From: an uncultured Candidatus Saccharibacteria bacterium
GTDB lineage: Bacteria > Patescibacteriota > Minisyncoccia > Phycocordibacterales > UBA9973
Reading direction: 5' to 3'
Assembly (NCBI GenBank): GCA_964527185.1
Contig: CAZGOI010000002.1
Span: forward strand, 197,532-261,531
DNA: 64,000 nt
The translations under genes and the position numbers were made by a program. Positions 1 through 64,000 of this stretch are shown here, piece by piece; positions within the stretch are counted from its first letter, which is position 1, and every line of letters starts with the position of its first letter. The notes beneath the pieces were generated by a model. That model had not been told where the DNA came from. It was given only the letters and a program-made list of their open reading frames with translations, and searched no databases.

Positions 1-874
1 ATCAGATTTAAAAGAAAATGCGGAAGGTAGGTTGAAAAAAGATGAATACGAAAAAGAATCAGCCCAAGATTTTGCCTTGTGGAAAGCCTGGGACGAAGGC
101 GATGGTGATGTTTTCTGGGAGAGTTCTTTTGGTAAGGGTCGCCCGGGTTGGCATATCGAGTGCTCGGCTATGTGCATCAAAGAACTTGGCGAGAGTATAG
201 ACCTGCACACCGGCGGAGTTGACCTTATATTCCCGCACCACGAAAATGAAATTGCTCAATCGGAATGCGCAACCGGCAAGCCATTTGTAAAATATTTTAT
301 GCACAACGAACACCTCTTGGTTGATGGGGTCAAGATGTCCAAATCTCTTGGTAATTATTATATTTTAAAAGATATAAGAGAGATGGGTGTCGAGCCCCTA
401 GCATTTCGATTGTGGATTTATATGTCGCACTACAAAACACTTTCAAATTTTACAAAAGAGGCGATCGACGGCGCACAGATTGCGTACAAAAGACTTCGTG
501 ATGCATTTTTAAATTTAAAAGAAGATGGCGGTAATATACATCCTGATTATAAAGATAGGTTTGTAGAATATATGGACGATGATCTCGATACGCCAAAGGC
601 TCTAGCTTTAATGTGGGAGCTCGTTCACAATACTGAAATTAGTAACGCTGATAAAAAGGCGACTCTTCTTGATTTTGACCAAGTTTTTGGATTTGGGCTC
701 GCAAAATTAAAAGAAGATGAAATTCCTAAAGATGTACAAGTGCTTGTCGATGAGCGAAACAAAGCACGCGAGCAAAAAGATTGGACTAGGAGCGATGAAA
801 TTCGAGACAAAATAAAAGACCTCGGTTACGAAATCAAAGATACAGAAAATAGTAGCAAGGTTTCAAAAATTTAA
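1..874 (+). CDS. cysS: cysteinyl-tRNA synthetase, C-terminal portion (5' end lies outside the window)
   Basis: KMSKS motif 'KMSKSLGN'; 'HIECSAMCIKELG...FPHHENEIAQ' matches the class I CysRS core; the frame is open to the window edge, so the M at 32 is internal. Confidence 0.85.
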   Translation, partial: SDLKENAEGRLKKDEYEKESAQDFALWKAWDEGDGDVFWESSFGKGRPGWHIECSAMCIKELGESIDLHTGGVDLIFPHHENEIAQSECATGKPFVKYFMHNEHLLVDGVKMSKSLGNYYILKDIREMGVEPLAFRLWIYMSHYKTLSNFTKEAIDGAQIAYKRLRDAFLNLKEDGGNIHPDYKDRFVEYMDDDLDTPKALALMWELVHNTEISNADKKATLLDFDQVFGFGLAKLKEDEIPKDVQVLVDERNKAREQKDWTRSDEIRDKIKDLGYEIKDTENSSKVSKI

Positions 875-876
875 AA

Positions 877-1719
877 TTATTTTACTAGGTTAAGCTCTAT
901 AAAAAACGTCGAGCCTTTGCCAGGGCCTGGTGATTTGACCCAGACTCTACCTTTATGTGCTTCGACAATTTCTTTTGCCAAGTATAGGCCTAGCCCTGAA
1001 CCACTGGTGTTTATTTTTGAGCCTTCACCACGAGCAAATTTTTGAAATAAAGTATTTTTTGTTTCCTCGGTCATGCCCATACCAGTATCGGTAACTGAGA
1101 AAATAACTTTATTATCATTTTTTTTAAGAGCAACCTTGATACTTCCCTCTTTTGTATATTTTATAGAATTGTCTATTAGATTTAGTACAACTTGTCTTAT
1201 TTTTTCTTTATCGCCATTTACTATGTACTGGTGTGGCTCTGAATCAAGAGCCAGGTCTAAACCCTTTTTCTTTGCAGTTATTGAAAGGTCCTTGACCATA
1301 TCAGAGACTACTGCATTTAGATCAAAAGCGGCCATTTCGTATTGCATTCCACCTTGCTCGATTTTTGAAACGTTGAGCAAGTCTTCGACAACTTTTGTTA
1401 AGTTTTGACTTGATTGAAATATGCGGTCAACTGCTTCGTGGGCTTTGTCGTCTATCTTACCAAAGTCACCCTCGAGCACCATAGAAGCATAGCCTTTGAT
1501 GGCTGTTAGTGGCGAACGAAGCTGGTGCGAAGCAAGTGAAAGAAACTCGGTTTTTAATTTATCGAGAGATTTAAGTTTTTCGTTGGCAGTACCGAGCTCG
1601 CCGTTGAGCCGAGCGATCTCTTTATTGAGATCGACCAATTCTTTATTTTTAATATATAGCTCTTCGGTAATTTCTTTAAATTCCTGTGGAGTGACATCTG
1701 TTGCCTTATTGTCTGCCAT
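877..1719 (-). CDS. sensor histidine kinase, soluble (no TM segment), coiled-coil N-terminus
   Basis: HisKA H-box 'LASHQLRSPLTAIKGY'; HATPase_c N/G boxes 'LIDNSIKYT', 'DTGMGM', 'GSGLGL'. Confidence 0.85.
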   Translation of the reverse strand: MADNKATDVTPQEFKEITEELYIKNKELVDLNKEIARLNGELGTANEKLKSLDKLKTEFLSLASHQLRSPLTAIKGYASMVLEGDFGKIDDKAHEAVDRIFQSSQNLTKVVEDLLNVSKIEQGGMQYEMAAFDLNAVVSDMVKDLSITAKKKGLDLALDSEPHQYIVNGDKEKIRQVVLNLIDNSIKYTKEGSIKVALKKNDNKVIFSVTDTGMGMTEETKNTLFQKFARGEGSKINTSGSGLGLYLAKEIVEAHKGRVWVKSPGPGKGSTFFIELNLVK

Positions 1720-1720
1720 A

Positions 1721-2011
1721 TTACTTTAAATTAGAGGGTAATTGATCTTGTGGCACTTCTTTGATTAGATCTTTAACTGCTTCTTTGCAAACTTCATCTG
1801 ACGCTCGGCCAAATAGACGCGAGTATTGGGATATTAATTTTTCGAGAACTTCTTTTTCGTTACCGTCGATAGAGACTTCGGCATTTTTTTGGTCTATGAC
1901 ATGAAAGCCTTGAACTTTTTTCGCCTCTTCCCAAGCCAAAGGGCCAATAATGAGCTCTTGCTCTTTTATTATTCTTATGGCCATTTGTGGAAATTGTAGC
2001 GTAGCATTCAT
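1721..2011 (-). CDS. hypothetical protein (96 aa)
   Basis: ORF packed between the kinase and the membrane-protein gene with 1–3 nt spacing; no recognisable motif. Confidence 0.35.
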   Translation of the reverse strand: MNATLQFPQMAIRIIKEQELIIGPLAWEEAKKVQGFHVIDQKNAEVSIDGNEKEVLEKLISQYSRLFGRASDEVCKEAVKDLIKEVPQDQLPSNLK

Positions 2012-2014
2012 AAA

Positions 2015-2812
2015 CTAATTTACTTTTAACTTATAAAAACCTAAAACACCGAATGAAAGCAAGAATAACCCGAGTGCTAGTAATAAATCTCCAAAATCAG
2101 CATTATAGTAAGTTCCTACAGTAGTAGTGTAAGAAAAAACAGTATCGGCAATAAACATTACCCCAAGACCTATTAAGATAGCGTAGATATCTAATTTGTA
2201 TTTACCTCCTAGGTATTTAAAAGAGAGCCCAGATATTATTATTGCTATAGTTAAACCAACAAAATCCCCTAATGGGTAGGCAATATCTAGAAGTGTTTTC
2301 AGTGGGGTTTCCCCTTGTGGAACCAATACCCCACCTCTGGCGACAGTAACAAGAATATAGTAAGAAAAAATTAAAATTATTATTGGCGCTATTATTACAA
2401 AAAATTTTGCGATTTTGCTTCGAAGGCCATATTTGGCCCCAGTTGCTTTTGCAAGGAAAGCAGCTCCAAGCCCATAGAAAAATATACTTGGAGCAAAACC
2501 AATATCAGCCAGTGACGGATACGGGGCAGGAACATTCATAAAGAAATTGTAGTAAGACCAAATTATTTCACCGCATCCCCACAAGAAAATTCCTAGACCA
2601 ATAAAGAATACTGCTTTACCGACAGCGCTTTTAAGCCCACCCCACACTCGAGATCTGCTTATAGCAATTATGCCTCCAAAAAGAGGAATTAGACCAAACA
2701 AAAACGAGTATAGATAGTTGTAGAAACCCTCTTTGGTTCCAGTAAAAAATAAAGCAGCCCAAAATAGGAAAAGTAGAATAAAGAACCAAAGAAAAATTTT
2801 TTGTAGAGTATT
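2015..2812 (-). CDS. polytopic membrane protein (about 8 TM)
   Basis: Highly hydrophobic repeated helices; likely start at 'MNTLQKIF' (the ORF extends to 2890 but that stretch overlaps the upstream gene). Confidence 0.5.
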   Translation of the reverse strand, partial: NTLQKIFLWFFILLFLFWAALFFTGTKEGFYNYLYSFLFGLIPLFGGIIAISRSRVWGGLKSAVGKAVFFIGLGIFLWGCGEIIWSYYNFFMNVPAPYPSLADIGFAPSIFFYGLGAAFLAKATGAKYGLRSKIAKFFVIIAPIIILIFSYYILVTVARGGVLVPQGETPLKTLLDIAYPLGDFVGLTIAIIISGLSFKYLGGKYKLDIYAILIGLGVMFIADTVFSYTTTVGTYYNADFGDLLLALGLFLLSFGVLGFYKLKVN

Positions 2813-2855
2813 CATGTCTTTACATATCAAATTATAATTCTCATAACAAAAGTAG

Positions 2856-3992
2856 TCAAATAAAATAAACCTTGGGTTTAGGGAAACCATTAAATTTACT
2901 TACGGCGGTTAAAGTATAGGCTCCTACGTTGTGAATGATTAACTTATCACCTACTTCTATATCTGCAGGTAATAAAGCTTCTTTAGTTATGATATCTGGC
3001 GAGTCTCCAGTAGGCCCAGCTAAGGAAAATAATTTCTCGCCCGCTTCACCCACAGGTCTCATGCTAGATATCGGATATCTAGTAGAACCTTGGTACGACA
3101 TCGCTTCGAAAAAAGCATTGTATACACCAGCATCTAGGAATAACCATGTCCCGCTGGCTCTTTCGATCTTGCCTATAATAGTAGCTATGACTATTCCTGT
3201 ATCAGCTATTATTCCTCTACCGGGTTCTAAAAGCAAACGTGGTTTATAGTGTAATTTTTTGTACTGTGAAAGAGTGTTGTTGGCAATTTCTTTTAAAGAG
3301 GGTATGTCTTCGCTTGATATGTATTTGCAAGGATACCCTCCGCCAATATCTAGAACTTCTATTTTTATATTTTTCTTTACTAATTCATCAATTACATAAC
3401 TGAGTGATGCAATTCCGTTAGACCAGGCCAGGGGATTACTTGCCTGCGAACCAACATGAAAACTTATTCCATATGGAACGAGTCCTAACTCTTGAGCCCT
3501 GCTAAGCAATGAAACGACATTGCCGATGTCAGTACCAAATTTTTCAGAAAATTTAAAAACGCTGCCTTTGTCGTTTACCACAACTCGAATATATACTTTT
3601 GATTTTGGCGCGACGGCTGCAATTTTTTCTAATTCTTGGAAAGAATCAGCGCAGAATTTACGAACTCCATATTTATAAAATTCCTTAATGTGAGATATTG
3701 GTTTGACAGAGGTCCCATAAATTATATGGTCTGGTTTGACTTTTATTTTTTTTAGCCAAGTTAGTTCGTATTTAGACGCAACCTCAAAAGAACAATGAGA
3801 GTCATTTAAAAACTTGAGGAGTTCAGGCTCCGAATTGGCCTTCATGGCATAGTGGACTAGAGAATTCGGAAAGAGTTTTTTAAATTCGTTTATATGAGAT
3901 TTTATCTTTCTTTTAGAAAAAAGAAAAAAAGGCGTCTCGTGTTTAAGTTTTTTTAATGAAGAAACGCTAAATTCCTTTTCTAGAGTAAACAT
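2856..3992 (-). CDS. fold-type III PLP-dependent decarboxylase (diaminopimelate/ornithine decarboxylase family)
   Basis: 'HYAMKAN' PLP-lysine motif near the N-terminus; 'DIGGGY' and 'EPGR' motifs typical of the LysA/ODC family. Confidence 0.7.
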   Translation of the reverse strand: MFTLEKEFSVSSLKKLKHETPFFLFSKRKIKSHINEFKKLFPNSLVHYAMKANSEPELLKFLNDSHCSFEVASKYELTWLKKIKVKPDHIIYGTSVKPISHIKEFYKYGVRKFCADSFQELEKIAAVAPKSKVYIRVVVNDKGSVFKFSEKFGTDIGNVVSLLSRAQELGLVPYGISFHVGSQASNPLAWSNGIASLSYVIDELVKKNIKIEVLDIGGGYPCKYISSEDIPSLKEIANNTLSQYKKLHYKPRLLLEPGRGIIADTGIVIATIIGKIERASGTWLFLDAGVYNAFFEAMSYQGSTRYPISSMRPVGEAGEKLFSLAGPTGDSPDIITKEALLPADIEVGDKLIIHNVGAYTLTAVSKFNGFPKPKVYFI

Positions 3993-4001
3993 TTAATGCC
4001 T

Positions 4002-4901
4002 CTATTTTAGCACAGAAAGTATTATTATGCCAAAAATAATAACAAAAGTGCCTATAGTTTGAATGCGATTTGGTCTTTCTTTTAAGAAAATTCTGGCAAG
4101 AATTATAGTCGGCAAAGAAAAAGCTCCACTGACTAGAGCCACGACGCTAGTTTTTGAAGTAGTGCTATAACCCAAACTTATAGACAGATAGCCTATCGTC
4201 TCGCAAAGACCTATGAGAATAAGAAACTTCCAAACATGTGGCTTGTGAAAAATCGTCTTTATTTTTCGTGCATAGCAGACTATCCATATATATATGGTCA
4301 TAGACAAATACATAAACAGCGAATAAGAAAACCAATCTTGACCGCTTATGAATTTGTCCCAAAAAAGAGTCCATAGAGAAGCAAATATAGTAGCTAGAGC
4401 TACTTTTTTAAAGCCGGGAACTTTGCTGATTTTAAAACTTTTTTCCTTTAAAGCTTTTAAATCTAGATTGATGAACAAAATACCAACAAAAACTATAATT
4501 AAAGAAATCACTACGTGCCCAGTTACCATCTCACCAAAAATTAATATAGAAAAAATAGCAGTAAACCCTGAGAACGAAGAAAAGACGGGGTTCAGAACTG
4601 AAACTTGACCCTGGCCGAAACCTTTATAAACTAGAATATAAATAATTGCTTGAAAAACCCCAAAGAAAACTAAGAGGAGTAATACTTTGCTATCTCCAGG
4701 AATTAGAAATGGTTTGCCAATTTTATTAAAATAATAAAATGCAAATATTATGAGAGTAATAACCCCAAAGATATGCGCCCAAGCTAAACTCGCAATGTCT
4801 CCAATTTCATCGATCGTCTTTTTAGCAAAAAAATCGGCCAACCCCCAGCCAAGCATGCCACCAAGCCCAGCCAATATAGCAACAAATAATTCATTTTGCA
4901 T
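4002..4901 (-). CDS. DMT/EamA-like membrane transporter (about 10 TM)
   Basis: Two repeated 5-TM halves; hydrophobicity pattern of the EamA family. Confidence 0.5.
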   Translation of the reverse strand: MQNELFVAILAGLGGMLGWGLADFFAKKTIDEIGDIASLAWAHIFGVITLIIFAFYYFNKIGKPFLIPGDSKVLLLLVFFGVFQAIIYILVYKGFGQGQVSVLNPVFSSFSGFTAIFSILIFGEMVTGHVVISLIIVFVGILFINLDLKALKEKSFKISKVPGFKKVALATIFASLWTLFWDKFISGQDWFSYSLFMYLSMTIYIWIVCYARKIKTIFHKPHVWKFLILIGLCETIGYLSISLGYSTTSKTSVVALVSGAFSLPTIILARIFLKERPNRIQTIGTFVIIFGIIILSVLK

Positions 4902-4933
4902 TGTAAATTAATTATACCATTCTCTATGTAATT

Positions 4934-6037
4934 TTATATCCCCTCTTTTTTTAGATCTTCGATTAAATCTTTAGATTTTTTAGAAAGTTTGCTTGGCATT
5001 TTGATGAGCACTCGCATTATGATGTCGCCTCGGCCGTGGCCGCTCGGCACACCCTTGCCACGAATACGAAGCAATTCGCCGTGGTTTACACCTTCTGGAA
5101 TTTTAACTTCGATAATTTTACCTTCGAGAGTTTTGAGTTCATATGTCATACCAAGAAGCGCGTCGGAGAGTTTGACGTGGACATCAAGATTTAAATTCGA
5201 GCCATCGCGCTTGAAAACCGAGTGCGATTTGACATTGACTTTGATATATAGGTCTCCCGCTTGCCCGCCACGAATTGCTTCACCGAGGCCAGTCATGCGA
5301 ATCATCTCGCCATTGTTAATGCCGCTTGGAATATTTATGGTAATTTCTTCTTGCTTTTTCAAAACTCCAGCTCCGCGACATTCGTTGCATTTTTCTGTTG
5401 GAACTTTGCCTTCGCCGAAACACGTATCACAGGTGCGAACGCTCGAAAAACTTCCAAGTATCGAGCGTTTGACTTCGCGCACTTGGCCTTGGCCGTTACA
5501 GGTCTTGCAGGTTTCCATTTTTGTTCCAGGTTTTGCGCCGGTACCTTTACAGATGTCGCATTTTGATTGTTTTGCGATCAAAATTTTTCTGGTCGCGCCA
5601 AAAATTGAATCTTCAAAAGAAATATCTATCTCGGTTGAGATATCACGCCCGCGGCGAACTCCACGAGACCTGTTCATGCTACTGCCAAAGAAATCGCCAA
5701 AAATATCGCCCAAGTCACCCATATCAAATTCGACATTTCCATTTTGGAAGCCTGATTGAAAGCCACTGAAATCAAAACCGCCAAAACCTTGCCCGTTGAA
5801 ACCGCCAGCGCCCGGGTTGAAACCCTGGGGTCCAGATGAACCAAAGCGATCGTATTGGGCGCGCTTCCCGTCATCAGAGAGAGTCTGATAGGCTTCGTTG
5901 ACTTCTTTAAACTTTTTATCATCACCCTTGTTTTTATCTGGGTGGTGCTTGTGGGCGAGCTTGTGAAAAGCCTTTTTTATTTCATCTTTTGAAGCGTTTT
6001 TAGTAACTCCTAGAATTTCGTAGTAATCTTTAGCCAT
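4934..6037 (-). CDS. dnaJ: chaperone DnaJ
   Basis: J-domain 'YYEILGV...HPDKN'; G/F-rich linker; four CxxCxGxG zinc-finger repeats. Confidence 0.92.
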
Positions 6038-6151
6038 AGTTTTATTATACTGAGAGAATATATTTAGAGCAATCTGCGCTATAAATAGGTAGTCATAGGT
6101 TTTTCAGGCCAGAATGCGAATTGCGGAAAATATATTCCTTAAGTATTTAAT

Positions 6152-8035
6152 TTATTTTTGCCCTTCGTTTTCTTTTGTTTCCGCGTCTTTTACTTCTTGC
6201 CCTTGTTGTTCTGGTGTCGCATTTTCTCCGCCGGCAGATTTACTAACGGCTTCGCCGATTTTTGAGACTTCGGTTGTTAGAGCTTCGAGTGCAAATTTTA
6301 TGGCCTCAAGGTCAGAACCATCTTTTGCGGTTTTAGCCGCTGCAATTTTTTCTTCAACTCCAATTTTTATTTCGCTAGGAATTTTATCGCCATATTCTTT
6401 TAGAGATTTCTCGGCAGAGAATATCATCATCTCGGCGGTGTTTTTCTCATCGACGAGTTCTTTCTTTTTCTTGTCTTCTTCGGCGTGTAGTTCGGCATCG
6501 GCTTGCATCTTTTTAATATCGGCATCGGTCAATCCAGACGAGGCTTCGATACGGATCGACTGCTCTTTGCCACTAGCTTTATCTTTGGCTTTGACATTAA
6601 GAATTCCATTGGCGTCGACATCAAAAGACACTTCGACTTGTGGCATGCCGCGCGGAGCTGGCGGAATGCCATCGAGAATAAACCGCCCGAGGGATTTATT
6701 GTCGCTTGTCATTGGTCGTTCGCCTTGGGTGATATGAATCTCGACACTTGTCTGGTTGTCGGCAGCAGTCGAGAAGACTTGGGCTTTTGAGCTTGGGATA
6801 GTAGTGTTGCGCTCGATTAATTTTGTCGATACGCCGCCCAAAGTCTCGATACCGAGCGATAGTGGAATGACATCAAGGAGTAGCACGTCTTTGACATCGC
6901 CCTGCAAAACTCCGGCCTGAACTGCGGCACCGAGAGCGACGACTTCATCTGGGTTGATAGAGCGATTTGGTTCTTTACCAAATAAATTTTTAACAGCTTC
7001 GACGATAGCCGGCATGCGTGTCTGCCCGCCGACCATGATGATTTCATTTATTTCATTCATCTTAAAAGGTGAGGCTTCCATTGCGCGCTTTGTGATCTCG
7101 ATCGAGCGATCGACATATTCCTGGGCTAGAGATTCGAGAGTGGCGCGAGTCATCTTTATGAGCAAGTGCCTTGGGCCTGAAGAATCTGAAGTTATGAATG
7201 GAATATTTATTTCTGTTTCTGGGGTTGTCGAGAGTTCGATCTTTGCTTTTTCGGCAGCTTCATCGAGACGCTGGAGAGCCAGAGGGTCTTTGGTAATGTC
7301 GATACCACTTTCTTTTTTAAATTCTGTTGCCAGCCAATTGATAATCTTTTGGTCGATATCGCGGCCACCCATGTGTGAATCGCCATCGGTCGATTTGACT
7401 TCGATAACATCGTCTGAAACTTCAAGGACTGAGACGTCGAATGTTCCACCACCAAAATCGTAGACGACTATCTTTTCATTTTTCTTTGTGTTGAATCCAT
7501 AGGCCAAGGCTGCGGCTGTCGGCTCGTTGATAATGCGTTTGACATCGAGGCCTGCGATCGCGCCGGCATCCTTGGTTGCCTTTCTCTGCGCATCGTTGAA
7601 ATAGGCCGGTACGGTTATGATGGCCTCGGTAATTTTTTCACCGAGTTTGGCCTCGGTGTCGGCTTTGAGTTTGGCCAAGATCATTGCAGAAATTTCTTCT
7701 GGGCGATACCATTTGTCTCCAATTGAAACTTCGACACCACCATCCTTACCTTTTTGCGATTTGAATGGGTTTGTTTTTTCATCTTTCTGAATTTCTGCGT
7801 CGTCGAACATGTGCCCCATGTATCGCTTGATACCGTAGATTGTGTTTTGTGGGTTTGTAACTGCTTGGCGCTTGGCGAGAAGCCCAACCAATCGGTCGCC
7901 ATTTTTTGCAACAGCGACGATCGATGGAGTCGTCCTTCCACCTTCGATATTTTCTATAATCTTTGGCTGACCACCTTCGATGATAGCAACCGCGCTATTT
8001 GTTGTACCCAAGTCTATACCAATTATTTTTGACAT
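6152..8035 (-). CDS. dnaK: chaperone DnaK (Hsp70)
   Basis: '[14 protein letters not shown]', 'DLGGGTFD' and a substrate-binding domain with lid; 627 aa. Confidence 0.96.
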
Positions 8036-8047
8036 ATTTTTTATAAA

Positions 8048-8563
8048 TTAACTTTTAATATTTTTAATAACTTCTTCGACTACTTCTTCAAGGGGTTTGT
8101 TTGTATTTATTGGTATTGCACCCATATCAATCATTTTTCTTTCAAAATCCTTATGCCAATCCTTCATCATTTCTTGCACTGACTCATGTTTCCCAAAATC
8201 ATTATTTGTTCGTTCAATAATTCTTTTTATAAATATTTCATTATCTGTTCTAAGTAAAAAAACTTTATCAAATAAATCTAGATATTCCTTTTGGTTATCT
8301 GTAAGGCCAACTGCAATAGATATATCATGGCCCTCAAATAAACTGAATAATTGTTCCTTATCACATATACGTTTATTGTTTTTAAAAAATTCTTTATTTG
8401 TACCAGCATGTCCATGATAAATTTCACTTGTATTTTTATTAACCCATTTACATAACCCTGATACTTTGTCTATATCTACAACATGAAACCCTTTTTTCTT
8501 CAACTCTTCACCAGTCGTAGATTTACCTGTACCAGAGACACCAGTTATATAAAATTTCTTCAT
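8048..8563 (-). CDS. P-loop NTPase / small kinase-like protein
   Basis: Walker A 'GVSGTGKST' at the N-terminus; 171 aa. Confidence 0.55.
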   Translation of the reverse strand: MKKFYITGVSGTGKSTTGEELKKKGFHVVDIDKVSGLCKWVNKNTSEIYHGHAGTNKEFFKNNKRICDKEQLFSLFEGHDISIAVGLTDNQKEYLDLFDKVFLLRTDNEIFIKRIIERTNNDFGKHESVQEMMKDWHKDFERKMIDMGAIPINTNKPLEEVVEEVIKNIKS

Positions 8564-8660
8564 GCGAGCCTAATTATATAGTTAACATTTATTTTTAACA
8601 AGTATTTAGCGACCGCTAAAACTATGTTGATATTATATTTATAGTTGATATAATGTCAAT

Positions 8661-9203
8661 ATGGCAAAAAAATCATTGATCAAAAAGGCTATTTTAAGAG
8701 CTTTTAACGAAAATAAGCCTATTTCTATGGATACGATAAAAAAAACCACCGAGAAGCCTATTTTGCGCGAATACGAGGGTAAAAATGCCAATTATTCTAT
8801 CAATAGGTCTATGAAAAACATGATCGCTGATGGTTTGGTTGAAACCCTAAACTCTGAACACAGCCAATACTTCCGCCTAACCCCTCTTGGCAAACAAGAG
8901 CTAAACAATATCGCCATCGAAGCCGAGGGTGGGCTCGTGTCTACCCATTGGGACGGATATTGGAGGATAATAATTCTTGATATTCCAGAAGATCGCAAGA
9001 GCGAGCGCGAAGCCCTGCGCTACCTGCTTAAAAAAGCGGGGTTTGTGTGTGTAAAAAATTCTGTTTGGATTTCTATGCTTCCGTTTGAAAATCTTTTCAT
9101 AAATATAAAAAAAGATCTCGGCCTAACAACCGAGATGATGATAATAGTGACAGAAAAAATTGATTCTGAAACCGAAGAAGAATTCTTTAAATTAATTAAA
9201 TAA
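8661..9203 (+). CDS. PaaX-like transcriptional regulator (winged helix plus C-terminal domain)
   Basis: C-terminal 'WDGYWRIIILDIPEDRKSEREALRYLLKKAGFVCVKNSVWIS' resembles the PaaX C-domain consensus. Confidence 0.4.
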   Translation: MAKKSLIKKAILRAFNENKPISMDTIKKTTEKPILREYEGKNANYSINRSMKNMIADGLVETLNSEHSQYFRLTPLGKQELNNIAIEAEGGLVSTHWDGYWRIIILDIPEDRKSEREALRYLLKKAGFVCVKNSVWISMLPFENLFINIKKDLGLTTEMMIIVTEKIDSETEEEFFKLIK

Positions 9204-9205
9204 AT

Positions 9206-9787
9206 TTAATTTTTATACTCCCAGATTTTTACACGAGCGGGGCGCAGAACTCGCCCTGCCTCGGTGACAGATGGGTCGCCTATTTTGTAGCCTGATTGGA
9301 TAACACTTTCGATAATGTGGTCTTTGTTTTCTTCGTCGGTCTCTATAGATTCAACGGCTTCGTGAAGGTTGGGATCAAATTTTACTCCGACACTATTTAT
9401 AACTGTGATTTTATTGTCCGCAAAAGCTTGGAGGAATTTTGAATGGATATACTCTATTCCCTGCCGCCAATTTTTATCGACGCTCTCCCAAGCAGTCTTG
9501 TTGCCCATGGCCATATCGAAAGCATCGAGCGCTGGCAAAATCGAATCGACGAGTTCTTCTACCCCGAGTTCTTTGCCTCGCGAAAATTTTGCTTCGGCTT
9601 CTTTTTGCAAGTTAATATAGTCGGCCTTGGCCCTCTGCCAGCCGGTTAAATATTCTTCTTTCTCATCTTTTAGTTTTTTATTTTCGGCGCGAAGTCTCTT
9701 CATCTGGTCTTTTTTCGGCAATTCATCACCGTCTTCGGTACTGTCGACAAAAGCAACGTCTTCAAAATTTTCTTCATCTTTTTCCAT
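9206..9787 (-). CDS. grpE: nucleotide exchange factor GrpE
   Basis: Coiled-coil N-terminus with KLK repeats; C-terminal 'SVIQSGYKIGDPSVTEAGRVLRPARVKI' matches the GrpE beta-domain. Confidence 0.8.
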   Translation of the reverse strand: MEKDEENFEDVAFVDSTEDGDELPKKDQMKRLRAENKKLKDEKEEYLTGWQRAKADYINLQKEAEAKFSRGKELGVEELVDSILPALDAFDMAMGNKTAWESVDKNWRQGIEYIHSKFLQAFADNKITVINSVGVKFDPNLHEAVESIETDEENKDHIIESVIQSGYKIGDPSVTEAGRVLRPARVKIWEYKN

Positions 9788-9847
9788 AAGTGCTACTAGT
9801 ATACAAAAAAGTATGTTTTTTGCAAAAGAAAAACCTCTTGCGAGGTT

Positions 9848-10258
9848 TTATCTTTTACTCCACTGCGGAGCTTTGCGGGCTTTTTTGAGGCCGAACTTGC
9901 GGCGTTCTTTTTGGCGAGGGTCGCGTTTGAGCATTTTTGCTTTTTTCAAATTTGATCGCAGTTCGCTGTCAAACATAACAAGCGCTCGAGAGATGCCGTG
10001 TCGCACAGATTCGGCTTGGGAATTGATGCCCCCGCCTTTGGCGGTGACGACGACTTCAAATTTTTGCGAGTGACCAGCTTGGTCGAAAGCGCCAGTCACG
10101 ATCTTTTTCAGAGTGGCAGTTTTAAAATAATCTTCTAAATTTTTACCGTTTATCGAATAGGTCGTCTTGGTGGCTTTGTGTATTCGCACAACGGCAGTCG
10201 AAGTCTTGCGTCGGCCGATAGCTCTGATGTATTCATTTTTAGAAATTTTCTTTTCCAT
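9848..10258 (-). CDS. rpsI: 30S ribosomal protein S9
   Basis: 'GRRKTSTAVVRI', 'GGGINSQAESVRHGISRAL', C-terminal 'KKARKAPQWSKR'. Confidence 0.92.
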   Translation of the reverse strand: MEKKISKNEYIRAIGRRKTSTAVVRIHKATKTTYSINGKNLEDYFKTATLKKIVTGAFDQAGHSQKFEVVVTAKGGGINSQAESVRHGISRALVMFDSELRSNLKKAKMLKRDPRQKERRKFGLKKARKAPQWSKR

Positions 10259-10261
10259 ATT

Positions 10262-10624
10262 TTAATCGGTTATTGTTAAGCGCTTCATCATTTGCGGGCG
10301 AAGCTTATTGCCAGGCAACATCCCATAGATAGCAAGTTCATATAGCTCTTTCCATCCTTTATTTTTTAAAATCTTGGCATTGGTGCGCAATTTCAAACCG
10401 CCTGGGTGGCCAGAATAGCGCTCATGAATAGTTTTTTCACGGCGAGCTTCGGTCATCTTTGTTTTCGAAGCGTTTACAACATTCACTCGAACATCTGCCA
10501 CGCGGTTGGCTACATAGTCGGCCGAGTTCTTGCCCATAAGAGCCTTGGCGGCAGCCGAAGCTACTCGCCCGAGCGTCTTTCCATCTGCATCGATTGTGTG
10601 TGTCTTTGTCATAAATTTATACAA
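10262..10624 (-). CDS. rplM: 50S ribosomal protein L13
   Basis: 'HTIDADGKTLGRVASAAAKALMGK'. Confidence 0.9.
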   Translation of the reverse strand: MYKFMTKTHTIDADGKTLGRVASAAAKALMGKNSADYVANRVADVRVNVVNASKTKMTEARREKTIHERYSGHPGGLKLRTNAKILKNKGWKELYELAIYGMLPGNKLRPQMMKRLTITD

Positions 10625-10970
10625 ATTCTATTACTACCATCTTGCTCGCATCACCTGCGCGTCGTGGTAACTTTATAATACGGGTATAGCCACCTTTGCG
10701 GTCTTTATATTTTGGAGCAATTGTTTTAATAAGTTTCGATGACGGAGTTTTGAGGTTGTAGAGCTTGGCTGTCACTAAACGAGTCGATGAAAGCGTGCCG
10801 ACGTTTGCCTTGGTTATTAATTTTTCAATCGCTGGGCGAAGTTCTTTTGCCTTGGCTTCGGTCGTTTCTATTCTGCCGTGTGAAATGAGCGACAAGATCA
10901 ACCCCCTCAAGAGAGCGGTTCTGGCATTTTTCTTTCTTCCAAATTTTCTAACATTGCTGTGGTGTCGCAT
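10617..10970 (-). CDS. rplQ: 50S ribosomal protein L17
   Basis: 'MRHHSNVRKFGRKKNARTALLRGL...HGRIETT'. Confidence 0.9.
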   Translation of the reverse strand: MRHHSNVRKFGRKKNARTALLRGLILSLISHGRIETTEAKAKELRPAIEKLITKANVGTLSSTRLVTAKLYNLKTPSSKLIKTIAPKYKDRKGGYTRIIKLPRRAGDASKMVVIEFV

Positions 10971-10976
10971 AAAATA

Positions 10977-11975
10977 TTATTCCTTTAATGTTATACCAAA
11001 ATTACCAAGGACTTTTTTAATTTCCTGAATTCCTTTTTCGCCTATACCTTCGATCTCGAGCAGGTCTTCTTTTTTCTTGCGAGCGACGCCACCGATGGTG
11101 CGAATATTTGCGCCAGTTAGAGCGTTCAACGTGCGGGTCGAGAGGTCGAGGGTATCAATACGGGTTTTTAAAATGTCTGTGATCTCGCTGCTTGAGCTTA
11201 TAGATTCTTTTCTTTCTTCTTTTGGATCGTCAGCCATCTGCGCCATATTTACACGCGATGAAACAGTGAAGCCGACGATGGCTTGCAACTGTTCTACCAT
11301 AGTTGTGATAGCTTTTTCAAGAGCTTCGTGTGGAGAGAGTGTTCCATCTGTCTCAATCGTCATGCGGAGGCGATTGTGGTTGGTCTTGTCGCCGACACGC
11401 ATATTTTCGACTTCGTATGAAACGCGACGGATAGGAGTGAAGATAGCGTCAACGGCAATTTTACCAACTTCATTTTTTTCTTTTTGGTGTAAATCTTTTG
11501 GAACAAAGCCGAGGCCTTTCTCGACTATCATTTCAATAGAAAAATTATTTTTACCGGTCACTTCGGCGATGTGCAAATCTTTGTTTAGGACTTCGACTTG
11601 GCCACCAGCTTCGATATCGCCTGCTTTCACTTCTTTTGGGCCTTTGATCGAGAGTTTTACAATCTGCTGTTCGTCAGTCGACAAGCGGAACCTGACTTGT
11701 TTCAAATGAAGAAGAATCGTGATGACATCTTCTTTGACTCCGTCGAGGACAGAGAATTCATGATCGGCGCCGTCGATCTTGAGCGATGTGATGGCAGCCC
11801 CTGGGAGCGACGATAGTATGATGCGACGAAGCGAGTTACCGAGCGTATGACCGTAGCCTGGATAGAGCCCGTCGATCTCATAGACACCCTTGGTGTCGGT
11901 TTCAGAGACGATAGATAATTTTGATGGTAATAAAATATTTAGGTCAGACATATTTATATATTTTGAGAGCGCCAA
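10977..11975 (-). CDS. rpoA: DNA-directed RNA polymerase alpha subunit
   Basis: 'PGYGHTLGNSLRRILLSS'-type N-terminal domain; C-terminal domain with 'LDLSTRTLNAL'. Confidence 0.95.
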   Translation of the reverse strand: MALSKYINMSDLNILLPSKLSIVSETDTKGVYEIDGLYPGYGHTLGNSLRRIILSSLPGAAITSLKIDGADHEFSVLDGVKEDVITILLHLKQVRFRLSTDEQQIVKLSIKGPKEVKAGDIEAGGQVEVLNKDLHIAEVTGKNNFSIEMIVEKGLGFVPKDLHQKEKNEVGKIAVDAIFTPIRRVSYEVENMRVGDKTNHNRLRMTIETDGTLSPHEALEKAITTMVEQLQAIVGFTVSSRVNMAQMADDPKEERKESISSSSEITDILKTRIDTLDLSTRTLNALTGANIRTIGGVARKKKEDLLEIEGIGEKGIQEIKKVLGNFGITLKE

Positions 11976-12027
11976 GCTCTCGTTATCTTATTAAAAAATA
12001 GAACCTCAAATTTACTAATAATAAAAA

Positions 12028-12636
12028 CTAACGACTATAGAATTCGAGCACGGTGTTAAGGTCAAGGAAACCTTCGACGTTCTTCGGCTTGCCTTCCACC
12101 TTACCTTCTAATTTATCGACATCAAATTTAAGCCAGTTCGGCAGGGTGTATTCCTTCAATTTTTTTGCCATATCTGCAAACAGCGGGCTTTTCTTACTAC
12201 CTTCTCGGACAGCAACAGTGTCGCCTACTTTTACTTGGGCCGAGGCAACTGTCGTTTTTTTACCATTCAAAGTGATGTGGCCATGCGAGACGAGCTGACG
12301 AGCAAGTCTGCGTGTGTGGGCAATGCCGAAGCGATAGACGATGTTGTCGAGTCTTGATTCAAGAATTTCATAAAGTTGTTCGGTCGCCAGGGTGCCTTTG
12401 TGCCCTGAAGCTTGCTTAACATAATTTGAAAATTGCCCTTCGCTTAGACCATACATAAGACGAACTTTTTGTTTTTCTATAAATTGCAAGCCGTATCCAG
12501 AGAGAATTTTTGGCCTCTTGTTTTTTGAATTCTTGGCGTGACGAGCCTCGGACATGACAAACTTGGCGTTTTGACATTTCTCAAATACACCTGGGCCTAG
12601 ACGTCTGCAAATTTTATATTTTTGGACTGTTTTCAT
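12028..12636 (-). CDS. rpsD: 30S ribosomal protein S4
   Basis: 'KICRRLGPGVFEKC' zinc-ribbon N-terminus; S4 domain. Confidence 0.9.
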   Translation of the reverse strand: MKTVQKYKICRRLGPGVFEKCQNAKFVMSEARHAKNSKNKRPKILSGYGLQFIEKQKVRLMYGLSEGQFSNYVKQASGHKGTLATEQLYEILESRLDNIVYRFGIAHTRRLARQLVSHGHITLNGKKTTVASAQVKVGDTVAVREGSKKSPLFADMAKKLKEYTLPNWLKFDVDKLEGKVEGKPKNVEGFLDLNTVLEFYSR

Positions 12637-12654
12637 AATTTTAATTTAAAAATT

Positions 12655-13095
12655 TTATACTCGGCGTGGTTTTTTAGGTTTTGGGCCGTTGTGCGGAACC
12701 GGGGTCATGTCGCGGATGCTCGAGATGTCGATATCATAGGCCATAAATGCTCTGATGGTCGGCTCACGGCCACTGCCAACGCCTTTAACTTTTACATCTA
12801 CATCTTTGATACCTAGTTCTTTTGCTTTCTCACCGATCACTTGGCCAGCTTTGGAAGCGGCAAATGGTGTGCCCTTCTTGGCGCCCTTGAAACCAAGAGC
12901 TCCGGCTGAAGTTGAAAATATTGCATTGCCTTCTTTGTCTGAAAGGACTACTTTGGTGTTATTGAATGTCGCTTCAACGTGAAGAGTCCCAGAAATTATC
13001 TTTTTCTTTGGAATCTTTACGCTAGGTTTTTGAGTTTCAGCCTGACCCTCTTCAGCCTTGGTTTCGTCTTTAGTTATGATTTTTACTTTTCCCAT
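12655..13095 (-). CDS. rpsK: 30S ribosomal protein S11 (with a Lys-rich N-terminal extension)
   Basis: 'GTLHVEATFNNTKVVLSDKEGNAIFSTSAGALGFKGAKKGTPFAA'. Confidence 0.9.
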   Translation of the reverse strand: MGKVKIITKDETKAEEGQAETQKPSVKIPKKKIISGTLHVEATFNNTKVVLSDKEGNAIFSTSAGALGFKGAKKGTPFAASKAGQVIGEKAKELGIKDVDVKVKGVGSGREPTIRAFMAYDIDISSIRDMTPVPHNGPKPKKPRRV

Positions 13096-13104
13096 TTTTA
13101 AAAA

Positions 13105-13485
13105 TTATGTCTTACTCTCCTTTCGACGACCCGAAGCCATGGTCTTGCGAACGTTACCGCGAACTGTACGCGAATTTGTTTTGGTTCGCTGACCTCGAAC
13201 TGGCAATCTGCGCATGTGGCGCAGGCCGCGGTATGCTTTGATGTCTTTCAATCTTTTAATATTGGCAGCGACTTCACGCTTGAGAGTGCCTTCGATCGGC
13301 ATTGTTTCAATTATTTTTCTTATTGTGTTTTCTTGGTCGACTGTCAGTGTGTCGGCTTTGATCATTGGGTCGATTTTGGCTTGGCCTAGTATATATTTGG
13401 CGCGAGAAGTACCGATCCCGTAAATAGACGTGAGACCGATGTAGAGGTGTTTGTTGTTTGGAATAGTTATGCCGAGAATTCTCAT
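13105..13485 (-). CDS. rpsM: 30S ribosomal protein S13
   Basis: 'MRILGITIPNNKHLYIGLTSIYGIG'. Confidence 0.9.
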   Translation of the reverse strand: MRILGITIPNNKHLYIGLTSIYGIGTSRAKYILGQAKIDPMIKADTLTVDQENTIRKIIETMPIEGTLKREVAANIKRLKDIKAYRGLRHMRRLPVRGQRTKTNSRTVRGNVRKTMASGRRKESKT

Positions 13486-13494
13486 TTCAAAAAA

Positions 13495-13605
13495 TTATTG
13501 CTTTTGCTTATGTTTAGGATTTGAACAAATAACTCTAAGGTGACCAGCGCGTTTGACCAGTTTGCATTTCGCACAGATTTTTTTAACGGCTGATTTTATC
13601 TTCAT
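13495..13605 (-). CDS. rpmJ: 50S ribosomal protein L36 (36 aa; absent from the supplied ORF track)
   Basis: Hand translation of the minus strand gives [36 protein letters not shown] with the C-x2-C...C-x4-H zinc-ribbon pattern; it sits between rpsM and infA as expected. Confidence 0.85.
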
Positions 13606-13708
13606 AGACTCCACATAACGCGAAAGAAAAATATCGGGTTCTTACCCTCTATTTTCCGTAAAACGTATGTCTCGATATACTACACTAGAGCCCAAAAAAA
13701 CGCAAGCC

Positions 13709-13924
13709 CTAGCCCCTTTTTATGATGCGGCCCTTGCCTCCATATGGGTCAAGCAGAACTTCTACTTTGTCCCCGACTAGAACTTTGATGCGATTCATGC
13801 GCATTTTGCCTGAAAGATATGAGATTATGACCTTGTCATCGCCGGTATCAACGCGAAATAGCGTGTTTGGCAAAGCTTCGATGACTGTACCAGTTACTGT
13901 ATTGATTTCTCCATTTTGGTTCAT
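13709..13924 (-). CDS. infA: translation initiation factor IF-1
   Basis: S1-like fold 'GTVIEALPNTLFRVDTGDDKVIISYLSGKMRMNRIKVLVGDKVEVLLDPY'. Confidence 0.85.
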   Translation of the reverse strand: MNQNGEINTVTGTVIEALPNTLFRVDTGDDKVIISYLSGKMRMNRIKVLVGDKVEVLLDPYGGKGRIIKRG

Positions 13925-13980
13925 TAGCTGAGATACATTATAGCAGAAAACGGAGATTAAGAAAATTAAGGTAGTAAATT

Positions 13981-15330
13981 TTATTCAATATTGATTTTTA
14001 TTTTAGATGAATCACCAGGCAAGTAGATTTGCCACGGAGGGAATATTTTTGCCGAAGCGTAATCTATGCCTGGGTCTTGTTTGAAAATTCTACCGAGGTC
14101 GTATTTAGGGACTCCGACTAGGCTATTTTTTAATTTCTTTGTGTCTTGTTGCCAAATAAAACCAACATTGCCCGTTAAATCAAAAGGAAACGAAGTCACA
14201 TCTTTGGTGATAGATTGGTTAGCGCTGGCGAAACTGAATGCTAGACTTTCAAGTGCTGGAATTTGTATTTCATTTTCTTCGATTGGAGTTATGTTTGGTA
14301 ATAATTTGTGGACCAGAGCAGTCGACAGGTCGGTTTTCTTTATTATAAATAAAGAGATCGAGCCGTCGATTGGTACTTTGGCATCGGATGTTTTAGATAA
14401 AATATTGTCTGGAATTTTGTATGAGAATGTAAAAGCGCTCGGGTAGAATATATAGCCATCTGGAACTTCTGCATCTGCTTTTTTTAATAAATTGCTTTTG
14501 AAGACAGATTCAGCTTGGGCGTTTAGCATACCAATGTTCTCTGGGGTTGGCTTATAGACTGTGCCTTGGGCCCCACCAGAGAGCGGAGTTTTGAGCGTGC
14601 CATATATTTTACCAGCCTTGGCTGTGCCTTTGAATAAATTAATCGAAAAATTACTTGGTGAACCATTGTATGCATCGCCAGCTAAAAATGACGTTATGCC
14701 AATCGAAGTTTGACCAGGAATAATTTTACCATTTGAAGTCGTGTATCCAGGTATCGTGACGGCCTTGTCTAACTGGTAGGCTTTGCCTGATTGGTCAGAA
14801 ACAAAAGTGTGCCAGGCTAAATTTTGCGATTTTGTACTGTAAGAATTGAAAAGTGTTATCTCGCCGGTTGCTTTAGTCGAAACATCTACTGAATTAGTAA
14901 AAGTCGAATCTATTGTTTCTGTGTCTTCAACTATCATGAGTTCAGAATGTATCGGCGCCCCTGGCGATAAGCCAGCGGTAAAAGTTTCTTGATTAATTGG
15001 CATGTTTGTAGTTTTTTCCTTTATTGTAATTTTTGTAGTCTCATAGTAATTAGCAATAAAATAAATAGCGGCGAGTAACATCGCAATGATGAGTAACCAC
15101 ATAAAAGACCTTCGAACAGCAGTCTGGTCTTTTTTTATTTTTGGGACGCCGCCGAGTTTATGATCTTTGTCTCGCATGCTGACAGAATTTGTTTTCATTA
15201 GATCATCTCTGTTTTGTAAATTCACTCGAGTTGTTTTTTTGCCACTAGCGCGAGCAACGATATCACTGCGAGATATCTCGGTGATTTTAACGCCTTTTGA
15301 TTTTATATCCTCAAGAATTTTTTTTGGCAT
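13981..15330 (-). CDS. hypothetical bitopic membrane protein (about 80-aa basic cytoplasmic N-terminus, one TM, about 350-aa ectodomain)
   Basis: Single TM 'WLLIIAMLLAAIYFIANYY'; no recognisable catalytic motif. Confidence 0.4.
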   Translation of the reverse strand: MPKKILEDIKSKGVKITEISRSDIVARASGKKTTRVNLQNRDDLMKTNSVSMRDKDHKLGGVPKIKKDQTAVRRSFMWLLIIAMLLAAIYFIANYYETTKITIKEKTTNMPINQETFTAGLSPGAPIHSELMIVEDTETIDSTFTNSVDVSTKATGEITLFNSYSTKSQNLAWHTFVSDQSGKAYQLDKAVTIPGYTTSNGKIIPGQTSIGITSFLAGDAYNGSPSNFSINLFKGTAKAGKIYGTLKTPLSGGAQGTVYKPTPENIGMLNAQAESVFKSNLLKKADAEVPDGYIFYPSAFTFSYKIPDNILSKTSDAKVPIDGSISLFIIKKTDLSTALVHKLLPNITPIEENEIQIPALESLAFSFASANQSITKDVTSFPFDLTGNVGFIWQQDTKKLKNSLVGVPKYDLGRIFKQDPGIDYASAKIFPPWQIYLPGDSSKIKINIE

Positions 15331-15338
15331 ACTTATTT

Positions 15339-16517
15339 TTAATTCCTTCGTCTAATACCTATTGCTTCGATCATCAAAAATGGATCACAGGTACCGTCTT
15401 TGACGCTACACATATTTAAAAATTCTGGACCCTCGAGGGTGACGGTCGTACATTTGTGTTCGGTTACTATCGATTTTATATATTCGTCGTTGCAAACAGC
15501 TTTGACAAACCAGTCGCGAATATCGAGGTCGGCGGTTACAAATATAGTGCCGGGCAGTGTCAGGGTGTGCGGCAATGTCCCGATGCAAGCTCTGAATGCT
15601 TCGCCCCAAGAATTTTCTATAGATTGGAATAGCGGTTCGACTTTTTTTAATTTTCGCTCGGCCAGTGCCCCGGTGCTGTAGAGGTTGAAGAGTTCGACGG
15701 CATCGCGGTACTCGATCTCGAGCTTGGTACACATGTATTTAAAGAAAGTATTTTTGCCGAATGGAAAAGATAGCGAGGCTTTGAGAATGCCCTTGGTTAT
15801 GATCGAGACATCGGTAACTTCGCCGCCAATATCAAGCAGAAGATATGAATCTGGTGTTACATATTTTTCACGAACAGCCAGATAAGAACAAAGCGTGAAT
15901 GAAGCAAATGAGATCGGCGTGTGGTGGTAGGAATCTGAAATAGTTTTTCGAATTTTGTCGAGACAAACTTTTGGCGAGAGCGAGATGGCCATGTGCATTT
16001 CGACCGAGCGGCTTTTCATGCCGAGAGGTTCATCTACTAGGTAGCCGTTGAGCGAGACCCCCATGATGTGGTGCTCGATAACTTCGGGTGAGCTTTTGGC
16101 GCTGCCATACTTTTTCTCATATTCCGCGTTGAGAGCTTTGATCTCGCTTTCGAGCATTTCATCGGCCAGTTTGCTAGTGAAAAAAAATGAATGCTCGTGA
16201 ACCATTTTTATAATACGAGTTTCAGACAGATACCAAGGTGAGGCCAGGACACAGACTATCTCATCTGGCGCGCCGACTTTAGAGTTGTATATCGCCTCGG
16301 ATGTTTCCTTTAGAGCTTTTATCATGTCATTTAGAAAGACAGAAAAATTGAGTTCGTCGTGAAAAGAGATATCGACCCTCGATGATTTTATTATAGTCGG
16401 AACACTTTTTTCACCCTGCGGCATGCGAACTATGGCCCCACCGACTGACCCCGAGCCAATATCAAAAACCGCTACAATTTTTTCTTTTTTACTTTTCCCA
16501 CCAAGACCAAATGACAT
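15339..16517 (-). CDS. actin-fold (ASKHA) ATPase, FtsA/PilM-like
   Basis: Phosphate-1 motif 'VAVFDIGSGSVGGAIV' at the N-terminus and a second 'LLDIGGEVTDVSII' motif; 392 aa. The canonical ftsA is elsewhere (32083). Confidence 0.5.
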   Translation of the reverse strand: MSFGLGGKSKKEKIVAVFDIGSGSVGGAIVRMPQGEKSVPTIIKSSRVDISFHDELNFSVFLNDMIKALKETSEAIYNSKVGAPDEIVCVLASPWYLSETRIIKMVHEHSFFFTSKLADEMLESEIKALNAEYEKKYGSAKSSPEVIEHHIMGVSLNGYLVDEPLGMKSRSVEMHMAISLSPKVCLDKIRKTISDSYHHTPISFASFTLCSYLAVREKYVTPDSYLLLDIGGEVTDVSIITKGILKASLSFPFGKNTFFKYMCTKLEIEYRDAVELFNLYSTGALAERKLKKVEPLFQSIENSWGEAFRACIGTLPHTLTLPGTIFVTADLDIRDWFVKAVCNDEYIKSIVTEHKCTTVTLEGPEFLNMCSVKDGTCDPFLMIEAIGIRRRN

Positions 16518-16559
16518 GAGTATATTATACTATAGAATATTGTTGTATTCTATTTTGAG

Positions 16560-18206
16560 CTATTCAAGTATTGCCTTGATTCGGCGAATACCTTGCGCGA
16601 CGGCCTCTTCTTTTGTGATTTTAAACGGACCATGATCCCTCGGCTTTGCTCGGGATGAAGAATCTAGCTCCGCAGTATTCTTCACATGTGGGCCACCACA
16701 GAATTCTTTTGATATTGCGTTACCATTTTTATCTTCTATAAAATAAACAGAAACAATTTCCGGGTATTTTGTGCCAAATTCCATTTCGGCTCCAATTTTT
16801 TCTGCCTCTGCTAGCGGCATTTCTCGGCGGGTAACATCGAGGCCGAGGGCAATTTTGTCATTGACCCAGTCTTCTACTTTTTTCTTTTCCTCATCGGTAA
16901 GTTTATGGTCGCAAAGAAAGTCTATTCGTAACCTTTCTTCGTTTATATTGCTCCCCCGCTGTTTTATATTTTTATCTACAACATTCTGAAGCGCGGCGAG
17001 CAACAAATGGTGCGCGGTGTGCAACCGAATTGTTTTTGGGTCATGGTTAGCAAGACCACCCTTGAACATACCAGCAGACGAAGTCTGTGAGAGTTTCTGG
17101 TGTTCTGTCATCTTTTTATCGAAGTTTTCTCGATCTATCTTTATTCCTTTTTCCTTTGCTAATTCCTCTGTTAACTCAACAGGAAAACCATAAGTTGTGG
17201 CAAGTATAAACGGGTCTGTGTCTTTTTCAAATTCTTTCATTCCCCTATCCAATGTCTCTCTAAATTTATTCTCTTCTTTTGCTATCTCACCATTGTCATC
17301 GAGTTTATAAACACCATTATATATAGACTTAATTCTATTGGCAGTTTCAACGAGTGGTACTTTTGAAAATCTAACTACTCGGCGAATCAAACGCCTCAAT
17401 ATATACCCAGCACCAGTATTTGAAGGAGTAACTCCATCTGAAATCATAAATAGTGATGCTTTTATATGGTCACTAACTATTCTCTCTTCTTTTGTTTTTT
17501 CTCCATTAAACAAATCTGTTTCATAGACATTATTTTTCTTTTGTACTTGCACAAGTAATCGCTCTAGTCCCATACCGGTATCGATTCCTTTGACTTCAAG
17601 CGGAGAATAACTACCATCTTTTGTTTTGTAGTATTCATTAAAAACTATATTCCATATTTCAACGTCGTTAATATATATCTCAGTTGTCGGGCCACATGGA
17701 CCTTCGTCACCTGTTGGACCCCAGAAATTATCTTCTTTCTTGTGTTCAACGATTTTTATATTTGGGTCGATGGTCTGCCAAATCTTGCGAGATTCTTTAT
17801 CTTCAGGAACTCCACTTTCATCGTCTTTAAATATAGAGACGTGGCTTATAGACAGCCCGAGTTCTTTTGTAATAAATTCATACGCGTACTGTATTGCTTC
17901 CTTTTTCCAATATCCGCCGAAAGAAAAGTTGCCCAGCATTTCAAAAAATGTCAGATGGGTATCATCGCCAACTTCATCGATGTCGCCAGTGCGGATACAT
18001 TTTTGCACTGTGACTACATTTTTAGTCTCAAAGTCAGTCATACTATCTTTTGCCCCAGTATAGTATGGCTTGAATTGTTGCATACCAGCAGTTGTAAAGA
18101 GCACAGACGTATCGCCCTCTGGAACAAGGGATGATGATGGTAATATTTTATGATTTTTTGATTCAAAAAATTTTAGGAATTTCTGTCTAACTTCTTCGCT
18201 TTGCAT
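16560..18206 (-). CDS. alaS: alanyl-tRNA synthetase, compact form (catalytic plus editing domains only)
   Basis: N-terminal 'FLKFFESKNHKILPSSSLVPEGDTSVLFTTAGMQQFK'; editing-domain 'HTAHHLL' and 'CGGPHV' motifs; only 548 aa. Confidence 0.85.
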   Translation of the reverse strand: MQSEEVRQKFLKFFESKNHKILPSSSLVPEGDTSVLFTTAGMQQFKPYYTGAKDSMTDFETKNVVTVQKCIRTGDIDEVGDDTHLTFFEMLGNFSFGGYWKKEAIQYAYEFITKELGLSISHVSIFKDDESGVPEDKESRKIWQTIDPNIKIVEHKKEDNFWGPTGDEGPCGPTTEIYINDVEIWNIVFNEYYKTKDGSYSPLEVKGIDTGMGLERLLVQVQKKNNVYETDLFNGEKTKEERIVSDHIKASLFMISDGVTPSNTGAGYILRRLIRRVVRFSKVPLVETANRIKSIYNGVYKLDDNGEIAKEENKFRETLDRGMKEFEKDTDPFILATTYGFPVELTEELAKEKGIKIDRENFDKKMTEHQKLSQTSSAGMFKGGLANHDPKTIRLHTAHHLLLAALQNVVDKNIKQRGSNINEERLRIDFLCDHKLTDEEKKKVEDWVNDKIALGLDVTRREMPLAEAEKIGAEMEFGTKYPEIVSVYFIEDKNGNAISKEFCGGPHVKNTAELDSSSRAKPRDHGPFKITKEEAVAQGIRRIKAILE

Positions 18207-18215
18207 ACATTTATT

Positions 18216-18704
18216 TTAATTTTGATTCATCTCTTCATTATTTGAATTTTTGAAGAGTTTGCTTCGTCTCAACGCTTCTTCGGCAAACCAAAGTATGGTG
18301 AAAACAAAAATTGTAAGGATGCTCGCAATGAATGCAAGCTTGAATAACCCGAAACCGGAAGCCATGCCGATACCAGCGCAGACCCAAAGGCCAGTGGCAG
18401 TTGTTAAGCCAAAAAGTTTTGAATCTTTGGAAAATATTAGACCGGTACCGATGAACCCAACGCCGAGGACGATCTGCGAGACAATCATGATGGGGTTTAA
18501 CCCTGGGAAATTTGAATAAGTCGAGACCATGAAGCTTGAAATGATAACAAACAAAGCCGAGCCCATAGAAACTAGGGCATATGTGCGCATCCCGGCAGTT
18601 TTGTGTGCCCAGACGCGTTCGGTACCGATGAGCATACCCAAAATAAGCGCAATCCCTAGGCGAGTTACAATTTCTAAAGTTACTGGGTCAAATATATTTT
18701 GCAT
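18216..18704 (-). CDS. MgtC/SapB family membrane protein
   Basis: 'LEIVTRLGIALILGMLIGTERVWAHKTAGMRTYALVSMGSALF'; start assumed at 'MQNIFD' (the longer ORF overlaps mnmA). Confidence 0.7.
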   Translation of the reverse strand: MQNIFDPVTLEIVTRLGIALILGMLIGTERVWAHKTAGMRTYALVSMGSALFVIISSFMVSTYSNFPGLNPIMIVSQIVLGVGFIGTGLIFSKDSKLFGLTTATGLWVCAGIGMASGFGLFKLAFIASILTIFVFTILWFAEEALRRSKLFKNSNNEEMNQN

Positions 18705-18727
18705 CGTGTCTGTATTATAGCAAACAT

Positions 18728-19828
18728 CTAGACGACTACGCCACCACCTATGCACACCTCTTTGTCATACAAGACGATAGATTGGCCGGGTGAGATTAGC
18801 GTTGGTTTTTTAAATACGATGCTTGCCTGACCTCTGCCTGCTTGTTTTATCGTGCAGGGTAAATTTTCACCGTGGTAACGAATATTTGCCATGTAGTTTT
18901 TATTTTCCTTCGGTAATCCCGATATCCAATTTGTATTTTTGATTGCGTAGCAAGAAAATGACGTTTTTGAATTTTTTGGTAACCCAACTTCTTGCGAAAC
19001 TATTATCGTATTCTTCTTAATATCTTTGGCGACGACATAGAACGGCCCATCCTTTTCTTTATTATTTATAATTGTAAAACCATGGCGCTCGCCAATTGTA
19101 AAAAATGTCGCGCCATCGTGGCGACCTATAACCTTGCCGAGAGTGTCTAACACATTCCCTTTTTTCGGTTTTATATAGTGCGAAAGAAAATCTTTCATAT
19201 CGAGCGGACCAAGGAAGCAGACCCCTTGGCTGTCTTTTTTTTCGGCTGTTGGCAAATTAAATTTTTTAGCAATTTTTCTAACTTGTATCTTTTTTAAATG
19301 ACCAATCGGAAAAAGCGTGTGCGATAGATCGTCTTGAGTTAGTGTCCAAAGAAAATATGATTGGTCTTTAGTTTTGTCATAGCTTCGTTTCATTAAAAAT
19401 AGCTTCTCTTTTAGGTCCTCTATAGCATAGTGACCAGTCGCTATATAGTCTGCGCCAAAAGATTTAGCAAACTTCCAAAAAACTCCAAATTTTATCTCGC
19501 GATTACACATCACATCTGGGTTTGGGGTATTGCCCTTCTTGTATTCCTTGATCATATACTTTGCAACACCATTTTTATATTCTTTCTCGGCGTTACATTC
19601 AAGAAATGGAATGTCGAGATGGGCGCAAACCCTCATAGCATCTCGGCGTTCATCGCGCCAGGTGCATTCTATAAAATCTGGTTGCCAGGTGCGAATAAAA
19701 ACACCGACGACATTGTAACCTTGGTTTTTCAATAACAGTGCCGAAACGGACGAATCGACCCCGCCTGAAATACCGACAAATACAGTTTTGTTTTTTAGTT
19801 TTTTTGCCACCTGGCAAATATACCACAA
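18728..19828 (-). CDS. mnmA: tRNA-specific 2-thiouridylase MnmA
   Basis: PP-loop 'VFVGISGGVDSSVSALLL'; catalytic Cys region 'SQGVCFLG'. Confidence 0.9.
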   Translation of the reverse strand: MWYICQVAKKLKNKTVFVGISGGVDSSVSALLLKNQGYNVVGVFIRTWQPDFIECTWRDERRDAMRVCAHLDIPFLECNAEKEYKNGVAKYMIKEYKKGNTPNPDVMCNREIKFGVFWKFAKSFGADYIATGHYAIEDLKEKLFLMKRSYDKTKDQSYFLWTLTQDDLSHTLFPIGHLKKIQVRKIAKKFNLPTAEKKDSQGVCFLGPLDMKDFLSHYIKPKKGNVLDTLGKVIGRHDGATFFTIGERHGFTIINNKEKDGPFYVVAKDIKKNTIIVSQEVGLPKNSKTSFSCYAIKNTNWISGLPKENKNYMANIRYHGENLPCTIKQAGRGQASIVFKKPTLISPGQSIVLYDKEVCIGGGVVV

Positions 19829-20670
19829 GGCAGCAGTCTGCCACCAGAGGTCTCGGCGATCGCGAGTTCGCCCGATTCGATACTACCAGAAAAATCTTTT
19901 GTCATATATTTTAAATTATTTTCATAAGTTATCGGCGAGTAACCAGCGGTGTAGCCATTTATGAGTATGAAAAGAGGTTTATCTGACATTATTTCTCTGC
20001 ACAAGTCTATCAAGACCAGAAAATCTTCTTCTATTTTCCAGAGCTCGTCTTTCGGGCCATGTCCGAAAGACGGCGGGTCCATGATTATAGCGTCGTACTT
20101 TCTACCTCTTTTTATTTCTCGTTTCAAAAAAGATATACAATCATCTACTATCCAGCGAATTTTTGCATCTGACATTTTTGACAGTTCGGCATTTTCACGC
20201 GCCCAGGCGACTGCCGTTTTTGAACCGTCGACGTGACAAACTTCGGCGCAAGCCCTGGCGCAAGCAAGTGTTGCCCCGCCGGTGTAGGCAAAAAGATTGA
20301 GGACCTTGATCGGCTCGGTATATGAATTTTTATTTTTTGAAATTAAATTGCTCATCCATTGCCAATTTTTTACCTGTTCTGGAAAGAGACCAGTGTGTTT
20401 GAACGAAGATGGTTTGATAGAAAATTGCAGATCGTCGATTTCTATAGCCCAGCGCTTTGGCAAACCAGGACGAACTAGCCATTTTGTGTTTTTGCCTTCC
20501 CTTTTGAACCTAAGATCGGCCTTGGCCCAAGAACTTTCTGGTAAACTCTTTTTCCATAGAGCTTCAGGATCGGGACGACGAAGGATATATGTGCCATAGC
20601 GCTCGAGTTTTTCATTGTCTCCCGAGTCGATCAATTCATAATCTTTTTGTTTTGTTAATTTTTCAATCAT
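19795..20670 (-). CDS. class I SAM-dependent RNA methyltransferase (RlmI/RlmK-like)
   Basis: 'VLNLFAYTGGATLACA' SAM motif I and 'IIMDPPSFGHG' motif IV. Confidence 0.7.
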   Translation of the reverse strand: MIEKLTKQKDYELIDSGDNEKLERYGTYILRRPDPEALWKKSLPESSWAKADLRFKREGKNTKWLVRPGLPKRWAIEIDDLQFSIKPSSFKHTGLFPEQVKNWQWMSNLISKNKNSYTEPIKVLNLFAYTGGATLACARACAEVCHVDGSKTAVAWARENAELSKMSDAKIRWIVDDCISFLKREIKRGRKYDAIIMDPPSFGHGPKDELWKIEEDFLVLIDLCREIMSDKPLFILINGYTAGYSPITYENNLKYMTKDFSGSIESGELAIAETSGGRLLPCGIFARWQKN

Positions 20671-20673
20671 GAT

Positions 20674-21603
20674 TTATTTTAAATAACGAGCAATATTTTT
20701 TTGGTGCTCTGCAAATGTCGCCGCAAAGTGGGCTGTACCCGTCTTGTCGTGAATGTAGTATAGATAATCTGAAGCCTGGGGGTAAAGTGCTGCTTTGATA
20801 GCCAAGAGCCCGGGGTTTGAGATCGGTTGGACTGGCAAGCCGAGAGTTTTATATGTTTCCCTATCGGCGTCGACTTGGAGTGGGATATTTTTTTCTATCC
20901 GTTTCCAGAGAATACCCGAGATGATGTAAGCGTCTTTTTCATCGCGCGCTTCTTTTTGTATTATCGAAGCCATACTAACAATATCATCTAAGCTGTGAGA
21001 TGAATTATTTATATCTGGCATCAGGCTAGAAATTTTTTTATTAAAATTGCCAGAGAGTTCGTCGACAATTTCACTAGAGGTCGTCAATTGGTAAAAAAAG
21101 TAAGTGTCGGGAAATAAGTAGCCTTGTTTGCTTCGATCATCGCTTAAAAATAAATCTCTTCTGAAAGCAAGCAACTTGTCGCCGAGTGTTTGAGCCATAT
21201 CGATATTTGTAAAACCTTCTTTGAGGGTGATCCTAATCGGGTCTATGCCGTGGTTACCATTGGCAAGCGACCATGCCACACGCCAAACAGGTAGACGTTC
21301 TTTAAAAAGATAGTCGCCGCGCATTATCGGCCGGCCGAGTCTAAAAATTTCTACAAAAAACTGCAGGGCGCTCGCCTGTCTAACAACAGATTTTGCTTCA
21401 AGTTCTGTGGCAACAGCCCGTAGAGATTCACCTGAGGCAACGTGTATCGTGGTGCCTTCACCGCGGACAAACGCTTTATTTGAAAGCGGAGCCGAGAGTG
21501 TGTAGTAAAGAAAGATTGCTAAAAAACACAATATGAAAAAAATATTTAAGATTGGGTTCGGAAAAAATATTTTTAGTTTTTTTGAAAAAGAATTATCCTC
21601 CAT
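20674..21603 (-). CDS. mltG: endolytic murein transglycosylase MltG (YceG family)
   Basis: N-terminal TM; 'IHVASGESLRAVATELE'; catalytic-region 'LQVDA...YNTY'-like segment. Confidence 0.75.
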   Translation of the reverse strand: MEDNSFSKKLKIFFPNPILNIFFILCFLAIFLYYTLSAPLSNKAFVRGEGTTIHVASGESLRAVATELEAKSVVRQASALQFFVEIFRLGRPIMRGDYLFKERLPVWRVAWSLANGNHGIDPIRITLKEGFTNIDMAQTLGDKLLAFRRDLFLSDDRSKQGYLFPDTYFFYQLTTSSEIVDELSGNFNKKISSLMPDINNSSHSLDDIVSMASIIQKEARDEKDAYIISGILWKRIEKNIPLQVDADRETYKTLGLPVQPISNPGLLAIKAALYPQASDYLYYIHDKTGTAHFAATFAEHQKNIARYLK

Positions 21604-21606
21604 AAG

Positions 21607-22896
21607 CTAGACTGGGAGATTAGCAGGAGGCTTGGCAATTTTAGATTCGATACGCTTAAAGCTCGGCGTCTCTGAGACCATACCTGGGAAGTGAAATATC
21701 GTTGCCAGCTCTTCGGACGACATAACAAAAATATTTGGTTTGCCCGATGGAAAGAAAGCTCTAACAATCGCAGGGTACTCAAACGCATATTGAATTGGCG
21801 GATGGAAAAATGTTCGCATGCGATAGAAATTTAGGAGTCGCTTTTTAATTTTTGTCAGAGCAAGACCTGTCGGGTCGCTCCACGGCGCATCGAATTGTGT
21901 CGAGTTAACACGATTGAGTTCATTGATATCCGGCTGGGCGTACTGCCTCCAGATTAGACGAGAAGCTCGACGGAGGTTATTGAATTGTTCTTCGCTGACT
22001 AGGCGCTTGTCTGAAAGAGTGACAACTCGAATACCGCAATCAAAGTGGATCTTGCTTTCATTGTCGGTTACGACTTTTATCAAGTGTTCCACTGGCTTTG
22101 GAGTTCGAACATCCATACCAAAAGTTTCCCCATTTTCATTTTTTTGGATACGAGTGTATGGTTTAAGAATTTGAAATTGAAATTCTTCAGCAGCTGTATA
22201 GAAATCTACGTGCTTGCCAGTTGTATGGCTGTGGTATTTTTTAATACTTTGCCTAATTATTATTTGCACCCACATTTGTTGACCTTTTGACAGCGAGCCC
22301 AGAAATTCTATAACCGGAGTTATCGGGTCGACTTTGTATTCTTCTTTGGTACCAGTATCCATTTCCTCCATATCGCGATAGGTCTTGATCGGTAGGAAAT
22401 CTTCTTTCATTTTTGAATATTCGCAACCCCACACATACCAATCACCACTTTTTGTATACTCTGGAACGTGTCTAGTATAATCATCGACTTCTACAACTTT
22501 TGCTTGTGGGTATTGGGCGTAAATTTGCGTTTCTATAAGATCTCGTACACGAGATGGAGTTCTAATAAAGAAGTGAACCCGGCCGTCGATCGAAGCAATT
22601 TCAAGTGAAAACCAAAACCACGGCGCGCCTTGAATATATTGTTCCCAGAAACCCTTGTTGCTCTGATGATAAAAGGCGTTAGAAAACACAAGTTCCATAG
22701 CCGCTGGACTCTTGATGACTTCGCGCGGAACTTGGACTTCGAGCAGGATCCATTTGATGCCCATGATGAACCTTTCTTGGCGGTAGTGGTGCCAGAGCCT
22801 AAGAGCGATAATAGAAAGAGGGATCGGCATCAGGTAGCCGATAGCGACCAGGAGGAGTTGGAGTATGTTGTGTGTAGCGAAAAAGTCCCCGACCAT
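21607..22896 (-). CDS. hypothetical membrane-anchored protein (429 aa)
   Basis: N-terminal TM; no recognisable domain; 4 nt from mltG. Confidence 0.35.
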   Translation of the reverse strand: MVGDFFATHNILQLLLVAIGYLMPIPLSIIALRLWHHYRQERFIMGIKWILLEVQVPREVIKSPAAMELVFSNAFYHQSNKGFWEQYIQGAPWFWFSLEIASIDGRVHFFIRTPSRVRDLIETQIYAQYPQAKVVEVDDYTRHVPEYTKSGDWYVWGCEYSKMKEDFLPIKTYRDMEEMDTGTKEEYKVDPITPVIEFLGSLSKGQQMWVQIIIRQSIKKYHSHTTGKHVDFYTAAEEFQFQILKPYTRIQKNENGETFGMDVRTPKPVEHLIKVVTDNESKIHFDCGIRVVTLSDKRLVSEEQFNNLRRASRLIWRQYAQPDINELNRVNSTQFDAPWSDPTGLALTKIKKRLLNFYRMRTFFHPPIQYAFEYPAIVRAFFPSGKPNIFVMSSEELATIFHFPGMVSETPSFKRIESKIAKPPANLPV

Positions 22897-22954
22897 GGAA
22901 GTATTATAACATGAAAATAATAAATCCCGCTTGTTTTGCGGGATTTATTTGAAA

Positions 22955-23986
22955 CTAAACTGTAGTATACAGGCCGTTTTTATTTTTTTTGAAATATTTT
23001 GAATTCTGGAGGTTGACCAAGATTGTATTTTTCTTCAGATACCTTTCCTTCATGACTTGCTCGACGATATTTTCCTTTGACATTGGACCATTTTTCTTTA
23101 ACAGTTCTTTTATGACGTCACGGACGACACCAGATTTGTAGCCCCATTCTGACAGAGCGTAGATACCGCGGCCGACGAGCACAAAACGAGGGTCTTTGAT
23201 GAGTTCATTGTGGCAAGTTGCAGTGTGGCACTTTTTGTTAAATGTATTTGAGATCGCTTTGGCAACTTCGCGGAAATGCATTGGTGAACCATGTTTGCGC
23301 ATCATCAGAAACGCATAATCTTTAACCCCTCTTGTTTTAACACCCGAGGAATCAGCCTTGCCCCATTCACCGAGCGGGTTGCGACTAAGATTTTTTGACA
23401 TAGAAAGCCAACGGCGAGCAATCTCTTCGTTTTTATATTGCTCGGATAAATTTTTTACTTCGTCTAAGAAACGCGATATCAACTCGCCTTCTGGCACGAG
23501 TTCGTCATCTGTTAGGTTTGAATATAAATTTTTTAGTGATTTATGAACTTCATCTGCAATCGAATCATCGACACTCCAACGAGTTCTAAAATCGTCATCT
23601 TCTTTGTGCTTTTTGAAACCATCACCGAGAGTTAGATACAGGTGGATATGATTTTGGGTAAGTTTGTCTTTTGAAATATGCTCTAGCAATTCTTGTTCTG
23701 AAACAATAGCCCCGAGAGTGTTGATGAGTTTTTTTAATTCTTCAAAAACCGCTTTTTCATCTTTGAAAGATTGAGACTTTCGAACCATTCCGATGGCAGC
23801 ATTTTCTATTTGTCTGACACGTTCGCGGGTAATGCCATATTTCTGACCGATAGCTTCGAGGGTTTTTCTTTCGGTATCATCGGTAATGCCAAAACGGTTG
23901 GTCACAACTTCATAAGCCCGATCTGGGAGGTCAGATAAGATTCTTTTAGTAACTTGTTTTGGTTTAAATGTGATTGTGTTGGCCAT
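22955..23986 (-). CDS. protein with an N-terminal sigma-70 region-4-like HTH
   Basis: 'RFGITDDTERKTLEAIGQKYGITRERVRQIENAAIGMVRK' matches the sigma-70 r4.2 HTH; no region 2 detected. Confidence 0.45.
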   Translation of the reverse strand: MANTITFKPKQVTKRILSDLPDRAYEVVTNRFGITDDTERKTLEAIGQKYGITRERVRQIENAAIGMVRKSQSFKDEKAVFEELKKLINTLGAIVSEQELLEHISKDKLTQNHIHLYLTLGDGFKKHKEDDDFRTRWSVDDSIADEVHKSLKNLYSNLTDDELVPEGELISRFLDEVKNLSEQYKNEEIARRWLSMSKNLSRNPLGEWGKADSSGVKTRGVKDYAFLMMRKHGSPMHFREVAKAISNTFNKKCHTATCHNELIKDPRFVLVGRGIYALSEWGYKSGVVRDVIKELLKKNGPMSKENIVEQVMKERYLKKNTILVNLQNSKYFKKNKNGLYTTV

Positions 23987-24090
23987 CTAAGTTTTGAAGT
24001 TAATATCTAAATAATTTTTTACAATTTTGATAATATCATTAGTCTCAAATAAAGTCAACTTTCGATCTTGCCCTTGATTTTGGGGATATT

Positions 24091-25911
24091 TTAGATACTT
24101 TCTTTTGAAGATTTTGACTTTGTTCTACCCTGTTCGGTGAGTATCTTCTTGCGCAAGCGGACACTTTTGGGTGTAATTTCCAAATATTCATCGTCGGCCA
24201 TTATCTCAAGACCGCGCTCGATGTTTAGTGTAAGTGGCGGCTTGAGAACTATAGCCTCATCGCTGCCGCTGGCCCGCATATTTGTTAGCTGTTTGCCTTT
24301 GATCGGGTTGACTACCATTTCCTCGCCCTTGGTTACATTGCCAACAACCATGCCTTCATAGACTTCGGTACCATGATCTATATATAGTGTCCCACGCTCT
24401 TGGAGGTTCCATAGCGAATAGGCGACGGCTTTGCCGAGGATCATTGAAGTCATCGAGCCGACGTCTCGCTTTTTAATTTCCCCAGTATAATCTTTGAAGC
24501 CGATAAATCGCGAAGCCAATATCCCCTCGCCTTTTGTGTCGACGATAAACTGATTACGGTAACCGAGCAGCCCGCGAGTTGGAATTTCGATTTGGATTCG
24601 AGAGATGCCTTCTTTTTCGTGCATGTTTGTGATCTGGCCGCGGCGAGCTGTTAATTTCTCGATGACCGTACCAGAGAATTCGCTTCGAACATCTATCGTG
24701 ACTTCTTCATATGGTTCTAATTTTTTTCCATTTTCTTCTTTGATGATAACGTGTGGTTGCGAAACTTGCAGTTCATAACCTTCGCGCCGCATATTTTCGA
24801 GCAAGACTGCAATATGAAGCTCGCCACGGCCATAGACTAGGTAACCCTCTTGGACTTCTTCTTTGTCTTCGTTATTAAAATTAATCCGCAGGCCGACATT
24901 GACCTCGAGCTCTTTTTCCAAACGCTCTCTTATTTGTCTGCCGGTTACAAATTTACCCTCGCGACCGGCAAACGGCGAATCGTTGACCAAGAAATTAAGT
25001 GATATCGTCGGCTCATCGATAGCGATAGATGGCATGGCTTCTGTACCCTCGCTATCGCAAATAGTCTCGCCGATAAATACATCTGGAATACCAGCGACGA
25101 TACCGATATCGCCTGTGCTTAAATTCTCTACTTCTTTTCTATTTATTCCTTCAAAGCTAAAGAGCTTTGTGATGCGAGCGCTTCGCGAGGTTCCACCTTC
25201 GTTTTTGACTATTATTTGACTACCAGTTTTGACAGAGCCAGCATAGACGCGGACGATGGCCAAGCGACCGAGGAAATTGTCGTAGCCCAAGTTAAAAACT
25301 TGAGCCTGAAAGGGCTTGTCTATATCTTTGCTCGCGTCTTTGACTTCGTGGAGTACGAGATCAAGCAGTGGCGAGAGGTCTTTTGATTCATCGTCTAGAT
25401 TGTTTTTGGCAATTCCATCGCGGCTGATGGCATAGATGGTCTTGAAATTTATCTGTTCTTCGTTTGCGCCGAGTTCGAGGAATAGTTCGAGTACTTCTTC
25501 GTGCACCCGATTTGGGTCGGCTGCATTTTTATCTATTTTATTTATAACGACGATTGGTTTGAGACCAAGTTCGAGCGATTTCTTTAGGACAAATCTTGTT
25601 TGCGGCATCGGGCCTTCTTGGGCATCGACTAGGAGAAGCACCGAGTCGATAGCGCGTAAAACACGCTCGACTTCTGAACCAAAATCGGCGTGGCCGGGAG
25701 TATCGACGATATTTATTTTTGTGCCTTTATAATTTACGCTTGTATTTTTTGAATAGATAGTGATACCGCGTTCAAGTTCAAGGGCGTTCGAATCCATCGA
25801 GACGCCTTCTTCTACCATACCGCATTGTTTCATCAATTGGTCTGTCAGTGTAGTCTTGCCGTGGTCGACGTGCGCGATGATTGCTATATTTCTAATTTCT
25901 TTTGGTTCCAT
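24091..25911 (-). CDS. typA: translational GTPase TypA/BipA
   Basis: 'IRNIAIIAHVDHGKTTLTD', 'DTPGHADF', 'NKID'; 606 aa. Confidence 0.92.
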   Translation of the reverse strand: MEPKEIRNIAIIAHVDHGKTTLTDQLMKQCGMVEEGVSMDSNALELERGITIYSKNTSVNYKGTKINIVDTPGHADFGSEVERVLRAIDSVLLLVDAQEGPMPQTRFVLKKSLELGLKPIVVINKIDKNAADPNRVHEEVLELFLELGANEEQINFKTIYAISRDGIAKNNLDDESKDLSPLLDLVLHEVKDASKDIDKPFQAQVFNLGYDNFLGRLAIVRVYAGSVKTGSQIIVKNEGGTSRSARITKLFSFEGINRKEVENLSTGDIGIVAGIPDVFIGETICDSEGTEAMPSIAIDEPTISLNFLVNDSPFAGREGKFVTGRQIRERLEKELEVNVGLRINFNNEDKEEVQEGYLVYGRGELHIAVLLENMRREGYELQVSQPHVIIKEENGKKLEPYEEVTIDVRSEFSGTVIEKLTARRGQITNMHEKEGISRIQIEIPTRGLLGYRNQFIVDTKGEGILASRFIGFKDYTGEIKKRDVGSMTSMILGKAVAYSLWNLQERGTLYIDHGTEVYEGMVVGNVTKGEEMVVNPIKGKQLTNMRASGSDEAIVLKPPLTLNIERGLEIMADDEYLEITPKSVRLRKKILTEQGRTKSKSSKESI

Positions 25912-25975
25912 AAAAATAAATCGCCCACCGGCGAAATGTGTTTTGATATTATCATAAATTTTCTAAAATGTAAAT

Positions 25976-27070
25976 TTATAGAAGTTTTAAAATGTCGTGG
26001 TATGTGACAACGGCCATGAGGATCATTAGAATGCTGAAGCCGACGGCGTTGGCGATGTTTGCAATTTTGGGTTTTATGCGCGAACCTTTAATTTTTTCAA
26101 TAAATAAAAATAGTAGTCGCCCACCATCGAGCGCCGGAAACGGAATGAGGTTGATGACTGCAAGATTTATAGAAATAAATGCAGTGAAAGACATGAGGTA
26201 AATAAACCCGAGCTTGGCCACTTGGCCTACGACTTGGGTAATGCCGACCGGCCCCGAAATATCATCGAGGCTGCCATGGCCACGAAACGCATTGCCTATC
26301 AAAATACCAAAGCCTTTAATAATATTTGCAAAGGAATCGATGGTGAGGTTAAATCCATAACCAATCGCTTGGACAAATGGCAACTTGAGCGTGCCAATAA
26401 TATCTAGGCCGACCCCGATGGCTGGAGAATTTTTGACAACATCATTTGCTGGTGTGATTTCGGTTTGGTTTGTAACTCCGGCGCGCGAATATGTCAGTGT
26501 GATTGGTTCGCTTGGGTGTCTCTTGATAAAATACTGCACGCTTTCAACCGATGGCGTTTCTGTAGAGTCGTTTTTTGTTTTCATCGATAAGATCGCATCT
26601 CCGGGCAACAGACCGGCTTTGTCGGCCGGAGAAGATTTTGAAACGAGGGTGATAGTCAGAGCTTGGTTTTCAAGTTTAGCGCCAATTGGAGTTTGACCGA
26701 GGGATGTCGGCAAACCAGACATGAAACAAATAGAGAATAAAAACCATGCAAGAACCAGATTCATAAAAATCCCGGCGACGAGGACCGCGGCTTGGGTAAA
26801 AAACGGTTTATTTACAAAACTTCTATTGCTGCCCTTTCCATTTATAGAATCTTCGTCAGGGTTCTCGCCAAAAATTTTTACATACCCGCCAAACGGCAAC
26901 GCGTTGAAATTGTAGCTCGTCTCGCCCTTTTTTATTCCAAAAAGTTTTGGCGGAAAACCAAAAGAAAATTCATCGACCCGCATACCCGAGCGCTTGGCCA
27001 CGATAAAATGCCCAAACTCGTGGGAAATAACAAGCACAAGCAAAATTAGCAAGAAAATTAAGATGTTCAT
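25976..27070 (-). CDS. rseP: site-2 protease RseP (M50 zinc metalloprotease with PDZ)
   Basis: 'HEFGHF' zinc motif in TM1; PDZ-like middle region; 'LDGG' motif near the C-terminus. Confidence 0.85.
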   Translation of the reverse strand: MNILIFLLILLVLVISHEFGHFIVAKRSGMRVDEFSFGFPPKLFGIKKGETSYNFNALPFGGYVKIFGENPDEDSINGKGSNRSFVNKPFFTQAAVLVAGIFMNLVLAWFLFSICFMSGLPTSLGQTPIGAKLENQALTITLVSKSSPADKAGLLPGDAILSMKTKNDSTETPSVESVQYFIKRHPSEPITLTYSRAGVTNQTEITPANDVVKNSPAIGVGLDIIGTLKLPFVQAIGYGFNLTIDSFANIIKGFGILIGNAFRGHGSLDDISGPVGITQVVGQVAKLGFIYLMSFTAFISINLAVINLIPFPALDGGRLLFLFIEKIKGSRIKPKIANIANAVGFSILMILMAVVTYHDILKLL

Positions 27071-27082
27071 CTGTATTGTAGG

Positions 27083-27616
27083 TTAGCTCATCACCTCGTT
27101 TTCTTTTTTAGTAAATATTGCTTCGAGGTTTTTATTTGCTTCGTCGACACACTTTTGTATTTCTTCTTTGGCGCGCTTTTTTTCATCTTCACTCATATTG
27201 TCGGTCTTGTTTATCTCGTCTGTTCTATCTTTCCTGACATTGATACGCGCATCTTCGAGTTTTTCTTTTAAAATTTTTGTCAGATTTGTTCGGTTCTCGG
27301 TTGTCAGCGCTGGAAATATGGCTCGCACACCTTCGTTGTCAGAGGCAACACTGAGGCCCAAGTTTGCGCCCGATATTGCACTCTCTATATCTTTTATCTG
27401 GCCTTTGTCCCACGGTACAACGCGAAGGGTTTTTGGGTCTTCGATTGTGATACTTGCAACCGAATTGAGTGGAACTTTAGTCCCATAAGATTCAACTCGA
27501 ACACTATCGAGCACAATCGGTGTGGCGCGGCCAGTGTGAACCTGAGAATAATCTCGAGACAATCGCTCTTCGATTTTTTTTAGTTCCTGCTTAAAATTTA
27601 GAGCATTATATACCAT
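27083..27616 (-). CDS. frr: ribosome recycling factor
   Basis: 177 aa; 'HTGRATPIVLDSVRVESYG'. Confidence 0.9.
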   Translation of the reverse strand: MVYNALNFKQELKKIEERLSRDYSQVHTGRATPIVLDSVRVESYGTKVPLNSVASITIEDPKTLRVVPWDKGQIKDIESAISGANLGLSVASDNEGVRAIFPALTTENRTNLTKILKEKLEDARINVRKDRTDEINKTDNMSEDEKKRAKEEIQKCVDEANKNLEAIFTKKENEVMS

Positions 27617-27625
27617 GTCGGTTTA

Positions 27626-28321
27626 TTATAGCACAAGAGATATATGTTCTAATATCATTTTGACCGATGAACCGGGGTTTCGTAAATAGTTGCGATTGCT
27701 AGAAATTTCTTCGAGCGCAAATTGCGTATCGGTATTTTCCTTATCTGCCTGCCATTTTTTATAGACCGCGCGCTCAAGGGCATTGAGCCATTCGATCGCC
27801 TCGTGCCTAAGGCCACCCGAATCTTCGTCTTCGCTATGAGTTTTGATCATATCTGAAATTAGATCAATTCTTTTTTCTTTTTTTGATTTAATAAATTCAT
27901 TTATTTTTTTATCCAGATCATTCCCCACTTGGGTTTCAGATTTAACTACTTGAACTCGCGACAAAATAGTATCGAGCAAGGCGTTTACTTTTGGAACAAT
28001 TATGAAAAAATGTGTTTCTTGACCAGGTTCTTCGATAATCTTAAGCAGTGTGCGTTCGGCATCGTGGTTTATAAATTTTGCGCCGATGATGCAAAATTTC
28101 TTACCACCGAGTGCCGGCAACTCGGCGTGCCAAGATTTTATTCTCGAACTATCTTCGATATTAAACGAGTCATAGACTTCAATGAACATATCTATGCTGT
28201 TTTTTTGAGCATAACCGCTATTGATTAAAAAATCTCGGAGGCTGTACGGTAGAGCGTTTGGGTTACCCTCAATCACGTATGCATGGTATAAATTTTTTGG
28301 GAAAATTTTTTTGAAATCCAT
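27626..28321 (-). CDS. holB: DNA polymerase III delta'-like clamp-loader subunit
   Basis: 'LYHAYVIEG', 'LLKIIEEPGQETHFFII', 'ILSRVQVV' (sensor-1/SRC-like); no intact Walker A. Confidence 0.55.
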   Translation of the reverse strand: MDFKKIFPKNLYHAYVIEGNPNALPYSLRDFLINSGYAQKNSIDMFIEVYDSFNIEDSSRIKSWHAELPALGGKKFCIIGAKFINHDAERTLLKIIEEPGQETHFFIIVPKVNALLDTILSRVQVVKSETQVGNDLDKKINEFIKSKKEKRIDLISDMIKTHSEDEDSGGLRHEAIEWLNALERAVYKKWQADKENTDTQFALEEISSNRNYLRNPGSSVKMILEHISLVL

Positions 28322-28348
28322 TTTTATTGAGTTTTTGCATTTATTATT

Positions 28349-29368
28349 TTATCTCTTGCTGACAATTGTTTTTTTGTAAGTATCTAGGTGGTTGAGGGCT
28401 TCTCCGGTACCACGAGCAACACACAGTAGTGGCTCCTCGGCTATATAGGCTTTGACTCCAGTGCGCCGATAAATAAGATCGGCTAGATTGCGAAGTTGCG
28501 AAGTACCGCCTGTCATTATTATACCATCGTCGATAATGTCAGCGGCCAATTCTGGTGGAGTTTGTGACAACACGTCTTTAATAGCGCTAAGCATTGTCCG
28601 CAGTTCTTTGTCTATGGCTTTGACTATTTCATTTGTCGAGATCTGGGCTGTTCGAGGAAGGCCTTGGATATAGTCGCGACCTTTGATTGTAATTGTCAGT
28701 TCTTCTTCGAGTGGTACGGCCGCGCCAATTTTTATTTTTATTGCTTCTGCAGTTTTGTCACCGATAGCTAAGTTGAATGTTTTTTTAATATAGTCGGCGA
28801 TAGCTTGGTCGATCTTGTCGCCGGCGCATTTAACAGAAGTCGAGGCGACTATTCCGCCGAGTGATATAACAGCGATGTCGGTCGTGCCACCACCGATATC
28901 CATGATCATGTGGCCTTTTGATTCTTGGATCGGAATACCAGCGCCGATGGCTGCCAAGATTGGCTCTTTGACAACGTATGCATTCTTGGCGCCAGCCCGA
29001 ACAGCCGCTTCAACAACTGCGCGGCGCTCGGTCGAAGTAATTCCCGCCGGCACCGAGACCATGACGTCTGGTTTAAATAAATTATATTTGCCAAGAGCTT
29101 TGTTTATAAAATATCGGAGCATGGCTTCGGTCACTCGGTAGTCAGCGATGACGCCGTCTTTCATCGGCCGGTAGACTATGATGCTCTCAGGGGTTTTGCC
29201 GATCATGTCTTTTGCCTCGGCCCCAATGGCAAGAATGATATTGTCTTGTTCGGCGACCGCCACAACCGAGGGTTCGTTCAAAACTATGCCCTTACCAGGC
29301 AAGTAGACGAGGGTGTTTGCCGTTCCCAAATCAATCCCTAATTTTTTTGAAATTAAAGCCATAATCAA
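28349..29368 (-). CDS. mreB: rod-shape-determining protein MreB
   Basis: 'LGIDLGTANTLVYLPGKGIVLNEPSVVAV', 'DIGGGTTDIAVISLGG'. Confidence 0.92.
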   Translation of the reverse strand: MIMALISKKLGIDLGTANTLVYLPGKGIVLNEPSVVAVAEQDNIILAIGAEAKDMIGKTPESIIVYRPMKDGVIADYRVTEAMLRYFINKALGKYNLFKPDVMVSVPAGITSTERRAVVEAAVRAGAKNAYVVKEPILAAIGAGIPIQESKGHMIMDIGGGTTDIAVISLGGIVASTSVKCAGDKIDQAIADYIKKTFNLAIGDKTAEAIKIKIGAAVPLEEELTITIKGRDYIQGLPRTAQISTNEIVKAIDKELRTMLSAIKDVLSQTPPELAADIIDDGIIMTGGTSQLRNLADLIYRRTGVKAYIAEEPLLCVARGTGEALNHLDTYKKTIVSKR

Positions 29369-29434
29369 ATGTTATAGAGCTACTATAGCATAAAATCATA
29401 TCTTTAGGATGGACCTCTATGCTAGGATATTAGT

Positions 29435-31387
29435 ATGTATATTGTGACAATCATCCCGATAAAGAAGGGTTTGCAGAAGGAAAATCTGACCTATTTTTCA
29501 GCTAACAATATTGCCCTAGGGACGATCGTGACTGTGCCGGTGCGCTCAAAAAAAATTGAGGCGCTTGTAATCGGTGTCGAAGACGCCAAAGTATTGAAAA
29601 CTGATTTAAAAAATAGAGAATACCAGTTAAAAAAAATTGTTGGGATCAAGGGTCGGGCTCCATTTACAAAAGAATTCTTTACTGCTTGCCAAATACTCGG
29701 GGATTATTTCATCGGTTCGACTGGTTCGATTATTGGTAATTTATTTCCAAAAATATTTTTGGAAAACATTAGAGATCTCAAAGAAAAAAATTCTAGTGAA
29801 ATAGAAAATCGAAAAGAAAATGTCAAGCACGAGAAATTAATATTTCAAGCTAATTTTGAAGACCGTGCTGCTTTTTATCGCACGCTCATCCGCGAGGCAT
29901 TTGCCAAGAAACAATCTGTCTATATTTGTGTACCAACTAAATACGACATAAAAGAGTGGGAGGGGGCGCTGGTCAAAGGTATCGAGCAGTATCTTTTTAC
30001 TTTTTACTCTGAAATGACAAAAAAATCTCTGATCAGTGCATACAATGGTGTCCTAAATACTAAACATCCAGTAATCATAATTGGTACCGGAGTTTTTTTG
30101 TCGATCCCGAGACGAGATATCGGGACGATAATACTTGAAAGAGAAAGTGGTGATGGTTATAAACAACTTTCAAAACCATACATAGATATTAGAACTTTTG
30201 TTGAGATATTTTCCGGAATTGAAAAAACAAAATTAATTTTTGGCGATACGCTTCTGCGACCAGAGACTCTCTATAGGCACGACCAAGGTGAACTCGGTGA
30301 AGTCTCTTCCCCTAGCTATAGACTACTACAGCTCGAAAACGAAACTGTTGTTGATGTTAAAAAAGAAAATAATATAGACTCGAAGACAAAAATTTTCAGT
30401 GTTCTTTCAGAAAAAGCAAAAAAACAAGTCGAGCAAAATATCACTATTGACAAATCGACATTTCTTTTTAGCTTGCGCAAGGGTCTGGCGCCGATTACAG
30501 TCTGTCACGATTGTGGTCACACTCTGCTTTGCCCAAATTGTTCCGCCCCGATGGTCCTTTACGGTGCAAAACAACGGACTTCTACCAAGATCGAGCAGAC
30601 CCGTATATTTATGTGCAACAAATGTGGTCACCGGGAAACAACTGGCGTTAAATGCAAAGAATGCAGTAGCTGGAACTTGACCCCGATCGGTATCGGTACC
30701 GATCGAGTTTACGAAGAGGTTAGAGAATTGTTCCCCAAAACTCATATCATTCAAATAGATAAAGAAAGTGTTGCAAACGACAAAGAAGCTCGGGTCTTAG
30801 TTGAAAATTTTTATAAAAAGCCAGGAAGTATTCTAATTGGCACCGAGATGGCGTTTTCTTATTTAGATTCTATGGTTGATTCTAGTATTATAGTCTCGCT
30901 TGATGGGTTGCTGTCAATTCCAAGTTTCAATATTACTCAAAAAATTTTACATATCATTGAACGATTGACCAGAAGAACGAGTGGTACACTTATAATCCAA
31001 ACGAGGATGCCAGAAAATGAAATATTACGATATATAAATTCTGGAAATGTTTTACCGCTCTACCGAGAAGATTTAGCCGATCGAAAAAAATTTGGTTATC
31101 CACCATTTAAACGGCTGATAAAAATTACATTTGCTGGAACTGCAAGTGAAACAGAGAAAGCCAGGGAGTATATATCAAATGCGCTCGGCAAATATGAACC
31201 GCAAATATTTTCTGCATTCATCGGTAAAGTAAAAGGTCAGTATGTAACAAATACAGTTCTAAAGATAGACCCTAATGACTGGCGCTTGCCTGAAAAAGAT
31301 AAATCAAAAAATTTAGAGCTTCAAAATATTTTGTTTAGTTTACCGCCGCAATTTGCCGTAAACGTCGACCCCGAGGATTTACTCTAG
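29435..31387 (+). CDS. priA: primosomal protein N' (PriA-like) with a degenerate helicase core
   Basis: Cys4 zinc-binding region 'CHDCGHTLLCPNCSAPMV...CNKCGH...CKECSS'; 3'-DNA-binding N-terminal domain; no canonical GxGKT/DEAH motifs seen. Confidence 0.7.
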   Translation: MYIVTIIPIKKGLQKENLTYFSANNIALGTIVTVPVRSKKIEALVIGVEDAKVLKTDLKNREYQLKKIVGIKGRAPFTKEFFTACQILGDYFIGSTGSIIGNLFPKIFLENIRDLKEKNSSEIENRKENVKHEKLIFQANFEDRAAFYRTLIREAFAKKQSVYICVPTKYDIKEWEGALVKGIEQYLFTFYSEMTKKSLISAYNGVLNTKHPVIIIGTGVFLSIPRRDIGTIILERESGDGYKQLSKPYIDIRTFVEIFSGIEKTKLIFGDTLLRPETLYRHDQGELGEVSSPSYRLLQLENETVVDVKKENNIDSKTKIFSVLSEKAKKQVEQNITIDKSTFLFSLRKGLAPITVCHDCGHTLLCPNCSAPMVLYGAKQRTSTKIEQTRIFMCNKCGHRETTGVKCKECSSWNLTPIGIGTDRVYEEVRELFPKTHIIQIDKESVANDKEARVLVENFYKKPGSILIGTEMAFSYLDSMVDSSIIVSLDGLLSIPSFNITQKILHIIERLTRRTSGTLIIQTRMPENEILRYINSGNVLPLYREDLADRKKFGYPPFKRLIKITFAGTASETEKAREYISNALGKYEPQIFSAFIGKVKGQYVTNTVLKIDPNDWRLPEKDKSKNLELQNILFSLPPQFAVNVDPEDLL

Positions 31388-31432
31388 TTTTTCTTGCTTA
31401 AAGTAGCATCGTATGCTAACATATGTTTCACT

Positions 31433-31681
31433 ATGGTTACAGTAGTTGAAGTAAAGAAAAACACAAATGAAAGCAACATGAACTTGGTGCGCAGATTTCA
31501 GCGCAAGGTTCAAGAGCACGGTATGATACAGAAAGTCAAAGCAAAGCGTTACAACGAACGCCCGCTCTCAAAACTAAAAGTAAAACAGGCAACCCTAAAG
31601 CGAATTGCTCGCAGAAAAAATCAGGAGAGGTTGGTCAAGCTAGGCAAACTCGGTAGTGTCGGTGGCCGAATGAAAAGATAA
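31433..31681 (+). CDS. rpsU: 30S ribosomal protein S21
   Basis: 'VEVKKNTNESNMNLVRRFQRKVQEHGMIQKVKAKRYNERP' fits the S21 pattern (V.V..NE...ALRRFKR...YEKP); start taken at the internal M of ORF 31394. Confidence 0.6.
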   Translation: MVTVVEVKKNTNESNMNLVRRFQRKVQEHGMIQKVKAKRYNERPLSKLKVKQATLKRIARRKNQERLVKLGKLGSVGGRMKR

Positions 31682-32065
31682 ATGAATAGTGAAACCCTGA
31701 CAATCTTAAATGATACAAAAGGCAAGCTTCCACGCTTGCCTTTTGTATCGATCAAAGATAAAATTTTGGGGCAAAAATATGAGTTGTCGGTTGGTTTTTT
31801 ACCTTCAACTGGGCAGAAAAAATTAAATAGAATATATCGAGGCAAAAACTGTTCGACCAACGTTTTGTCTTTTTCCCTCTCAAAAAACTCGGGTCAAATT
31901 ACCTTCGACCCAAAGATTGTAAAGGCCGAGGCTCCAAAATTTTCAATGAGCTATTCAAAATTCCTAAAATACTTATTTATCCACGGCTGTCTTCATTTGA
32001 AAGGATTCGTTCATAGTAGTACAATGGACTTACAAGAGAAGAAATATCTCGAAATGTTTGGGTAG
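31682..32065 (+). CDS. ybeY: rRNA maturation endoribonuclease YbeY
   Basis: 'HGCLHLKGFVH' His-triad metal site. Confidence 0.8.
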   Translation: MNSETLTILNDTKGKLPRLPFVSIKDKILGQKYELSVGFLPSTGQKKLNRIYRGKNCSTNVLSFSLSKNSGQITFDPKIVKAEAPKFSMSYSKFLKYLFIHGCLHLKGFVHSSTMDLQEKKYLEMFG

Positions 32066-32082
32066 TTCTCTTTTTTAGACCG

Positions 32083-33258
32083 ATGGCAAGAAATAATTAC
32101 ACATGTGGCATAGATGTGGGTACGCACAATACACGCGTCGTAGTGCTTGGTTATAACAAGGATGATAAATTCCCTAATTTGATTGCGACAGGTCAGTCGA
32201 GCACCCAGGGTATGCGTTTGGGTTATATCACCAACGTCGAACAAGTTGCATCTTCTATCCGTGACGCACTTGGGCAAGCCGAAGCGATAGCTCGTTTTAA
32301 AATCAAGCGCGCTTATATTTCAATCGGTGGGATAAGTTTAAGTTCGATAACTTCAAGCGGTCAAGTTATCATCTCGCGAGCCGACCAAGAGATAACTCAA
32401 TTAGATATTTCAAAGGCATTGGCCGACTCTGAAGAAAATCTTGAAATATTAAATAAAAAAATAATACATATGATCCCAATCGGCTACAAATTAGACGGTA
32501 AAGATTTGCACGGTCGACCTGAAGGTATGAAGGGTGTGAAGCTTGAAATCAAAACTTTATTTGTCACTTGCCTTAAGCAAAATATTGAGGACTTGATCAC
32601 CGCCCTCGGGTACGCAGGAATCGAACCGCTCGATGTCATTGCATCGCCAATTGCAACCTCTTTTGTATTACTCAACCATAAACAAAAAACTGCTGGTTGC
32701 GCATTGATTGACATCGGGGCCGAGACGGTCTCGATCGCAGTCTTTGAAAACAATTTATTGATATCTCTCCAAGTTTTTTCTATCGGTAGTATGGACATCA
32801 CCAAAGATGTAGCACTTGGTTTCCGTATAGCGCTCGAGGAAGCAGAGAGTATTAAGCTTGGTTCGGTTATTGGTGGTGATTATCCAAAGAAAAAAGTCGA
32901 TGAGATCATCGAAGCCAGACTCTCTGATATTTTTGAACTGGTGAACAACCACTTGAAGCGTTTGCGACGCGATGAACTCCTGCCTGCTGGTGTTATTATC
33001 ACCGGCGGAGGTTCGCACGTCGGTCAGATAGAAGAACTTGCTCGCCGAGAACTCAAACTTCCATCTCGAGTCGGTCCTATCGATAGTACTTTGAATAATA
33101 AATTTAAAATTAGAGATTCTTCTTGGTACACAGCCTTTGGTCTAGCTATGTCAGCAAACAATAATTCTCTAAATAACACCATCGAGAACTCTATCGGTGA
33201 TAGTGCCAATCAAGTGAAGGGATTTTTCAAATCTTTACTCTCGCAACTGTTACCATAA
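32083..33258 (+). CDS. ftsA: cell division protein FtsA
   Basis: Actin-fold 'CGIDVGTHNTRVVVLGY', 'DIGAETVSIAVF'; directly upstream of ftsZ. Confidence 0.8.
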   Translation: MARNNYTCGIDVGTHNTRVVVLGYNKDDKFPNLIATGQSSTQGMRLGYITNVEQVASSIRDALGQAEAIARFKIKRAYISIGGISLSSITSSGQVIISRADQEITQLDISKALADSEENLEILNKKIIHMIPIGYKLDGKDLHGRPEGMKGVKLEIKTLFVTCLKQNIEDLITALGYAGIEPLDVIASPIATSFVLLNHKQKTAGCALIDIGAETVSIAVFENNLLISLQVFSIGSMDITKDVALGFRIALEEAESIKLGSVIGGDYPKKKVDEIIEARLSDIFELVNNHLKRLRRDELLPAGVIITGGGSHVGQIEELARRELKLPSRVGPIDSTLNNKFKIRDSSWYTAFGLAMSANNNSLNNTIENSIGDSANQVKGFFKSLLSQLLP

Positions 33259-33363
33259 AAAAATAATTTGTCAAATATCTAACCTCTAGCCTTTTTGGGC
33301 GTTTCTGCTATTATGTACGTACAAAATATTTATTAGTAACGGAAAGATTAAACCTTAAAATAT

Positions 33364-34530
33364 ATGGCTAAAATTAACCCAGAAATAGAATCTTTTGCCA
33401 GAATCAAGGTCATCGGTATTGGCGGTTCGGGCAAAAACGCTCTCAACCACATGATCAATTCGAAGGTTAAAGGTGTCGAGTTCATAGCTATGAACACCGA
33501 TACTCAAGACTTGCACAATTCAGAGGCAGAAAAAAAAGTTCATCTTGGTAAAAATCTCACCAAAGGTCTTGGTGCTGGTATGAACCCAGAGATCGGTAAG
33601 CGTGCTGCTGAAGAAACAAAAGCAGAAATTCAAGATGTTATAAAAGGTGCAGACATGGTTTTTATAGCTTGTGGTATGGGTGGTGGTACTGGTACTGGTG
33701 CTGCGCCAATCATTGCCCAAGCAGCTAAGGAACAAGGAATTCTGACAGTTGCAGTTGTAACAAAACCATTTTCATTCGAAGGCAATCAACGTATGCGACT
33801 AGCCGAAGAAGGCCTCGCTCTACTTGAACGCGAAGTCGATGCAATACTTGTGATACCAAATGATAGGTTGATAATAATTTCAGGAAAAGAAGTTGGCTTC
33901 AGAACTGCTTTCGCCCTTTGCGACGAAGTTTTGAAGCAGGCAGTCGAAGGTATATCTGAATTGATCACAACTCCAGGCATGATCAACCTCGATTTCGCAG
34001 ACATCAGAGCAGTCATGCACGATGCCGGCTCGGCCCTCATGGGTGTTGGTATTGCTGCCGGTGAAGGCCGCGCAGAAAAAGCCGCGCTCGACGCTATCAA
34101 TTCCCCATTGCTCGACCTTTCAATCTCTGGCGCCAAGGGAGTTTTGTTTGCAATCTCTGGCGGTGATGATTTGACAATCCACGAGATAAGCGAGGCGGCA
34201 AAAATAATCACCGAGTCTATCGATAAGGATGCAAAAGTAATATTTGGCACGATCCGCGATGAGAAATTAAAGAAGGGCGAAATGAAAGTGACCGTGATTG
34301 CCACTGGCTTCCCTACAGATATGCCCAAGCGCTCGCTCTTCCAAGCCGGAAGTAGAGTCGATGAACCGACAGTTGCAAATTCAACAAAAGAGGAAATTAT
34401 AGCTGCTGTAACAAAAGAAACTGGCAAAGAATATATAAAGAAAGCCGACAAAGAAAAAGCAAATGACCTATTCATTGACGATACCGATGATTGGAGTACG
34501 GTCCCAGCATTTCTACGACGTAAAAAGTAA
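33364..34530 (+). CDS. ftsZ: cell division protein FtsZ
   Basis: '[17 protein letters not shown]', tubulin signature '[13 protein letters not shown]', T7-loop 'NLDFAD'. Confidence 0.96.
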
Positions 34531-34535
34531 AATTA

Positions 34536-34566
34536 AAATTCCCCAAGTTTGGGGAATTTTAATTTA
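34536..34566 (+). terminator. rho-independent terminator after ftsZ
   Basis: 'AAAATTCCCCA-AGTT-TGGGGAATTTT' hairpin followed by an A/T-rich tail. Confidence 0.6.
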
Positions 34567-34583
34567 TGTTATAGAATAGCCCT

Positions 34584-35510
34584 ATGTACGATTTGATTAT
34601 CATCGGCGGTGGGCCGGCTGGAGCAGCCGGGGCAGTCTATGCCGCCAGAAAACAATTGAAGACATTGGTTATAACCCAAGACTTTGGTGGCCAGTCGAGC
34701 GTTTCTACTCTCATATACAACTGGATCGGCACACCAGAGGTTTCTGGCGTGGACTTGGCTGAAAATCTAAAAAAGCATATTCTCTATTACAAAGGGCCGT
34801 ATCTTGATGTTATGTATGGTGAGAAAGTTGTGATGGTAAAGAAAGAAAATGAAGTTATAAATGTTACAGCTGAATCTGGAAAAAATTATATGGCAAAAAG
34901 CCTGCTCGTCGCAGCTGGTTCCGGTCGCAGAAAACTCGAAGCAATAAATGCAGACGTCTTTGAACAAAAAGGTATCACCTATTGCGCTTCTTGCGATGGG
35001 CCACTATTTGCCGATCAAGATGTAGTCGTAGTCGGTGGTGGTAACGCTGGGTTTGATACTGCCGCCCAGTTGCTCGCCTATTGCAAAAGCGTAACGATGA
35101 TCCACCGCAGTGACACTTTCAAAGCCGATGAAATTACTGTTAAAAAAGTTTTAGACAATCCAAAATTTAAAGTTATAAAAAATGCAGAGATTCTGCGTGT
35201 CGACGGCGACCAATTCGTGGCTTCGATAACCTACAAAGACAAAAATAGCGACAAAGAAGAAAAAATAGAAACGACTGGCATATTTGTCGAGATCGGTCAA
35301 CTGCCAAACACCGATTTTATGAAAGACGTCGTCAAGCTCGACCAATTCAATAAAATTATTGTCGACCCGATGACAGGGCAAGCAAGCGAGGCAGGGATCT
35401 GGGCAGCTGGAGATTGCTCAAATGGTAAGTACCATCAAAACAATATCGCCGCTGGCGATGCCGTCAAAGCACTGGAGGATATTTACATCTGGCTACACAA
35501 AAATAAATAA
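34584..35510 (+). CDS. trxB: thioredoxin reductase
   Basis: FAD motif 'DLIIIGGGPAGAAGAVYAAR', redox 'CASCDG', NADPH motif 'VVVVGGGNAGFD'. Confidence 0.88.
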   Translation: MYDLIIIGGGPAGAAGAVYAARKQLKTLVITQDFGGQSSVSTLIYNWIGTPEVSGVDLAENLKKHILYYKGPYLDVMYGEKVVMVKKENEVINVTAESGKNYMAKSLLVAAGSGRRKLEAINADVFEQKGITYCASCDGPLFADQDVVVVGGGNAGFDTAAQLLAYCKSVTMIHRSDTFKADEITVKKVLDNPKFKVIKNAEILRVDGDQFVASITYKDKNSDKEEKIETTGIFVEIGQLPNTDFMKDVVKLDQFNKIIVDPMTGQASEAGIWAAGDCSNGKYHQNNIAAGDAVKALEDIYIWLHKNK

Positions 35511-36278
35511 TTATTTTAGCAGATTTTCGAGTATCTCGAGTTCGGCTTTTGAGTTTGGCTGAAAGGCCTCAAGGGTATTTTCTATAGGAACCCCGATTAC
35601 ATTTTTGCCTTGTTTAAAAGCATGACCTATGAGGTCGGTTAGATAGTATTCGCCTTGGGTGTTTTCGTTTTTTAAGCTATCTATATTTTGCCAGAGCCAA
35701 TCAGAATCGAAAACATAGAGCGCGGGGTTAACTTCGGTAATTTTTTTTTCATTTTCATTTGCATCTTTGAATTCTACATTTCGAACAACATTATTATTCT
35801 CGTCTCTAATAATTCTACCAAAATTAACGAGCCCAACCCTCCAATCAGAAAAATCTGGTAATAAAACTGTACCTATTGTTATTGTTGGTCTACTCTGATT
35901 GTGGACATTGATTATCTTTTCTATAGTGTCCTTTGAGACAAGTGGCTGATCTGTTGACAAAACCATTATAGTTTTGTGATTACCAGATAGTGAATTTTTT
36001 GCTGATAAAACAGCGTGGCCAGTACCGAGTTGCTCTACTTGGTGAGCGTAATTGTGGTCATCACCCAGTACTTCGAAAATTCTTTCTTTTTTATGACCAA
36101 CAACTATCACGGGCTTGGTTGGAAGATTGAGAGTCGAAAGTGTATCGAGTATATGTTTCAAAAATGGCTTACCCCTAAGCATAGCAAGGGCTTTGGGTTC
36201 ATCAGATCCCATTCTTTTCCCCTTCCCAGCCGCCAGTATTATGATCTGTGTATTTTCCATACCAAAATATATTAGCAA
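35511..36278 (-). CDS. sugar-phosphate nucleotidyltransferase (GlmU N-domain-like)
   Basis: '[19 protein letters not shown]' nucleotidyltransferase signature. Confidence 0.65.
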
Positions 36279-36342
36279 AATAAAAACTATTTACAATATT
36301 AAAAGTCCTAGACTGCGCGAGGCAACCTAAGACTTTAAAAAA

Positions 36343-37026
36343 TTAGAATGCAATTCCGAGCGAGAGGGATGGGAGTACACTATTCCCGAAATCATAAATA
36401 TAGATTGGGTCTTTACCTACTTTGTTGTTGTAGGTTATACCCAAAGCGCTGGTCAAAAATATATTTTTCCAACTTTTTGGCCGGTATAAAACCCGAGCTT
36501 GTACATTGAATTGGTCTTGATATAACAATATTTCATTACTATTTAGGAAGTTTTTTTCTTTACTTTCCCTTGCAAAGATATCTATGCCTAACTCGAAATT
36601 TTGGTTTATAACCCGCATCAATTCTCCGTAGACAAGATATATAGACTTGTCTTCTTTATTTAAAGAGCGCAGGTGTTTGAAATAAAGATACGATTTGACG
36701 CCGCTTATTTCCCCACTTACAAAGAGCAAAGAATAAGAGTAGTAAAATCTGCCTCGCTCTTCAAATGCTACCCCGGGCATGACAGCCAATCTGGCCATGT
36801 CTTCATATTTTTTTGATACTATTGGCCCAGCCGAGAAGCTGTATATGCCGTCTTCGTCGAACCGTAGCCGTAGGTCGGATGCGAGGGTCGTGGTAAAAAA
36901 ATTCGCGAAACCATAGCCATTTTTTTGTTTTGAAGTTTTGCCTTCGGCCATTCCGCTAAAATTTTCCTGGCTTATGGCTAGATTGAGCCACAAGAGGTGT
37001 ATCAGAGAGAGGGTAAATTTTTTCAT
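36343..37026 (-). CDS. hypothetical secreted protein with signal peptide
   Basis: N-terminal 'MKKFTLSLIHLLWLNLAISQ' signal; alternating beta-like pattern; C-terminal '...LGIAF'. Confidence 0.35.
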   Translation of the reverse strand: MKKFTLSLIHLLWLNLAISQENFSGMAEGKTSKQKNGYGFANFFTTTLASDLRLRFDEDGIYSFSAGPIVSKKYEDMARLAVMPGVAFEERGRFYYSYSLLFVSGEISGVKSYLYFKHLRSLNKEDKSIYLVYGELMRVINQNFELGIDIFARESKEKNFLNSNEILLYQDQFNVQARVLYRPKSWKNIFLTSALGITYNNKVGKDPIYIYDFGNSVLPSLSLGIAF

Positions 37027-37130
37027 AATGTAAAGTTTTTATTTCTCTAAATTATGAACTTTGTGCAAGTATTGTCAATAGAAATCTTTTTGTGTTTTCG
37101 GTTAAAAATGTTATACTCGTTTCCACTATT

Positions 37131-37191
37131 GGCCCTATCGTCCCCGCCAGCCCTCCCGTCGGTCGGGAGCGGGCTGGTAACGGTTAGGACA
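37131..37191 (+). other. duplicated 5' half of tRNA-Glu (acceptor 5' strand plus D-arm) interrupted by a 35-nt GC-rich hairpin
   Basis: GGCCCTATCGTC (37131-37142) and TAACGGTTAGGACA (37178-37191) are identical to positions 1-26 of the tRNA-Glu at 37438; the insert CCCGCCAGCCCTCCCGTCGGTCGGGAGCGGGCTGG is self-complementary. Confidence 0.6.
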
Positions 37192-37204
37192 AGCAAATTT
37201 ATTT

Positions 37205-37459
37205 ATGTACTTCGTCTATGTTTTAAAAAGTAAAAAGGATCAAAGACTTTACTATGGTTCTACAGACAATCTTGAAAGAAGACTAGGAGAGCATAATAAA
37301 GGTAGAGTTAGGTCAACTAAATCAAGAATTCCTTTTGAATTGGAATATTTTGAGAAAGTTGATAGTATAATAGATGCGCGGAAGAAAGAAAGATATTTTA
37401 AAACAGGTTTTGGTAGGAAATACATAAAAAATAAACTGGCCCTATCGTCTAACGGTTAG
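37205..37459 (+). CDS. small GIY-YIG nuclease-domain protein
   Basis: 'YFVYVLKSKKDQRLYYGSTDNLERRLGEHNKG' gives the GIY...YIG...R...E...N motifs; 84 aa; the 3' end overlaps tRNA-Glu. Confidence 0.8.
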   Translation: MYFVYVLKSKKDQRLYYGSTDNLERRLGEHNKGRVRSTKSRIPFELEYFEKVDSIIDARKKERYFKTGFGRKYIKNKLALSSNG

Positions 37460-37509
37460 GACATCGGCTTTTCAAGCCGGTAATCCGGGTTCGATTCCCG
37501 GTAGGGTCA
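37438..37509 (+). tRNA. tRNA-Glu (anticodon TTC)
   Basis: Hand fold: acceptor GGCCCTA/TAGGGTC, anticodon stem TCGGC/GCCGG with loop TTTTCAA, T-arm CCGGG-TTCGATT-CCCGG. Confidence 0.85.
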
Positions 37510-37669
37510 CAAAAAGAAAAATCCAGTATCACTACTGGCATAATTATTATTTTTTTCATGTTATACACTATTTAAGATAATTTGTCAAGAGATATAATCA
37601 ATTATTGTTAAGTGGGTTTGATATGTTTTCTCGTAAAAAATTTGGGCAAATGCTAAAATAAACCCACAA

Positions 37670-38341
37670 ATGAAATCTCCTATATTATTTCATACCTCTT
37701 ATAATCCCAAACAAGAAGCAATCGAATATCTAGCTATGGTTTTGAAAGAAAATTTAACTGCTGGAAAAAAGGTTTTATGGTTTGTGCCTGGTGGCTCTGG
37801 GGTTAAGGTCGCATCCGAAGTTTCCGTCTTGCTTGATGACATGCCGTGTCAAAACCTCTCGATTGCTCTTACCGATGAGCGGTATGGGGAAATTGGTCAT
37901 AAAGATTCAAATTGGTTAAAATTAGAGCAAGCTGGTTTTAAAATTAAGAATGCAAAGCTCTACCCTACTCTTTACGGTAAAGACGTAGGCGAGACGATCA
38001 AAGATTTTAATTTTTGTGTAGAAAAAATTTTGGGCGAGTCTGACTTTACCATCGGTCTCTTTGGAATTGGCGCCGATGGTCACACCGCCGGTATAATGCC
38101 ACAAAGCGTTGTGGTTAATTCAACTGATTTTGTTTCTGGTTATCAAGCTAAAGATTATCTCCGGGTTACCATAACGCCAAAAGCTATCGCAGAGATTGAT
38201 GAAGCAGTACTGTACGCAGACGATAAGGCAAAAATAAAAGCATTAAAAGATCTAGAGAGCGATATCCCCTACGAAATAGAGCCAGCTCAAGCATTAAAAC
38301 AAGCAGGGGGGCTTATTATTTTTAATAAGAAATATAGATAA
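37670..38341 (+). CDS. pgl: 6-phosphogluconolactonase
   Basis: 'LFGIGADGHTAGIMP' motif of the Pgl/NagB family. Confidence 0.75.
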   Translation: MKSPILFHTSYNPKQEAIEYLAMVLKENLTAGKKVLWFVPGGSGVKVASEVSVLLDDMPCQNLSIALTDERYGEIGHKDSNWLKLEQAGFKIKNAKLYPTLYGKDVGETIKDFNFCVEKILGESDFTIGLFGIGADGHTAGIMPQSVVVNSTDFVSGYQAKDYLRVTITPKAIAEIDEAVLYADDKAKIKALKDLESDIPYEIEPAQALKQAGGLIIFNKKYR

Positions 38342-39562
38342 ATGAAAAAATCTACAACCCTTATCATCTTTGGCATAACCGGCGACTTGGCGACGCGCAA
38401 ACTCCTGCCAGCCATAAACGAAATTTTGAAAAAAGAAATTTTGCCAGAGCATTTCAAGATCGTCGGCATTAGCCGAAAGAAGAACGTAGATGTCGGTAAA
38501 CTATTGCGAAATATTGAGGACCAAGAAAAAATACGCGAACATCTTTCTATATTTTCAATTTCTTCAGAAGAAGACAGCGAGTATGACCGCCTCGATAAAT
38601 ATTTGACCGAAATCGAATCAAACAACGCAGAGGGTCTGCAACGGCTCTTTTACCTAGCAGTTCCACCCCAAGCGTTGCTAGAGATTGTTAGCAAACTCGG
38701 CTTTTCTGGCATTTCAAAAAAAGTCGAGACCAAGATAATGCTCGAAAAGCCTTTTGGTGTTGATTTAGAATCTGCCAGAGGGCTTTCAAAAGAGATTGGT
38801 ACATATTTCAAAGAAAGCCAAGTCTATCGCATAGATCACTACCTGGCCAAAGAAATGGCGCAAAATATTATCGTATTTCGAAACGACAATTCCCTATTCA
38901 AACATACTTGGAATAATAATTTTATTGAAAAAATCGAAATCATCGCAAGCGAAACTATCGGTATCGAGGGCCGGACAAAATTCTATGAAGAAACAGGTGC
39001 ATTTCGCGACCTGATTGTGAGCCACTTATTCGAGTTTGTAGCTATTACTCTCATGGATATCAGAGATGAAGAATCAAATATGCAAAAAATGAGGCTCGGA
39101 GCCCTGAAAAATCTACACCTTAAATCGGCCGGAAACATTTATGAAGTTGTCAAAAGGGGTCAATACAGAAAATATAGAGATGAGGTAGGCAATAGTGAAA
39201 GCACAACCGAGACATATGTAAACTTAAGTCTAGAATCGAGCGATAAAAGATGGCAAGGTGTACCGATAAGGCTTGTTACTGGTAAGTGTCTGAAGGAGAA
39301 AATAACACAAATTAAAATTTATAAAAAAGATAAAACTGCCGAACCCAGTGAAATAATTTTTGACTATTTAAAATCTGGTGGAGATGCAAATGAAGATTAT
39401 AAACGGATATTGCACGATGCGATAAATGATAATCATGATTTATTTATTTCAAATGACGAGGTAGTTGAATCTTGGCGGATTGTCGCGCCAATTCAAGAGG
39501 CTTGGAAGAAATCAAGTGACGATCTATTTATCTACGAAGAAGGAAGTGATTATAATCTATAA
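38342..39562 (+). CDS. zwf: glucose-6-phosphate dehydrogenase (short form)
   Basis: NADP site 'IIFGITGDLATRKLLPAI'; active-site 'RIDHYLAKE'; 1-nt gap from pgl. Confidence 0.85.
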   Translation: MKKSTTLIIFGITGDLATRKLLPAINEILKKEILPEHFKIVGISRKKNVDVGKLLRNIEDQEKIREHLSIFSISSEEDSEYDRLDKYLTEIESNNAEGLQRLFYLAVPPQALLEIVSKLGFSGISKKVETKIMLEKPFGVDLESARGLSKEIGTYFKESQVYRIDHYLAKEMAQNIIVFRNDNSLFKHTWNNNFIEKIEIIASETIGIEGRTKFYEETGAFRDLIVSHLFEFVAITLMDIRDEESNMQKMRLGALKNLHLKSAGNIYEVVKRGQYRKYRDEVGNSESTTETYVNLSLESSDKRWQGVPIRLVTGKCLKEKITQIKIYKKDKTAEPSEIIFDYLKSGGDANEDYKRILHDAINDNHDLFISNDEVVESWRIVAPIQEAWKKSSDDLFIYEEGSDYNL

Positions 39563-39818
39563 AAAAGTCCTCCTGTGGAAACAGGAGGGCTCGGTTAATA
39601 TTTTGAGGATGAGTTCCCCAAAACAACAAAAACCACCACATATATAAAGAACTTTATTTGTGGGCACGCACCCGTTTTAGCCAACCTGTTTTAGATGCGT
39701 ACCCTTTTACCAAAACCAACTGGTGAGATATTACAATGTTTATCAAAAATATGCAAGGTTTAAATTGTTGATAATATAAAATAAATTCTATATAATACCG
39801 CAGACAAGGCACTTTTAG

Positions 39819-39905
39819 GGAAGCGTGGCTGAGTGGTTGAAGGCACCGCTCTCGAAAAGCGGCAGGGGCGAAAGTCTCTCGTGAGTTCAAATCTCACCGC
39901 TTCCG
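39819..39905 (+). tRNA. tRNA-Ser (anticodon CGA) with a long variable arm
   Basis: Acceptor GGAAGCG/CGCTTCC, D-loop GAGTGGTTGAA, anticodon stem CCGCT/AGCGG with loop CTCGAAA, long variable arm, T-arm GTGAG-TTCAAAT-CTCAC. Confidence 0.8.
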
Positions 39906-39907
39906 CA

Positions 39908-40001
39908 AGTAATGTAAACATTACGAGGACAGATTTGAAGGTCGGAGCGCGGCGGCGAGAGACGGGGTCGCGAAATTTTTCAGAAGAAAAATATTTGTGA
40001 A
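39908..40001 (+). repeat. conserved structured about 100-nt element, copy 1, flanked by 20-nt direct repeats of the tRNA-Ser 3' end
   Basis: CAAATCTCACCGCTTCCGCA occurs at 39888-39907 and 40002-40021. The insert has a perfect 6-bp hairpin GTAATG-TAAA-CATTAC and the core GGGGTCGCGAAATTTTTCAGAAGAAAAATATTTGTGA, which is shared with copy 2 at 57461. Confidence 0.5.
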
Positions 40002-40027
40002 CAAATCTCACCGCTTCCGCAGATTAT

Positions 40028-40100
40028 GCGCGGTTAGCTCAGTTGGTAGAGCGTCCCCTTGACGTGGGGAAGGCCACAGGTTCGAATCCTGTATCGCGCA
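40028..40100 (+). tRNA. tRNA-Val (anticodon GAC)
   Basis: Acceptor GCGCGGT/ATCGCGC, D-arm GCTC-AGTTGGTA-GAGC, anticodon stem GTCCC/GGGGA? with loop CTTGACG, T-arm CAGG-TTCGAAT-CCTG. Confidence 0.8.
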
Positions 40101-40286
40101 CAAAATAGCTTTATATTTCAAGCCTATTTGGCTTGACTTTTTGTTATATTTGTGATATGATTGAACCAGAAAATTGTACTTTGAAAGTAGTTGTTTTATG
40201 TTTGCTTTGAGGACAACTCTCGCCTTCCCTACCAAGGTTAGACTTGTTCTCAAAGTAAACAAATTTTTTTTAAAAAATAAAACAAC

Positions 40287-41198
40287 ATGAATATGCAAAA
40301 CACATCACAATCGGGTGATATAAAAATGCCCAAAACAAAAACGCCTCTGGGTGTTCGACTTTTACTCTTATTGATTATTACTATCTTGTATTTTGGTATG
40401 TTTATCTTTGTTGACTGGGTGATCTGTCTTATTGTAGTCTCTGTAATATTAGCTGCTACAAACACGCTGTATTCAGTGACTACACCGGCATATCATTGTG
40501 CAATTGTATTAAACGTTTTAACCCGTGAAAAAAGAGTTGTTTATGAAGGATTCAGTCTTTTACTGCCATGGGAAAAATTACACAAGGTTATTGATCTTCG
40601 TTTTGAGCTTGCAAAAGAATGTATGAAAGAATTTCCTACTCTTGATGCGAAAATGATTGCGGAATATATTTTCACAATTCGTCCCTGCATTTCAATCGGA
40701 AATCCTGATGAAAACATTTTGCGATTTGCAAGTTATGAACCGACTGTTATTCAGAAAGGGAGTGAAGGATTCTACAGCCAAAAATTTTCCGACTATTATG
40801 GGAAAAATAGTGCAAAAGACCTTATAGACAAGGAAGCAATATGCAATTCATTATTCGGAGATGATGGCACAGCAAAAGCTGAAGAGGATATTATAAAAGC
40901 TAGATATGGTATTGAATCAGCTGTAAGATTAGTGAGCTCTAAATGGGATCAAGAAACCCAGAAGTTCAGAGATCTAATATCCGGTGCTAAATCTTTTGAT
41001 GAAGCCATTGGAATCCTGATGGGTAAAGATGGTAAAAAGATGTCGAAAGATCAGGCAATAAGAGTAGCAAAATTGATGAATTTCCCTGAAAATGTGAGGG
41101 AAGATATGTATGACGTAAAAATCGATGGCCTGAGCAACTTACGACACCTTAATGTCGTGGGTGGACTAGGTAATAAAAAACAAGGAGGTATGAAATGA
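40287..41198 (+). CDS. hypothetical membrane protein (two N-terminal TM; possible SPFH/band-7-like ectodomain)
   Basis: TM helices at residues about 20-60; weak resemblance of 'IVLNVLTREKRVVYEGFSLLLPWEKLHKVIDLR' to the start of the SPFH domain. Confidence 0.3.
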   Translation: MNMQNTSQSGDIKMPKTKTPLGVRLLLLLIITILYFGMFIFVDWVICLIVVSVILAATNTLYSVTTPAYHCAIVLNVLTREKRVVYEGFSLLLPWEKLHKVIDLRFELAKECMKEFPTLDAKMIAEYIFTIRPCISIGNPDENILRFASYEPTVIQKGSEGFYSQKFSDYYGKNSAKDLIDKEAICNSLFGDDGTAKAEEDIIKARYGIESAVRLVSSKWDQETQKFRDLISGAKSFDEAIGILMGKDGKKMSKDQAIRVAKLMNFPENVREDMYDVKIDGLSNLRHLNVVGGLGNKKQGGMK

Positions 41199-41650
41199 CA
41201 CCGAACAACGCAACAAACCAGCAACAAACACAGACACCTCAACCACTTCCTATAGAAAAAGGAAGCAAGGTGTTTATGTATGCATTTTTGGTAATTGCAA
41301 TTATCGCCACTGCTCTTCATATAAGAAGTAATATTCTTGAAAACAGAAATAAACTTCCTAAAAAGAAGAGTGGTGTGTCGACATCATATAACGGTTTTAT
41401 GCTACCCAAAGATTCCACCTACAAGTTGACCAGAGGTGACACCGTAACGGTAGAAATACCGAGTGGTGTAACTGTCTTATGTTCAAGTGGTGGGACCAGT
41501 GAACGCCCGCACAAATATTTTCACAGAAATCAAAATGATTCCTGGGAAGTATGGGGTGATGGTACGAAACACATGGGCGAGACCGGTGCTTACATTCAAA
41601 TGACGGCCTATGATACGACCATATATGTGAATTGCCAGTTTTCAAAGTAA
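41195..41650 (+). CDS. hypothetical membrane-anchored protein
   Basis: Gln/Thr-rich N-terminus, one TM 'VFMYAFLVIAIIATAL'; 4-nt overlap with the upstream gene. Confidence 0.35.
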   Translation: MTPNNATNQQQTQTPQPLPIEKGSKVFMYAFLVIAIIATALHIRSNILENRNKLPKKKSGVSTSYNGFMLPKDSTYKLTRGDTVTVEIPSGVTVLCSSGGTSERPHKYFHRNQNDSWEVWGDGTKHMGETGAYIQMTAYDTTIYVNCQFSK

Positions 41651-41674
41651 TTTGTACAAAACATTAAATTATAA

Positions 41675-41706
41675 ACACCCCCAGATTTATTCGGGGTGTT
41701 TTTTTA
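41675..41706. terminator. bidirectional rho-independent terminator between convergent genes
   Basis: ACACCCC-AGATTTATTC-GGGGTGT followed by TTTTTTT; A-rich on the other side. Confidence 0.6.
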
Positions 41707-43173
41707 TCTAGGCGATTGCACTGCTACCCAGTAGTCGTATTTATAGACTGGTTCGTCTGGGTAATACTTTTCAATATTAGTAACAGTAAAGACTCGGTCA
41801 TTCACATAATATTTTTCTTCAGGCATAACTTTGTGGACTATGTTGTTGATGCTATGAACACCCTTCATTTTGGCAATTAGAACTAGGGCATTGTTTATGG
41901 CGATACTTCTTGCGCCGATAAATGTACTATCAACTCCCGAGCCGACAGCTCGGTAAAATTGAGCGTCTGAAACATACGTACCCTGTAGTGGGTTTGCTCT
42001 TTGGCTTTCAGATGAGGTTGCGATATCGGGCAACAAGTTGCAATCTTCTGGCTTTCCCCCATTTATCTGCGCTCTAGCATCTTGCCAGACATAATACATC
42101 TTGCCCTTGCTATCGTAAGAGACTTGGCTGCCATAGACAGTCGGCAGATTGGGATCTGCGGTCGAGTCGTCTAAGCTGTTGTCGCTGATAAATTGCTGGC
42201 GAATTTTTTTCTTTATATCCTGGAGAGTTTTATACTCTGTAGTATCTTGGGCGAGTATATCTCTATGCCAGCAAATATTCGGCTGCTCGATATATACTTT
42301 TGTGAATGGATTCGTGGTAAACGATGTGACGGGTGTGTTCGGCGCATTCGTCAGACTGAAATCTGAAGGAACGCTTATTTCCTCTACTGGTTGGCCAGGC
42401 AATTCTTTGGCTGGTTGTAACTCTTGCAATTTACAATCGTGATCTACACCCGTGCCGATCGGGGCCCGAGCGTCTATCCAGGCATAGTATTGGCCAGGCG
42501 GATTAAGAGGTGTGTCTGGGTTCGGGTTCTTGTATTTTTGATATAAGACTTCGGTTGAATATATGGTCGGGTATTTTTGTTTTGATTGGTCTTTTTCAGA
42601 TATCCCGTTAGTAGATAGGTACTTTGATCTAGCAGCCAGTTTTATTGTATTTATCGCATCAAATTCTGTCGAAGCAGTTTTGTAATCTACATAGCGCCAA
42701 CAAAGAGAGTTGTTGGCTTTGTATTGCGGAAATGGATCCGTGGTAAAAGTTTCGATTGGCCAATTTTCTGTATTTTGGGAACTTATATCAAGAAGATTCC
42801 CAAAAATATCTTTGTTGTTGTTTGGGTTGTCGGCAACATTTTTACCTACAAGATTATCGCCGTTAACAGCAAAATTTCCATTGTCGTTTATTTTTATTTT
42901 ATTCTCTCCAAAACTACTCAATATGATTTGCATTAAACCAAAAACAGCAACCATTATAAAAAGGCCGAGCACGCCCCATAGCATCTGCGACTTGGCCTTT
43001 TTTCTAACTTCTTCGTTTTGAGGAGAGAGTAAATATTGCGCCAGCCCATATATGAAATATGCGAGGGCAACTGCAAAAAGAAATATGATGATAGGATTGA
43101 TTAGAACCTTATCAATACTTTTGACTAACGTCAAAACACTAGCTTCTGCAACTGGCACAATATAAAAATGCAT
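41704..43173 (-). CDS. VirB2/TrbC-like two-helix pilin-fold protein with a large (about 400 aa) C-terminal ectodomain
   Basis: N-terminal 'INPIIIFLFAVALAYFIYGLAQYLLSPQNEEVRKKAKSQMLWGVLGLFIMVAVFGL' (helix, charged EE-KKAK loop, helix); the C-terminal region holds two internally repeated Cys-containing modules. Confidence 0.5.
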   Translation of the reverse strand: MHFYIVPVAEASVLTLVKSIDKVLINPIIIFLFAVALAYFIYGLAQYLLSPQNEEVRKKAKSQMLWGVLGLFIMVAVFGLMQIILSSFGENKIKINDNGNFAVNGDNLVGKNVADNPNNNKDIFGNLLDISSQNTENWPIETFTTDPFPQYKANNSLCWRYVDYKTASTEFDAINTIKLAARSKYLSTNGISEKDQSKQKYPTIYSTEVLYQKYKNPNPDTPLNPPGQYYAWIDARAPIGTGVDHDCKLQELQPAKELPGQPVEEISVPSDFSLTNAPNTPVTSFTTNPFTKVYIEQPNICWHRDILAQDTTEYKTLQDIKKKIRQQFISDNSLDDSTADPNLPTVYGSQVSYDSKGKMYYVWQDARAQINGGKPEDCNLLPDIATSSESQRANPLQGTYVSDAQFYRAVGSGVDSTFIGARSIAINNALVLIAKMKGVHSINNIVHKVMPEEKYYVNDRVFTVTNIEKYYPDEPVYKYDYWVAVQSPR

Positions 43174-43181
43174 TTAGTTTA

Positions 43182-43538
43182 TTAGCAAACTACACCTGGG
43201 CCTGGAATGCAAGGAATGTTGCTACCGCCCAACTGTTCAGGGCCGACACCAAAGGTGTTGGTTATGATACGGATAATTCCCCAGAAAGCAATGATGACGA
43301 ATAGCCCGATTAGACCCATGATGATCTTGTGGCGAGCCTTTTTCTTGGCCTCTTCATCGGTCGAGAGAGTGTATTGGATGACCCCCCAGATAAAGTAAAC
43401 GACTGCCAAGGTTATGAGGATTGGAATAACTGTGGCTAGGATTTTGTTGACGACCGTTAGAATACTGAAGGCATCTGCCGCAAACACCACGAATGGGGCA
43501 ACCGAGAGCGCGATACCAAAAGAAATTATTTTCTTCAT
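43182..43538 (-). CDS. VirB2/TrbC-like pilin-fold protein
   Basis: Signal peptide, then 'VIPILITLAVVYFIWGVIQYTLSTDEEAKKKARHKIIMGLIGLFVIIAFWGII'. Confidence 0.6.
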   Translation of the reverse strand: MKKIISFGIALSVAPFVVFAADAFSILTVVNKILATVIPILITLAVVYFIWGVIQYTLSTDEEAKKKARHKIIMGLIGLFVIIAFWGIIRIITNTFGVGPEQLGGSNIPCIPGPGVVC

Positions 43539-43644
43539 ATTTGTTCGCCTTTTGGGCGAAGATTAATGATAAATTAATAAACGACTTTTTCGAACCTATT
43601 TATGGGTTTATTATACCATAACATAAGACTATTTTAGCAAGGAT

Positions 43645-44028
43645 CTATTGGGAGAGCTGTGGAATCAATGTTTTAAAGCCAAAAGTGTTCGTTAGGACAT
43701 TGACCAACCCCCAGAGGCTGATCATGACAAAAAGCGCAATTAGGCCCCATATCATGAAAGTCTTGCCATTTTTTCTTTTCTCTTCATTTTCGGCATTGAT
43801 GACATATTGGATAACTCCCCAGATAAAAGCGGCGGTCGCCAAAGTGAAAAAGAAGGGTATTACTGTTTTGATAATGGTACAACTAGCCCAGTTGAAAATC
43901 TGGCCGATGCTTTTAAACGGGGCACCGATGTCTTTACAATAATCTTTCGTATCTGTTATCGTAGGAGCAGCATAGACCAAAACAGGAAGCAGGGATAAAC
44001 TTATAAGAAATATTTTTATTTTTTTCAT
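43645..44028 (-). CDS. VirB2/TrbC-like pilin-fold protein
   Basis: Signal peptide, then 'IPFFFTLATAAFIWGVIQYVINAENEEKRKNGKTFMIWGLIALFVMISLWGLV'. Confidence 0.6.
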   Translation of the reverse strand: MKKIKIFLISLSLLPVLVYAAPTITDTKDYCKDIGAPFKSIGQIFNWASCTIIKTVIPFFFTLATAAFIWGVIQYVINAENEEKRKNGKTFMIWGLIALFVMISLWGLVNVLTNTFGFKTLIPQLSQ

Positions 44029-44037
44029 AATATTTTT

Positions 44038-44595
44038 TTATTGACTTTGGCTTGTAATTTGGTCGACTGTTCCCTGTATAGCCCCAGCTATAACATAGCA
44101 GCCAAGCAACAGGGCAGCACCTATTAAAGTAGCTATTATAGTTTTTTTAGCTTTTTTGAGTTTCTCTGAATTACCTTGGGCTGTCACAAAAAGAAAGCCA
44201 GAGTATATGATGGCGAGTGTGACGATCGGCACGCCTATCAAAACTACAAAGTTTAGTATGGCTTTTATAAACGATGGTATATCTGTCGTCGAACCCCCGA
44301 GCGGATTGTTGATATGGGTGTTTATTTGATTAGTCGTACTACCGTCTGGAGTATTTTTAGTACTACCATTAGGAGTATTTGTTGTACTACCATCTGGTTT
44401 ACATTCAGATAGATTTTCTTTACCAGTAAAATCACATCCCTCAGGCATCGCAATCCCTTGTTTACTATCCCAACAAGTGCAAGGCCCTTGAGCAAAAACA
44501 GGGTGAGAATGGGAAGTAAAATTTAATATAAAAGCAAAAACAAAAATTGTGCTTAAAACTTTGGGGAGAATATTAGATTTACTTTTTTCTATCAT
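44038..44595 (-). CDS. VirB2/TrbC-like pilin-fold protein with a Cys-rich, Thr/Asn-repeat N-terminal region
   Basis: Signal peptide; 'CTCWDSK...CDF...C'; imperfect repeats 'GSTTNTPNGSTKNTPDGSTTN'; C-terminal 'VLIGVPIVTLAIIYSGFLFVTAQGNSEKLKKAKKTIIATLIGAALLLG'. Confidence 0.55.
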   Translation of the reverse strand: MIEKSKSNILPKVLSTIFVFAFILNFTSHSHPVFAQGPCTCWDSKQGIAMPEGCDFTGKENLSECKPDGSTTNTPNGSTKNTPDGSTTNQINTHINNPLGGSTTDIPSFIKAILNFVVLIGVPIVTLAIIYSGFLFVTAQGNSEKLKKAKKTIIATLIGAALLLGCYVIAGAIQGTVDQITSQSQ

Positions 44596-44610
44596 ATTAA
44601 TATTATAACA

Positions 44611-45084
44611 TTATTTGCCATTACTTTGTTGGGGCACCAAGTAATCTGGTCCTTTAAAATTAAGTGTCGTATATATAGTATGAACAATAATCCAAGCCGC
44701 CAGAGCTATAACATAACCTATGACCAAGTTTTTCAATATCTTTTTTGCCTTGTTAATATTCTCTGAACTGCCACCAGCGGTAATCAGTAGGAACCCTGCC
44801 CAGCATATAATAAGCGCAGCCAGCGGGGTGGCAACATCAATCAATAAAAAATGAATTATGTTGTTGATTAAATTAATCCCCCATGTAAAATCGCAAGGGT
44901 CACTGTATTCTGCAACGTCAATGCTATGTGTTGGGTTATTAGGATTTTGAACCGTCTTGTGAATAATTTTTGTATTACAAGTAGGAACCAATCCACCGTC
45001 GGCCTGAGCTATGCCAAAGCCAGAGAATTGTAATACTAGCGCAAGAGATAGAAAGATTATTGAATTTTTAGTTGCTTTATTCAT
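44611..45084 (-). CDS. VirB2/TrbC-like pilin-fold protein
   Basis: Signal peptide; 'LLIDVATPLAALIICWAGFLLITAGGSSENINKAKKILKNLVIGYVIALAAWII'. Confidence 0.55.
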   Translation of the reverse strand: MNKATKNSIIFLSLALVLQFSGFGIAQADGGLVPTCNTKIIHKTVQNPNNPTHSIDVAEYSDPCDFTWGINLINNIIHFLLIDVATPLAALIICWAGFLLITAGGSSENINKAKKILKNLVIGYVIALAAWIIVHTIYTTLNFKGPDYLVPQQSNGK

Positions 45085-45086
45085 GT

Positions 45087-46397
45087 TTATTTTATTATAG
45101 ATTGCATCTCGCCTTGGGCTTTGGTTATGGCATCCTCGACCGAGAGTTTATTAGATATGATGTTTTGAATTAGTTCCGAAAATATAGTATCGCTTGCATT
45201 TGGGTCTGGGTCGGCAAAGCTTCGCGAGACTATTGCTGATTTGAAAAAAGTGAAGAGATATGGGTCTGTTGGGTTTGTCGCAAGTATTTGCCGAGAAGCC
45301 GGTGGTAATGAAAGAGCGGTGCTTAGATTTTTAATATTATCCCCTCCAGCAAGCAAACCTGCCACACTAAAAGCGGCAGAAATATTTGCTGATTTTTTAT
45401 TAACAGCGATAGCGTAAATATCGGCGTCGGTACGTTTTAGGTTTGTGCCTTTTGTCTGCATAATCTGCGCAACATCAAAACTTAAATTTGGATTTATAGA
45501 TTCAATTTTAAAAAGTTCGCTGGCTCGGCCGATATAGAAAACGAGCTTGCCACCGGTAAACATATCGAGAGAATTTGGCAGAGATCTGTTCCACGAATAA
45601 GCATTGTCGGCCGGGTTTGAAAATTCTGTAAAGAAGTTTAGTATCTGGACAAATGGGGACGTCGGTGAGCTGGTTTGGTTGTTATTTAGCACAGAAACGT
45701 ATTTGCCGCCAGTGTAATCTACTATAGGATTGTTGCTCTGCAGAAGGAGCGTGGCCAAGATATCTTTTGCATGGTTTACATTGTCATAGCGACCGAGGGC
45801 GATCATGCTTTGTGAGATACTGCCGTCTGAATTCCTTTTTGTTAATTGATTGTTTAGAGAAAACAGATCGCTCCAGTATTGTGGCGGCTGCGATATGCCT
45901 TCGTTTGAAAGAAGATCTTTGTTGTAATAAAGAACAATCGGGTCAACGACGAGCGGAAAGCCGATCGCCCCATCGTCGTTTAGGTAGACACTGGCCCCAT
46001 CGATAAAAGCGTCTTGAAATGTTTTTTGCGGGTAGCTAGCATAAGGAATCTTGTAAACAAAATCTTTAAAGTGATCGATCATATCGGGGGTGACGATAAA
46101 AAGATCTGGGCCATTGCCTGCAGCAAAAGATTCTACTAGGTCTTGTGCGTATGTCAATTTATTTTTCTTTGTGTAACTTACTACCAAATCTTTGTTTGCA
46201 CTATTCATGTCTTCAAAAACTTTTTCAAATTCTGGAGTGCTATCGAAAGTTCCCCAGATTACTATTTTTCCAGTCGGAGTTGAACTACTGCTCGATGAAC
46301 CGCCGATTTTGAGCAGGCCAGAGAATATCAAAACTGCAAAGACAAAGAAGGCGATAAATATTGCAACTAAAATTGTCTGGAAATTATTCATGTACAA
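45087..46397 (-). CDS. extracellular solute-binding protein (ABC transporter SBP, family 1-like)
   Basis: N-terminal TM/lipobox-like anchor, Ser-rich linker, 'KIVIWGTFDSTPEF' start typical of sugar SBPs. Confidence 0.65.
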   Translation of the reverse strand: MYMNNFQTILVAIFIAFFVFAVLIFSGLLKIGGSSSSSSTPTGKIVIWGTFDSTPEFEKVFEDMNSANKDLVVSYTKKNKLTYAQDLVESFAAGNGPDLFIVTPDMIDHFKDFVYKIPYASYPQKTFQDAFIDGASVYLNDDGAIGFPLVVDPIVLYYNKDLLSNEGISQPPQYWSDLFSLNNQLTKRNSDGSISQSMIALGRYDNVNHAKDILATLLLQSNNPIVDYTGGKYVSVLNNNQTSSPTSPFVQILNFFTEFSNPADNAYSWNRSLPNSLDMFTGGKLVFYIGRASELFKIESINPNLSFDVAQIMQTKGTNLKRTDADIYAIAVNKKSANISAAFSVAGLLAGGDNIKNLSTALSLPPASRQILATNPTDPYLFTFFKSAIVSRSFADPDPNASDTIFSELIQNIISNKLSVEDAITKAQGEMQSIIK

Positions 46398-46911
46398 AAA
46401 TTATACCATATTGGTGCGCCGAGACATTCACATCTTCGACTTTTTTAAATCCCCTCTTTGTAAAAAGTTCTTCAGTGGTTTCATATTTGACTAGGTGCTG
46501 ATGCGATGGGCCGATGCCACCATACTTGTCGCGCCAATCGATAACCAAGACTTTACCACCCTTTTTTAAAATTCTTTTTGCTTCATCGACGAGACCGAGC
46601 TTGTCGCCCACTTGGAATAATATGTTTGTCATTATCAACCGGTCGATACTTTGATCGGCGAGTTTTGAACCATGTAGTGTCTCGACATCGCCCCAAATGC
46701 ATTCGACATTTTTAATACTTTTGTCTTTTAGTTCGGCTTCCAGGTGCTTTACCAATTCTTTTTGCACTTCTATTGCATAGACTTTACCAAAGTTGCCGAC
46801 TAATTCACTTGCGGCCATGGCATAGTATCCTCGGCCTGCGCCAAAATCGGCAACGCGCATACCCTCTCTGATTTCGAGAGGGCCGAGGTTTAATTTAGTA
46901 TGTGAAAACAT
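46384..46911 (-). CDS. class I SAM-dependent methyltransferase
   Basis: Motif I 'VADFGAGRGYYAMAASELVG'; 175 aa. Confidence 0.7.
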   Translation of the reverse strand: MFSHTKLNLGPLEIREGMRVADFGAGRGYYAMAASELVGNFGKVYAIEVQKELVKHLEAELKDKSIKNVECIWGDVETLHGSKLADQSIDRLIMTNILFQVGDKLGLVDEAKRILKKGGKVLVIDWRDKYGGIGPSHQHLVKYETTEELFTKRGFKKVEDVNVSAHQYGIIFVHE

Positions 46912-46935
46912 AGTAAAATTATATCACAATTTAAC

Positions 46936-49380
46936 CTAGAGACAGGTGATCGAGGCAATCGAATCGCCAGGACGGAGCTTCATGATGGTCACACCTTGGG
47001 TTTGGCGGCCAGAAGTTGGGATCGATGAGAGCGGCACGCGGATGACTTGACCTTTTTGCGAAACAGCGATGATTTCATTTTCTTCGCCGACAATTTTAGC
47101 AACGATCAGTTTGCCAGTTTTCGAAGTTACTTTGGCAGTTTTGATGCCCGAGCCGCCACGTTTTTGGGTTTTGTATTCTTTGATGTTGGTTTTTTTACCG
47201 AGACCGTTTGAGCCCATAGTCAATATTGAAGGGCTGGCTTCACTTTTTCGAACTCGATCAAAACCGATGACTGAATCACCTTTTGAAAGTTTGATGGCTC
47301 GCACCCCACCAGCGGCCCGGCCCATTTCACGCACATCAGATTCCTTGAAGCGAATAGACTGACCCAAAGACGTTGCCAGCATGACATCGTCGCCTTTTGA
47401 AACTGTAATGACAGATTGTAATTCATCGCCTTTATCAAGCGAGATGGCGATCAGACCACTGCGACGGACGTCTTTAAAATTCTCAGCTTTAACTTTTTTA
47501 GCAACGCCACCCGAAGTCACCATCATTAATTGTTCGACACTTTGTTTTGTCTCTTTGTCTATCGATAAGATCGAGGTGACCTTCTCGTCGGTATCAAGCG
47601 AGATGAAATTCATGATCGATTTGCCTTTTGTCGCCCGCTTACCTTCGGGAATATCATACATTTTTATTTGGTAGGCCTTACCACGATTGGTAAAAAACAG
47701 TAGGTCGCTATGGGTATTGGCAGAGATGAGCATCGTAACAAAATCTTCCTCTTTAGTTTCTATGTCGATGACGCCGACGCCGCCACGCTTCTGGGTGCGG
47801 TATTCGCTCGGGTCTGTGCGCTTAACGTAGCCGCCCTTGGTAAAAACGAGGACTGATTCTTTCTCGGGAATCAGGTCTTCTTCGTTGATCGCTTTGACTC
47901 CGCCTTTGACGATTTTGGTTCGACGTTCGTCGCCGTATTTACTGCGGATATCTTTGAGTTCATCTGAAATAACTTTGAGCATCTTTTTTGGCGAAGCTAG
48001 AAGCTCTTCTAGTGCTTTAATCAATTCCTGTTTTTCTTTTAGTTCGAGTTCGATATTTTTTCGCTCAAGGCCAGCCAACTTTTGGAGCTTCATATCTAAA
48101 ATGGCGATGGTTTGAAGTTCTGAGAATTTAAATTCTTTCATCAAATTTGTTTTGGCGACCGTAGTGTCTTTTGAAGCGCGGATGACCGAAATGACTTTAT
48201 CGATGTGGTCGAGTGCTTTTTTTAAACCAAGTAGTATGTGTTCGCGTTCTTTTGCGCCCTTTAAGTCAAACTCTGTGCGACGACGAACAACGGTCGTACG
48301 GTGCTCGACAAAAAGACCGAGCAAGCTTTTTAGCGAGAGCGTCTGTGGCACACCGTCAACGAGTGCAACGATATTGAAATTGAAAGATTGTTCGAGTTGG
48401 GTATGTTTGTATAAATAATTTAAAATTTTCTGCGGGAAAACACCGGACTTCAAATCAATGACAATACGGATGTCTTTGGTCGATTCATCGCGCAGGCCTT
48501 TGACGCCTTCTAATTTTTTTTCTTGGACGAGCAGTGCGATCGATTCGATGAGCGCAGATTTATTTACCCGATACGGGATTGAAGTGATGATGATTTGGAA
48601 TGTTCCACTTTTTTGTTCGACGACCTCGGCTTCGCCACGTGTCACAACCCCACCACGGCCAGTCGAATAGGCGTGGAGCATATCTTGGGCGCCATAGACT
48701 ATACCACCGGTCGGAAAATCTGGGCCCTTGATGAACTCCATTAGATCTTCGGTAGTGGCATCTTTGTTGTCTATAAGATGGATAGCGGCATCGATGGTTT
48801 CAGAAAGATTGTGCGGCGGAATGTTTGTGGCCATTCCAACAGCAATGCCGAGCGTGCCATTTAACAATAAATTTGGTACAGCCGTCGGTAGGACGTTTGG
48901 CTCTTTACGTGTTTGGTCATAGTTGGGACGAAAATCTACTGTATTCTTTTCAAGATTAAGTAAAAGGAGCGATGAGAGTCTAGACATTTTTGCTTCGGTA
49001 TAACGCATAGCCGCTGGACCATCACCATCGATCGAGCCGAAATTCCCCTGCCCAGTGATGAGTGGGTAGCGATATGAAAAATCTTGAGCCATGCCGACCA
49101 TCGAATCATAGACGGCTACATCTCCATGCGGGTGATATTTACCGAGTACGTCACCGACGACGAGGGCTGACTTGCGGAATTTTGCGCTCGAACCGAGGCC
49201 TAGCTCGTTCATCGAATATAGAATGCGACGGTGGACGGGTTTCAATCCGTCACGGACGTCAGGCAAGGCGCGATCGGTAATGACCGACATAGCGTAATCG
49301 ATGAAAGATTCTTTCATCTCACTTGCAATGTTGACATCGACGATATTTACCCGTTCTTGTTTTGGTTCTTCTTTGGCCAT
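46936..49380 (-). CDS. gyrA: DNA gyrase subunit A
   Basis: '[21 protein letters not shown]', active-site Tyr region 'RYTEAKM', C-terminal beta-pinwheel repeats. Confidence 0.95.
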
Positions 49381-49382
49381 GC

Positions 49383-49691
49383 TTATTGATTTTGAGGTTC
49401 AACTGGGACTAGGTTTATTTGCTTTTGGGTGTTGGTCGTGCCTGAATTTAGATTGGCATTTCCAGCTGAAGCATCTTGATTGTAGAGGTTGCTAAGCGAG
49501 TTGAAAAAAAGTGTGAATGGTTTTGCATCGCTTGAAGCTTGTTCTGAAATCGAGCCGCTCGACAATCTGCCGGTCATATCATAGACCCAAACCATGACGA
49601 CAACCGTCATGACGAGCAACATCGAAACAACTAAAATTCTTTGTCGAACTTCTTCTGGTTTTGATTGTAATTTTTTTATATATGATTGCAT
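49383..49691 (-). CDS. hypothetical small membrane protein
   Basis: One TM '[19 protein letters not shown]'; 2 nt from gyrA. Confidence 0.35.
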
Positions 49692-49700
49692 ATAAAAATT

Positions 49701-50327
49701 TTATGCTTGTAAGACTACGATCTCGCCTTCTTTGCCGACTAGCTCTTTGGCTTTGATCGTCAGTTTCTCGATCGCTTGGACTTTTTCTTGGCTACCTTCT
49801 TTTAGAAATACTTTCAGGGTTTTATCGTCGTATTCCATCGGGATTATGATTTTAGGTTCGAGCGAAACCGCCAACTTGTAGGCTTCAGCTGGCGACAGCA
49901 GATCACCATTGCCAACTGGAACAAATAAAATGTCTGGTGATTCGATTTGACCGATGACATCGGTGTCGAGCTTGCTTTGCGACAGCGCGCCGAGGAAACA
50001 AAGCGAGATATTTTCGACAGACATCGAATAGATAGTGTTGATATACTTCTTGCCGGCAATTTCAGTCTCGGTTAGCAAGCCTTTGATAAAAATATCTTTG
50101 ATCTCATAATCCCCTGGGCCATTGATAGCAAATGGAACCGTGTCACCATGCGAAACCATTTCGAAACCATTGTAATCTTCTTGGTTGACACTCGATAGCG
50201 CGATGGTGGCGCCGAAACGCGACGGTGAAACGCCAGATTTTGAATCTTTACTGATCGGATTGTAGGCGATTACCAACTCCCCCTGCTGAATTTTGAAGAA
50301 CTGCTTACCTAAATACGTGATAATCAT
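49701..50327 (-). CDS. MBL-fold-like metal-dependent hydrolase homologue
   Basis: 'MIITYLGKQFFKIQ' start typical of the UlaG/YtkL-like MBL fold; the HxHxDH motif is not obvious. Confidence 0.4.
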   Translation of the reverse strand: MIITYLGKQFFKIQQGELVIAYNPISKDSKSGVSPSRFGATIALSSVNQEDYNGFEMVSHGDTVPFAINGPGDYEIKDIFIKGLLTETEIAGKKYINTIYSMSVENISLCFLGALSQSKLDTDVIGQIESPDILFVPVGNGDLLSPAEAYKLAVSLEPKIIIPMEYDDKTLKVFLKEGSQEKVQAIEKLTIKAKELVGKEGEIVVLQA

Positions 50328-50445
50328 ATGGGTATTATAGCAAATTTTGAGCTAAAATGAAAGTCTATTTTTTATTGTTTTTCTTAAAATGGAGCTCGGT
50401 AAAACATAGGTAAAGGCCCGCTTAGTTAAAAGCAGGCCTGATAAA

Positions 50446-50796
50446 TTAGTTGAATCTTGCTCCGAGTTTAAGATCGTTAACCATTGCCATGATTTCATTG
50501 GCTTTGGGCATCTTGAATTTAGGACATGGATTATTAAAATATCTGCGGAATTCATTAAAAAGATGGATGATCCATTCGAACAGTTGGTGTAACCTTTTAT
50601 ACGTCCATAATTTTATAGATTGAATTTGCGATAGATCAAGACAGCCGGCAGCCATGTCGATTGCATCCTGTTTGATTACAGTAATGTTGTAAATCAGGTC
50701 TTGTCTGACTTCACAAACTTTTGCCTCGAACCCTTGTTGAGCAAGCGAAGACTCAAAGCTATAGGCAACCATAGTTACCATTTTGGTTTTTTTCAT
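50446..50796 (-). CDS. hypothetical protein (116 aa)
   Basis: ORF only; no motif. Confidence 0.3.
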   Translation of the reverse strand: MKKTKMVTMVAYSFESSLAQQGFEAKVCEVRQDLIYNITVIKQDAIDMAAGCLDLSQIQSIKLWTYKRLHQLFEWIIHLFNEFRRYFNNPCPKFKMPKANEIMAMVNDLKLGARFN

Positions 50797-50988
50797 AAAA
50801 AACAGTTTTAATTTAAAAATTGGTTTACTTTTTAAATACTTTAATTTTATTTTTATCTAAAGTCAATATATCTATAGCACTTGTATTTTCTAAACACTTG
50901 TGATATAGTCATGCTGTTACAAGCCCAGGTTGAGATTAACCCTTTGCGAGCCGATTGAAAAATCAGTTCGTGAAAACCTCAAACTGCG

Positions 50989-51009
50989 CCGCAATCGTGC
51001 GGTTTTTTT
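50989..51009 (+). terminator. hairpin plus T-run 10 nt upstream of the rpsA start (terminator or attenuator-like)
   Basis: CCGCA-ATCG-TGCGG followed by TTTTTTT, ending 10 nt before the ATG at 51019. Confidence 0.45.
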
Positions 51010-51018
51010 AATGCAAAT

Positions 51019-52149
51019 ATGAAAAAAATAAAAGAAGAAGATTCAAATATCATAGACTCGATCGCTGAAAATGCAAAGATCGAACTCTCGAGCGTCGGCA
51101 AGATGCTTGAGAAAAGTGAATTGCCTCCGCAAATAGACACGCTCGTCGAAGGCCCAGTCATTTCGATCCAGAAGTCATCGGTCTATATCGACCTTGCCCC
51201 ATTTGGTACGGGTATTATCTATGGTCGCGAGTTTATAAACGCCAAAGATATTATAAAAAAAGTAAATATAGGCGACGTGGTCAAAGCCAAAGTCGTTTCG
51301 ACCGACAACGACGACGGCTACATCGAACTATCGCTCAAAGAAGCCAAGCAAGCCCTGATCTGGAGCGAAGCCGAGAAAGCTATCAAATCAAAAATGCCGA
51401 TCGAACTCACCATCAAGGAGGCAAACAAGGGTGGCCTGATACTAGAGTGGCAAGGCATTCAGGGTTTCTTGCCGGCATCGCAATTAAAGAGCGAACACTA
51501 CCCGCGAGTTGAAGATTCAGACAAAGATAAAATTTTGAAAGCTTTGAAAACACTCGTCGGCAAGCGCATAAACGTTGTCATGATCTCGGCCCTGCCAAAA
51601 GAAGGTAAATTAATTTTCTCTGAGAAAGACAACAACCCAGAAGAGCGGCAAGAAATAGTCGGCAAATACACTGTTGGCGACGAACTCGATTGCACGGTCG
51701 CTGGCATTGTCGACTTTGGCGTTTTCTTAAAAGTTGAAGAAGGTCTCGAGGGTCTCGTACATATTTCAGAACTCGATTGGGGCCTCGTCGAAGACCCTCG
51801 AGCGATGTTTAAAGTCGGCGATAAAGTTCGCGCAAAGATTATTGAAATCAAAGATGGCAAGATTTCTCTTTCGATCAAAGCCCTCAAAGAAAATCCGTGG
51901 CACGAATTTGAAAATACATTGAAGAAGGGCGACATCGTTTCAGGTGTTGTCATCAAGTTCAACAAGCACGGCGCGCTCGTCTCGATAAAGCAGGGTGTGG
52001 CCGGCTTGGTGCACAATTCGAGTTTTGGCTCTGAAGAAAAATTAAAGAAAGCGCTCGAACTCGGAAAAACTTATGACTTCCAAGTCACCCTCTTTGAACC
52101 AAGAGAGCAGCGCATGACGCTTGTCTATCTCGACAAAAAAACTGAATAA
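51019..52149 (+). CDS. rpsA: 30S ribosomal protein S1 (four S1 domains)
   Basis: Repeated S1 OB-fold motifs 'GDVVKAKVVS...', 'GDELDCTVAGIVDFGVFLKV', 'GDKVRAKIIEI', 'GDIVSGVVIKFNKHGALV'. Confidence 0.8.
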   Translation: MKKIKEEDSNIIDSIAENAKIELSSVGKMLEKSELPPQIDTLVEGPVISIQKSSVYIDLAPFGTGIIYGREFINAKDIIKKVNIGDVVKAKVVSTDNDDGYIELSLKEAKQALIWSEAEKAIKSKMPIELTIKEANKGGLILEWQGIQGFLPASQLKSEHYPRVEDSDKDKILKALKTLVGKRINVVMISALPKEGKLIFSEKDNNPEERQEIVGKYTVGDELDCTVAGIVDFGVFLKVEEGLEGLVHISELDWGLVEDPRAMFKVGDKVRAKIIEIKDGKISLSIKALKENPWHEFENTLKKGDIVSGVVIKFNKHGALVSIKQGVAGLVHNSSFGSEEKLKKALELGKTYDFQVTLFEPREQRMTLVYLDKKTE

Positions 52150-52169
52150 TATTCACACCGTGGAGGCTT

Positions 52170-52754
52170 TTAATTATACAAACTCATAGCTTTTTGTTTG
52201 CCGTCTTCAGAAACAGTAGTTAAAATTTCGGAAACTTTTTTGGAAAGTTTTTTGAGGGTTTTTAATTCTTCGTCTTTGAAATTTCCGAGCAGGAATTTAA
52301 GAACTTCTTTTTCGCCTTTTGGTTTTTTGATTTTACCAGTCAGTGTATGCGGCGAGACGCCGATTCGAATGCGCAAAAATTCTTGCGATTTAACTTTTTT
52401 GATGACCGACTGCAGGCCATTGTGCCCACCGCTCGAGCGATCAAAAGAAATTTTTAAACTCCCAACTGGAATATCGAGATCATCGTAAACAACAATCAAA
52501 TTTTTTAATTTTTTAGAATTATCGATAATTTGCGCTACGGCGTTGCCTGAATTGTTCATGAATGTTTCAGGGAGTAGGAAGTCAAATTTTTCTCCATTGA
52601 TTTCACCTTTTGATTTAAGTGATTTTGTTTTCATATCGCTTTTCCAATCTAAGAAGTTATTTTCTTTTGCAACAAATTCCAAAACAATCCGCCCGGCATT
52701 GTGGCGGGTTTTTTCATATTCTTTTCCTGGGTTTCCAAGACCAACGATTAGCAT
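52170..52754 (-). CDS. pth: peptidyl-tRNA hydrolase
   Basis: 'MLIVGLGNPGKEYEKTRHNAGRIVLEF', 'GGHNGLQS'. Confidence 0.9.
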   Translation of the reverse strand: MLIVGLGNPGKEYEKTRHNAGRIVLEFVAKENNFLDWKSDMKTKSLKSKGEINGEKFDFLLPETFMNNSGNAVAQIIDNSKKLKNLIVVYDDLDIPVGSLKISFDRSSGGHNGLQSVIKKVKSQEFLRIRIGVSPHTLTGKIKKPKGEKEVLKFLLGNFKDEELKTLKKLSKKVSEILTTVSEDGKQKAMSLYN

Positions 52755-52933
52755 GTGTGGAATTATTGTATCACAAGTAAAAACTTTTTTATAAAAACGT
52801 CTGGTCCGCGCCGCGATCGAGCCGACGGGAGATCCGAAAACTTTTTTATGTAAGAAGTTTATTTAAAATCTATCAGAACACACAAAATTCTATTCTGTCA
52901 ATAGTATTTGTGTGCTAAAATAAGGCCTATTAA

Positions 52934-53539
52934 ATGGAAAACCAAAACACAACACCGTCACCGCAAGTAACTCCACAGAAATCAGCTCTGCGGAAGCATG
53001 CCGAGAATGCATGGGATTTGGTAAAGTTTGCAATCATCGCACTTGCAATCGTGGTACCGATACGCATGTGGGTTGCCCAACCATTTGTCGTTTCGGGCGA
53101 CTCGATGTTCCCTACTTTTCACGACGGGCAGTATCTCATCATCGATGAAATTTCATATATCCTCGGCACACCACGCCGCGGCGATGTCATAGTCTTCCAC
53201 TATCCAGCCGACCAATCACGATATTTCATAAAGCGCATCATCGGCTTGCCAAATGAAAGAGTTGAGATTAAAGATGGGGTGGTCACAATCTACAACGACC
53301 AAAATAAAAATGGCTTCACTCTAAACGAACCATATATCGATGAAAAATTTTCTGACACCAAATCATACACTCTCGGCGCCGGCCAATACTTTGTCATGGG
53401 AGACAATCGTAACCGCAGTTCAGATTCGCGCTCGTGGGGCCTGCTACCACGAAATCTAATCGTCGGCCGCGTCTACTTGAGGCTTCTGCCAACAAATACC
53501 GTCGCCTACTTGCCTGGCGCATTTAAAGAAGATAAATAA
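52934..53539 (+). CDS. lepB: signal peptidase I
   Basis: Catalytic Ser 'VSGDSMFPTF', Lys box 'KRIIGLPNE', 'GDNRNRSSDSRSWG'. Confidence 0.88.
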   Translation: MENQNTTPSPQVTPQKSALRKHAENAWDLVKFAIIALAIVVPIRMWVAQPFVVSGDSMFPTFHDGQYLIIDEISYILGTPRRGDVIVFHYPADQSRYFIKRIIGLPNERVEIKDGVVTIYNDQNKNGFTLNEPYIDEKFSDTKSYTLGAGQYFVMGDNRNRSSDSRSWGLLPRNLIVGRVYLRLLPTNTVAYLPGAFKEDK

Positions 53540-53541
53540 TT

Positions 53542-54837
53542 ATGACCGAAAAGAAAAAATCAAATAAAGAAACATTTCAAACCGTCAGAGGCATGCGAGA
53601 TATTTCTGGCGACGTTTACTACCACTTTCAAGGTTTATTTGAAAAGGCTCAAGAAGTTGCAGTCTACTATGGCTTCAAACCGATAGACACGCCGATCGCC
53701 GAACACGAAGAAGTTTTCACTTCATCGATCGGCGTTGGCACAGATATCGTCGATAAAGAAATGTATACCCTAAAAACAAAGGGTGGCGACCACTTGGCCC
53801 TGCGACCCGAGCACACGGCCGGTCTAATGCGAAGCTATATCGAGCACGGCATGCAAGCCGAGCCGCAGCCGTTGCTTTTCTATAACTACGGCCCGGTTTT
53901 CAGACACGATAGCCCGCAGAAAGGGCGCTACCGACAATTTTGGCAGTTCGACATGGACGCCCTCGGCAGCGACAAGAGCATTCTAGATGCGCTCGTCATC
54001 AAAGCTACGTGGACGATTTTAATGGAGGCCGGGGCAGAGGGTTTATCTCTTGATATCAATTCGATCGGCGACAAAGAATGCCGCGCAAGCTATATAAAAG
54101 AGTTAGTCGCCTACTACCGCAAACATGCGAATGCTCTGCCGACGATCGATCGCGAGAGGTTGAAGTCAAACCCGCTCAGAGTTTTAGATTCGAAAGAAGA
54201 AAAAACTATCGAGCTCAACCAAAACGCGCCTGACATGCTTTCGTATCTATGCCCGGCGTGCAAAAAACATTTTAAAGAAGTGCTTGAATACTTGGAGCAG
54301 ATGGAAATCCCCTACAACATAAACAAGTGCCTCGTTCGCGGGCTTTCATACTACACTCGCACAGTGGCCGAAGTCATGATCGACGACAGAGAGTCTGGCA
54401 AAAAAGTCACGATCGCCGCTGGTGGGCGGTATGACTACCTCGGCCGGCAACTCGGCAGTAAAAAAGACGTGCCAGCCGTCGGTATGTCAATCGGTGTTGA
54501 CCGCATTGTCGAGGCCCCGTGGTTTGCCAAACTCACGCCGAGGATTTTGAAAAAACCAAAAATATATTTTATCCAACTCGGTTGGGAAGCAAAATTAAAA
54601 TCTCTGAACGTCATTGAAATATTGCGCAAGGGTAAAGTGCCGATCGCCCAGTCGATATCAAAAGACAATCTGAGTTCTCAACTTTCTATGGCAGAGAAGC
54701 TCGGCATGCACTACGCCATAATATTTGGCCAAAAAGAAGCGATGGAAAATTCTGTCATCGTTCGCGATATGAACAATCGCTCCCAAGAGACGGTTAAATT
54801 GCCAAAACTCCTCGAATACATAAAAGAATTAAAATAA
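53542..54837 (+). CDS. hisS: histidyl-tRNA synthetase
   Basis: Class II motifs 'FQTVRGMRD', 'LRPEHTAGLMRSY', 'GGRYD'. Confidence 0.9.
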   Translation: MTEKKKSNKETFQTVRGMRDISGDVYYHFQGLFEKAQEVAVYYGFKPIDTPIAEHEEVFTSSIGVGTDIVDKEMYTLKTKGGDHLALRPEHTAGLMRSYIEHGMQAEPQPLLFYNYGPVFRHDSPQKGRYRQFWQFDMDALGSDKSILDALVIKATWTILMEAGAEGLSLDINSIGDKECRASYIKELVAYYRKHANALPTIDRERLKSNPLRVLDSKEEKTIELNQNAPDMLSYLCPACKKHFKEVLEYLEQMEIPYNINKCLVRGLSYYTRTVAEVMIDDRESGKKVTIAAGGRYDYLGRQLGSKKDVPAVGMSIGVDRIVEAPWFAKLTPRILKKPKIYFIQLGWEAKLKSLNVIEILRKGKVPIAQSISKDNLSSQLSMAEKLGMHYAIIFGQKEAMENSVIVRDMNNRSQETVKLPKLLEYIKELK

Positions 54838-54838
54838 T

Positions 54839-55384
54839 ATGGTTTCAATCATTCAAAATGGCCACCCGACTTTGCGCAAAGTTGCAAAAGAGGTTCATAT
54901 TGCCAAAGTCACAGAACCAAAAATAAAAAAAGTTTTGAAAGATATGGCCGAGGCCCTGCATAGAGAAGACGACGGTGTGGCAATCGCCGCGCCGCAGATC
55001 AATGTGCCTCTGCGAATTTTTATTGTCAATGGTAAAATTTTTGAAGATGGTTTTGAGCGCGGAAAAAAAGAAAGTTTGCGAAAAACTTCGGCAAAAAAAA
55101 TCCCAGACATGGTTTTCGTAAACCCGGTATTCAAAAAAATTTCAAAAGATAAAAAACTCTTAGCCGAAGGCTGCCTGTCGGTCAGACCGCTTTATGGCAA
55201 AGTGCGCCGAGCAACACGAGCGACGGTCGAAGCCTATGACGAGCACGGAAAAAAATTTACCAAATCAGGCAGCGGGTTGCTGGCCCACATATTTCAACAC
55301 GAGATCGACCATTTAGAAGGTATCTTATTCATAGATAAGGCTCGCGACATCCACGAGTCGACGCCTGAAGAAGAATATAAATAG
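54839..55384 (+). CDS. def: peptide deformylase
   Basis: 'EGCLSV' and 'HEIDHLEG' metal-binding motifs. Confidence 0.9.
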   Translation: MVSIIQNGHPTLRKVAKEVHIAKVTEPKIKKVLKDMAEALHREDDGVAIAAPQINVPLRIFIVNGKIFEDGFERGKKESLRKTSAKKIPDMVFVNPVFKKISKDKKLLAEGCLSVRPLYGKVRRATRATVEAYDEHGKKFTKSGSGLLAHIFQHEIDHLEGILFIDKARDIHESTPEEEYK

Positions 55385-55386
55385 CC

Positions 55387-56214
55387 ATGAGTAAAAATTT
55401 TGCATTTTGGGGCAGCCCGATGGTTGCAAGCCAGACGCTTGAAATCTTGCATAGAGCTGGGTTTGTGCCGACTGTTATAGTAACTTCACCCGACAGGCCG
55501 GCCGGCCGCGGTATGCGCCTGACCGAGACCGAGGTCGCAACTTGGGCGAAAAATAATAAAATTGAATGTCTAAAACCGGAAAAAATCAATAAAGATTTTA
55601 TCGAAAAATTTAAAAGTTACAAAATAGATCTTTCAATCGTCGTTGCTTATGGAAAAATTTTGCCAGAGGAAATTATAAATTTGCCTCGACTTGGAACCCT
55701 CAATATTCACTACTCACTTTTGCCAAAATATCGCGGGGCTTCGCCTGTTGAGCAAGCGCTACTTTTGGGCGAGACTGTAACTGGGGTTAGCATTCAACAG
55801 ATGGAAGAGAGGCTCGACAGCGGACCGATACTTGCAAACAAAGAACTCGAAATTGGCAGCCATGAAATGAAGGGTGAACTTTTATCTAGATTGATCAACC
55901 TCGGCGCAGAACTTTTGCGAGACATATTGCCGAGAGTTTTTGAATCTAGGATCGAGAAAATAAAACAAGATGAGGGTTTGGCAACGTTTTGTAAAAAAAT
56001 AGAAAAGAGCGATGGAGAAATCGACCCGACTGGCAGTCCAGTAGAAAATTACAATAAATATCGGGCTTTTGAAGGCTGGCCGGGAGTTTATTTTTTCAAA
56101 AATGGCAAAAGAATAAAAATAACGAAGGCAAAATTTGAAAATGGCTCGTTTTTGATCGAGACGGTTATCCCCGAAGGTAAAAAAGAAATCGATTGGTCTA
56201 GTATTTCGAAGTAA
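55387..56214 (+). CDS. fmt: methionyl-tRNA formyltransferase
   Basis: 'SPDRPAGRGMRL', 'NIHYSLLPKYRGASPVEQALLLGE' (formyltransferase SLLP motif). Confidence 0.9.
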   Translation: MSKNFAFWGSPMVASQTLEILHRAGFVPTVIVTSPDRPAGRGMRLTETEVATWAKNNKIECLKPEKINKDFIEKFKSYKIDLSIVVAYGKILPEEIINLPRLGTLNIHYSLLPKYRGASPVEQALLLGETVTGVSIQQMEERLDSGPILANKELEIGSHEMKGELLSRLINLGAELLRDILPRVFESRIEKIKQDEGLATFCKKIEKSDGEIDPTGSPVENYNKYRAFEGWPGVYFFKNGKRIKITKAKFENGSFLIETVIPEGKKEIDWSSISK

Positions 56215-56581
56215 ATGGGTTGCGCTTCGATAAACCCTTTAGCATTTTTTTGACACTAGTTGCCCCGCGCTTAAAAAGTGTTTGCTTTCTGTCTTTGGTG
56301 TGGGTAATCCGCCCAAAAATTTGATCTTTGGCATTGTCGATGGCGGTGTAGAGGTCGCTACTTTCCGATTGAGCAAAAAAACGTTTTCCTTGAAAAGAAA
56401 TATCGAACTCGGCTTTGTAAAAATCTCCTTGCTTGTGGTGGTTGGTTGTCTTGCCTACTTCGACATAGCCAAAAATATCGTCGCCCTGGGTAAATTTTTC
56501 TAAAGTTAATAATTTTTTCTTAACATAATCGTTGATAGCCTCGGTCAATTCCATATTGGTCGCTTTAATATTTATGTTCAT
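56198..56581 (-). CDS. hpf: ribosome hibernation promoting factor (RaiA/HPF family)
   Basis: 'MNINIKATNMELTEAINDYVKKKLLTLEKF'. Confidence 0.8.
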   Translation of the reverse strand: MNINIKATNMELTEAINDYVKKKLLTLEKFTQGDDIFGYVEVGKTTNHHKQGDFYKAEFDISFQGKRFFAQSESSDLYTAIDNAKDQIFGRITHTKDRKQTLFKRGATSVKKMLKGLSKRNPFTSKY

Positions 56582-56855
56582 GTTCTGATTATAACAAAAT
56601 CTCTGCTATAATATCCATATGTCTAAAAAAGCGCTCAAAATACATCAAAAGGGTGTTCGACCAGGCCTCTTCACCGCCCACCGGTTGCAACCAAATGTCA
56701 AAAATTTTGGCAGTCGTCAAGTGCGTAAGTCTAAAAAATCTTAGGTGGTGGGCAAGCCAAATTCGGCTTGTTTTTTGTCACAATGTATTTTTTTGAACGT
56801 TAGTGTATAATGTGTTTCGTCGATATTATTTATTAATTAACTTAACAATAAAATA

Positions 56856-57317
56856 ATGTTAAACAAGAATTTTGCTAAAACCATTGCAGCTGTCGGTATC
56901 ATGAGTGCGCTTGCATTCACAGCTTTTGCCGAAAATAGTTCTGGTACATCGGGTGGTACTACACCAGCCGTTACAAGTAATACAGTTTCTGCAACAGCTA
57001 TCGCTTGCGTCGGTCAGGCCGTTAGTGCTCGCGAGCAAGCTATAGATGCTGCTACAACTACATTTACAAGTGCTGCCAATGCAGCATACAGTGCTCGTGC
57101 TTCTGCATTAGCTGCTGCATATCAAAAAACAACAAAAGCTGATGTGAAGAGTGCGGTTAAAGCTGCTTGGAGTGCATTTAATTCAGCTATGAAGAGCGCT
57201 CGCTCTGCATGGAATAGTGCCCGCAAGAGTGCTTGGAGTGCATTTAGAACTGCAGCAAGAGCTTGCAAAGCTTCTTCAATTGTCGATTCTAGTTCACAAG
57301 AAAATTCTGGTTTGTAA
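56856..57317 (+). CDS. secreted Ala/Ser-rich repeat protein
   Basis: Signal peptide 'MLNKNFAKTIAAVGIMSALAFTAFA'; repeats 'SAFNSAMKSARSAWNSARKSAWSAFRTAARA'. Confidence 0.5.
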   Translation: MLNKNFAKTIAAVGIMSALAFTAFAENSSGTSGGTTPAVTSNTVSATAIACVGQAVSAREQAIDAATTTFTSAANAAYSARASALAAAYQKTTKADVKSAVKAAWSAFNSAMKSARSAWNSARKSAWSAFRTAARACKASSIVDSSSQENSGL

Positions 57318-57335
57318 TTTAAAACCTCTATCAGA

Positions 57336-57362
57336 AAAAGCCCGCTCTGCGGGCTTTTTCTT
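57336..57362 (+). terminator. rho-independent terminator
   Basis: AAAAAGCCCGC-TCT-GCGGGCTTTTTCTTT. Confidence 0.75.
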
Positions 57363-57411
57363 TGCCTTTTGAGTCTTTTTTTGATAGTATATTTGGCATT
57401 CCAGAGTAGCT

Positions 57412-57528
57412 GAAATGCGAAGCATTTCAGAGGCGGACTTCGACCTTGGGTCGAGGAGCTGGGGTCGCGAAATTTTCTAGCAAGAAAATATTAGTGACCA
57501 GCGGTTCCGCTTTGCTACTCTAGAAACC
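57412..57528 (+). repeat. conserved structured about 100-nt element, copy 2, flanked by 16-nt direct repeats of the tRNA-Asn 5' end
   Basis: GCATTCCAGAGTAGCT (57396-57411) matches GCATTCCGGAGTAGCT (57529-57544). The insert has a perfect 8-bp hairpin TGAAATGC-GAA-GCATTTCA and the core GGGGTCGCGAAATTTTCTAGCAAGAAAATATTAGTGA. Confidence 0.5.
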
Positions 57529-57532
57529 GCAT

Positions 57533-57604
57533 TCCGGAGTAGCTCAGCGGTAGAGCAGTCGCCTGTTAAGCGATTGGTCGCAGGTTCGATCCCTGCCTCC
57601 GGAG
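57533..57604 (+). tRNA. tRNA-Asn (anticodon GTT) with a U1:A72 acceptor pair; CC of CCA encoded
   Basis: Acceptor TCCGGAG/CTCCGGA, D-arm GCTC-AGCGGTA-GAGC, anticodon stem GTCGC/GCGAT with loop CTGTTAA, T-arm GCAGG-TTCGATC-CCTGC, discriminator G then CC. Confidence 0.8.
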
Positions 57605-58205
57605 CCCTATAGGTTGGTTAGAAGTTGCAAGTATCTTGTCAAAGGGAGAACGCATTGAAAACACTAGGTTTTTTCCTTCTAACTGACAGTTCTGAAGTAG
57701 AAAATTAAGAAGTTGCCTTTTTTCAGGCACTTCAGAACTCTTGAAAATCTCAAGAGCTCTTTTTGCTATGTTTAGTATTGTATTTGCAATCAAATAGAAC
57801 TCTTCATCTGCTTCAGAGTGAATACTCATATCTGTGAGAATAGCACTTTGTCTTTCTTTGAACTCTTTCAATTTTCTGTCATACATTTCATCAGTAATTC
57901 GCCTCATACGATATACCATATTCGCCTATAATATTCTCAGCTAGTTTAGTATATTTATTATTTGTTGCAGTTTGAGCTTCTCGTTTTAGTTTCTCATATC
58001 TATCAGAAATTGAGTAAACCATAGGCAGTTTTCTGAAATTAGTTTCTTTATTTTTCTCTTTTTTCAGTAGTTTTATTTTATTAACAAATGGTTTGTTTTT
58101 CAATAATTCACTAAGATAAGAAACCATTTTTGTATTGGCTTTTGATTTTTTGCCGATAAAGTAATCTGGGTATTCAATATCAGATATATCTTTCATATTA
58201 TTCAC
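57566..58205 (-). pseudogene. two overlapping out-of-frame ORFs resembling the C-terminal region of a large serine recombinase (remnant); the 3' end reads antisense through tRNA-Asn
   Basis: ORFs 57891-58205 and 57566-57919 overlap by 29 nt in different frames. The distal C-terminus 'KRQLLNFLLQNCQLEGKNLVFSMRSPF' resembles the LSR C-terminal motif, and the last 13 codons are the reverse complement of the tRNA. No catalytic N-terminal domain is present. Confidence 0.3.
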
Positions 58206-58283
58206 TTTACTTTAGTTTACAATACTTAGCAACATTTTGTTGTATAAATACGCAAATTAAGTTATAATTCAGATACAAAAATT

Positions 58284-58751
58284 ATGGATAAAAATCATCA
58301 ATTATTAGCATATTTAGCTAAAGAACATCCTTCAGCTTCTATCACAGTATTGATGAAGCTCTCTTATTTAGTTGATCTTGTAAGCGTAAAAAAATTAGGT
58401 CAAAAGATTTCTTCTTTTGATTATATTCGTTATAGTTATGGTCCATTTGCTCAAGAGGTTTATGGTATTGTTGAGGACCTAACTCTTAAAAAAATACTCG
58501 CTACAAAAAATGATTATGCAGGTGGTAGTGTTGAATATATAACTTATACATTTACTAATTCTGAAGATTTTTCTTTTGATAAATTGTCAGAAGAAGAGGT
58601 TTCTGTAATAAATGAAATGATGTCTGAACTAAAGGGCTATGGTGCTAAAACTTTAACTGAAATAGCATACAAAACTAAACCTATGGTTGGTCTAGGTGCA
58701 ACGCTTGGTGGGACTGAGGGTCTTTTCAAAAAACTTGATCTAGCTCAATAA
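58284..58751 (+). CDS. Panacea (DUF4065)-domain protein, putative antitoxin-like
   Basis: 'SITVLMKLSYLVDLVSVKKLGQKISSFDYIRYSYGPFAQEVYGIV' matches the Panacea/SocA-GepA-like core (KLxKLxY...W..GPV...Y pattern). Confidence 0.5.
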   Translation: MDKNHQLLAYLAKEHPSASITVLMKLSYLVDLVSVKKLGQKISSFDYIRYSYGPFAQEVYGIVEDLTLKKILATKNDYAGGSVEYITYTFTNSEDFSFDKLSEEEVSVINEMMSELKGYGAKTLTEIAYKTKPMVGLGATLGGTEGLFKKLDLAQ

Positions 58752-58754
58752 TAT

Positions 58755-59261
58755 ATGCAGATGCCTGAAGCGGTTACTTTGATGTATTATCATCCTAGAA
58801 ATACATTTGCTGATAAAACTTCAGAAGAAGAAAGAACGGGTGTAATCAAAAAGAAATATAAGTTGTTATTCAAACAGCATAAAGAATTAGGTCTTTATGT
58901 GTTTTTTGTTTTGACTAGTAGTCCTTCTGCTTGTGTGAAGGAAAGAATGTTTTCTATAAATAAAACAGATTGGGAAGAAAGATTAGGAAACAGCTTAGAT
59001 GCTGATTGCTCATACACTGATATTCAAAGCCATTCAGTAGTTCACGATAAAAGCGAGGTTTTAGAAAAAGCCAGTAATCCTAAAATAGGTTTTTCTTATG
59101 TGGCTAAACTATATCAATCAAAGTTCAATGAATTATCCACTGCAATAGAAAACTATCTTTCTGCTACAACAGCAAAGACGGATATTGAAAAAAGAGATTT
59201 CTTAAAAAGTATTGTTCTTGAAGATAAAGCTACAGATTTTATCAATAAGTTTAAGGTTTAG
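58755..59261 (+). CDS. hypothetical protein, candidate toxin partner of the Panacea-domain gene
   Basis: 168 aa; starts 4 nt after the Panacea ORF stop; no recognisable motif. Confidence 0.35.
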   Translation: MQMPEAVTLMYYHPRNTFADKTSEEERTGVIKKKYKLLFKQHKELGLYVFFVLTSSPSACVKERMFSINKTDWEERLGNSLDADCSYTDIQSHSVVHDKSEVLEKASNPKIGFSYVAKLYQSKFNELSTAIENYLSATTAKTDIEKRDFLKSIVLEDKATDFINKFKV

Positions 59262-59340
59262 CTTCCAGTTTGCTGTATCTTGGAAAGAAGGTCATTATTT
59301 GGCTAAAACCTAATTCTTTTTGTATTTCTTTCCAGTTTAT

Positions 59341-59401
59341 AGTTCTGAACTCGGACAATACAGGGAGCCAACTTGACTTTTATATATTTTTATGCTACTA
59401 T
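59341..59401 (+). promoter_or_regulatory. operator-like inverted repeat plus sigma-70-type promoter (module copy 1)
   Basis: IR AGTTC-T-GAACT (59341-59351); -35 TTGACT (59373-59378), 17-nt spacer, -10 TACTAT (59396-59401). Confidence 0.45.
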
Positions 59402-59517
59402 ACGAATGTAGCGGCTCTTTGATATTAATGGTTGTTTATGATTGATTTTGTTGGGTTTTCCCTACACCTTTATAGGACTAGAGAAAACTCAATAATTCAA
59501 AAACTAAAACAATTAAA

Positions 59518-59976
59518 ATGAAAAAAATTCTTGATGAAGAAATCGTAATAAGCAATATCCAATACATCTATCCTGTATTACCTACAGGAGACGAATTAAG
59601 GATTGCACTAGGTGCACTATCTCTGACCAATCAAAAATCGAACGTCAATGATGATTGCCATCCAATGATAGTTGGGTGGAACGAAAACTCCGCAGTCGAT
59701 TTTGCTGACTTTCAATGGTGGATTAAGTGCCTCATTGAAGAAAGCCATTTTATTATTGGGAAGAAGATTATCACTTTTGCAGAAAAATTAGATCTGTACC
59801 CTGAGGAAGCTTGTGGAGAACCTTCTGTCACTTTAAAATTCAAAGACGGTACAATGTTCAGAATTACACAAAGAGACATCAGCAAGCCGATTGAAGTTTG
59901 CGTACGAGGCGATGGCCCAAATTTCCTGAAGATGAAAATTAAGGAATACGGGTACACTCCTATTCCTTTCGATTAA
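59518..59976 (+). CDS. hypothetical protein (152 aa), cassette 1
   Basis: ORF preceded by the module promoter and leader, followed by a terminator hairpin. Confidence 0.4.
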   Translation: MKKILDEEIVISNIQYIYPVLPTGDELRIALGALSLTNQKSNVNDDCHPMIVGWNENSAVDFADFQWWIKCLIEESHFIIGKKIITFAEKLDLYPEEACGEPSVTLKFKDGTMFRITQRDISKPIEVCVRGDGPNFLKMKIKEYGYTPIPFD

Positions 59977-60001
59977 ATTCATCTAAAATAGAAAATAATT
60001 T

Positions 60002-60031
60002 AAGTTCCTTGCCAAAACAAGGAACTTTTTA
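60002..60031 (+). terminator. rho-independent terminator after cassette 1
   Basis: AAGTTCCTTG-CCAAAA-CAAGGAACTT followed by TTTTT. Confidence 0.65.
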
Positions 60032-60072
60032 TATACATAGCTGATATAAAGTAAAAATGTTAATATTAATTA

Positions 60073-60600
60073 ATGGAATATTTGGATATCTGTGATGAAA
60101 AAGGAAATTTGACAGGAATCAAAGCTTTGAAAAAAGAAGCTCATGAGAAAGGCCTCTGGCATAGATCAGTTCATATCTGGATTTTAAACTCAAAAAATGA
60201 ATTATTAGTGCAAAAAAGATCTCCGTTAATGGATAACCATCCTAATGAGTGGGATATTTCAGCTGCAGGGCATGTATCAGCTGGAGAAGATAACATAACT
60301 TCTGCCTTACGAGAAACCGAAGAAGAACTTGGTTTAAAACTTTCTCCTGGAAATTTTACTCTCATTGGGACTATTCAACAAAGGTCTGCGCGTGAAGGAT
60401 ATATAAATAATGAAGTAAACCCTATCTATGTTGTTAAAATGGATTTAGATCTAAGTAATATAAAAAAGCAGGTAGAAGAAGTTTCAGAAGTAAAATTTAT
60501 TCCTTATCTTGAATTGAAAAAACTTATTGATAATAAAGACCCTTATTTTGTTAAACACCCTAGTGAGTACGAACTTCTTTTCAGTTATTTATCACAATAA
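60073..60600 (+). CDS. NUDIX hydrolase
   Basis: Nudix box 'GHVSAGEDNITSALRETEEELGL' (G-x5-E-x7-REUxEExGU). Confidence 0.8.
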   Translation: MEYLDICDEKGNLTGIKALKKEAHEKGLWHRSVHIWILNSKNELLVQKRSPLMDNHPNEWDISAAGHVSAGEDNITSALRETEEELGLKLSPGNFTLIGTIQQRSAREGYINNEVNPIYVVKMDLDLSNIKKQVEEVSEVKFIPYLELKKLIDNKDPYFVKHPSEYELLFSYLSQ

Positions 60601-60633
60601 AGCCATTCTAACTTCATCCCAGGTTCGGAGCAA

Positions 60634-60670
60634 TAAACAGAAACGGCACCTTTTGGTGCCTTTTCTGTTT
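60634..60670 (+). terminator. rho-independent terminator after the NUDIX gene
   Basis: AAACAGAAACGGCACC-TTTT-GGTGCCTTTTCTGTTT. Confidence 0.75.
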
Positions 60671-60770
60671 ATCTAACTCCGGGGTAAGAAAGCAAACTAC
60701 TTTGCTTTCGACAGGGATCGAAGGATTGATAATGTTTTATTTATAAAACTATCAATCACGCGCCGTGGGC

Positions 60771-60792
60771 GAGATTCCCTGCCTCCGGAGCC
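60771..60792 (+). repeat. direct repeat of the tRNA-Asn 3' end (att-like)
   Basis: CCCTGCCTCCGGAGCC (60777-60792) is identical to tRNA-Asn 57591-57606; the upstream GAGATTC resembles the T-loop. Confidence 0.6.
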
Positions 60793-60794
60793 AG

Positions 60795-60823
60795 TTGACA
60801 AATATATTAAATTATTCTATACT
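60795..60823 (+). promoter_or_regulatory. sigma-70-type promoter (module copy 2)
   Basis: -35 TTGACA (60795-60800), 17-nt spacer, -10 TATACT (60818-60823), immediately after the tRNA-like repeat. Confidence 0.45.
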
Positions 60824-60835
60824 AGAAACAGTATC

Positions 60836-60922
60836 GTAGTTCTTTGATATTTTTTGGTTATTTAGTTGTATTTGGTGGATTATCCTTGCTTCTTTTTAGG
60901 AGGTTAAGATAATTCACTAAAT
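60836..60922 (+). repeat. conserved 87-nt leader, copy A (near-identical to 61450-61536)
   Basis: GTAGTTCTTTGATATTTTTTGGTTATTTAGTTGTATTTGGTGGATTATCCTTGCTTCTTTTTAGGAGGTTAAGATAATTCACTAAAT, with 1 substitution relative to copy B. Confidence 0.7.
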
Positions 60923-60947
60923 AATTCACAATTAAATACCAAAAAAA

Positions 60948-61229
60948 ATGGATGCAAATCAATTTCCCAACGACAACGATTTAGTTAATCCTGAAGACCC
61001 TTACTCACCAACCGAAAAAGAGGTTCGTGAATATATGGAAATGGGATATAGTCGTTCAGGTGCAATATCTTCACTCACCACAACCAAAAAAAATCGTGAA
61101 GAAGAATACGACCCTTTTCAGGAAGGTGATGCTGAGGAAATGGATGCAATTCGTAACCCCCATGTATCAATGGAGGGTATGATGTTAAAAGTTAATCAGC
61201 ACTATGGACCACCTTCAAATGAGGACTAA
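60948..61229 (+). CDS. hypothetical acidic protein (93 aa) with a UBA-like motif, cassette 2
   Basis: 'EVREYMEMGYSRSGAISSL' resembles the UBA helix-1/2 consensus (..L.eMGF.r..a..AL); Asp/Glu-rich. Confidence 0.35.
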   Translation: MDANQFPNDNDLVNPEDPYSPTEKEVREYMEMGYSRSGAISSLTTTKKNREEEYDPFQEGDAEEMDAIRNPHVSMEGMMLKVNQHYGPPSNED

Positions 61230-61244
61230 GTCATTTTTATTTAA

Positions 61245-61288
61245 AGCCCTAAGCTTTGTAGAAAAACTCTACTTGCTAGGGCTTTTTC
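61245..61288 (+). terminator. rho-independent terminator after cassette 2
   Basis: AGCCCTAAGC ... GCTAGGGCT followed by TTTTT. Confidence 0.6.
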
Positions 61289-61296
61289 TATATTAT

Positions 61297-61417
61297 GAGT
61301 TCTGAAGTGTTCATCATTTGAAACATCTCAAAAATATTACTAAACTCAATATCTCTTTTAATTTGAACCCAGTTAAGAGTTCTGAACTCATCCACTAGTG
61401 GGAGCAAATACTTGACT
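61297..61417 (+). repeat. inter-cassette repeat (about 120 nt) carrying the IR operator and the -35 (copy 1)
   Basis: Starts TGAGTTCTGAAG, contains CATCTCAAAAATATTACTAAACTCAATATCTCTTTTAATTTGAACCCAGTTAAGAGTTCTGAACTCATCCACTAGTGGGAGCAAATACTTGACT. It is closely similar to 62101-62215. Confidence 0.6.
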
Positions 61418-61440
61418 TTTTATATATTTTATGCTATCAT
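61378..61440 (+). promoter_or_regulatory. operator-like inverted repeat plus promoter (module copy 3)
   Basis: IR GAGTTC-T-GAACTC (61378-61390); -35 TTGACT (61412-61417), 17-nt spacer, -10 TATCAT (61435-61440). Confidence 0.45.
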
Positions 61441-61449
61441 GCTCAGGTA

Positions 61450-61536
61450 GTAGTTCTTTGATATTTTTTGGTTATTTAGTTGTATTTGGTGGATTATCCT
61501 TGCTTCTTTTTTGGAGGTTAAGATAATTCACTAAAT
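61450..61536 (+). repeat. conserved 87-nt leader, copy B
   Basis: Near-identical to 60836-60922. Confidence 0.7.
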
Positions 61537-61559
61537 ATAAACAATTAAATAATCAAAAG

Positions 61560-62039
61560 ATGAACATAAGTAACAGAACAAAGAAGTATGCCGAGATGTT
61601 GAACTATCAAGGTCATAGGCATCCAGTAATTAAGGCATTGATAGTTGTTTTTGAAATACTTGATGATTACACAAGTAGAGTAAAAGCAGGAGAAGACGGA
61701 GACCGTTTTCTTTCAATGTTGGGAGGGCTGGAAAAAGCAGATAGGCAGAGTTTGGTCAAAAAAAGCAATCGTGCTTTCTGGGGACAGGGACATTTCACCA
61801 GCGAAAATACGTCAGAATTATTTGCTCTCATCGGAGTAACTGATGAAAAAGCAAAAGTTTTTGAAGGATATGATTTCATATGGGAAATATTTAGCTCAAA
61901 AGGAAATACTCCCGAAGAAATATTTTCAAATATGAGAACGGCTATGTCACCTCCTGCCAGATTCTTGTTGGAACAAACCTATGATTCCTTCAAGAATGAA
62001 ATGATTACAATGTATTATCGTTACTTCCAAGTAAGGTAA
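61560..62039 (+). CDS. hypothetical protein (159 aa), cassette 3
   Basis: ORF with the module promoter and leader upstream and a strong terminator downstream. Confidence 0.4.
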   Translation: MNISNRTKKYAEMLNYQGHRHPVIKALIVVFEILDDYTSRVKAGEDGDRFLSMLGGLEKADRQSLVKKSNRAFWGQGHFTSENTSELFALIGVTDEKAKVFEGYDFIWEIFSSKGNTPEEIFSNMRTAMSPPARFLLEQTYDSFKNEMITMYYRYFQVR

Positions 62040-62043
62040 AAAC

Positions 62044-62099
62044 AAATCCGCTTCAGTAGAAGGAAAATCCCTTCATTAAACTGAAGCGGATTTTCTTTT
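62044..62099 (+). terminator. rho-independent terminator after cassette 3
   Basis: 14-bp perfect stem AAATCCGCTTCAGT ... ACTGAAGCGGATTT followed by TCTTTT. Confidence 0.75.
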
Positions 62100-62100
62100 A

Positions 62101-62215
62101 TGAGTTCTGAAACCCTGCTACAGGAAATGTCTCAAAAATCTTAGAAAACTCAATATCTCTTTTAATTTTAACCCAATTAAGAGTTCTGAACTTGTCCACT
62201 AGGGGGAGCATTTTT
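62101..62215 (+). repeat. inter-cassette repeat, copy 2 (degenerate, no intact promoter)
   Basis: TGAGTTCTGAAACC...CTCAATATCTCTTTTAATTTTAACCCAATTAAGAGTTCTGAACTTGTCCACTAGGGGGAGCA. Confidence 0.55.
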
Positions 62216-62221
62216 ATAAAA

Positions 62222-62258
62222 TAAAAAACCTCATCACATCACTATGATTAGGTTTTTA
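62222..62258. terminator. bidirectional terminator hairpin
   Basis: AACCTCATCA-catcactatga-TGATTAGGTT with T-runs on both strands. Confidence 0.5.
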
Positions 62259-62277
62259 ACTTAAAGTTCTGTATTAA

Positions 62278-62628
62278 CTATACGAAGTTATTTTCGTACC
62301 ATTTCTGCCTTTGATCCATTTTTCCTCTTCGGTCGTAATTACAAAATTTAGCTACTGCGTCCATAAATTTTTCGAAAATACTGTTGCTCGCAGAAGCATC
62401 ATCTTTATTTTTTTCTCGATTCTCCACATACCATTTTAATGGATTTTGCTTTTTGATAAGACCCAACTCTATTTGCATAAAATCGTCAGGAATTTCAAAA
62501 AAGTTTTCCGATTTTATCTGAGGAGGGATTTGAAGGCAAAATGTTCCCATTCTGTATGTAGCGTCCTCAGACTGGAACTCAATTACTTCATGTCCACCTA
62601 TATGTGAACTTATTAATTTAATGAGCAT
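62278..62628 (-). CDS. hypothetical protein (116 aa)
   Basis: ORF only. Confidence 0.35.
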   Translation of the reverse strand: MLIKLISSHIGGHEVIEFQSEDATYRMGTFCLQIPPQIKSENFFEIPDDFMQIELGLIKKQNPLKWYVENREKNKDDASASNSIFEKFMDAVAKFCNYDRRGKMDQRQKWYENNFV

Positions 62629-62733
62629 AGCGTTTATTTTTTAGTTTACAAATAATCTATCATAAAATAATCTTTTGTAAATACCACTGGTTCTGAAACA
62701 GTTGAACTGGAAACACATCAAAAATCTTAGGTT

Positions 62734-63867
62734 TTAGAATTTCACAGTAAGTGGCGAGCCAAGACCAGTGACATAATCGTAATGAGCTCGGGCTTCGCAA
62801 TAATAACCGCAGTTACCGTTTGATCCGTTTTTAATATCTCTAAAAAATTTAGTGGGAGAATTGGAAGATTTATCAGTATAAAATTTTTCGTTACCAGTTG
62901 AAAGTCCGAGTGACTGGATAGCTGCCCATTGTGGGGCAGCAGCGCTAGTGCCACCGACTACATACCAATTGCCATGCCTATAAACTGGAAAACCTGATTT
63001 CGGATCTGCGTCGTAAGAAACATCAGGAATCGAACGCATTCCATTAGCACGAGGAATCGCATAGCTATTTTGATAATTAGGTTGTTTTTCGTAAGCACTT
63101 ACTCCTCCACCCGAACCATTCCAAGCCAATTCTTTTAAAAAAGATCCATGCGAGTCAAATGTCAGACTAGTGCCACCGACAGCCACTACAAATGGTGATG
63201 CAGCAGGCCAACTAGCTCCAGTGCCATTGTCTCCCGAGGCGGCAAAGAAAACCGCGCCAAAGTTACTTTGAAAATGTGAGTCGAGCGATAGTTCTTCTGG
63301 AAATTCTGCTCCGCCGAAACTCATAGATATTGCTACTGTATTTGGATTATTGCGGGCATAATCAATGGCGTCTAAAAGATTTTTTCCGGATGGAGTTTTT
63401 GCTTCTACCAAAAGAATTTTTGCCAAAGGGGCAATAGCATGGGCCCACTCTACATCGAGTGAGGTTTCCATAGCCCAGCCACTGTTCGTTTTCGTGTCTT
63501 TTGCCATCAGGTGTTTTTCGAAACAACTATTTGTAACAGTACACGAAGGTAGGTTAAATTGAGAACTGAATACATTCAGGTCTTTTTCGATTGTACTATC
63601 GTCATAAGCTCCGATAATAGCTATGGTTCCTTGCCCGCCACTATCAGGCAGATTGTAAATTTTTTTAATTATATCTGGCGAGATTCCTTTTGGGGTGTTA
63701 GTTGCTTTACCATACACATGAATTGGATGTTTAGCTTTGAAATTGTTAAAATGATAATCCGCCAAAGCGAATTGAGGTATACAAAAACTCAAAACTATAA
63801 TAATCAAATAAAATTTTCTCATTGTTTTATAAACTTTAACATAAAGGGAAGATTTTTTATTTACCAA
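62734..63867 (-). CDS. secreted S53 (sedolisin)/S8-like serine peptidase
   Basis: Signal peptide; 'GTIAIIGAYDD', 'ASGDNGTGA', 'VGGTSAAAPQWAAIQSL' match the subtilase-clan SB Asp/Ser motifs, and the SGD motif favours S53. Confidence 0.65.
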   Translation of the reverse strand: MVNKKSSLYVKVYKTMRKFYLIIIVLSFCIPQFALADYHFNNFKAKHPIHVYGKATNTPKGISPDIIKKIYNLPDSGGQGTIAIIGAYDDSTIEKDLNVFSSQFNLPSCTVTNSCFEKHLMAKDTKTNSGWAMETSLDVEWAHAIAPLAKILLVEAKTPSGKNLLDAIDYARNNPNTVAISMSFGGAEFPEELSLDSHFQSNFGAVFFAASGDNGTGASWPAASPFVVAVGGTSLTFDSHGSFLKELAWNGSGGGVSAYEKQPNYQNSYAIPRANGMRSIPDVSYDADPKSGFPVYRHGNWYVVGGTSAAAPQWAAIQSLGLSTGNEKFYTDKSSNSPTKFFRDIKNGSNGNCGYYCEARAHYDYVTGLGSPLTVKF

Positions 63868-64000
63868 TTTAATCTATTTTTAGCATTTTATTCTTGGTCA
63901 ACTAGATATGTTTGCAGAAAGGTTTCTATCGCAATTATCGTACCGTCTTTAAGGTGAGCATTACTTTCTGCTACCCATTTCGCAAAATTATATAGCTCTT

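Follow-up and report, generated by a model that had tools for sequence, protein, structure and literature searches.

Why should a tRNA gene be preceded by a broken copy of its own 5' end, with a small nuclease gene lodged between the two? This question is raised by a tRNA-Glu(UUC) locus within the window, by which we mean the whole 64-kb stretch of DNA analysed here. Working from sequence alone, the original prediction had described a half-tRNA duplication, a 35-nt hairpin within it, an 84-aa GIY-YIG ORF and a 22-nt overlap between that ORF and the intact tRNA; all four held when checked with a repeat finder, folding, ORF calling and ARAGORN (Table 1). The answer we favour, and consider likely, is that the locus is a selfish cassette, consisting of a minimal GIY-YIG gene and its cognate GC-rich hairpin, which lies in the 5' end of the tRNA-Glu(UUC) gene and whose insertion left the tRNA regenerated.

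Architecture of the tRNA-Glu locus and its nuclease

Two exact direct repeats recovered by the repeat finder reproduce the 5' part of the tRNA upstream of the ORF: one of 13 nt (37130-37142 = 37437-37449), comprising a leader T and tRNA nt 1-12, and one of 14 nt (37178-37191 = 37450-37463), comprising tRNA nt 13-26. The hairpin that separates the upstream blocks folds through the paired arms CCAGCCC/GGGCTGG and TCCCG/CGGGA and ends 27 nt before the ORF start codon. At the opposite end, the ORF runs into the tRNA (37438-37459), such that tRNA nt 1-22 supply its final seven codons and stop. Because the longest exact matches to tRNA-Glu in the rest of the window, on both strands, reach only 10-11 nt, the collinear 12- and 14-nt blocks about 300 nt upstream of the tRNA cannot be ascribed to chance; a further argument against it is that at least 30 independent loci show this split arrangement. 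Both the hairpin and the ORF are present as single copies in the window.

Table 1. Features of the tRNA-Glu locus, in window coordinates
Feature	Position	Strand	Basis
tRNA-Glu promoter: -35-like TTTGTG (37089-37094), 17-nt spacer, extended -10 TGTTATACT (37109-37117)	37089..37117	+	read from sequence
A_up, exact copy of tRNA-Glu nt 1-12 (acceptor 5' strand into D-stem)	37131..37142	+	exact repeat
H, 35-nt GC-rich palindromic hairpin splitting the half-tRNA copy	37143..37177	.	fold
B_up, exact copy of tRNA-Glu nt 13-26 (remaining D-arm)	37178..37191	+	exact repeat
AT-rich spacer, no conserved sequence	37192..37204	+	Glu-clade loci compared
ORF, 84 aa, bare GIY-YIG nuclease domain	37205..37459	+	ORF call, Pfam
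Intact tRNA-Glu(UUC), functional copy	37438..37510	+	ARAGORN; Rfam tRNA score 65.5 bits
Terminator-like hairpin, probable end of the transcription unit	37523..37538	+	consensus scan only, weak evidence

The extended -10 element of the promoter, TGTTATACT, stops 13 nt short of the half-copy. A simple sigma-70 scan did not call this promoter at 37089..37117. The corresponding layout (TTTGCA, 17 nt, TGTTATnAT, then 8-14 nt to the tRNA +1) is found in most of 80 metagenomic tRNA-Glu genes that lack the ORF, and it also precedes the half-copies in five related loci (L002, L003, L005, L012 and L014). Given this placement behind a canonical promoter, as in the ORF-less genes, the block A_up is best read as the original 5' end of the tRNA-Glu gene, which we regard as likely.

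The original prediction had allowed that this might instead be a split or permuted tRNA. On such a view, extended here to intron-containing tRNAs, the upstream half would be required for the mature tRNA; in its favour, the upstream copy begins exactly at nt 1, and pairing with the 3' half of the downstream tRNA is conceivable. The alternative is not supported, however, because a contiguous canonical tRNA is present. In addition, the identical tRNA occurs in genes without the ORF (73/73 positions in L096, L113, L146 and L147, as also in the ORF-bearing L011), the upstream copy decays in some lineages, and neither the half-copy nor the hairpin matched an intron or any other RNA family when 36000-41000 was scanned with Rfam at E<=1. 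We consider a split tRNA very unlikely.

The encoded protein matches the Pfam GIY-YIG profile PF01541 over residues 1-72 (56.9 bits against a cut-off of 22.6; E=2.7e-15); the domain occupies the entire 84-aa protein, leaving no additional domain. Residues Y5, Y16, G18, R26, N31 and E62 are invariant among 30 relatives. The AlphaFold model (pLDDT 93.6; element order beta-beta-alpha-alpha-beta-alpha-alpha) is confidently of the GIY-YIG fold, with UPF0213, the Slx1 nuclease domain (query-normalised TM-score 0.65-0.67, rmsd 2.1 A over 72 aligned columns) and I-TevI as its best fold matches, and the family profile detects the solved UPF0213 proteins EF2693 (E=5.3e-8) and BH0048 (E=3.4e-7), a relationship that leaves both cd10456 and cd10448 possible as its subfamily. 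The NCBIfam 'group I intron endonuclease' model scores below threshold (19.6 bits against a cut-off of 56). Pfam searches returned only GIY-YIG-type domains and no HUH (Y1) transposase; the GIY-YIG gene is the sole ORF between the repeats, with no tyrosine or serine recombinase in or beside the unit. Purifying selection acts on the ORF, with dN/dS values of 0.07-0.24. The wider protein family comprises 15,466 clusters at 50% identity (E<=0.001).

Recurrence, gain and loss beside tRNA, tmRNA and protein genes

We confirmed 488 relatives in species-representative genomes and fetched 80 of their loci for inspection. In at least 60 of these 80, a co-oriented tRNA or tmRNA gene lies just downstream of the ORF: 50 have a co-oriented tRNA between -40 and +250 nt from the ORF end, mostly within about 120 nt, three more adjoin a tmRNA, and further loci adjoin tRNAs that contain introns or are cut by contig ends. 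In at least 30 loci, the 5' portion of the tRNA that follows the ORF is also present in a second copy 60-120 nt ahead of that ORF; these copies nearly always start at nt 1, and their D-arm is split by a 20-80-nt palindrome. The tRNAs copied locally in this way include Glu, Thr, Lys, Asn, Gln, His, Val, Arg, Phe, Pro and Met, and the cassette design recurs in Patescibacteria and some other phyla. Both the anatomy and its recurrence across loci are shown by these comparisons.

Related units vary considerably in their details. Within the Glu clade, the hairpin junction falls at nt 5/6, 12/13, 15/16 or 21/22, and some units have two hairpins; window-like ORFs are found at tRNA-Glu(UUC) and tRNA-Glu(CUC) alike. 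ORFs sharing about 80% DNA identity are found beside tRNAs of different type (Thr/Lys, Lys/Arg and Met/Lys), each with a local duplicate. The upstream copies are mostly still perfect while synonymous sites of the ORFs approach saturation, a state that would need frequent re-insertion, gene conversion or selection; each is possible, and our data do not discriminate among them. Decayed upstream copies are nevertheless seen in L007 and L013.

Several loci depart from the single-unit form. Two different GIY-YIG units are stacked ahead of one tRNA-Lys in L042, L075 is a tandem array of units, and L057 carries a second unit without an ORF. Where the ORF lies inside the palindrome, the element cleanly interrupts conserved motifs of protein genes; at three such loci, all in the GFIGS motif of an NAD-epimerase, a duplicated 5' gene fragment lies upstream. 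Mirrored 3' versions occur in two Bacteroidota loci; both they and the ORF-inside-palindrome forms are compatible with a mobile element. As a separate observation, the hairpin loops of L043 and L057 contain unrelated cargo.

One could also envisage a recombinase-island scar, in which an element moved by an integrase left behind an att-type tRNA repeat and the GIY-YIG ORF as residual cargo. Partial tRNA duplications are usual for integrative elements, and a repeat of this kind is present at tRNA-Asn in the same 64-kb window. Against this, no recombinase is found in or beside the unit, which is only about 300 nt long; it is the 5' end that is duplicated, with an interruption; and the same tiny unit occurs at more than ten tRNA identities. 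This explanation is very unlikely in our view. With regard to a viral, phage or plasmid origin, tblastn searches gave no phage or plasmid matches, and a single match was obtained in 2.9 million viral contigs; we take the family to be chromosomal, not viral.

The original prediction had proposed a comparison with tRNA-Glu loci that lack the ORF. The neighbouring 6-phosphogluconolactonase gene offered no route to them, its nearest homologue being just 54-55% identical with no close genome, and this search was replaced by a DNA-pattern scan of metagenomes for the promoter together with an intact tRNA-Glu. The scan recovered the 80 tRNA-Glu genes mentioned above, which share the promoter without the ORF and 10 of which have a tRNA identical to that of the window. 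Among them, L116 and L150, whose flanks are 89-90% identical to those of L004, retain only the last ~27 nt of the ORF and pseudo-tRNA copies, so that L004 and these two represent a filled and a decayed site; L152 has kept hairpins while the ORF is absent. The ORF is therefore subject to gain/loss polymorphism at tRNA-Glu. A comparison of host and element divergence, based on the flanking genes of the fetched loci, had too little overlap with the window for a conclusion.

The rival that has most to be said for it makes the ORF a domesticated host gene with a tRNA-matched regulatory leader, inherited vertically and acting, for example, to control ssDNA entering the cell, a role proposed for Neisseria SsnA. 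It is favoured by the strong purifying selection on the ORF, by the conservation of the hairpin and of the tRNA segments on either side of it against a background of diverging spacers and synonymous sites, by the constant co-orientation and tight adjacency of ORF and tRNA, and by the host role proposed for SsnA. However, close relatives differ in hairpin position and in the end of the copy, stacked units contain two different ORFs, remnants lacking the ORF are known, as are 80 sites without it, family members plainly interrupt protein genes, and the copies in L007 and L013 have decayed. We judge this rival unlikely, although long-term purifying selection on the ORF could also reflect a gene that benefits the host.

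The claim of the original prediction that a GIY-YIG element inserted into, and regenerated, a tRNA gene is thus supported by comparative evidence, because many tRNA identities have local copies, junctions vary, units are stacked or in tandem, and remnants as well as ORF-less tRNA-Glu genes are found. Regarding its label 'homing-type', cleavage of the empty allele is inferred and not shown. Two of its points need correction: it had called a half-copy with a hairpin unusual, whereas the split half-tRNA is the rule in the family, and it had described the hairpin merely as an insert, whereas it is the family's conserved cis-module. Its own refuting condition, the same duplication in relatives without signs of mobility together with a YhbQ-like housekeeping family always residing at tRNA-Glu, was not fulfilled; the nearest solved relatives are indeed UPF0213/YhbQ-like, but the ORF need not neighbour tRNA-Glu, and there are signs of gain and loss.

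The hairpin module and its relation to known systems

The hairpin of the window is identical to that of L002 at 34 of 35 nt despite a synonymous divergence of pS=0.61 between their ORFs, and one of its stem pairs covaries (AU 6, CG 5, UA 2). Homologous palindromes are present in units at other tRNAs, with arms conserved among tRNA-linked units (CCCGCCCGC...GCGGGCGGG; CCCGCC[A/T]GC... in the Glu clade). In relatives, the hairpin is placed upstream, downstream, on both sides of or surrounding the ORF. It is the conserved cis-module of the family and presumably the site that the nuclease binds or cuts. Both orientations of the hairpin are found at one site in L057, and also at nt 12/13 within the Glu clade, which argues against a simple polar mechanism. 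A fixed polarity rule, under which hairpin orientation predicts the side of the intact copy, did hold in one Bacteroidota pair (L066 versus L054); it was rejected, as both orientations coexist at single sites in Patescibacteria.

A further rival invokes two unrelated events, namely a partial tandem duplication of the tRNA 5' end around a captured ORF and the later arrival of a MITE-like palindrome in the dead copy, the hairpin and ORF being no functional pair. The occurrence of the hairpin in either orientation, at many positions and sometimes doubled, the differing inner hairpin sequences that ~80% identical ORFs may have, and the unrelated loop cargo of L043 and L057 speak for it. However, nearly every unit with a duplicated tRNA part carries a hairpin and no hairpin-free duplicate was seen; the hairpin occurs nowhere else within the 64-kb window; its outer arms are conserved throughout the ORF family; and the ORF-inside-hairpin forms link the two, as does the Ssn precedent, which likewise pairs a nuclease with a hairpin. 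Two independent events are accordingly an unlikely origin.

The Ssn family (Chenal et al. 2025, PMC11893778; CDD cd10448) is the closest described system to the cassette. These hairpin-directed ssDNA nucleases, associated with NTS/SRM hairpin repeats, are single-domain GIY-YIG enzymes that bind the flanking hairpin repeat and cleave ssDNA immediately on its 5' side; hairpins typically flank the genes, an architecture whose 'IS-like' character the authors remarked, and their role outside Neisseria was stated as unknown (PMC11893778). The two systems share a single-domain GIY-YIG protein of about 80-110 aa without a separate DNA-binding domain, an inverted repeat of 20-50 nt that can form a hairpin next to the gene, on one side or both, and an apparent co-variation of hairpin and protein between lineages. 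Unlike in Ssn, the cassette hairpin lies within a duplicated tRNA, tmRNA or protein-gene fragment, the ORF is presumably served by the tRNA promoter, and the hairpin has one copy in 64 kb rather than being dispersed in hundreds. The published SRM consensus (HGTCWY N0-2 YYVSBRH N0-5 WNVSBRG N0-2 RNCYNB) had no matches in the window and none within 200 nt of the ORF in 81 loci; lineage-specific SRM variants are expected by the Ssn authors, whose text never mentions tRNA (PMC11893778). No SsnA structure turned up in a PDB search, and the phage/plasmid tblastn searches gave no link to Ssn. Membership of the cassette in the Ssn family remains unproven, as does the insertion chemistry.

Other systems share individual traits with the cassette. 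Like T4 SegB, a free-standing GIY-YIG homing endonuclease of a tRNA gene cluster (PMC2330249), the ORF lies between or beside tRNA genes, and, as with free-standing GIY-YIG homing endonucleases generally, there are presence/absence alleles at a conserved target, here the 80 ORF-less tRNA-Glu genes. Enzymes of the Seg/I-TevI type, however, add a linker and a DNA-binding domain, whereas the 84-aa cassette protein is the catalytic domain alone; their elements have neither hairpin module nor target duplication, and the Seg-type elements are phage-borne whereas the cassette family is chromosomal in Patescibacteria. Integrative elements with attL/attR sites also target tRNA genes and preserve a functional copy through partial duplication, but the cassette has no integrase, spans ~300 nt, has one repeat interrupted by a hairpin and repeats of variable length and junction, and in most loci duplicates the tRNA 5' end (the 3' end only in two Bacteroidota loci). 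IS200/IS605 and REP/RAYT elements similarly tie a small nuclease gene to palindromic hairpins and make no short target-site duplication, in line with the clean junctions of the ORF-inside-palindrome forms. They rely on HUH/Y1 transposases, covalent intermediates and two subterminal hairpins, in contrast to the hydrolytic GIY-YIG enzyme, single palindrome and long target-derived duplications at essential genes of the cassette.

Free-standing endonuclease ORFs of fungal mitochondrial atp6, cox and nad genes introduce, or leave behind, a second copy of one end of the gene they occupy. They resemble the cassette in inserting at the end of an essential gene, with a displaced fragment beside the intact copy, but they concern mitochondrial protein genes, usually at the 3' end, and involve multi-domain enzymes without a hairpin. 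Among solved proteins, the nearest relatives are the UPF0213/YhbQ-like proteins and the nuclease domain of Slx1, a structure-specific nuclease; no hairpin or tRNA linkage is reported for either, the function of UPF0213 is unknown, and Slx1 depends on its partner Slx4. In the literature searched, in which coverage of subscription journals was incomplete, we found no description of GIY-YIG ORFs with split tRNA copies.

A model for the nuclease-plus-hairpin cassette

Under the cassette reading, the half-tRNA at 37131-37191 would be the original 5' end behind its native promoter, broken by the hairpin at nt 12/13, and the complete tRNA behind the ORF would have been regenerated from local target sequence; the host retains its essential tRNA because this complete copy directly follows the ORF. 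A single transcript from the tRNA promoter is predicted to comprise the hairpin leader, the ORF and the tRNA, from which RNase P would free the tRNA; in the Glu clade, that cut would take away the ORF stop codon and may restrain nuclease output. By analogy with Ssn and free-standing homing endonucleases, the nuclease may bind the hairpin in ssDNA and nick beside it or in hairpin-prone tRNA DNA, with recombination-dependent copying mending the break. The unit could in this way enter tRNA genes that share 5'/D-arm sequence, duplicating the 5' part of the target, and decay or deletion of the ORF after fixation would leave pseudo-tRNA fragments. Co-transcription, nuclease-hairpin pairing and the recombination chemistry are all inferences, and nuclease activity and binding are without data.

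The evidence is entirely comparative and derives mostly from MAGs; neither activity, nor the transcript, nor a circular or excised form has ever been observed. Near-identical copies at different sites were not found. Because the window has one copy and the best cross-site pairs are only ~80% identical, very recent movement is not shown. There are no conserved element termini around the ORF, and an ORF outside the hairpin is predicted by no simple cut-and-paste or classical homing model. Two specific schemes were considered and set aside. A circle with 'ends-in' integration cut at the hairpin has a fitting topology, but classical gap repair would erase the hairpin, and it was not adopted. A carried-arm model, in which the tRNA pieces come from the donor, is hard to reconcile with perfect local matches at more than ten tRNA types with differing acceptor stems; contrary to it, the decayed copies of L007 and L013 resemble old local duplicates.

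A bolder reading, which we offer only as a possibility, is that the cassettes form an unrecognised class of mobile element, for which a single-domain GIY-YIG ssDNA nuclease and one palindrome suffice for invasion. Its targets might be highly transcribed, hairpin-prone genes (tRNA, tmRNA and conserved protein motifs); local target sequence would be copied, and the target segments flanking the hairpin could conceivably serve as homology or guide arms that choose the target. If this were true, the cassettes would be a naturally reprogrammable system for insertion guided by DNA structure, and would account for what Ssn-type nucleases do outside Neisseria.

If the cassette reading itself is true, many Ssn-type nucleases belong to tiny selfish cassettes in the 5' ends of tRNA and tmRNA genes, using their promoters, and the locus offers a testable system in which a bare nuclease domain and one hairpin move and regenerate their target. 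In annotations of Patescibacteria, it would also account for many pseudo-tRNA fragments and for the N-terminal 'extensions' wrongly given to small GIY-YIG proteins, and the paired specificities of nuclease and hairpin would be of interest as ssDNA tools. As a side observation, comparison of L003 with L132 suggests possible co-conversion of the adjacent tRNA, and L003 in this respect points to a possible element-driven replacement of tRNA gene bodies.

Anatomy of the tRNA-Glu locus and its nuclease

The coordinates and anatomy proposed by the original prediction from the sequence alone (a split duplicate of the 5' part of tRNA-Glu, a 35-nt hairpin, an 84-aa GIY-YIG ORF and a 22-nt overlap) all held, and the 3' end of the ORF does reach 22 nt into the tRNA gene. 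ARAGORN recovered an intact, contiguous tRNA-Glu(UUC) at this site, which speaks against the suggested alternative of a split or permuted tRNA and, equally, against an intron-containing one. The main interpretation, that a GIY-YIG element inserted into a tRNA gene and regenerated it, is supported by the comparisons described below. Within the 64-kb window, no match to tRNA-Glu longer than 10–11 nt was found elsewhere, and neither the hairpin nor the ORF has a second copy; the locus was also found in a second public assembly record. A weak direct similarity between 37018-37108, upstream of the duplicated tRNA part (the half-copy), and 37551-37639, upstream of pgl, reflects a common promoter consensus (TTTTTTCAT..TGTTATAC) and no larger duplication.

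Features of the tRNA-Glu locus and of other tRNA-linked repeats in the window
Feature	Position	Strand	Basis or remark
Promoter-like layout before half-copy	TTTGTG 37089-37094; TGTTATACT 37109-37117
Direct repeat, exact	37130-37142 = 37437-37449		tRNA nt 1-12 plus one leader T
GC-rich hairpin	37143-37177		35 nt separating the two repeat blocks; folding
Direct repeat, exact	37178-37191 = 37450-37463		tRNA nt 13-26
GIY-YIG ORF, 84 aa	37205-37459		Pfam GIY-YIG E=2.7e-15
tRNA-Glu(UUC)	37438-37510		ARAGORN; Rfam tRNA 65.5 bits
tRNA-Ser(CGA) 3' repeat region	39819-40021		3' 20 nt (CAAATCTCACCGCTTCCGCA) again 96 nt downstream, just before tRNA-Val
tRNA-Asn	57532-57607		last ~18 nt repeated at 60776-60793
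tRNA-Asn islet	57532-60793		~3.2 kb, bounded by the repeat
Serine-recombinase-like C-terminal fragment	57566-57919	minus	overlaps tRNA-Asn 3' end; by eye from translation
SocA/Panacea-like ORF	58284-58751		in tRNA-Asn islet; by eye from translation
Nudix-like ORF	60073-60600		in tRNA-Asn islet; by eye from translation

The ORF product is a bare nuclease domain, modeled confidently by AlphaFold (pLDDT 93.6), with Y5, Y16, G18, R26, N31 and E62 invariant across 30 relatives. Among solved structures, UPF0213 proteins (E=5e-8) and the nuclease domain of Slx1 (TM-score normalised to query 0.65-0.67) come closest to this protein; Slx1 is a structure-specific endonuclease. With a threshold of E<=0.001 a profile search recovered 15,466 clusters (50% identity), and with E<=1e-10 it recovered 3,537. 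Homologs are labelled Paceibacteria, Nomurabacteria or Patescibacteria, which places the host in the Patescibacteria (CPR). Pairwise comparison of eight Glu-linked ORFs gave dN/dS values of 0.07-0.24 and nearly saturated synonymous sites (pS 0.48-0.88), showing selection on the protein and indicating that it is functional and its lineages old. The C-termini of many homologs (...LALSSNG or ...GPIV) are the tRNA-Glu 5' end translated in two frames, and the N-terminal 'extensions' of some are translated hairpin. Database proteins of this family often carry such extensions of 20-50 aa (matches P0011, P0015, P0046 and many profile-search entries), which we regard as annotation artefacts because gene callers read through the GC-rich hairpin and half-tRNA.

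Recurrence and alternative topologies of the nuclease–hairpin unit

Scanning species-representative genomes confirmed 488 relatives; 80 loci were fetched, and these show that the arrangement recurs. A co-oriented tRNA lies -40 to +250 nt from the ORF end in 50 of these 80, mostly within ~120 nt, and tmRNA adjoins the ORF in three further loci; other loci adjoin tRNAs with group I introns or truncated by contig ends. Among the 14 closest relatives (60-83% identity), 13 have tRNA-Glu downstream, and in the 14th (L012) the contig end truncates the locus with the tRNA-Glu 5' end still visible. More distant relatives precede tRNA-His, Thr, Lys, Asn, Gln, Phe, Pro, Met, Val, Arg or Gly. At least 30 loci duplicate the 5' part of their own downstream tRNA within the 60-120 nt upstream of the ORF; these copies nearly always start at nt 1 and end between nt 12 and 38, and a GC-rich palindrome of 20-80 nt interrupts them at a variable point of the D-arm, between nt 5 and 23. 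The palindrome arms, CCCGCCCGC...GCGGGCGGG, are common to different tRNA types, and the clade of units at tRNA-Glu (the Glu clade) carries a distinct variant whose stem shows compensatory changes. Between the window and the related locus L002, the hairpin is identical at 34/35 positions despite pS=0.61 at synonymous sites of the ORF. Separately, long anticodon-loop insertions occur in Patescibacteria tRNA genes adjoining units at three loci (L071:1854-2090, L034, L078); ARAGORN missed these tRNAs, and Rfam identifies the L071 insertion as a group I intron (90 bits).

Several other topologies are found in the family. In an ORF-then-hairpin form, the hairpin adjoins +1 of tRNA-Lys or tmRNA, and its terminal GGG replaces the RNA's own 5' end. 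At three loci upstream of the tmRNA gene (L022, L036, L047), the hairpin ends exactly at tmRNA +1, with the unit apparently lying between smpB and ssrA (smpB recognized by eye from the C-terminal sequence of the upstream ORF). In a second form the ORF sits inside the palindrome, whose arms serve as terminal inverted repeats; units of this form make clean interruptions in conserved motifs of GxxExxY, four-helix-bundle and AlbA_2-like genes. The same form occurs at the GFIGS motif of an NAD-epimerase gene in three genomes, each with a 5' gene fragment duplicated upstream and the full gene downstream. Bacteroidota have the 5' form at L066, whereas at L060 and, in tandem, at L054 the order is mirrored: a full tRNA comes first, then the ORF, then a 3' piece of tRNA that the hairpin divides. 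What these forms share is a nuclease-plus-palindrome module landing in conserved, often highly expressed genes, with essential targets (tRNAs and the three NAD-epimerase loci) left intact through partial target duplication. At L043 (1730-2000), long inverted arms (CCCAGCACCAGGGCAGTCCGA / TCGGACTGCCCTGGTGCTGGG) enclose a complete tRNA-Gly and interrupt a second tRNA-Gly copy downstream of a GIY-YIG ORF; the palindrome loop therefore carries a replacement tRNA. L048 (700-1500), from a MAG labelled Methanosarcinaceae and probably mis-binned, holds a hairpin-ORF-hairpin unit without a tRNA, adjoining a reverse-transcriptase-like ORF (by eye).

Evidence for gain, loss and target switching

Junctions vary even within the Glu clade, where the hairpin falls at nt 5/6 (L003, L005, L014), 12/13 (the window and seven others), 15/16 (L015) or 21/22 (L009), and L008 has the hairpin twice. 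Units also stack: two with different GIY-YIG ORFs precede a single tRNA-Lys in L042, identical units form a tandem array in L075, and the second unit of L057 lacks an ORF. ORFs ~80% identical in DNA were found at different tRNA types, with the local copy matching each, and both tRNA-Glu(UUC) and (CUC) have window-like ORFs.

Sites lacking the ORF were recovered by scanning metagenomes for the promoter with an intact tRNA-Glu 5' end immediately behind it. This returned 85 stretches, and none of the 80 loci analysed had an ORF in front of tRNA-Glu; in ten, the tRNA is identical to that of the window. These loci have a common promoter layout (TTTGCA, 17 nt, TGTTATnAT, 8-14 nt to +1), which in the window stands before the half-copy, in keeping with the latter being the original 5' end of the gene. 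Some of the 80 retain traces of a unit: L116 and L150, with 89-90% flank identity to the unit-bearing L004, keep no more of the ORF than its final ~27 nt, together with pseudo-tRNA pieces, and L152 keeps the half-copy and two hairpins but no ORF. With L011, where a remnant ORF tail precedes the half-copy, and L007 and L013 (half-copies diverged from their own tRNA), these loci show stages of decay. Comparison locus L096, whose tRNA-Glu is identical to that of the window, lacks an upstream ORF and has a 50%-identical GIY-YIG ORF ~160-393 nt downstream of the tRNA.

L003 and the ORF-less L132 have 94% identical upstream flanks and tRNA-Glu bodies differing at 8 positions, which suggests but does not prove that the unit carried the tRNA body along. 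The L003 tRNA(UUC) equals the tRNA(CUC) of L004 and L006 save for anticodon base 34; the tRNA gene may have been replaced and its anticodon then shifted, in connection with the element. The family is chromosomal: it was absent from the 50,697 phage records and 72,556 plasmids searched and gave one match among 2.9 million viral contigs.

Putative mechanism, related systems and other tRNA-linked repeats

Since the hairpin is not followed by a terminator and the ORF runs into the tRNA, we infer that a transcript would start at the tRNA promoter and span hairpin, ORF and tRNA. RNase P would then free the tRNA, and the Glu-clade ORF would thereby lose its stop codon. That the nuclease acts on the hairpin is inferred by analogy with the closest described system, Ssn, which pairs a GIY-YIG enzyme with a hairpin (PMC11893778). 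Classical homing, a Campbell-type circle and cut-and-paste transposition were considered, and none accounts for every feature; the ORF lies outside the hairpin and has no conserved termini, and the hairpin is seen in both orientations at one site. In our preferred model, the nuclease would trigger recombination-dependent copying into genes sharing 5'/D-arm sequence, with the local target as template for the duplication. Perfect matches to tRNAs with different acceptor stems support this local origin. Most half-copies are still perfect though synonymous sites of the ORF approach saturation; it is possible that units re-insert frequently, that the adjacent tRNA converts the half-copy, or that matching arms are selected for.

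The single-domain GIY-YIG enzymes of the Ssn family bind to a flanking hairpin repeat, and their cut in ssDNA falls a few nt 5' of the hairpin; the authors who described them point out an IS-like hairpin-gene-hairpin layout, and the paper does not mention tRNA (PMC11893778). The window locus resembles such a nuclease-hairpin pair that also follows the logic of tRNA-targeting integrative elements and of free-standing homing endonucleases such as T4 SegB. Its hairpin does not match the published Ssn consensus, and membership of Ssn (cd10448) rather than UPF0213 is putative at most. Unlike Seg/I-TevI enzymes, the protein has no DNA-binding domain; unlike integrative islands and IS200/IS605, the unit has no recombinase and no HUH transposase, respectively. 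No account of GIY-YIG ORFs with hairpin-split copies of their target tRNA beside them turned up in the full-text literature searched, in which subscription journals were incompletely covered.

Two further tRNA-linked repeats were noted in the window. The repeat of the tRNA-Ser(CGA) 3' end is possibly the scar of an excised or deleted insertion, and that of tRNA-Asn is an att-like direct repeat enclosing the islet.

Follow-up and report, generated by a model that had tools for sequence, protein, structure and literature searches.

A family of small structured RNA elements with duplicated host 3' ends, possibly intron-like, at tRNA, tmRNA, 5S rRNA and topA genes

The two inserts next to tRNA genes in the window, a 64,000-nucleotide stretch of DNA from an uncultured Saccharibacteria bacterium, belong to one family of small structured RNA elements that recurs at tRNA, tmRNA, 5S rRNA and topA genes of other genomes. 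The family is apparently undescribed, and its most likely reading, to which we give about an even chance, is that the members are intervening RNAs of an intron-like kind that carry a twin of the host 3' exon. A single conserved structured element, tied to tRNA ends and accompanied by duplicated tRNA termini, had been proposed in an earlier note on the window, and this proposal is confirmed.

Two copies of the element in the window

Copy 1 is enclosed with two tRNAs between a promoter-like site, TTGATA-17-TATAAT (39768-39796; 11 of 12 consensus positions, a consensus match only), and a terminator-like hairpin with a T-run that closes the unit (40118-40145); all window features described here lie on the forward strand. 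The unit begins with tRNA-Ser(CGA) at 39819-39906, of which nucleotides 1-55 (39819-39887) would be exon 1 in the intron reading, and it ends with tRNA-Val(GAC) at 40028-40101. The segment from the T-loop C56 to the tRNA-Ser 3' end, with an additional CA, forms the first copy (X1, 39888-39907) of a 20-nt direct repeat, CAAATCTCACCGCTTCCGCA, and is matched at 20 of 20 positions by a second copy (X2, 40002-40021). The perfect repeats, the 94-nt insert between them and the hairpin GTAATG-TAAA-CATTAC, a peripheral hairpin (H0) at 39909-39924, are all as previously described.

Within the insert, the arm AGATTTG (39931-39937, read from the sequence) is antisense to the start of the repeat, CAAATCT, and represents the putative internal guide and the 5' strand of P1, for which X2 provides the 3' strand. 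Further upstream the arm has decayed to an 11/15 match to the antisense of the repeat. The P2 domain (39941-39963) comprises P2a GUC/GAC, the internal loop GGA/GA and hairpin H2 (39947-39958), and the P3 domain (39964-40001) comprises GGG, GUCGC, GAA, hairpin H3 (39975-39992), AUUU and GUGAA, with a putative 3' splice site after 40001. Copy 1 would accordingly be placed at the tRNA-Ser T-loop with boundaries after 39887 and after 40001; X1 would be the first 20 nt of the intervening sequence, and X2, a perfect twin, is a putative alternative 3' exon.

Copy 2 belongs to a tRNA-Asn unit whose start is marked by the terminator-like hairpin of the upstream gene (57333-57371) and which contains an intact tRNA-Asn(GTT) at 57532-57607. 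The 16-nt flanking repeats reported for this copy are present as GCATTCCAGAGTAGCT (57396-57411), an upstream copy of the leader and tRNA-Asn nucleotides 1-12, and GCATTCCGGAGTAGCT (57529-57544), but they agree at 15 of 16 positions rather than perfectly, and their coordinates are slightly shifted. The insert length of 117 nt is correct, and the long-range helix between CCAGAGTAGC (57401-57410) and GCTACTCTAG (57514-57523) exists with one mismatch. The hairpin H1, TGAAATGC-GAA-GCATTTCA (57411-57429), immediately precedes the core and is typical of copies upstream of a tRNA. From the covariance-model alignment, the P2 domain (57432-57460) has P2a GGC/GCU, the internal loop GGA/GA and hairpin H2 (57438-57455); the P3 domain (57461-57498) has GGG, GUCGC, GAA, hairpin H3, AUUA and GUGAC. 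In the tail (57499-57523), CAGCGGT copies tRNA-Asn nucleotides 13-19 and is followed by a strand antisense to nucleotides 1-17 that includes GCTACTCTAG, a layout shared with two other loci (L014 and L113).

The recurrence of the core is confirmed, with 80% identity over 45 nt between 57461-57498 and the copy 1 core (39964-40001), and the core pattern GGGGTCGCGAAATTTT has exactly two occurrences in the window. Copy 2 is situated in a truncated upstream duplicate of the tRNA-Asn 5' end, and its role is less clear than that of copy 1. No attR-type repeat of the tRNA-Asn 3' end is found in the low-GC region downstream.

A covarying core, its hosts and the antisense arm

One covariance model built from other genomes recognizes both window copies, at 39929-40010 with 83.0 bits (E 6e-20) and at 57420-57507 with 65.5 bits (E 2.4e-15), and the next-best match in the window is 12 bits; the RNA folds of the two copies have z-scores of -4.0 and -7.0 relative to shuffles. 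The core consensus, GNC-GSA-[hairpin]-GA-GNC-G-GGGUCGCGAAA-[hairpin]-UAUUYGUGAC, is a three-way junction of P1, P2 and P3 with 83 model positions and 19 pairs, in which the P2 arm has a GSA/GA internal loop and the P3 arm has a GCGAAA/UAUUY internal loop and ends in GUGAC. By inspection, none of the K-turn, loop E and tetraloop-receptor readings of these internal loops fits the consensus. The core measures about 60-110 nt and the whole element 100-240 nt. Across 111 sequences, 94.5% of the cells are paired, compared with 75% in shuffles and at most 50% in slid controls; double changes are observed at 16 of the 19 pairs, with 367 compensatory cells. The covariation is of the RNA type, with an invariant G.U pair in the core, and the compensatory change in the core hairpin between the window copies (UC/GA versus CU/AG) is part of a helix that covaries throughout this set.

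The core occurs in at least 115 species genomes, nearly all of Patescibacteria or Elusimicrobiota, a figure that counts the true matches among the first 120 species genomes listed. No family of Rfam 15 (4227 models, including group I and II introns, the hammerhead, hairpin, twister, twister-sister, pistol, hatchet and HDV-like ribozymes, tRNA-like RNAs and tmRNA) matches the element at the gathering threshold, which only four tRNAs reach in the window. When the two window regions are searched at E up to 10, the core is covered by one noise match only (14.5 bits), and the element of one topA host (L114) has no Rfam match at E<=1. A literature search by sequence string and topic, in which discovery papers from the Breaker laboratory were included, returned no description of the family. 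The two outcomes that the earlier note had named as fatal, a total of only two copies and a known Rfam family, are therefore not what is found. In genomes with several copies, the nearest relative is in another genome in 28 of 36 cases, which suggests that copies sharing a genome are usually distant, old paralogues. The neighboring G6PD of the window genome has no relative above 53% identity.

Whether all copies abut tRNAs had been raised as a check; 101 copies are tRNA-linked, and others are located at tmRNA, 5S rRNA and topA genes. More than 25 different host genes carry the element, and some past mobility is therefore required. Element and nearest tRNA share a strand in 101 of 102 cases; in the remaining one they are on opposite strands. 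Among the 188 tRNAs in the loci, 84 have an element within 160 nt downstream, and many copies have a terminator or a protein gene as their next downstream neighbor. A 5S rRNA host is found, and tmRNA is the host in three genomes; because a good terminator separates the tmRNA from the core, most of these transcripts may never include it. Two copies are antisense to an rRNA operon and lie within partial antisense copies of 5S rRNA.

The downstream repeat X2 begins at the T-loop C56 in 26 of 32 clear tRNA cases. Its extent is bimodal: of 16 parsed cases, 8 match at 18/18 positions through N73 and the others are truncated. In many tRNA hosts X2 is decayed or short, and removal of the element would therefore not be needed there. 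A further type, seen for example at L008 and L047, has a tail that duplicates no more of the tRNA than its last 3 nt, together with the trailer. A ribozyme that makes the tRNA 3' end was considered and rejected, since the position of the junction depends on the type, C56 or about N72. Copies upstream of a tRNA (copy 2 of the window, a tRNA-Ser(GGA) group, L120 and L046) lie in truncated pseudo-copies, and joining their flanks would not yield a tRNA. There are pseudo-tRNAs with the core inserted at elbow positions, and L120 and L046 have no antisense arm.

Just 5' of the core, a variable arm is antisense to the host around the upstream boundary (about -2 to +9). The arm covaries with the host boundary, as in CACAAAAACCA/UGGUUUUUGUG of L094 and CACCAAAACCA/UGGUUUUGGUG of L122. 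In tRNA hosts the arm:X1 duplex has a mean energy of -20.5 kcal/mol, compared with -11.5 kcal/mol for shuffled arms, a difference that is biased by a longer X1 window that includes part of H0.

Selection on the duplicated end of topA

At 10 loci the element is inside the 3' end of topA, and the downstream copy X2 re-encodes the TopA C-terminus in frame after an intervening 175-241 nt. This X2 has no start codon and is directly preceded by the UGA of GUGA, and it is in frame only if the element is removed. The repeats span about 70 nt, and although roughly half of their synonymous sites have diverged, both keep the reading frame. A comparison of the X1 and X2 codons in seven genomes gives 64 identical, 63 synonymous and 13 nonsynonymous pairs, where about 64 amino-acid changes would be expected at random. 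In L114, 16 nucleotide differences cause no amino-acid change, a result equalled in none of 200,000 simulations. The encoded tails differ in some genomes, for example ..KLMK from X1 and ..KLNQIK from X2. These codon patterns indicate that X1 and X2 are maintained exon copies, not fill-in duplications.

Purifying selection on X2 is also seen between genomes. Between L125 and L127, X1 has 10 synonymous and 1 nonsynonymous differences and X2 has 10 synonymous and 1-2 nonsynonymous differences, and the non-coding part of the element is 74% identical, so that the insertion is old and X2 is still constrained. An in-frame X2 under purifying selection implies that the 175-241 nt before it must be removed, and it is from this selection that we infer splicing; RNA-level removal, the precise splice sites and any catalysis remain predictions. 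Expression of the downstream flank in continuity with exon 1, which is the general mark of an intron, is likewise suggested in the topA hosts by the selection on X2. After removal, ..ATGATGGAAGG[C/G]A in topA would be followed directly by CAAAGAC.. from X2.

Proposed processing, rival readings and known systems

In the intron reading, the element sits within its host transcript, whether tRNA, tmRNA, 5S rRNA or topA mRNA. X1 would be the first part of the element and a working copy of the host 3' end, and X2 would be the second copy, placed after GUGAC. An unprocessed transcript would rely on X1, which supplies a normal 3' end to the tRNA or, in topA, a C-terminus complete with stop codon. In a processed transcript, the RNA from the start of X1 through GUGAC would be removed and exon 1 would be joined to X2, which yields the same product. 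The arm may serve as an internal guide that pairs with the sequence after either boundary and presents both sites to one core; the close similarity of X1 and X2 would let it pair at both. The chemistry could be RNA self-cleavage and ligation, or cleavage followed by the action of a host ligase. To our knowledge, there is no precedent for such core chemistry, and known self-splicing introns are all much larger than the core.

A more specific version of this reading, which we rate somewhat below an even chance, is that the family represents a third kind of bacterial intron: protein-less and 100-240 nt long, with a three-way-junction core of about 70 nt that is a new ribozyme (alone or with a host ligase), one guide arm for two identical boundaries, and a 3'-exon twin that makes both spliced and unspliced RNA functional, widespread in Patescibacteria and Elusimicrobiota in tRNA, tmRNA, 5S rRNA and topA. 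If this is true, bacteria have a new class of intervening sequence, probably with a new small ribozyme, and the twin exon is a previously unseen strategy that makes insertions in essential genes harmless. Protein-coding genes of the Candidate Phyla Radiation could then have alternative spliced 3' ends, and what is annotated in these genomes as a duplicated tRNA end, a "pseudo-tRNA" or an apparently surplus C-terminal ORF fragment would be part of one element. The most cautious reading still leaves a very widespread, strongly conserved structured RNA that is absent from databases and is a small, clearly bounded target.

A DNA-level integrative element without RNA splicing is an unlikely explanation, although less so than the other rivals. 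Such an element would be tiny and non-autonomous and would bring X1 as a replacement 3' end, X2 would be the displaced host end, and the core would be a recombination site of folded single-stranded DNA or of a protein-binding kind. The order of intact gene, element and displaced partial copy is the classic attL/attR layout, with the target 3' end directly repeated at each junction as in tyrosine-integrase elements, and the 3' ends of tRNA, tmRNA and protein genes are classic targets. Tandem units, one truncated unit and two reverse-orientation copies also fit this explanation, as do the copies of the Elusimicrobiota genome JAJUJA01, which are each other's nearest relatives, and the elements of L069 and L127, which are 98% identical although their X1 copies are only 83% identical. 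However, no integrase, transposase or recurrent ORF is found within 2.5 kb in about 115 loci, where all-against-all clustering of 587 ORFs gives housekeeping families only (at most 8 loci each), and viral contigs contain no match to the family. A displaced end should decay, yet among the topA hosts X2 has decayed only in L069, and elsewhere purifying selection on it persists across speciation, even with the element diverged to 74% identity. RNA is indicated by the 101:1 co-orientation with transcription, the invariant G.U pair, the RNA-type covariation and the host-antisense arm. The same selection on topA X2, which extends in its coding conservation 60-75 nt past the arm-pairing region, is left unexplained by a host-encoded cis-acting switch for stable-RNA maturation, which we consider slightly less probable again. 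Here the arm would pair with the real terminus, blocking folding or processing, or with a decoy, freeing the terminus, and the core would decide between them, for example through a ligand or protein. Consistent with a switch are the complementarity between the arm and the real terminus, which reaches 19-21 bp in L006 and L033, a decoy beyond the core in downstream and upstream types alike, the strict co-orientation and co-transcription, the long persistence of copies, and a tRNA anticodon shared by nearest relatives in 14 of 88 cases against 2.4 expected. It gives no account of the arm-less pseudo-tRNA elements (L120 and L046) or the antisense 5S cases, and the decoy has decayed in many copies with an intact core. 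A decoy toggle as such is weakened, as the decoy is a much poorer match to the arm than the real terminus is.

The in-frame coding conservation seen in topA is also left unexplained by a trans-acting small RNA on a stable-RNA scaffold, an improbable reading in which the core would be functional, for example as a protein-binding platform, and the arm with the host 3'-end copy would form a terminal helix that recruits RNase P, RNase Z and CCA-adding enzymes and stabilizes the RNA. The arm and X2 do resemble an acceptor/T-stem minihelix ending at a tRNA 3' end, with X2 reaching CCA in L108, L067 and L066; L009 appears to stand as a unit by itself, complete with a -10-like box and a terminator, and cores occupy the elbow positions of pseudo-tRNAs. 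The type with only the last 3 nt and trailer lacks the minihelix, and there is no reason for a scaffold always to copy its immediate neighbor. Of the three candidates in the earlier note, a tRNA-linked noncoding RNA or processing element comes closest. A MITE-like transposon with unusually long target-site duplications at tRNA ends, which is very unlikely and largely refuted, is not supported as it was stated, even though direct repeats of 16-20 nt flank both window inserts and many host genes carry the element. The repeats range from 7 to more than 70 nt at fixed host positions, starting at C56 and ending at the tRNA 3' end, and those in topA have diverged mainly at synonymous sites as maintained exon copies. 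The antisense arm is host-specific and is not explicable by target-site duplication, the element has neither inverted repeats of its own at its termini nor a transposase, and same-genome copies appear to be old paralogues. The chance that the element is a shared promoter or regulatory DNA module of tRNA genes is close to nil. A tRNA gene does start within 35 nt downstream of both window copies, but copy 1 is inside the tRNA-Ser/tRNA-Val unit with a separate good sigma-70-like promoter before tRNA-Ser, 84 of 101 tRNA-linked copies are downstream of their tRNA, and many precede terminators or protein genes; together with the RNA-type covariation, these positions refute it. No sigma-70-like promoter is found inside either window element.

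The intron reading invites comparison with bacterial group I introns (Rfam RF00028), which occur in tRNA, tmRNA and rRNA genes. Both are protein-less structured intervening RNAs in the same kinds of host genes and in sense orientation, with peripheral hairpins of variable length and long vertical persistence with occasional spread, and in both an internal guide pairs with the exon at the boundary, a resemblance that is functional only. In contrast to the group I P3-P9 fold, with its P3-P7/P4-P6 core, G-binding site and typical length of at least 200 nt, the family has a three-way-junction core of about 60-110 nt without an RF00028 match. Its sites are the T-loop, D-arm and 3' end rather than the anticodon loop, and it carries a 3'-exon duplicate that would make the unspliced RNA functional besides the putatively spliced one. 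Group II introns have six domains including domain V and often a reverse-transcriptase ORF, whereas the family has no Rfam group II match and no ORF. Archaeal bulge-helix-bulge introns, joined by RtcB, similarly occur in the tRNA T-loop and D-arm, as well as in a small number of mRNAs and rRNAs, have sites defined by intron-exon pairing and have been suggested to move among tRNA genes; unlike them, the family is bacterial, has no bulge-helix-bulge motif at its boundaries and a conserved core in place of a protein endonuclease signal, and duplicates the exon.

Integrative islands that target tRNA and tmRNA genes, and phage 21 and e14 at icd, carry a replacement 3' end of the target gene. They share with the family an intact gene that precedes a displaced partial 3' copy, the target classes and, in protein genes, copies that differ mainly at synonymous sites. 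The family differs in its length of 100-240 nt, the lack of an integrase, its conserved RNA-type structure and a downstream copy that is selected while linked to the element across speciation. Coding capacity in both exon copies could also be preserved by a mobile DNA element that repeatedly integrates and excises, in the manner of phage 21 and e14 at icd. The hairpin and hammerhead ribozymes, and engineered twin-ribozyme or trans-splicing replacement of 3' ends, are like the family in being small, with two helical arms on one junction, each with a conserved purine-rich internal loop, and with a substrate recognized by flanking base pairing. The GAAA/UAUU of the family recalls loop B of the hairpin ribozyme, and, like that of the hammerhead, the putative cut site falls where the continuous strand of a three-way junction passes from one helix to the next. 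However, the family, whose catalysis is putative, lacks the conserved sequences of the hammerhead (CUGANGA..GAAA), the hairpin (AGAA / N-GUC) and the other Rfam ribozyme families, none of which matches it even at E=10.

A peripheral H0 hairpin with a CUGC tetraloop is present in 38 of 103 family members. Kissing between the hairpin loop and the P2 loop (CUGC:GCAG) is enriched (23/41 versus 12/47) without strict covariation, and is a hint only.

Copies in the window and the wider family

Copy 1 of the element follows tRNA-Ser(CGA) (39819-39906) as a 94-nt insert bounded by the last 20 nt of that tRNA and an identical second copy of them (39888-39907 and 40002-40021), the latter followed by tRNA-Val, which starts 7 nt further on. 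A near-consensus promoter lies 5' of tRNA-Ser (39768-39796), and the sole terminator-like site of the tRNA-Ser/tRNA-Val unit lies 3' of tRNA-Val (40118-40145), which indicates that the copy 1 insert is a spacer within a two-tRNA transcription unit. Copy 2 is a 117-nt insert between GCATTCCAGAGTAGCT (57396-57411) and GCATTCCGGAGTAGCT (57529-57544), the second of which comprises the leader and nucleotides 1-12 of tRNA-Asn. The two copies share a core of 45 nt at 80% identity, whose hairpin has undergone two compensatory changes. The shared element that the earlier note described at both tRNA sites is borne out by this recurring core and by the perfect 20-nt repeat of copy 1; its 117-nt insert at tRNA-Asn also stands, but the 16-nt repeats of the tRNA 5' end are identical at 15 of 16 positions rather than throughout.

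The pattern GGGTCGCGAAA-N12-22-TATTNGTGA, scanned over one-genome-per-species GTDB contigs, matches at least 120 stretches. Five among the matches listed (L012, L055, L070, L080 and L100) are chance matches in coding DNA, and the remaining listed matches are alike well beyond the search pattern itself. Among the matches listed, the hosts are Saccharibacteria, Paceibacterota, other Patescibacteria and several Elusimicrobiota, with a few unclassified or Atribacteria-labelled MAGs; the viral contigs searched contain zero matches. The earlier note had held that membership of a known Rfam family, or the existence of only two copies together with relatives that lack the insert and have unchanged tRNA flanks, would count against the element. 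No Rfam 15 family fits it, even at E=10, and the pattern matches less the five chance ones go far beyond two.

A covariance model, R1, was built from a 22-sequence seed (A2). R1 finds exactly two matches in the window (83 and 65.5 bits; third-best, 12 bits) and 111 matches in 100 loci over those listed. In the 111 sequences, 94.5% of cells are paired, versus 75% after shuffling and at most 50% with slid partners; both sides change in 16 of 19 pairs, with 367 compensatory cells. The consensus, a three-way junction of helices P1 to P3, begins with the arm (P1 5' strand), 1-2 nt, P2a (3 bp, freely covarying) and G-S-A, continues with hairpin H2 (10-60 nt), G-A, P2a' and G(GG), and ends with GUCGC, GAA, hairpin H3, AUUY, GUGAC and the tail (P1 3' strand). 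P3 is almost invariant, its G.U pair being present in 108/108 sequences. A further hairpin 5' of the arm, H0, carries a CUGC tetraloop (..AACUGCUU..) in 38/103 elements, more commonly with the P2 loop GCAG/ACAG (23/41) than with GGAG/GGAA (12/47), and there are hints of a loop-loop contact between the two. Literature searches by sequence and by topic found no description of the element, which is almost certainly a real, widespread and undescribed structured RNA family.

Hosts, antisense arm and tail copy

Of the 188 tRNAs in the listed loci, 84 have an element downstream within 160 nt and 17 have one upstream; element and nearest tRNA share a strand in 101 cases and lie on opposite strands in one. 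The tRNA hosts span more than 20 anticodon classes, and elements are also found 3' of tmRNA (L022, L024, L044) and of 5S rRNA (L009). No protein family recurs near the elements among the loci compared. In the operon of L009, a tRNA between 23S and 5S (654-815, minus strand; Rfam match spanning 162 nt) has an anticodon-arm insertion of about 88 nt. This insertion gives no R1 match and so lies outside the family, which means that the operon holds another type of small insertion in a tRNA as well.

The arm that immediately precedes the core is, in the common "downstream" type, an antisense of the host's 3' region, over 19-21 bp in L006 and L033, with a mean duplex energy of -20.5 kcal/mol versus -11.5 for shuffled arms. 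The tail 3' of GUGAC is a direct copy (X2) of the host region that the arm targets (X1). Of 32 clear tRNA cases, 26 have an X2 that begins exactly at T-loop C56, and in the remainder it begins at about N72-73; it extends to the tRNA 3' end. Eight of the 16 cases parsed, that of the window included, have an intact X2 (18/18, C56 to N73), and in the others it is truncated or decayed. In the tmRNA loci, the arm is split around H0 into acceptor-antisense and T-arm-antisense parts. The tRNA-Asp GTC of L006, L051 and L076 has an unusual T-arm, GGGGUCAGCACCC, other tRNAs of these loci having the usual ..GGUUCGAAUCC.. type; this unusual loop is precisely what the arm is antisense to, which marks the arm as true antisense and not as a duplicate of the 5' strand of the T-stem.

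In the "upstream" type, the core and a hairpin, H1, interrupt a truncated tRNA copy in its D-arm or T-loop, and an intact tRNA follows; copy 2, L014 and L113 (tRNA-Asn), five tRNA-Ser(GGA) loci, L059, L120 and L046 have this layout. Tandem units occur in L075, L061, L036 and L071. The second unit of L071 (1-160, minus strand) is broken off exactly after GGGGTCGCG and continues into an unrelated hairpin (AGTCTGTTTTAT..ATAAAACAGACT), an end that may reflect rearrangement or a further insertion in the core.

Selection on the tail copy in probable topA hosts

In three GTDB loci (L069, L094, L114) and seven metagenome contigs obtained with a tail-specific pattern, the element lies near the 3' end of a gene whose product ends ..GRFG.F.SCSNYP.CK..MMEGTKTIPERC... 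These C-terminal zinc-ribbon repeats are presumably of the kind found in topoisomerase I, and the gene is read as topA from its sequence. It runs through X1 to its own stop, beyond which lie a hairpin, then the arm, then the core; immediately 3' of GUGAC, the C-terminus is encoded again (KTIPERCS[D/N]K.CP.H.P.KL, with a short tail before the stop). Here the arm is an antisense of the upstream boundary, covering about 2 nt of exon 1 and 7-11 nt of X1, and it covaries with synonymous substitutions at that boundary (L094 vs L122, and L125).

Between X1 and X2 of seven genomes, at 20 codons each, 64 codons are identical, 63 differ synonymously and 13 nonsynonymously, where about 64 amino-acid changes are expected at random. 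In L114, the 16 nucleotide differences leave 6 codons identical and 14 synonymous with none nonsynonymous, and the peptide is unchanged in 0/200,000 simulations. Between L125 and L127, X1 shows 12 identical, 10 synonymous and 1 nonsynonymous codons, and X2 shows 13, 10 and 1-2; identity over the element's non-coding part is only 74%, and the insertion is therefore older than the L125/L127 split. Judged by these substitutions, X2 has been under protein-level selection ever since. X2 is lost in L069. L069 and L127 agree at 127/129 positions (98%) in the element's non-coding part, with 83% identity for the adjacent X1 and 93% for exon 1, which could reflect very strong constraint or a recent exchange between lineages.

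The X2 frame matches exon 1 only if the stretch from the X1 start to GUGAC is excised (..GG[C/G]A + CAAAG..); in unprocessed RNA, the UGA of GUGA is in frame immediately 5' of X2, and there is no start codon. The simplest explanation of the topA data would be that X2 is translated, in which case the intervening 175-241 nt would be removed from some transcripts and the unprocessed ones would use X1.

Intron reading, rival and related systems

We give about an even chance to the element being an intron bearing a twin of the start of its own 3' exon. Since X1 and X2 are alike, a single guide arm can base-pair just beyond either boundary, and would gather both at one three-way junction. In this model, the right boundary falls between P3 and P1, on the strand that runs continuously from one to the other. 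In copy 1, the boundaries should fall at 39887|39888 and 40001|40002, and either route would yield the same tRNA-Ser. Removal would occur at the RNA level, possibly by self-catalysis. Such an intron would explain the antisense arm and the direct repeat with its fixed start, the bimodality of X2 (retained if processing matters, lost if it does not), the sense orientation, and the hosts, which are untranslated stable RNAs and a gene 3' end. Strict core conservation in old, vertically inherited copies would follow from the harm done by a dead core in a read-through transcript. Copies in the same genome are usually distant paralogues, the nearest relative being in another genome in 28 of 36 cases; 14 of 88 nearest relatives share the tRNA anticodon (2.4 expected), and signs of recent duplication are confined to tandem arrays and a single Elusimicrobiota genome. 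A long residence with rare spread fits these data.

Several loci fit the intron poorly. The upstream type, copy 2 included, sits in truncated tRNA copies, and the joined flanks of copy 2 form a hairpin (57401-57410 + CAGCGG / CCGCU + 57514-57523), not a tRNA. The tmRNA loci have a strong, canonical intrinsic terminator inside the putative intron, between the tmRNA 3' end and the arm (L022 5670-5720, L024 4323-4370, L044 5085-5134). Two elements lie on the strand opposite the rRNA operon (L039 4256-4337, minus strand; L107 2830-2911, plus strand), each cleanly splitting an incomplete antisense copy of 5S at GGGUG^UGACC, beside the intact 5S gene. A DNA-level cycle of integration and excision, icd/e14-like, might in principle likewise maintain the coding capacity of both exon copies; we rate it lower than the intron because there is no recombinase, the structure is RNA-like, and X2 is constrained though physically linked to a diverging element. 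Among known systems, the group I intron is closest in working (a guide sequence and host classes in common), the small junction ribozyme in looks, and the integrative element with a replacement gene end in layout. The element fails the defining tests of each and is regarded as a new kind of element.

Other features of the window

The genome is Patescibacteria-like, with a T4SS-pilin domain protein, fmt and HisRS, and the best relatives of its G6PD are from Saccharimonadales/Paceibacterota (about 50% identity). Four tRNAs are present in the window. An 84-aa stand-alone GIY-YIG nuclease-domain ORF (37205-37459, plus strand; PF01541, E 2.7e-15) overlaps the 5' end of tRNA-Glu (37438-37510), within which it terminates, and could be a small URI/homing-endonuclease-like gene adjoining a tRNA. 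Directly after tRNA-Asn, the tract 58000-64000 is low in GC (0.32-0.37 vs about 0.41) and may be an island; a repeat of the tRNA-Asn 3' end was sought within it and none was found. The tract contains a SocA/Panacea antitoxin-domain gene (58284-58751), a NUDIX gene (60073-60600), a long direct repeat (60836-60923 vs 61450-61537, 99% identical) and an 87-nt direct repeat at 59283, 61320 and 62124.

Follow-up and report, generated by a model that had tools for sequence, protein, structure and literature searches.

The minus strand of the window (the whole 64-kb stretch of DNA that was analysed) carries at 41704-45084 five co-directional genes for two-helix hairpin membrane proteins. An ORF check placed all five paralogous ORFs in tandem behind gyrA, as the initial annotation had proposed, and a local pilin HMM found no sixth pilin-like ORF in the 64-kb window. 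The genes and their surroundings, in the direction of transcription of the array, are as follows.

46936..49380, minus strand: gyrA (PF00521/PF03989), first gene of the conserved co-directional block
46384..46911, minus strand: small class-I SAM methyltransferase (PF13847, 59.5 bits)
45087..46397, minus strand: membrane-anchored extracellular solute-binding protein (SBP), family 1/8, MalE/UgpB-like (PF13416, 64 bits; PF01547, 62 bits)
44611..45084, minus strand: member 1, 157 aa; signal peptide of the Sec type (cut between ...GIAQA and DGG); extracellular N-terminal stretch containing a Cys pair; pilin domain of two helices, residues 72-136
44038..44595, minus strand: member 2, 185 aa; signal peptide (cut between ...PVFA and QGP); Cys-rich segment; S/T/N-rich tandem repeat; pilin domain at residues 104-172
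43645..44028, minus strand: member 3, 127 aa; signal peptide (cut between ...LVYA and APT); N-terminal Cys pair; pilin domain at residues 61-112
43610..43640, minus strand: internal promoter-like site ahead of member 4, in the 106-nt gap, read from the sequence
43182..43538, minus strand: member 4, 118 aa, ~98 aa past the predicted cleavage between ...VVFA and ADA; minimal pilin; C-terminal Cys loop IPCIPGPGVVC
41704-43173, minus strand: member 5, entire gene, 489 aa
42889..43173, minus strand: member 5 pilin domain, residues 1-95; no canonical signal peptide; short leader M-x-F-x-I-V-P-V-A-E-A
42424..42783, minus strand: member 5 ectodomain repeat 1, residues ~131-250; Cys158-Cys247
42019..42363, minus strand: member 5 ectodomain repeat 2, residues ~271-385; Cys301-Cys378; predicted beta-alpha-beta-beta fold
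41707..42006, minus strand: member 5 C-terminal domain, residues ~390-489; second beta-alpha-beta-beta domain, no Cys (AF2 model)
40287..41650, plus strand: convergent downstream pair (context), a 303-aa SPFH/Band-7-like membrane protein and a 151-aa single-TM protein
52934-53539: signal peptidase I gene of the window

Gaps of 15, 9, 106 and 8 nt separate members 1 to 5. The SBP stop codon lies 2 nt from member 1, the methyltransferase and SBP genes overlap by 14 nt, and 24 nt lie between gyrA and the methyltransferase gene; the methyltransferase and SBP genes are tightly co-oriented with the array, as first described.

Hydropathy segments and alignment confirmed that each product consists of two hydrophobic helices joined by a short loop that is acidic and then basic (E/EE...K/R-rich), the architecture that had been read from all five translations; AF2 predicts the helices of member 5 at residues 25-49 and 54-89. 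Pairwise identity across the five members is 20-42%. The 118-, 127- and 489-aa proteins are mutually 36-42% identical (E 1e-17 to 1e-25), the 157- and 185-aa proteins share 33% identity (E 6e-12), and a weak link joins the two subgroups. By sequence comparison, the five members are true paralogs, not chance hydrophobic ORFs. Members 1, 2, 3 and 4 match the Pfam pilin family PF18895 (T4SS_pilin) with 41.3, 31.3, 30.5 and 39.0 bits, all above the gathering cut-off (26.6 bits, whole-protein score). Member 5, at 21.8 bits, stays under it, yet shares 36-41% identity with members 4 and 3. The best scores on PF04956 (TrbC/VirB2; gathering cut-off 27.9 bits) were 22.7 bits for member 1 and 20.3 bits for member 2, and members 3-5 gave no hit. 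The VirB2/TrbC-like assignment made at the outset therefore stands as far as PF18895, reached by four members, but not for the PF04956 model. Member 4 also passes the curated cut-off of 40 bits of NCBIfam NF045849 (Mbov_0395 pilin-like conjugal transfer protein) with 41.2 bits; members 5, 3, 1 and 2 remain under it at 32.0, 30.5, 20.8 and 20.2 bits.

The PF18895 matches agree with the proposal that these are T4SS-type and not type IV (PilA-type) pilins. On inspection of the translations, the PilA motif, a class III leader with G before the cut and F/M-x-x-x-E after it, is absent, members 1-4 have AxA-type Sec leaders, and all five have two helices. No detectable similarity linked the array to PrgF, the MPF-FATA accessory protein of pCF10 (five-member profile against PrgF, hhalign probability 0.2%, E 0.34). 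A profile search gave no match by sequence to solved T4SS pilins and returned GPCR TM5-loop-TM6 hairpins with E of about 1e-3, so that the hairpin signal is generic.

We compared the locus with 80 related loci, nearly all from Paceibacteria, Nomurabacteria or Parcubacteria MAGs by title; some are TPA assemblies labelled 'uncultured Candidatus Saccharibacteria'. From these titles the window is assigned to a chromosome of Paceibacteria (Patescibacteria/CPR). The gene order 1-2-3-4-5 is kept in 63 of 81 related loci, the remaining ones being ended by a contig edge or carrying one duplicate. All members are reciprocal positional orthologs of those in two relatives, L004 and L007. Identity to these orthologs is 41-44% for member 1, 50-51% for member 2, 69-71% for member 3 and 75-83% for member 4, which is the most conserved (median 60% over the 80 loci). 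Judged from these sequences, the five cores are ancient orthologous groups rather than recently diversifying copies, and variation is confined to the appended ectodomains. The initial annotation had suggested diversification of a surface appendage; this applies to the ectodomains, which do vary, but not to the cores, which form the five ancient groups.

Member 4 is the only one of the five genes with a promoter of its own. A -35-like TTGCTA (43640-43635) and an extended -10 element TGgTATAAT (43618-43610) are laid out as TTGCTA-19-TGgTATAAT; TGnTAnAAT is found in 62 of 80 related loci, and its columns are conserved in the alignment consensus of 74 loci. The gap between members 3 and 4 has a median of 121 nt in related loci, whereas the other gaps measure 6-26 nt. 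A C-terminal Cx(5-9)C is present in 52 of 86 member 4 sequences. Since member 4 is the smallest and most conserved and has its own promoter-like site, we infer that it is the candidate major subunit.

Only the N- or C-terminal flanks of the hairpins carry Cys pairs or additional domains. At least two Cys are present in 73 of 74 member 1 orthologs. Member 2 has four N-terminal Cys and, according to TRF, a tandem repeat of 24 nt x 2.9 copies (44329-44397) encoding (PDGSTTNT)-like units. In member 5 the leader is conserved in homologs, and the C-terminal extension of ~400 aa contains an internal repeat (repeat 1 against repeat 2, 29% identity, E 1e-17), with Cys and Trp of repeat 2 invariant in the family alignment. 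AF2 modelled repeat 2 and the C-terminal domain from a 24-sequence alignment with a mean pLDDT of 87.3. The C-terminal domain had no significant match in the PDB, the best being dodecin (3onr; E 0.016, target-normalised TM 0.51) and H. pylori HP1454 (E 0.22). About 30 loci have the beta-alpha-beta-beta ectodomain as a C-terminal part of member 5, and L049, L050 and L055 have it on the N-terminal side of member 1; its copy number (1-5) and position differ among species. In other relatives member 1 or 2 is extended N-terminally by FN3/Ig-like sequence, as in L053, where the extension gives an FN3 match of 31 bits. As had been suspected, the N- and C-terminal extensions thus differ between members and look surface-exposed: they include Cys pairs, S/T/N-rich repeats, the beta-alpha-beta-beta ectodomain and, in relatives, FN3-like domains.

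The reported absence of VirB4, VirB6 and VirD4 from the 64-kb window was borne out among the ORFs of at least 110 aa that were scanned or Pfam-annotated, ~9.8-13.5 kb and about 18.2-19.8 kb lying outside the scan. T4SS genes were also absent within 10 kb of the cassette in the 80 related loci. By genetic context, i.e. being encoded together with VirB4/VirB6-type machinery, these genes do not qualify as T4SS pilins; dependence on such machinery in trans is possible, as three cassette-bearing genomes (L073, L035 and L069) are listed as VirB4-positive with the T4SS located elsewhere (Quinonero-Coronel et al. 2025, Microb Genom, PMC12102498). In that survey the CONJScan prgF profile flags genes around the approximate position of the cassette in relatives. 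One such call, the only pilin-like (FATA_PrgF) gene listed outside the VirB4 cluster of RAAC4_OD1_1 (PMC12102498 Table S3), is, by gene number, probably a member of the present cassette, of which all five members in RAAC4_OD1_1 score 31-41 bits on PF18895. RAAC4_OD1_1 and GWD2_36_14 are the two of the three VirB4-positive relatives for which a VirB2 adjoining VirB4 is listed (PMC12102498 Table S3); their T4SS clusters thus have a PF18895 VirB2 of their own, and therefore the cassette may not be the pilin of that machine.

The most likely explanation of these observations is a heteromeric surface filament or display module with one major and four accessory subunits. The whole reading, in which a fixed set of five VirB2-like (PF18895) subunits forms a host-facing display filament whose assembly is driven by a distant T4SS, we favour with little better than even confidence. 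Each hairpin would sit in the membrane with its loop facing the cytoplasm and its two ends on the outer side, and the leaders would be cut off by signal peptidase. Member 4 would be the abundant major subunit, and members 1, 2, 3 and 5 low-copy accessory subunits that would present stalk or adhesin modules to the host, such as the S/T/N-rich Cys segment of member 2, the beta-alpha-beta-beta ectodomain of member 5 and the FN3-like domains of relatives. Extraction from the membrane and polymerisation would most plausibly be powered by a distant chromosomal T4SS of the monoderm type (VirB4/VirB6/VirB3/TrsD). In favour of a T4SS link are the occurrence of the PF18895 family within the essential T4SS cluster of Candidatus Southlakia epibionticum and near virB4 in 1135 assemblies, the three VirB4-positive genomes with the cassette, and the signal peptidase I gene of the window. 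The co-transcribed SBP may act alongside the pilins on the side that faces the host, either capturing nutrients or serving as a structural partner.

A set of five paralogs under such strict conservation looks as much like the components of a fixed complex as like filament subunits. A plausible, though unlikely, alternative is that the five hairpins (ten helices) and the membrane-anchored SBP form a fixed hetero-oligomer, a T4SS-independent envelope complex that takes up host material or attaches to it without any filament. The SBP gene lies less than 200 nt from the array in 72 related loci, being present wherever there is enough upstream DNA, and its orthologs are 58-71% identical. Of 82 loci, 70 have the methyltransferase gene upstream and 69 have gyrA there, and in L068 the methyltransferase, SBP and array are kept together where gyrA is absent. 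No permease or ATPase gene accompanies the SBP gene in the window or in relatives, the genes downstream of it being the pilin genes. This linkage, the absence of permease and ATPase neighbours, the strict 1:1 orthology and fixed order typical of complex subunits, T4SS genes that are never adjacent, and relatives whose T4SS clusters can have their own VirB2 all fit such a complex. However, gene order in reduced CPR genomes can outlast functional coupling, and gyrA sits in the same block. The cluster has no energising component or channel-like protein, we found no SBP-pilin fusion, and T4SS is the only functional context known for the PF18895 family; large FN3-like and repeat ectodomains, together with a small subunit that has a separate promoter, suit a display filament better. 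It is distinctly doubtful that methyltransferase, SBP and five hairpins make up, independently of any T4SS, a self-contained envelope apparatus of Paceibacteria in which the VirB2 fold is re-used for a fixed hetero-oligomer, at the surface or in the membrane, that captures host material with an orphan SBP; if true, CPR bacteria would possess an acquisition or attachment machine of a new kind.

Antigenic or host-range variation has been proposed for the VirB2 paralog arrays of Bartonella and Anaplasma. That the five proteins are likewise interchangeable major pilins is very improbable. The paralogs are only 20-42% identical, ectodomains vary by species as described above, and host-range versatility has been proposed for such arrays (PMC12102498). 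Against this, same-position 1:1 orthologs occur in dozens of species and, at 41-83% identity, are much closer to one another than the paralogs are; apart from single duplicates in a few loci, neither turnover nor gene conversion nor a change in copy number is apparent, and only member 4 has its own promoter. Scarcely credible is a relic of an integrated conjugative element or, alternatively, a set of unrelated small membrane proteins without shared function: the best NCBIfam match is a Mycoplasma ICE pilin-like protein and the hairpin profiles also match unrelated TM hairpins, but synteny and conservation largely refute it. About 70 species share the synteny of the core housekeeping block (gyrA, S1, FtsZ/FtsA, G6PD) that holds the cassette, its neighbourhood lacks genes for a relaxase, integrase or coupling protein, a tblastn search of 72,556 plasmids gave no match, and the paralogy is significant, with PF18895 scores above cut-off.

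Monoderm cells normally lack conjugative pili. The diderm conjugative pilins VirB2/TrbC/TraA (PF04956) resemble the present proteins: they are made with a signal peptide, and a short basic loop connects their two hydrophobic helices, whose outer ends face outward. The present proteins differ in falling short of PF04956 (20-23 against 27.9 bits), in having no adjacent VirB machinery, in their monoderm host and in far larger terminal extensions. The Mycoplasma ICE Mbov_0395 family (NF045849), whose cut-off member 4 passes, likewise comprises small two-helix proteins of a wall-less or monoderm lineage; the other four members, at 20-32 bits, score under that cut-off, and the present context is the core chromosome, not an ICE. 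Several divergent VirB2-type genes in a row also occur as the tandem virB2 paralogs of Anaplasma and the trwL copies of Bartonella, which are thought to be variable surface antigens and lie next to their T4SS. Unlike these sets, the present cassette is made of five stable orthologous groups in fixed order.

Tandem VirB2-like arrays are already known in Patescibacteria, having been published twice. In Candidatus Southlakia epibionticum, several VirB2-like pilins of the PF18895 family are encoded within an essential T4SS locus, SEML1_0006-0019 (Wang et al. 2023, Cell, PMC10633639; review PMC12857230). As in Southlakia, several divergent but structurally similar two-helix pilin-like genes stand in tandem on the chromosome of a monoderm patescibacterium. 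The six Southlakia pilins, however, lie inside the T4SS cluster and are essential by Tn-seq, whereas the present array has five, is detached from the T4SS, belongs to a different class (Paceibacteria), is tied to a methyltransferase, SBP and gyrA, and has one member with a ~400-aa ectodomain. The survey of Quinonero-Coronel et al. (PMC12102498) counted 441 Patescibacteria VirB2 arrays of 2-11 genes in 383 assemblies, and PF18895-family pilin genes near virB4 in 1135 assemblies. With five genes in tandem, the present locus falls under its definition of an array (at least two PF18895/PF04956-type genes, in tandem or one gene apart, in a Patescibacteria genome), and it shares the PF18895/PF04956 matches, the tandem layout and the low paralog identity (mean of 25% in PMC12102498). 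That survey focused on virB4 proximity, found its arrays mainly in Microgenomatia and Saccharimonadia, and does not mention gyrA or SBP. The present cassette suggests that virB4-centred censuses under-count such arrays in Paceibacteria. In neither Wang 2023 nor Quinonero-Coronel 2025 did we find five orthologous groups kept in strict order, linkage to methyltransferase, SBP and gyrA away from T4SS genes, a most-conserved fourth gene with a conserved extended -10 promoter, or the rare member 5 beta-alpha-beta-beta ectodomain with Cys pairs and its FN3/Ig-like alternatives.

Patescibacteria depend on host cells, and the T4SS with its pilin series is essential in the one species that is genetically tractable. 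For asking what the pilins build and why there are several, the cassette offers a cleaner system: its groups are five and stable, one candidate major subunit has a promoter to itself, variable adhesin-like modules occur only on the outward termini, and the SBP partner is invariant. Stoichiometry, display at the surface, dependence on the T4SS and the ligand of the SBP are points on which it makes predictions that can be tested.

The convergent downstream pair is probably outside the system. Proteins of 346 and 376 aa in the same convergent position in other loci score 18.8-22.5 bits on Band_7, under the cut-off of 23.6, and homologs of the 151-aa protein lie convergent and at most 2.5 kb downstream in 42 of 58 loci.

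All five minus-strand ORFs that the initial annotation had placed between positions 41704 and 45084 are present, and each encodes two hydrophobic helices whose short connecting loop runs from acidic to basic. These genes, which we call the cassette and number in transcription order, and the genes upstream of them are arranged as follows.

46936-49380, minus strand: gyrA
46384-46911, minus strand: methyltransferase
45087-46397, minus strand: solute-binding protein (SBP)
44611-45084, minus strand: member 1, 157 aa
44038-44595, minus strand: member 2, 185 aa
43645-44028, minus strand: member 3, 127 aa
43182-43538, minus strand: member 4, 118 aa
41704-43173, minus strand: member 5, 489 aa

The five genes are genuine paralogs, as had been proposed: members 3, 4 and 5 share 36-42% identity pairwise (E 1e-17 to 1e-25), identity between members 1 and 2 is 33% (E 6e-12), and the link between these two subgroups is weak. 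A local pilin HMM found no sixth copy in the window. The tight packing noted earlier also holds. On the shared strand, 24 nt separate gyrA from the methyltransferase gene, which overlaps the SBP gene by 14 nt; 2 nt lie between the SBP gene and member 1, and the gaps inside the array, from member 1 to member 5, are 15, 9, 106 and 8 nt.

The initial annotation read these proteins as VirB2/TrbC-like pilins of a type IV secretion system (T4SS). This reading stands with respect to the Pfam family T4SS_pilin (PF18895, gathering cut-off 26.6 bits), on which members 1-4 score 41.3, 31.3, 30.5 and 39.0 bits, and member 5 falls below the cut-off with 21.8 bits over residues 29-83. It does not extend to the classical TrbC/VirB2 model (PF04956), on which the best member reaches 22.7 bits against a cut-off of 27.9. 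NF045849 (the NCBIfam Mbov_0395 pilin-like conjugal transfer protein) was passed by member 4 only (41.2 versus 40 bits). Inspection of the translations revealed no type IV pilin leader in any of the five proteins, and members 1-4 carry ordinary AxA-type signal peptides. Among the structures in the PDB a five-member profile matched no solved pilin (the top matches, TM5-loop-TM6 hairpins of GPCRs, are spurious, a reminder that the profile signal rests on a generic hairpin) and showed no likeness to PrgF of pCF10 (hhalign probability 0.2%). The family-level reading was right, and assignment to the T4SS-pilin family is supported; a pilus function of the cassette is putative.

Tandem VirB2-like genes have been published for Patescibacteria, and this kind of object is therefore known. 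In Ca. Southlakia epibionticum a series of predicted pilins forms part of the essential T4SS cluster (Wang et al. 2023, PMC10633639); a 2025 review puts their number at six (PMC12857230). Quinonero-Coronel et al. (2025, PMC12102498) described 441 arrays in 383 assemblies, each with 2-11 PF18895/PF04956-type genes, with a mean identity of 25% and most abundant in Microgenomatia and Saccharimonadia, and suggested that they play a role in host-range versatility. Particular to the present array are its fixed set of members, its upstream context, its distance from the T4SS, the putative member-4 promoter and the moving terminal domains.

Members 3 and 4 had 191 relatives in a scan with one genome per GTDB species; we kept 80 loci, mostly from MAGs titled Paceibacteria, Nomurabacteria or Parcubacteria; some TPA assemblies among them are labelled 'uncultured Candidatus Saccharibacteria'. 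In two other genomes, the best match of each window member lies at the corresponding position of the array, with identities of 41-44%, 50-51%, 69-71%, 75-83% and 45-47% for positions 1 to 5. Identity between paralogs is 20-42%, compared with 41-83% for these positional matches. When pilin-like ORFs were typed by best match, their order was exactly 1-2-3-4-5 in 63 of 81 loci, the others being cut at contig ends or carrying one additional copy. By these comparisons the array is a fixed set of five, not a fluctuating one. The proposed diversification of a surface-exposed appendage consequently survives for the appended domains only; the stable orthology and fixed order of the five cores speak against it.

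The SBP gene adjoins the array (<200 nt) in 72 loci, which is every locus with sufficient upstream DNA, and the methyltransferase gene and gyrA were found upstream in 70 and 69 loci, respectively; one related locus (L068) keeps the methyltransferase gene, the SBP gene and the array, with gyrA absent. Across the loci sampled, the upstream context of the cassette is invariant, and PMC12102498 mentions neither gyrA nor an SBP. SBP orthologs are 58-71% identical, and among the best 120 matches listed all are close (at least 58%). An SBP-pilin fusion ('Rosetta stone') was considered and rejected, the long N-terminal extensions of members 1 and 2 in relatives not matching SBP. A near-consensus sigma-70-like site (TTGACA-16-TAGAAT, 11/12 matches; 46130-46157, minus strand) lies inside the 5′ SBP coding region. 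Downstream of the array and convergent with it, the plus strand encodes an SPFH/Band-7-like membrane protein (40287-41198) and a 151-aa single-TM protein, possibly NfeD-like (41195-41650), whose homologues are placed likewise, in convergent orientation, in 42 of 58 related loci.

The sole long gap in the array, of 106 nt here and a median of 121 nt in relatives (other gaps 6-26 nt), precedes member 4, the smallest and most conserved of the five. The gap contains TTGCTA, 19 nt and TGgTATAAT at 43640-43610 (minus strand), and TGnTAnAAT is found in 62 of 80 related loci, visible as conserved columns of the alignment consensus. These elements form a putative promoter of member 4's own. The protein ends in a conserved Cys loop, IPCIPGPGVxC (43182-43214), and the motif I-P-C-I-P-x-P-x-x-G-x-x-C, present in 52 of 86 member-4 proteins, is probably a small disulfide loop at an exposed C terminus.

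Single-sequence folding anchored on a GGTCG motif showed the 5′ leader of member 4 as a hairpin in 54 of 71 related loci (L004:9528-9623 and the equivalent gaps of L007-L088, loci in other genomes). GGUCG is conserved in the apical loop, the stem sequences are highly variable with apparent compensatory changes, and a conserved TATTAT box follows. RNAalifold gave no consensus structure for these leaders, the alignment being poor, and no Rfam family matched them. The hairpin may be an undescribed cis-regulatory RNA. The window's own leader (43539-43609) is without the GGUCG hairpin and has a small stem, CTTCGCC-caaaa-GGCGAAC, immediately 5′ of the start codon.

Member 5 is without a normal signal peptide and begins with a short leader of 11 residues (43141-43173), conserved in orthologs as M-x-F-x-I-(V/I)-P-V-A-E-A; it looks like a signal peptide reduced to its C-terminal end, AxA site included. 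The ectodomain of member 5 consists of two repeats of ~115 aa that share 29% identity (E 1e-17) and have one Cys pair each; behind them lies a related domain at the C terminus. Few proteins have such an ectodomain: it occurs in 4 protein clusters out of 5.8 billion and in 46 representatives out of 1.84 billion. Among the homologues inspected, it is fused to a member-5-type hairpin with few exceptions. AF2 modelled residues 269-489, using 24 family sequences, as two beta-alpha-beta-beta domains with a pLDDT of 87 (40 for the full-length 489-aa protein with 4 sequences). Comparison of the ectodomain model with the PDB gave no significant neighbour (best dodecin, E 0.016, and H. pylori HP1454, E 0.22).

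In about 30 related loci member 5 carries 1-5 detectable ectodomain copies, and in three loci (L049, L050 and L055) member 1 has the ectodomain as well, at its N terminus. Loci with a short member 5 (~107 aa) often show a long extension at the N-terminal side of member 1 or 2; one such extension has a significant FN3 domain and others have weaker FN3-like matches. The extensions are confined to the termini and shift between N and C termini across loci. The terminal domains and Cys pairs agree with a topology in which both termini are outside and the basic loop is inside.

As initially reported, VirB4, VirB6 and VirD4 are absent from the scanned or annotated window ORFs of at least 110 aa (Pfam), and no relaxase family matched among them; these ORFs lie outside ~9.8-13.5 kb (a presumed ribosomal-protein block) and ~18.2-19.8 kb. 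Clustering and Pfam annotation of flank genes found no T4SS genes next to the cassette in 80 loci; of the large Walker-A ORFs in these flanks, the Pfam scan covered one, ClpB. Products encoded in the flanks of relatives include SPFH-like proteins and small membrane proteins (convergent), an NTP-transferase, thioredoxin reductase, FtsZ/FtsA, IF-2, ClpB and a serine recombinase. Member 1 had no homologue among 72,556 plasmids by tblastn.

Published gene lists (PMC12102498) place T4SS genes elsewhere in the genomes of three relatives that carry the cassette. RAAC4_OD1_1 (locus L073) has VirB6, VirB3, TrsD, VirB4 and a PF18895 VirB2 at genes 531-537 (Table S3); its sole pilin-like call outside that cluster, gene 287, called PrgF and 'not near VirB4' (Table S3), is plausibly a cassette member, by gene number. 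Nomurabacteria GWE2_34_25 (L035) has VirB4 at gene 546 and, not near it, VirB2/PrgF/PrgF at genes 787-789, a trio that may be part of the cassette, and GWD2_36_14 (L069) has VirB3, VirB4 and VirB2 at genes 683-688. VirB4 is listed for all three, and the lineage therefore has a T4SS, distant from the cassette (by more than 240 genes where gene numbers permit an estimate); in RAAC4_OD1_1 and GWD2_36_14 this T4SS comes with its own pilin gene. On PF18895 the five cassette genes of RAAC4 (L073:8720-10695) all score 31-41 bits, above the gathering cut-off, which suggests that they are under-reported in the published census, and arrays away from virB4 seem under-counted in Paceibacteria.

As the product of the cassette we lean towards a heteromeric filament or display structure on the cell surface, built of VirB2-fold subunits. 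Member 4 would be its abundant core subunit, and members 1, 2, 3 and 5 would be low-copy accessory subunits that bear stalk and adhesin modules. Assembly would fall to the distant T4SS, and the co-transcribed SBP would act on the same surface, the one facing the host. The main rival, a fixed complex of the five hairpins and SBP that is independent of the T4SS, is rather unlikely in our judgement, and it fits the strict linkage to SBP, the constancy of the five-member set and the separate VirB2 that relatives have near their T4SS. Stable orthology disfavours an array for antigenic or host-range variation, which we consider improbable. An ICE remnant or chance hairpins, excluded by synteny and family scores, can be set aside as most improbable.

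The window comes from a Patescibacteria chromosome and is a housekeeping region, with dnaK/dnaJ/grpE, mreB, ftsA/ftsZ, gyrA, aminoacyl-tRNA synthetases, G6PD and signal peptidase I. Amid the housekeeping genes is a PaaX-like protein with a Cas2-like middle domain (8661-9203). Two adjacent large minus-strand ORFs without a Pfam match (13981-15330 and 15339-16517; 449 and 392 aa) sit between the presumed ribosomal-protein block, judged by gene sizes, and alaS, and a 429-aa protein (21607-22896) has a weak DUF8128 match only. Directly after tRNA-Asn (57532-57607), the stretch 57532-62100 is low in GC (0.32-0.34 versus about 0.41) and contains a gene with a SocA/Panacea antitoxin domain (58284-58751), a NUDIX gene and several ORFs without a Pfam match; it may be an integrated island.
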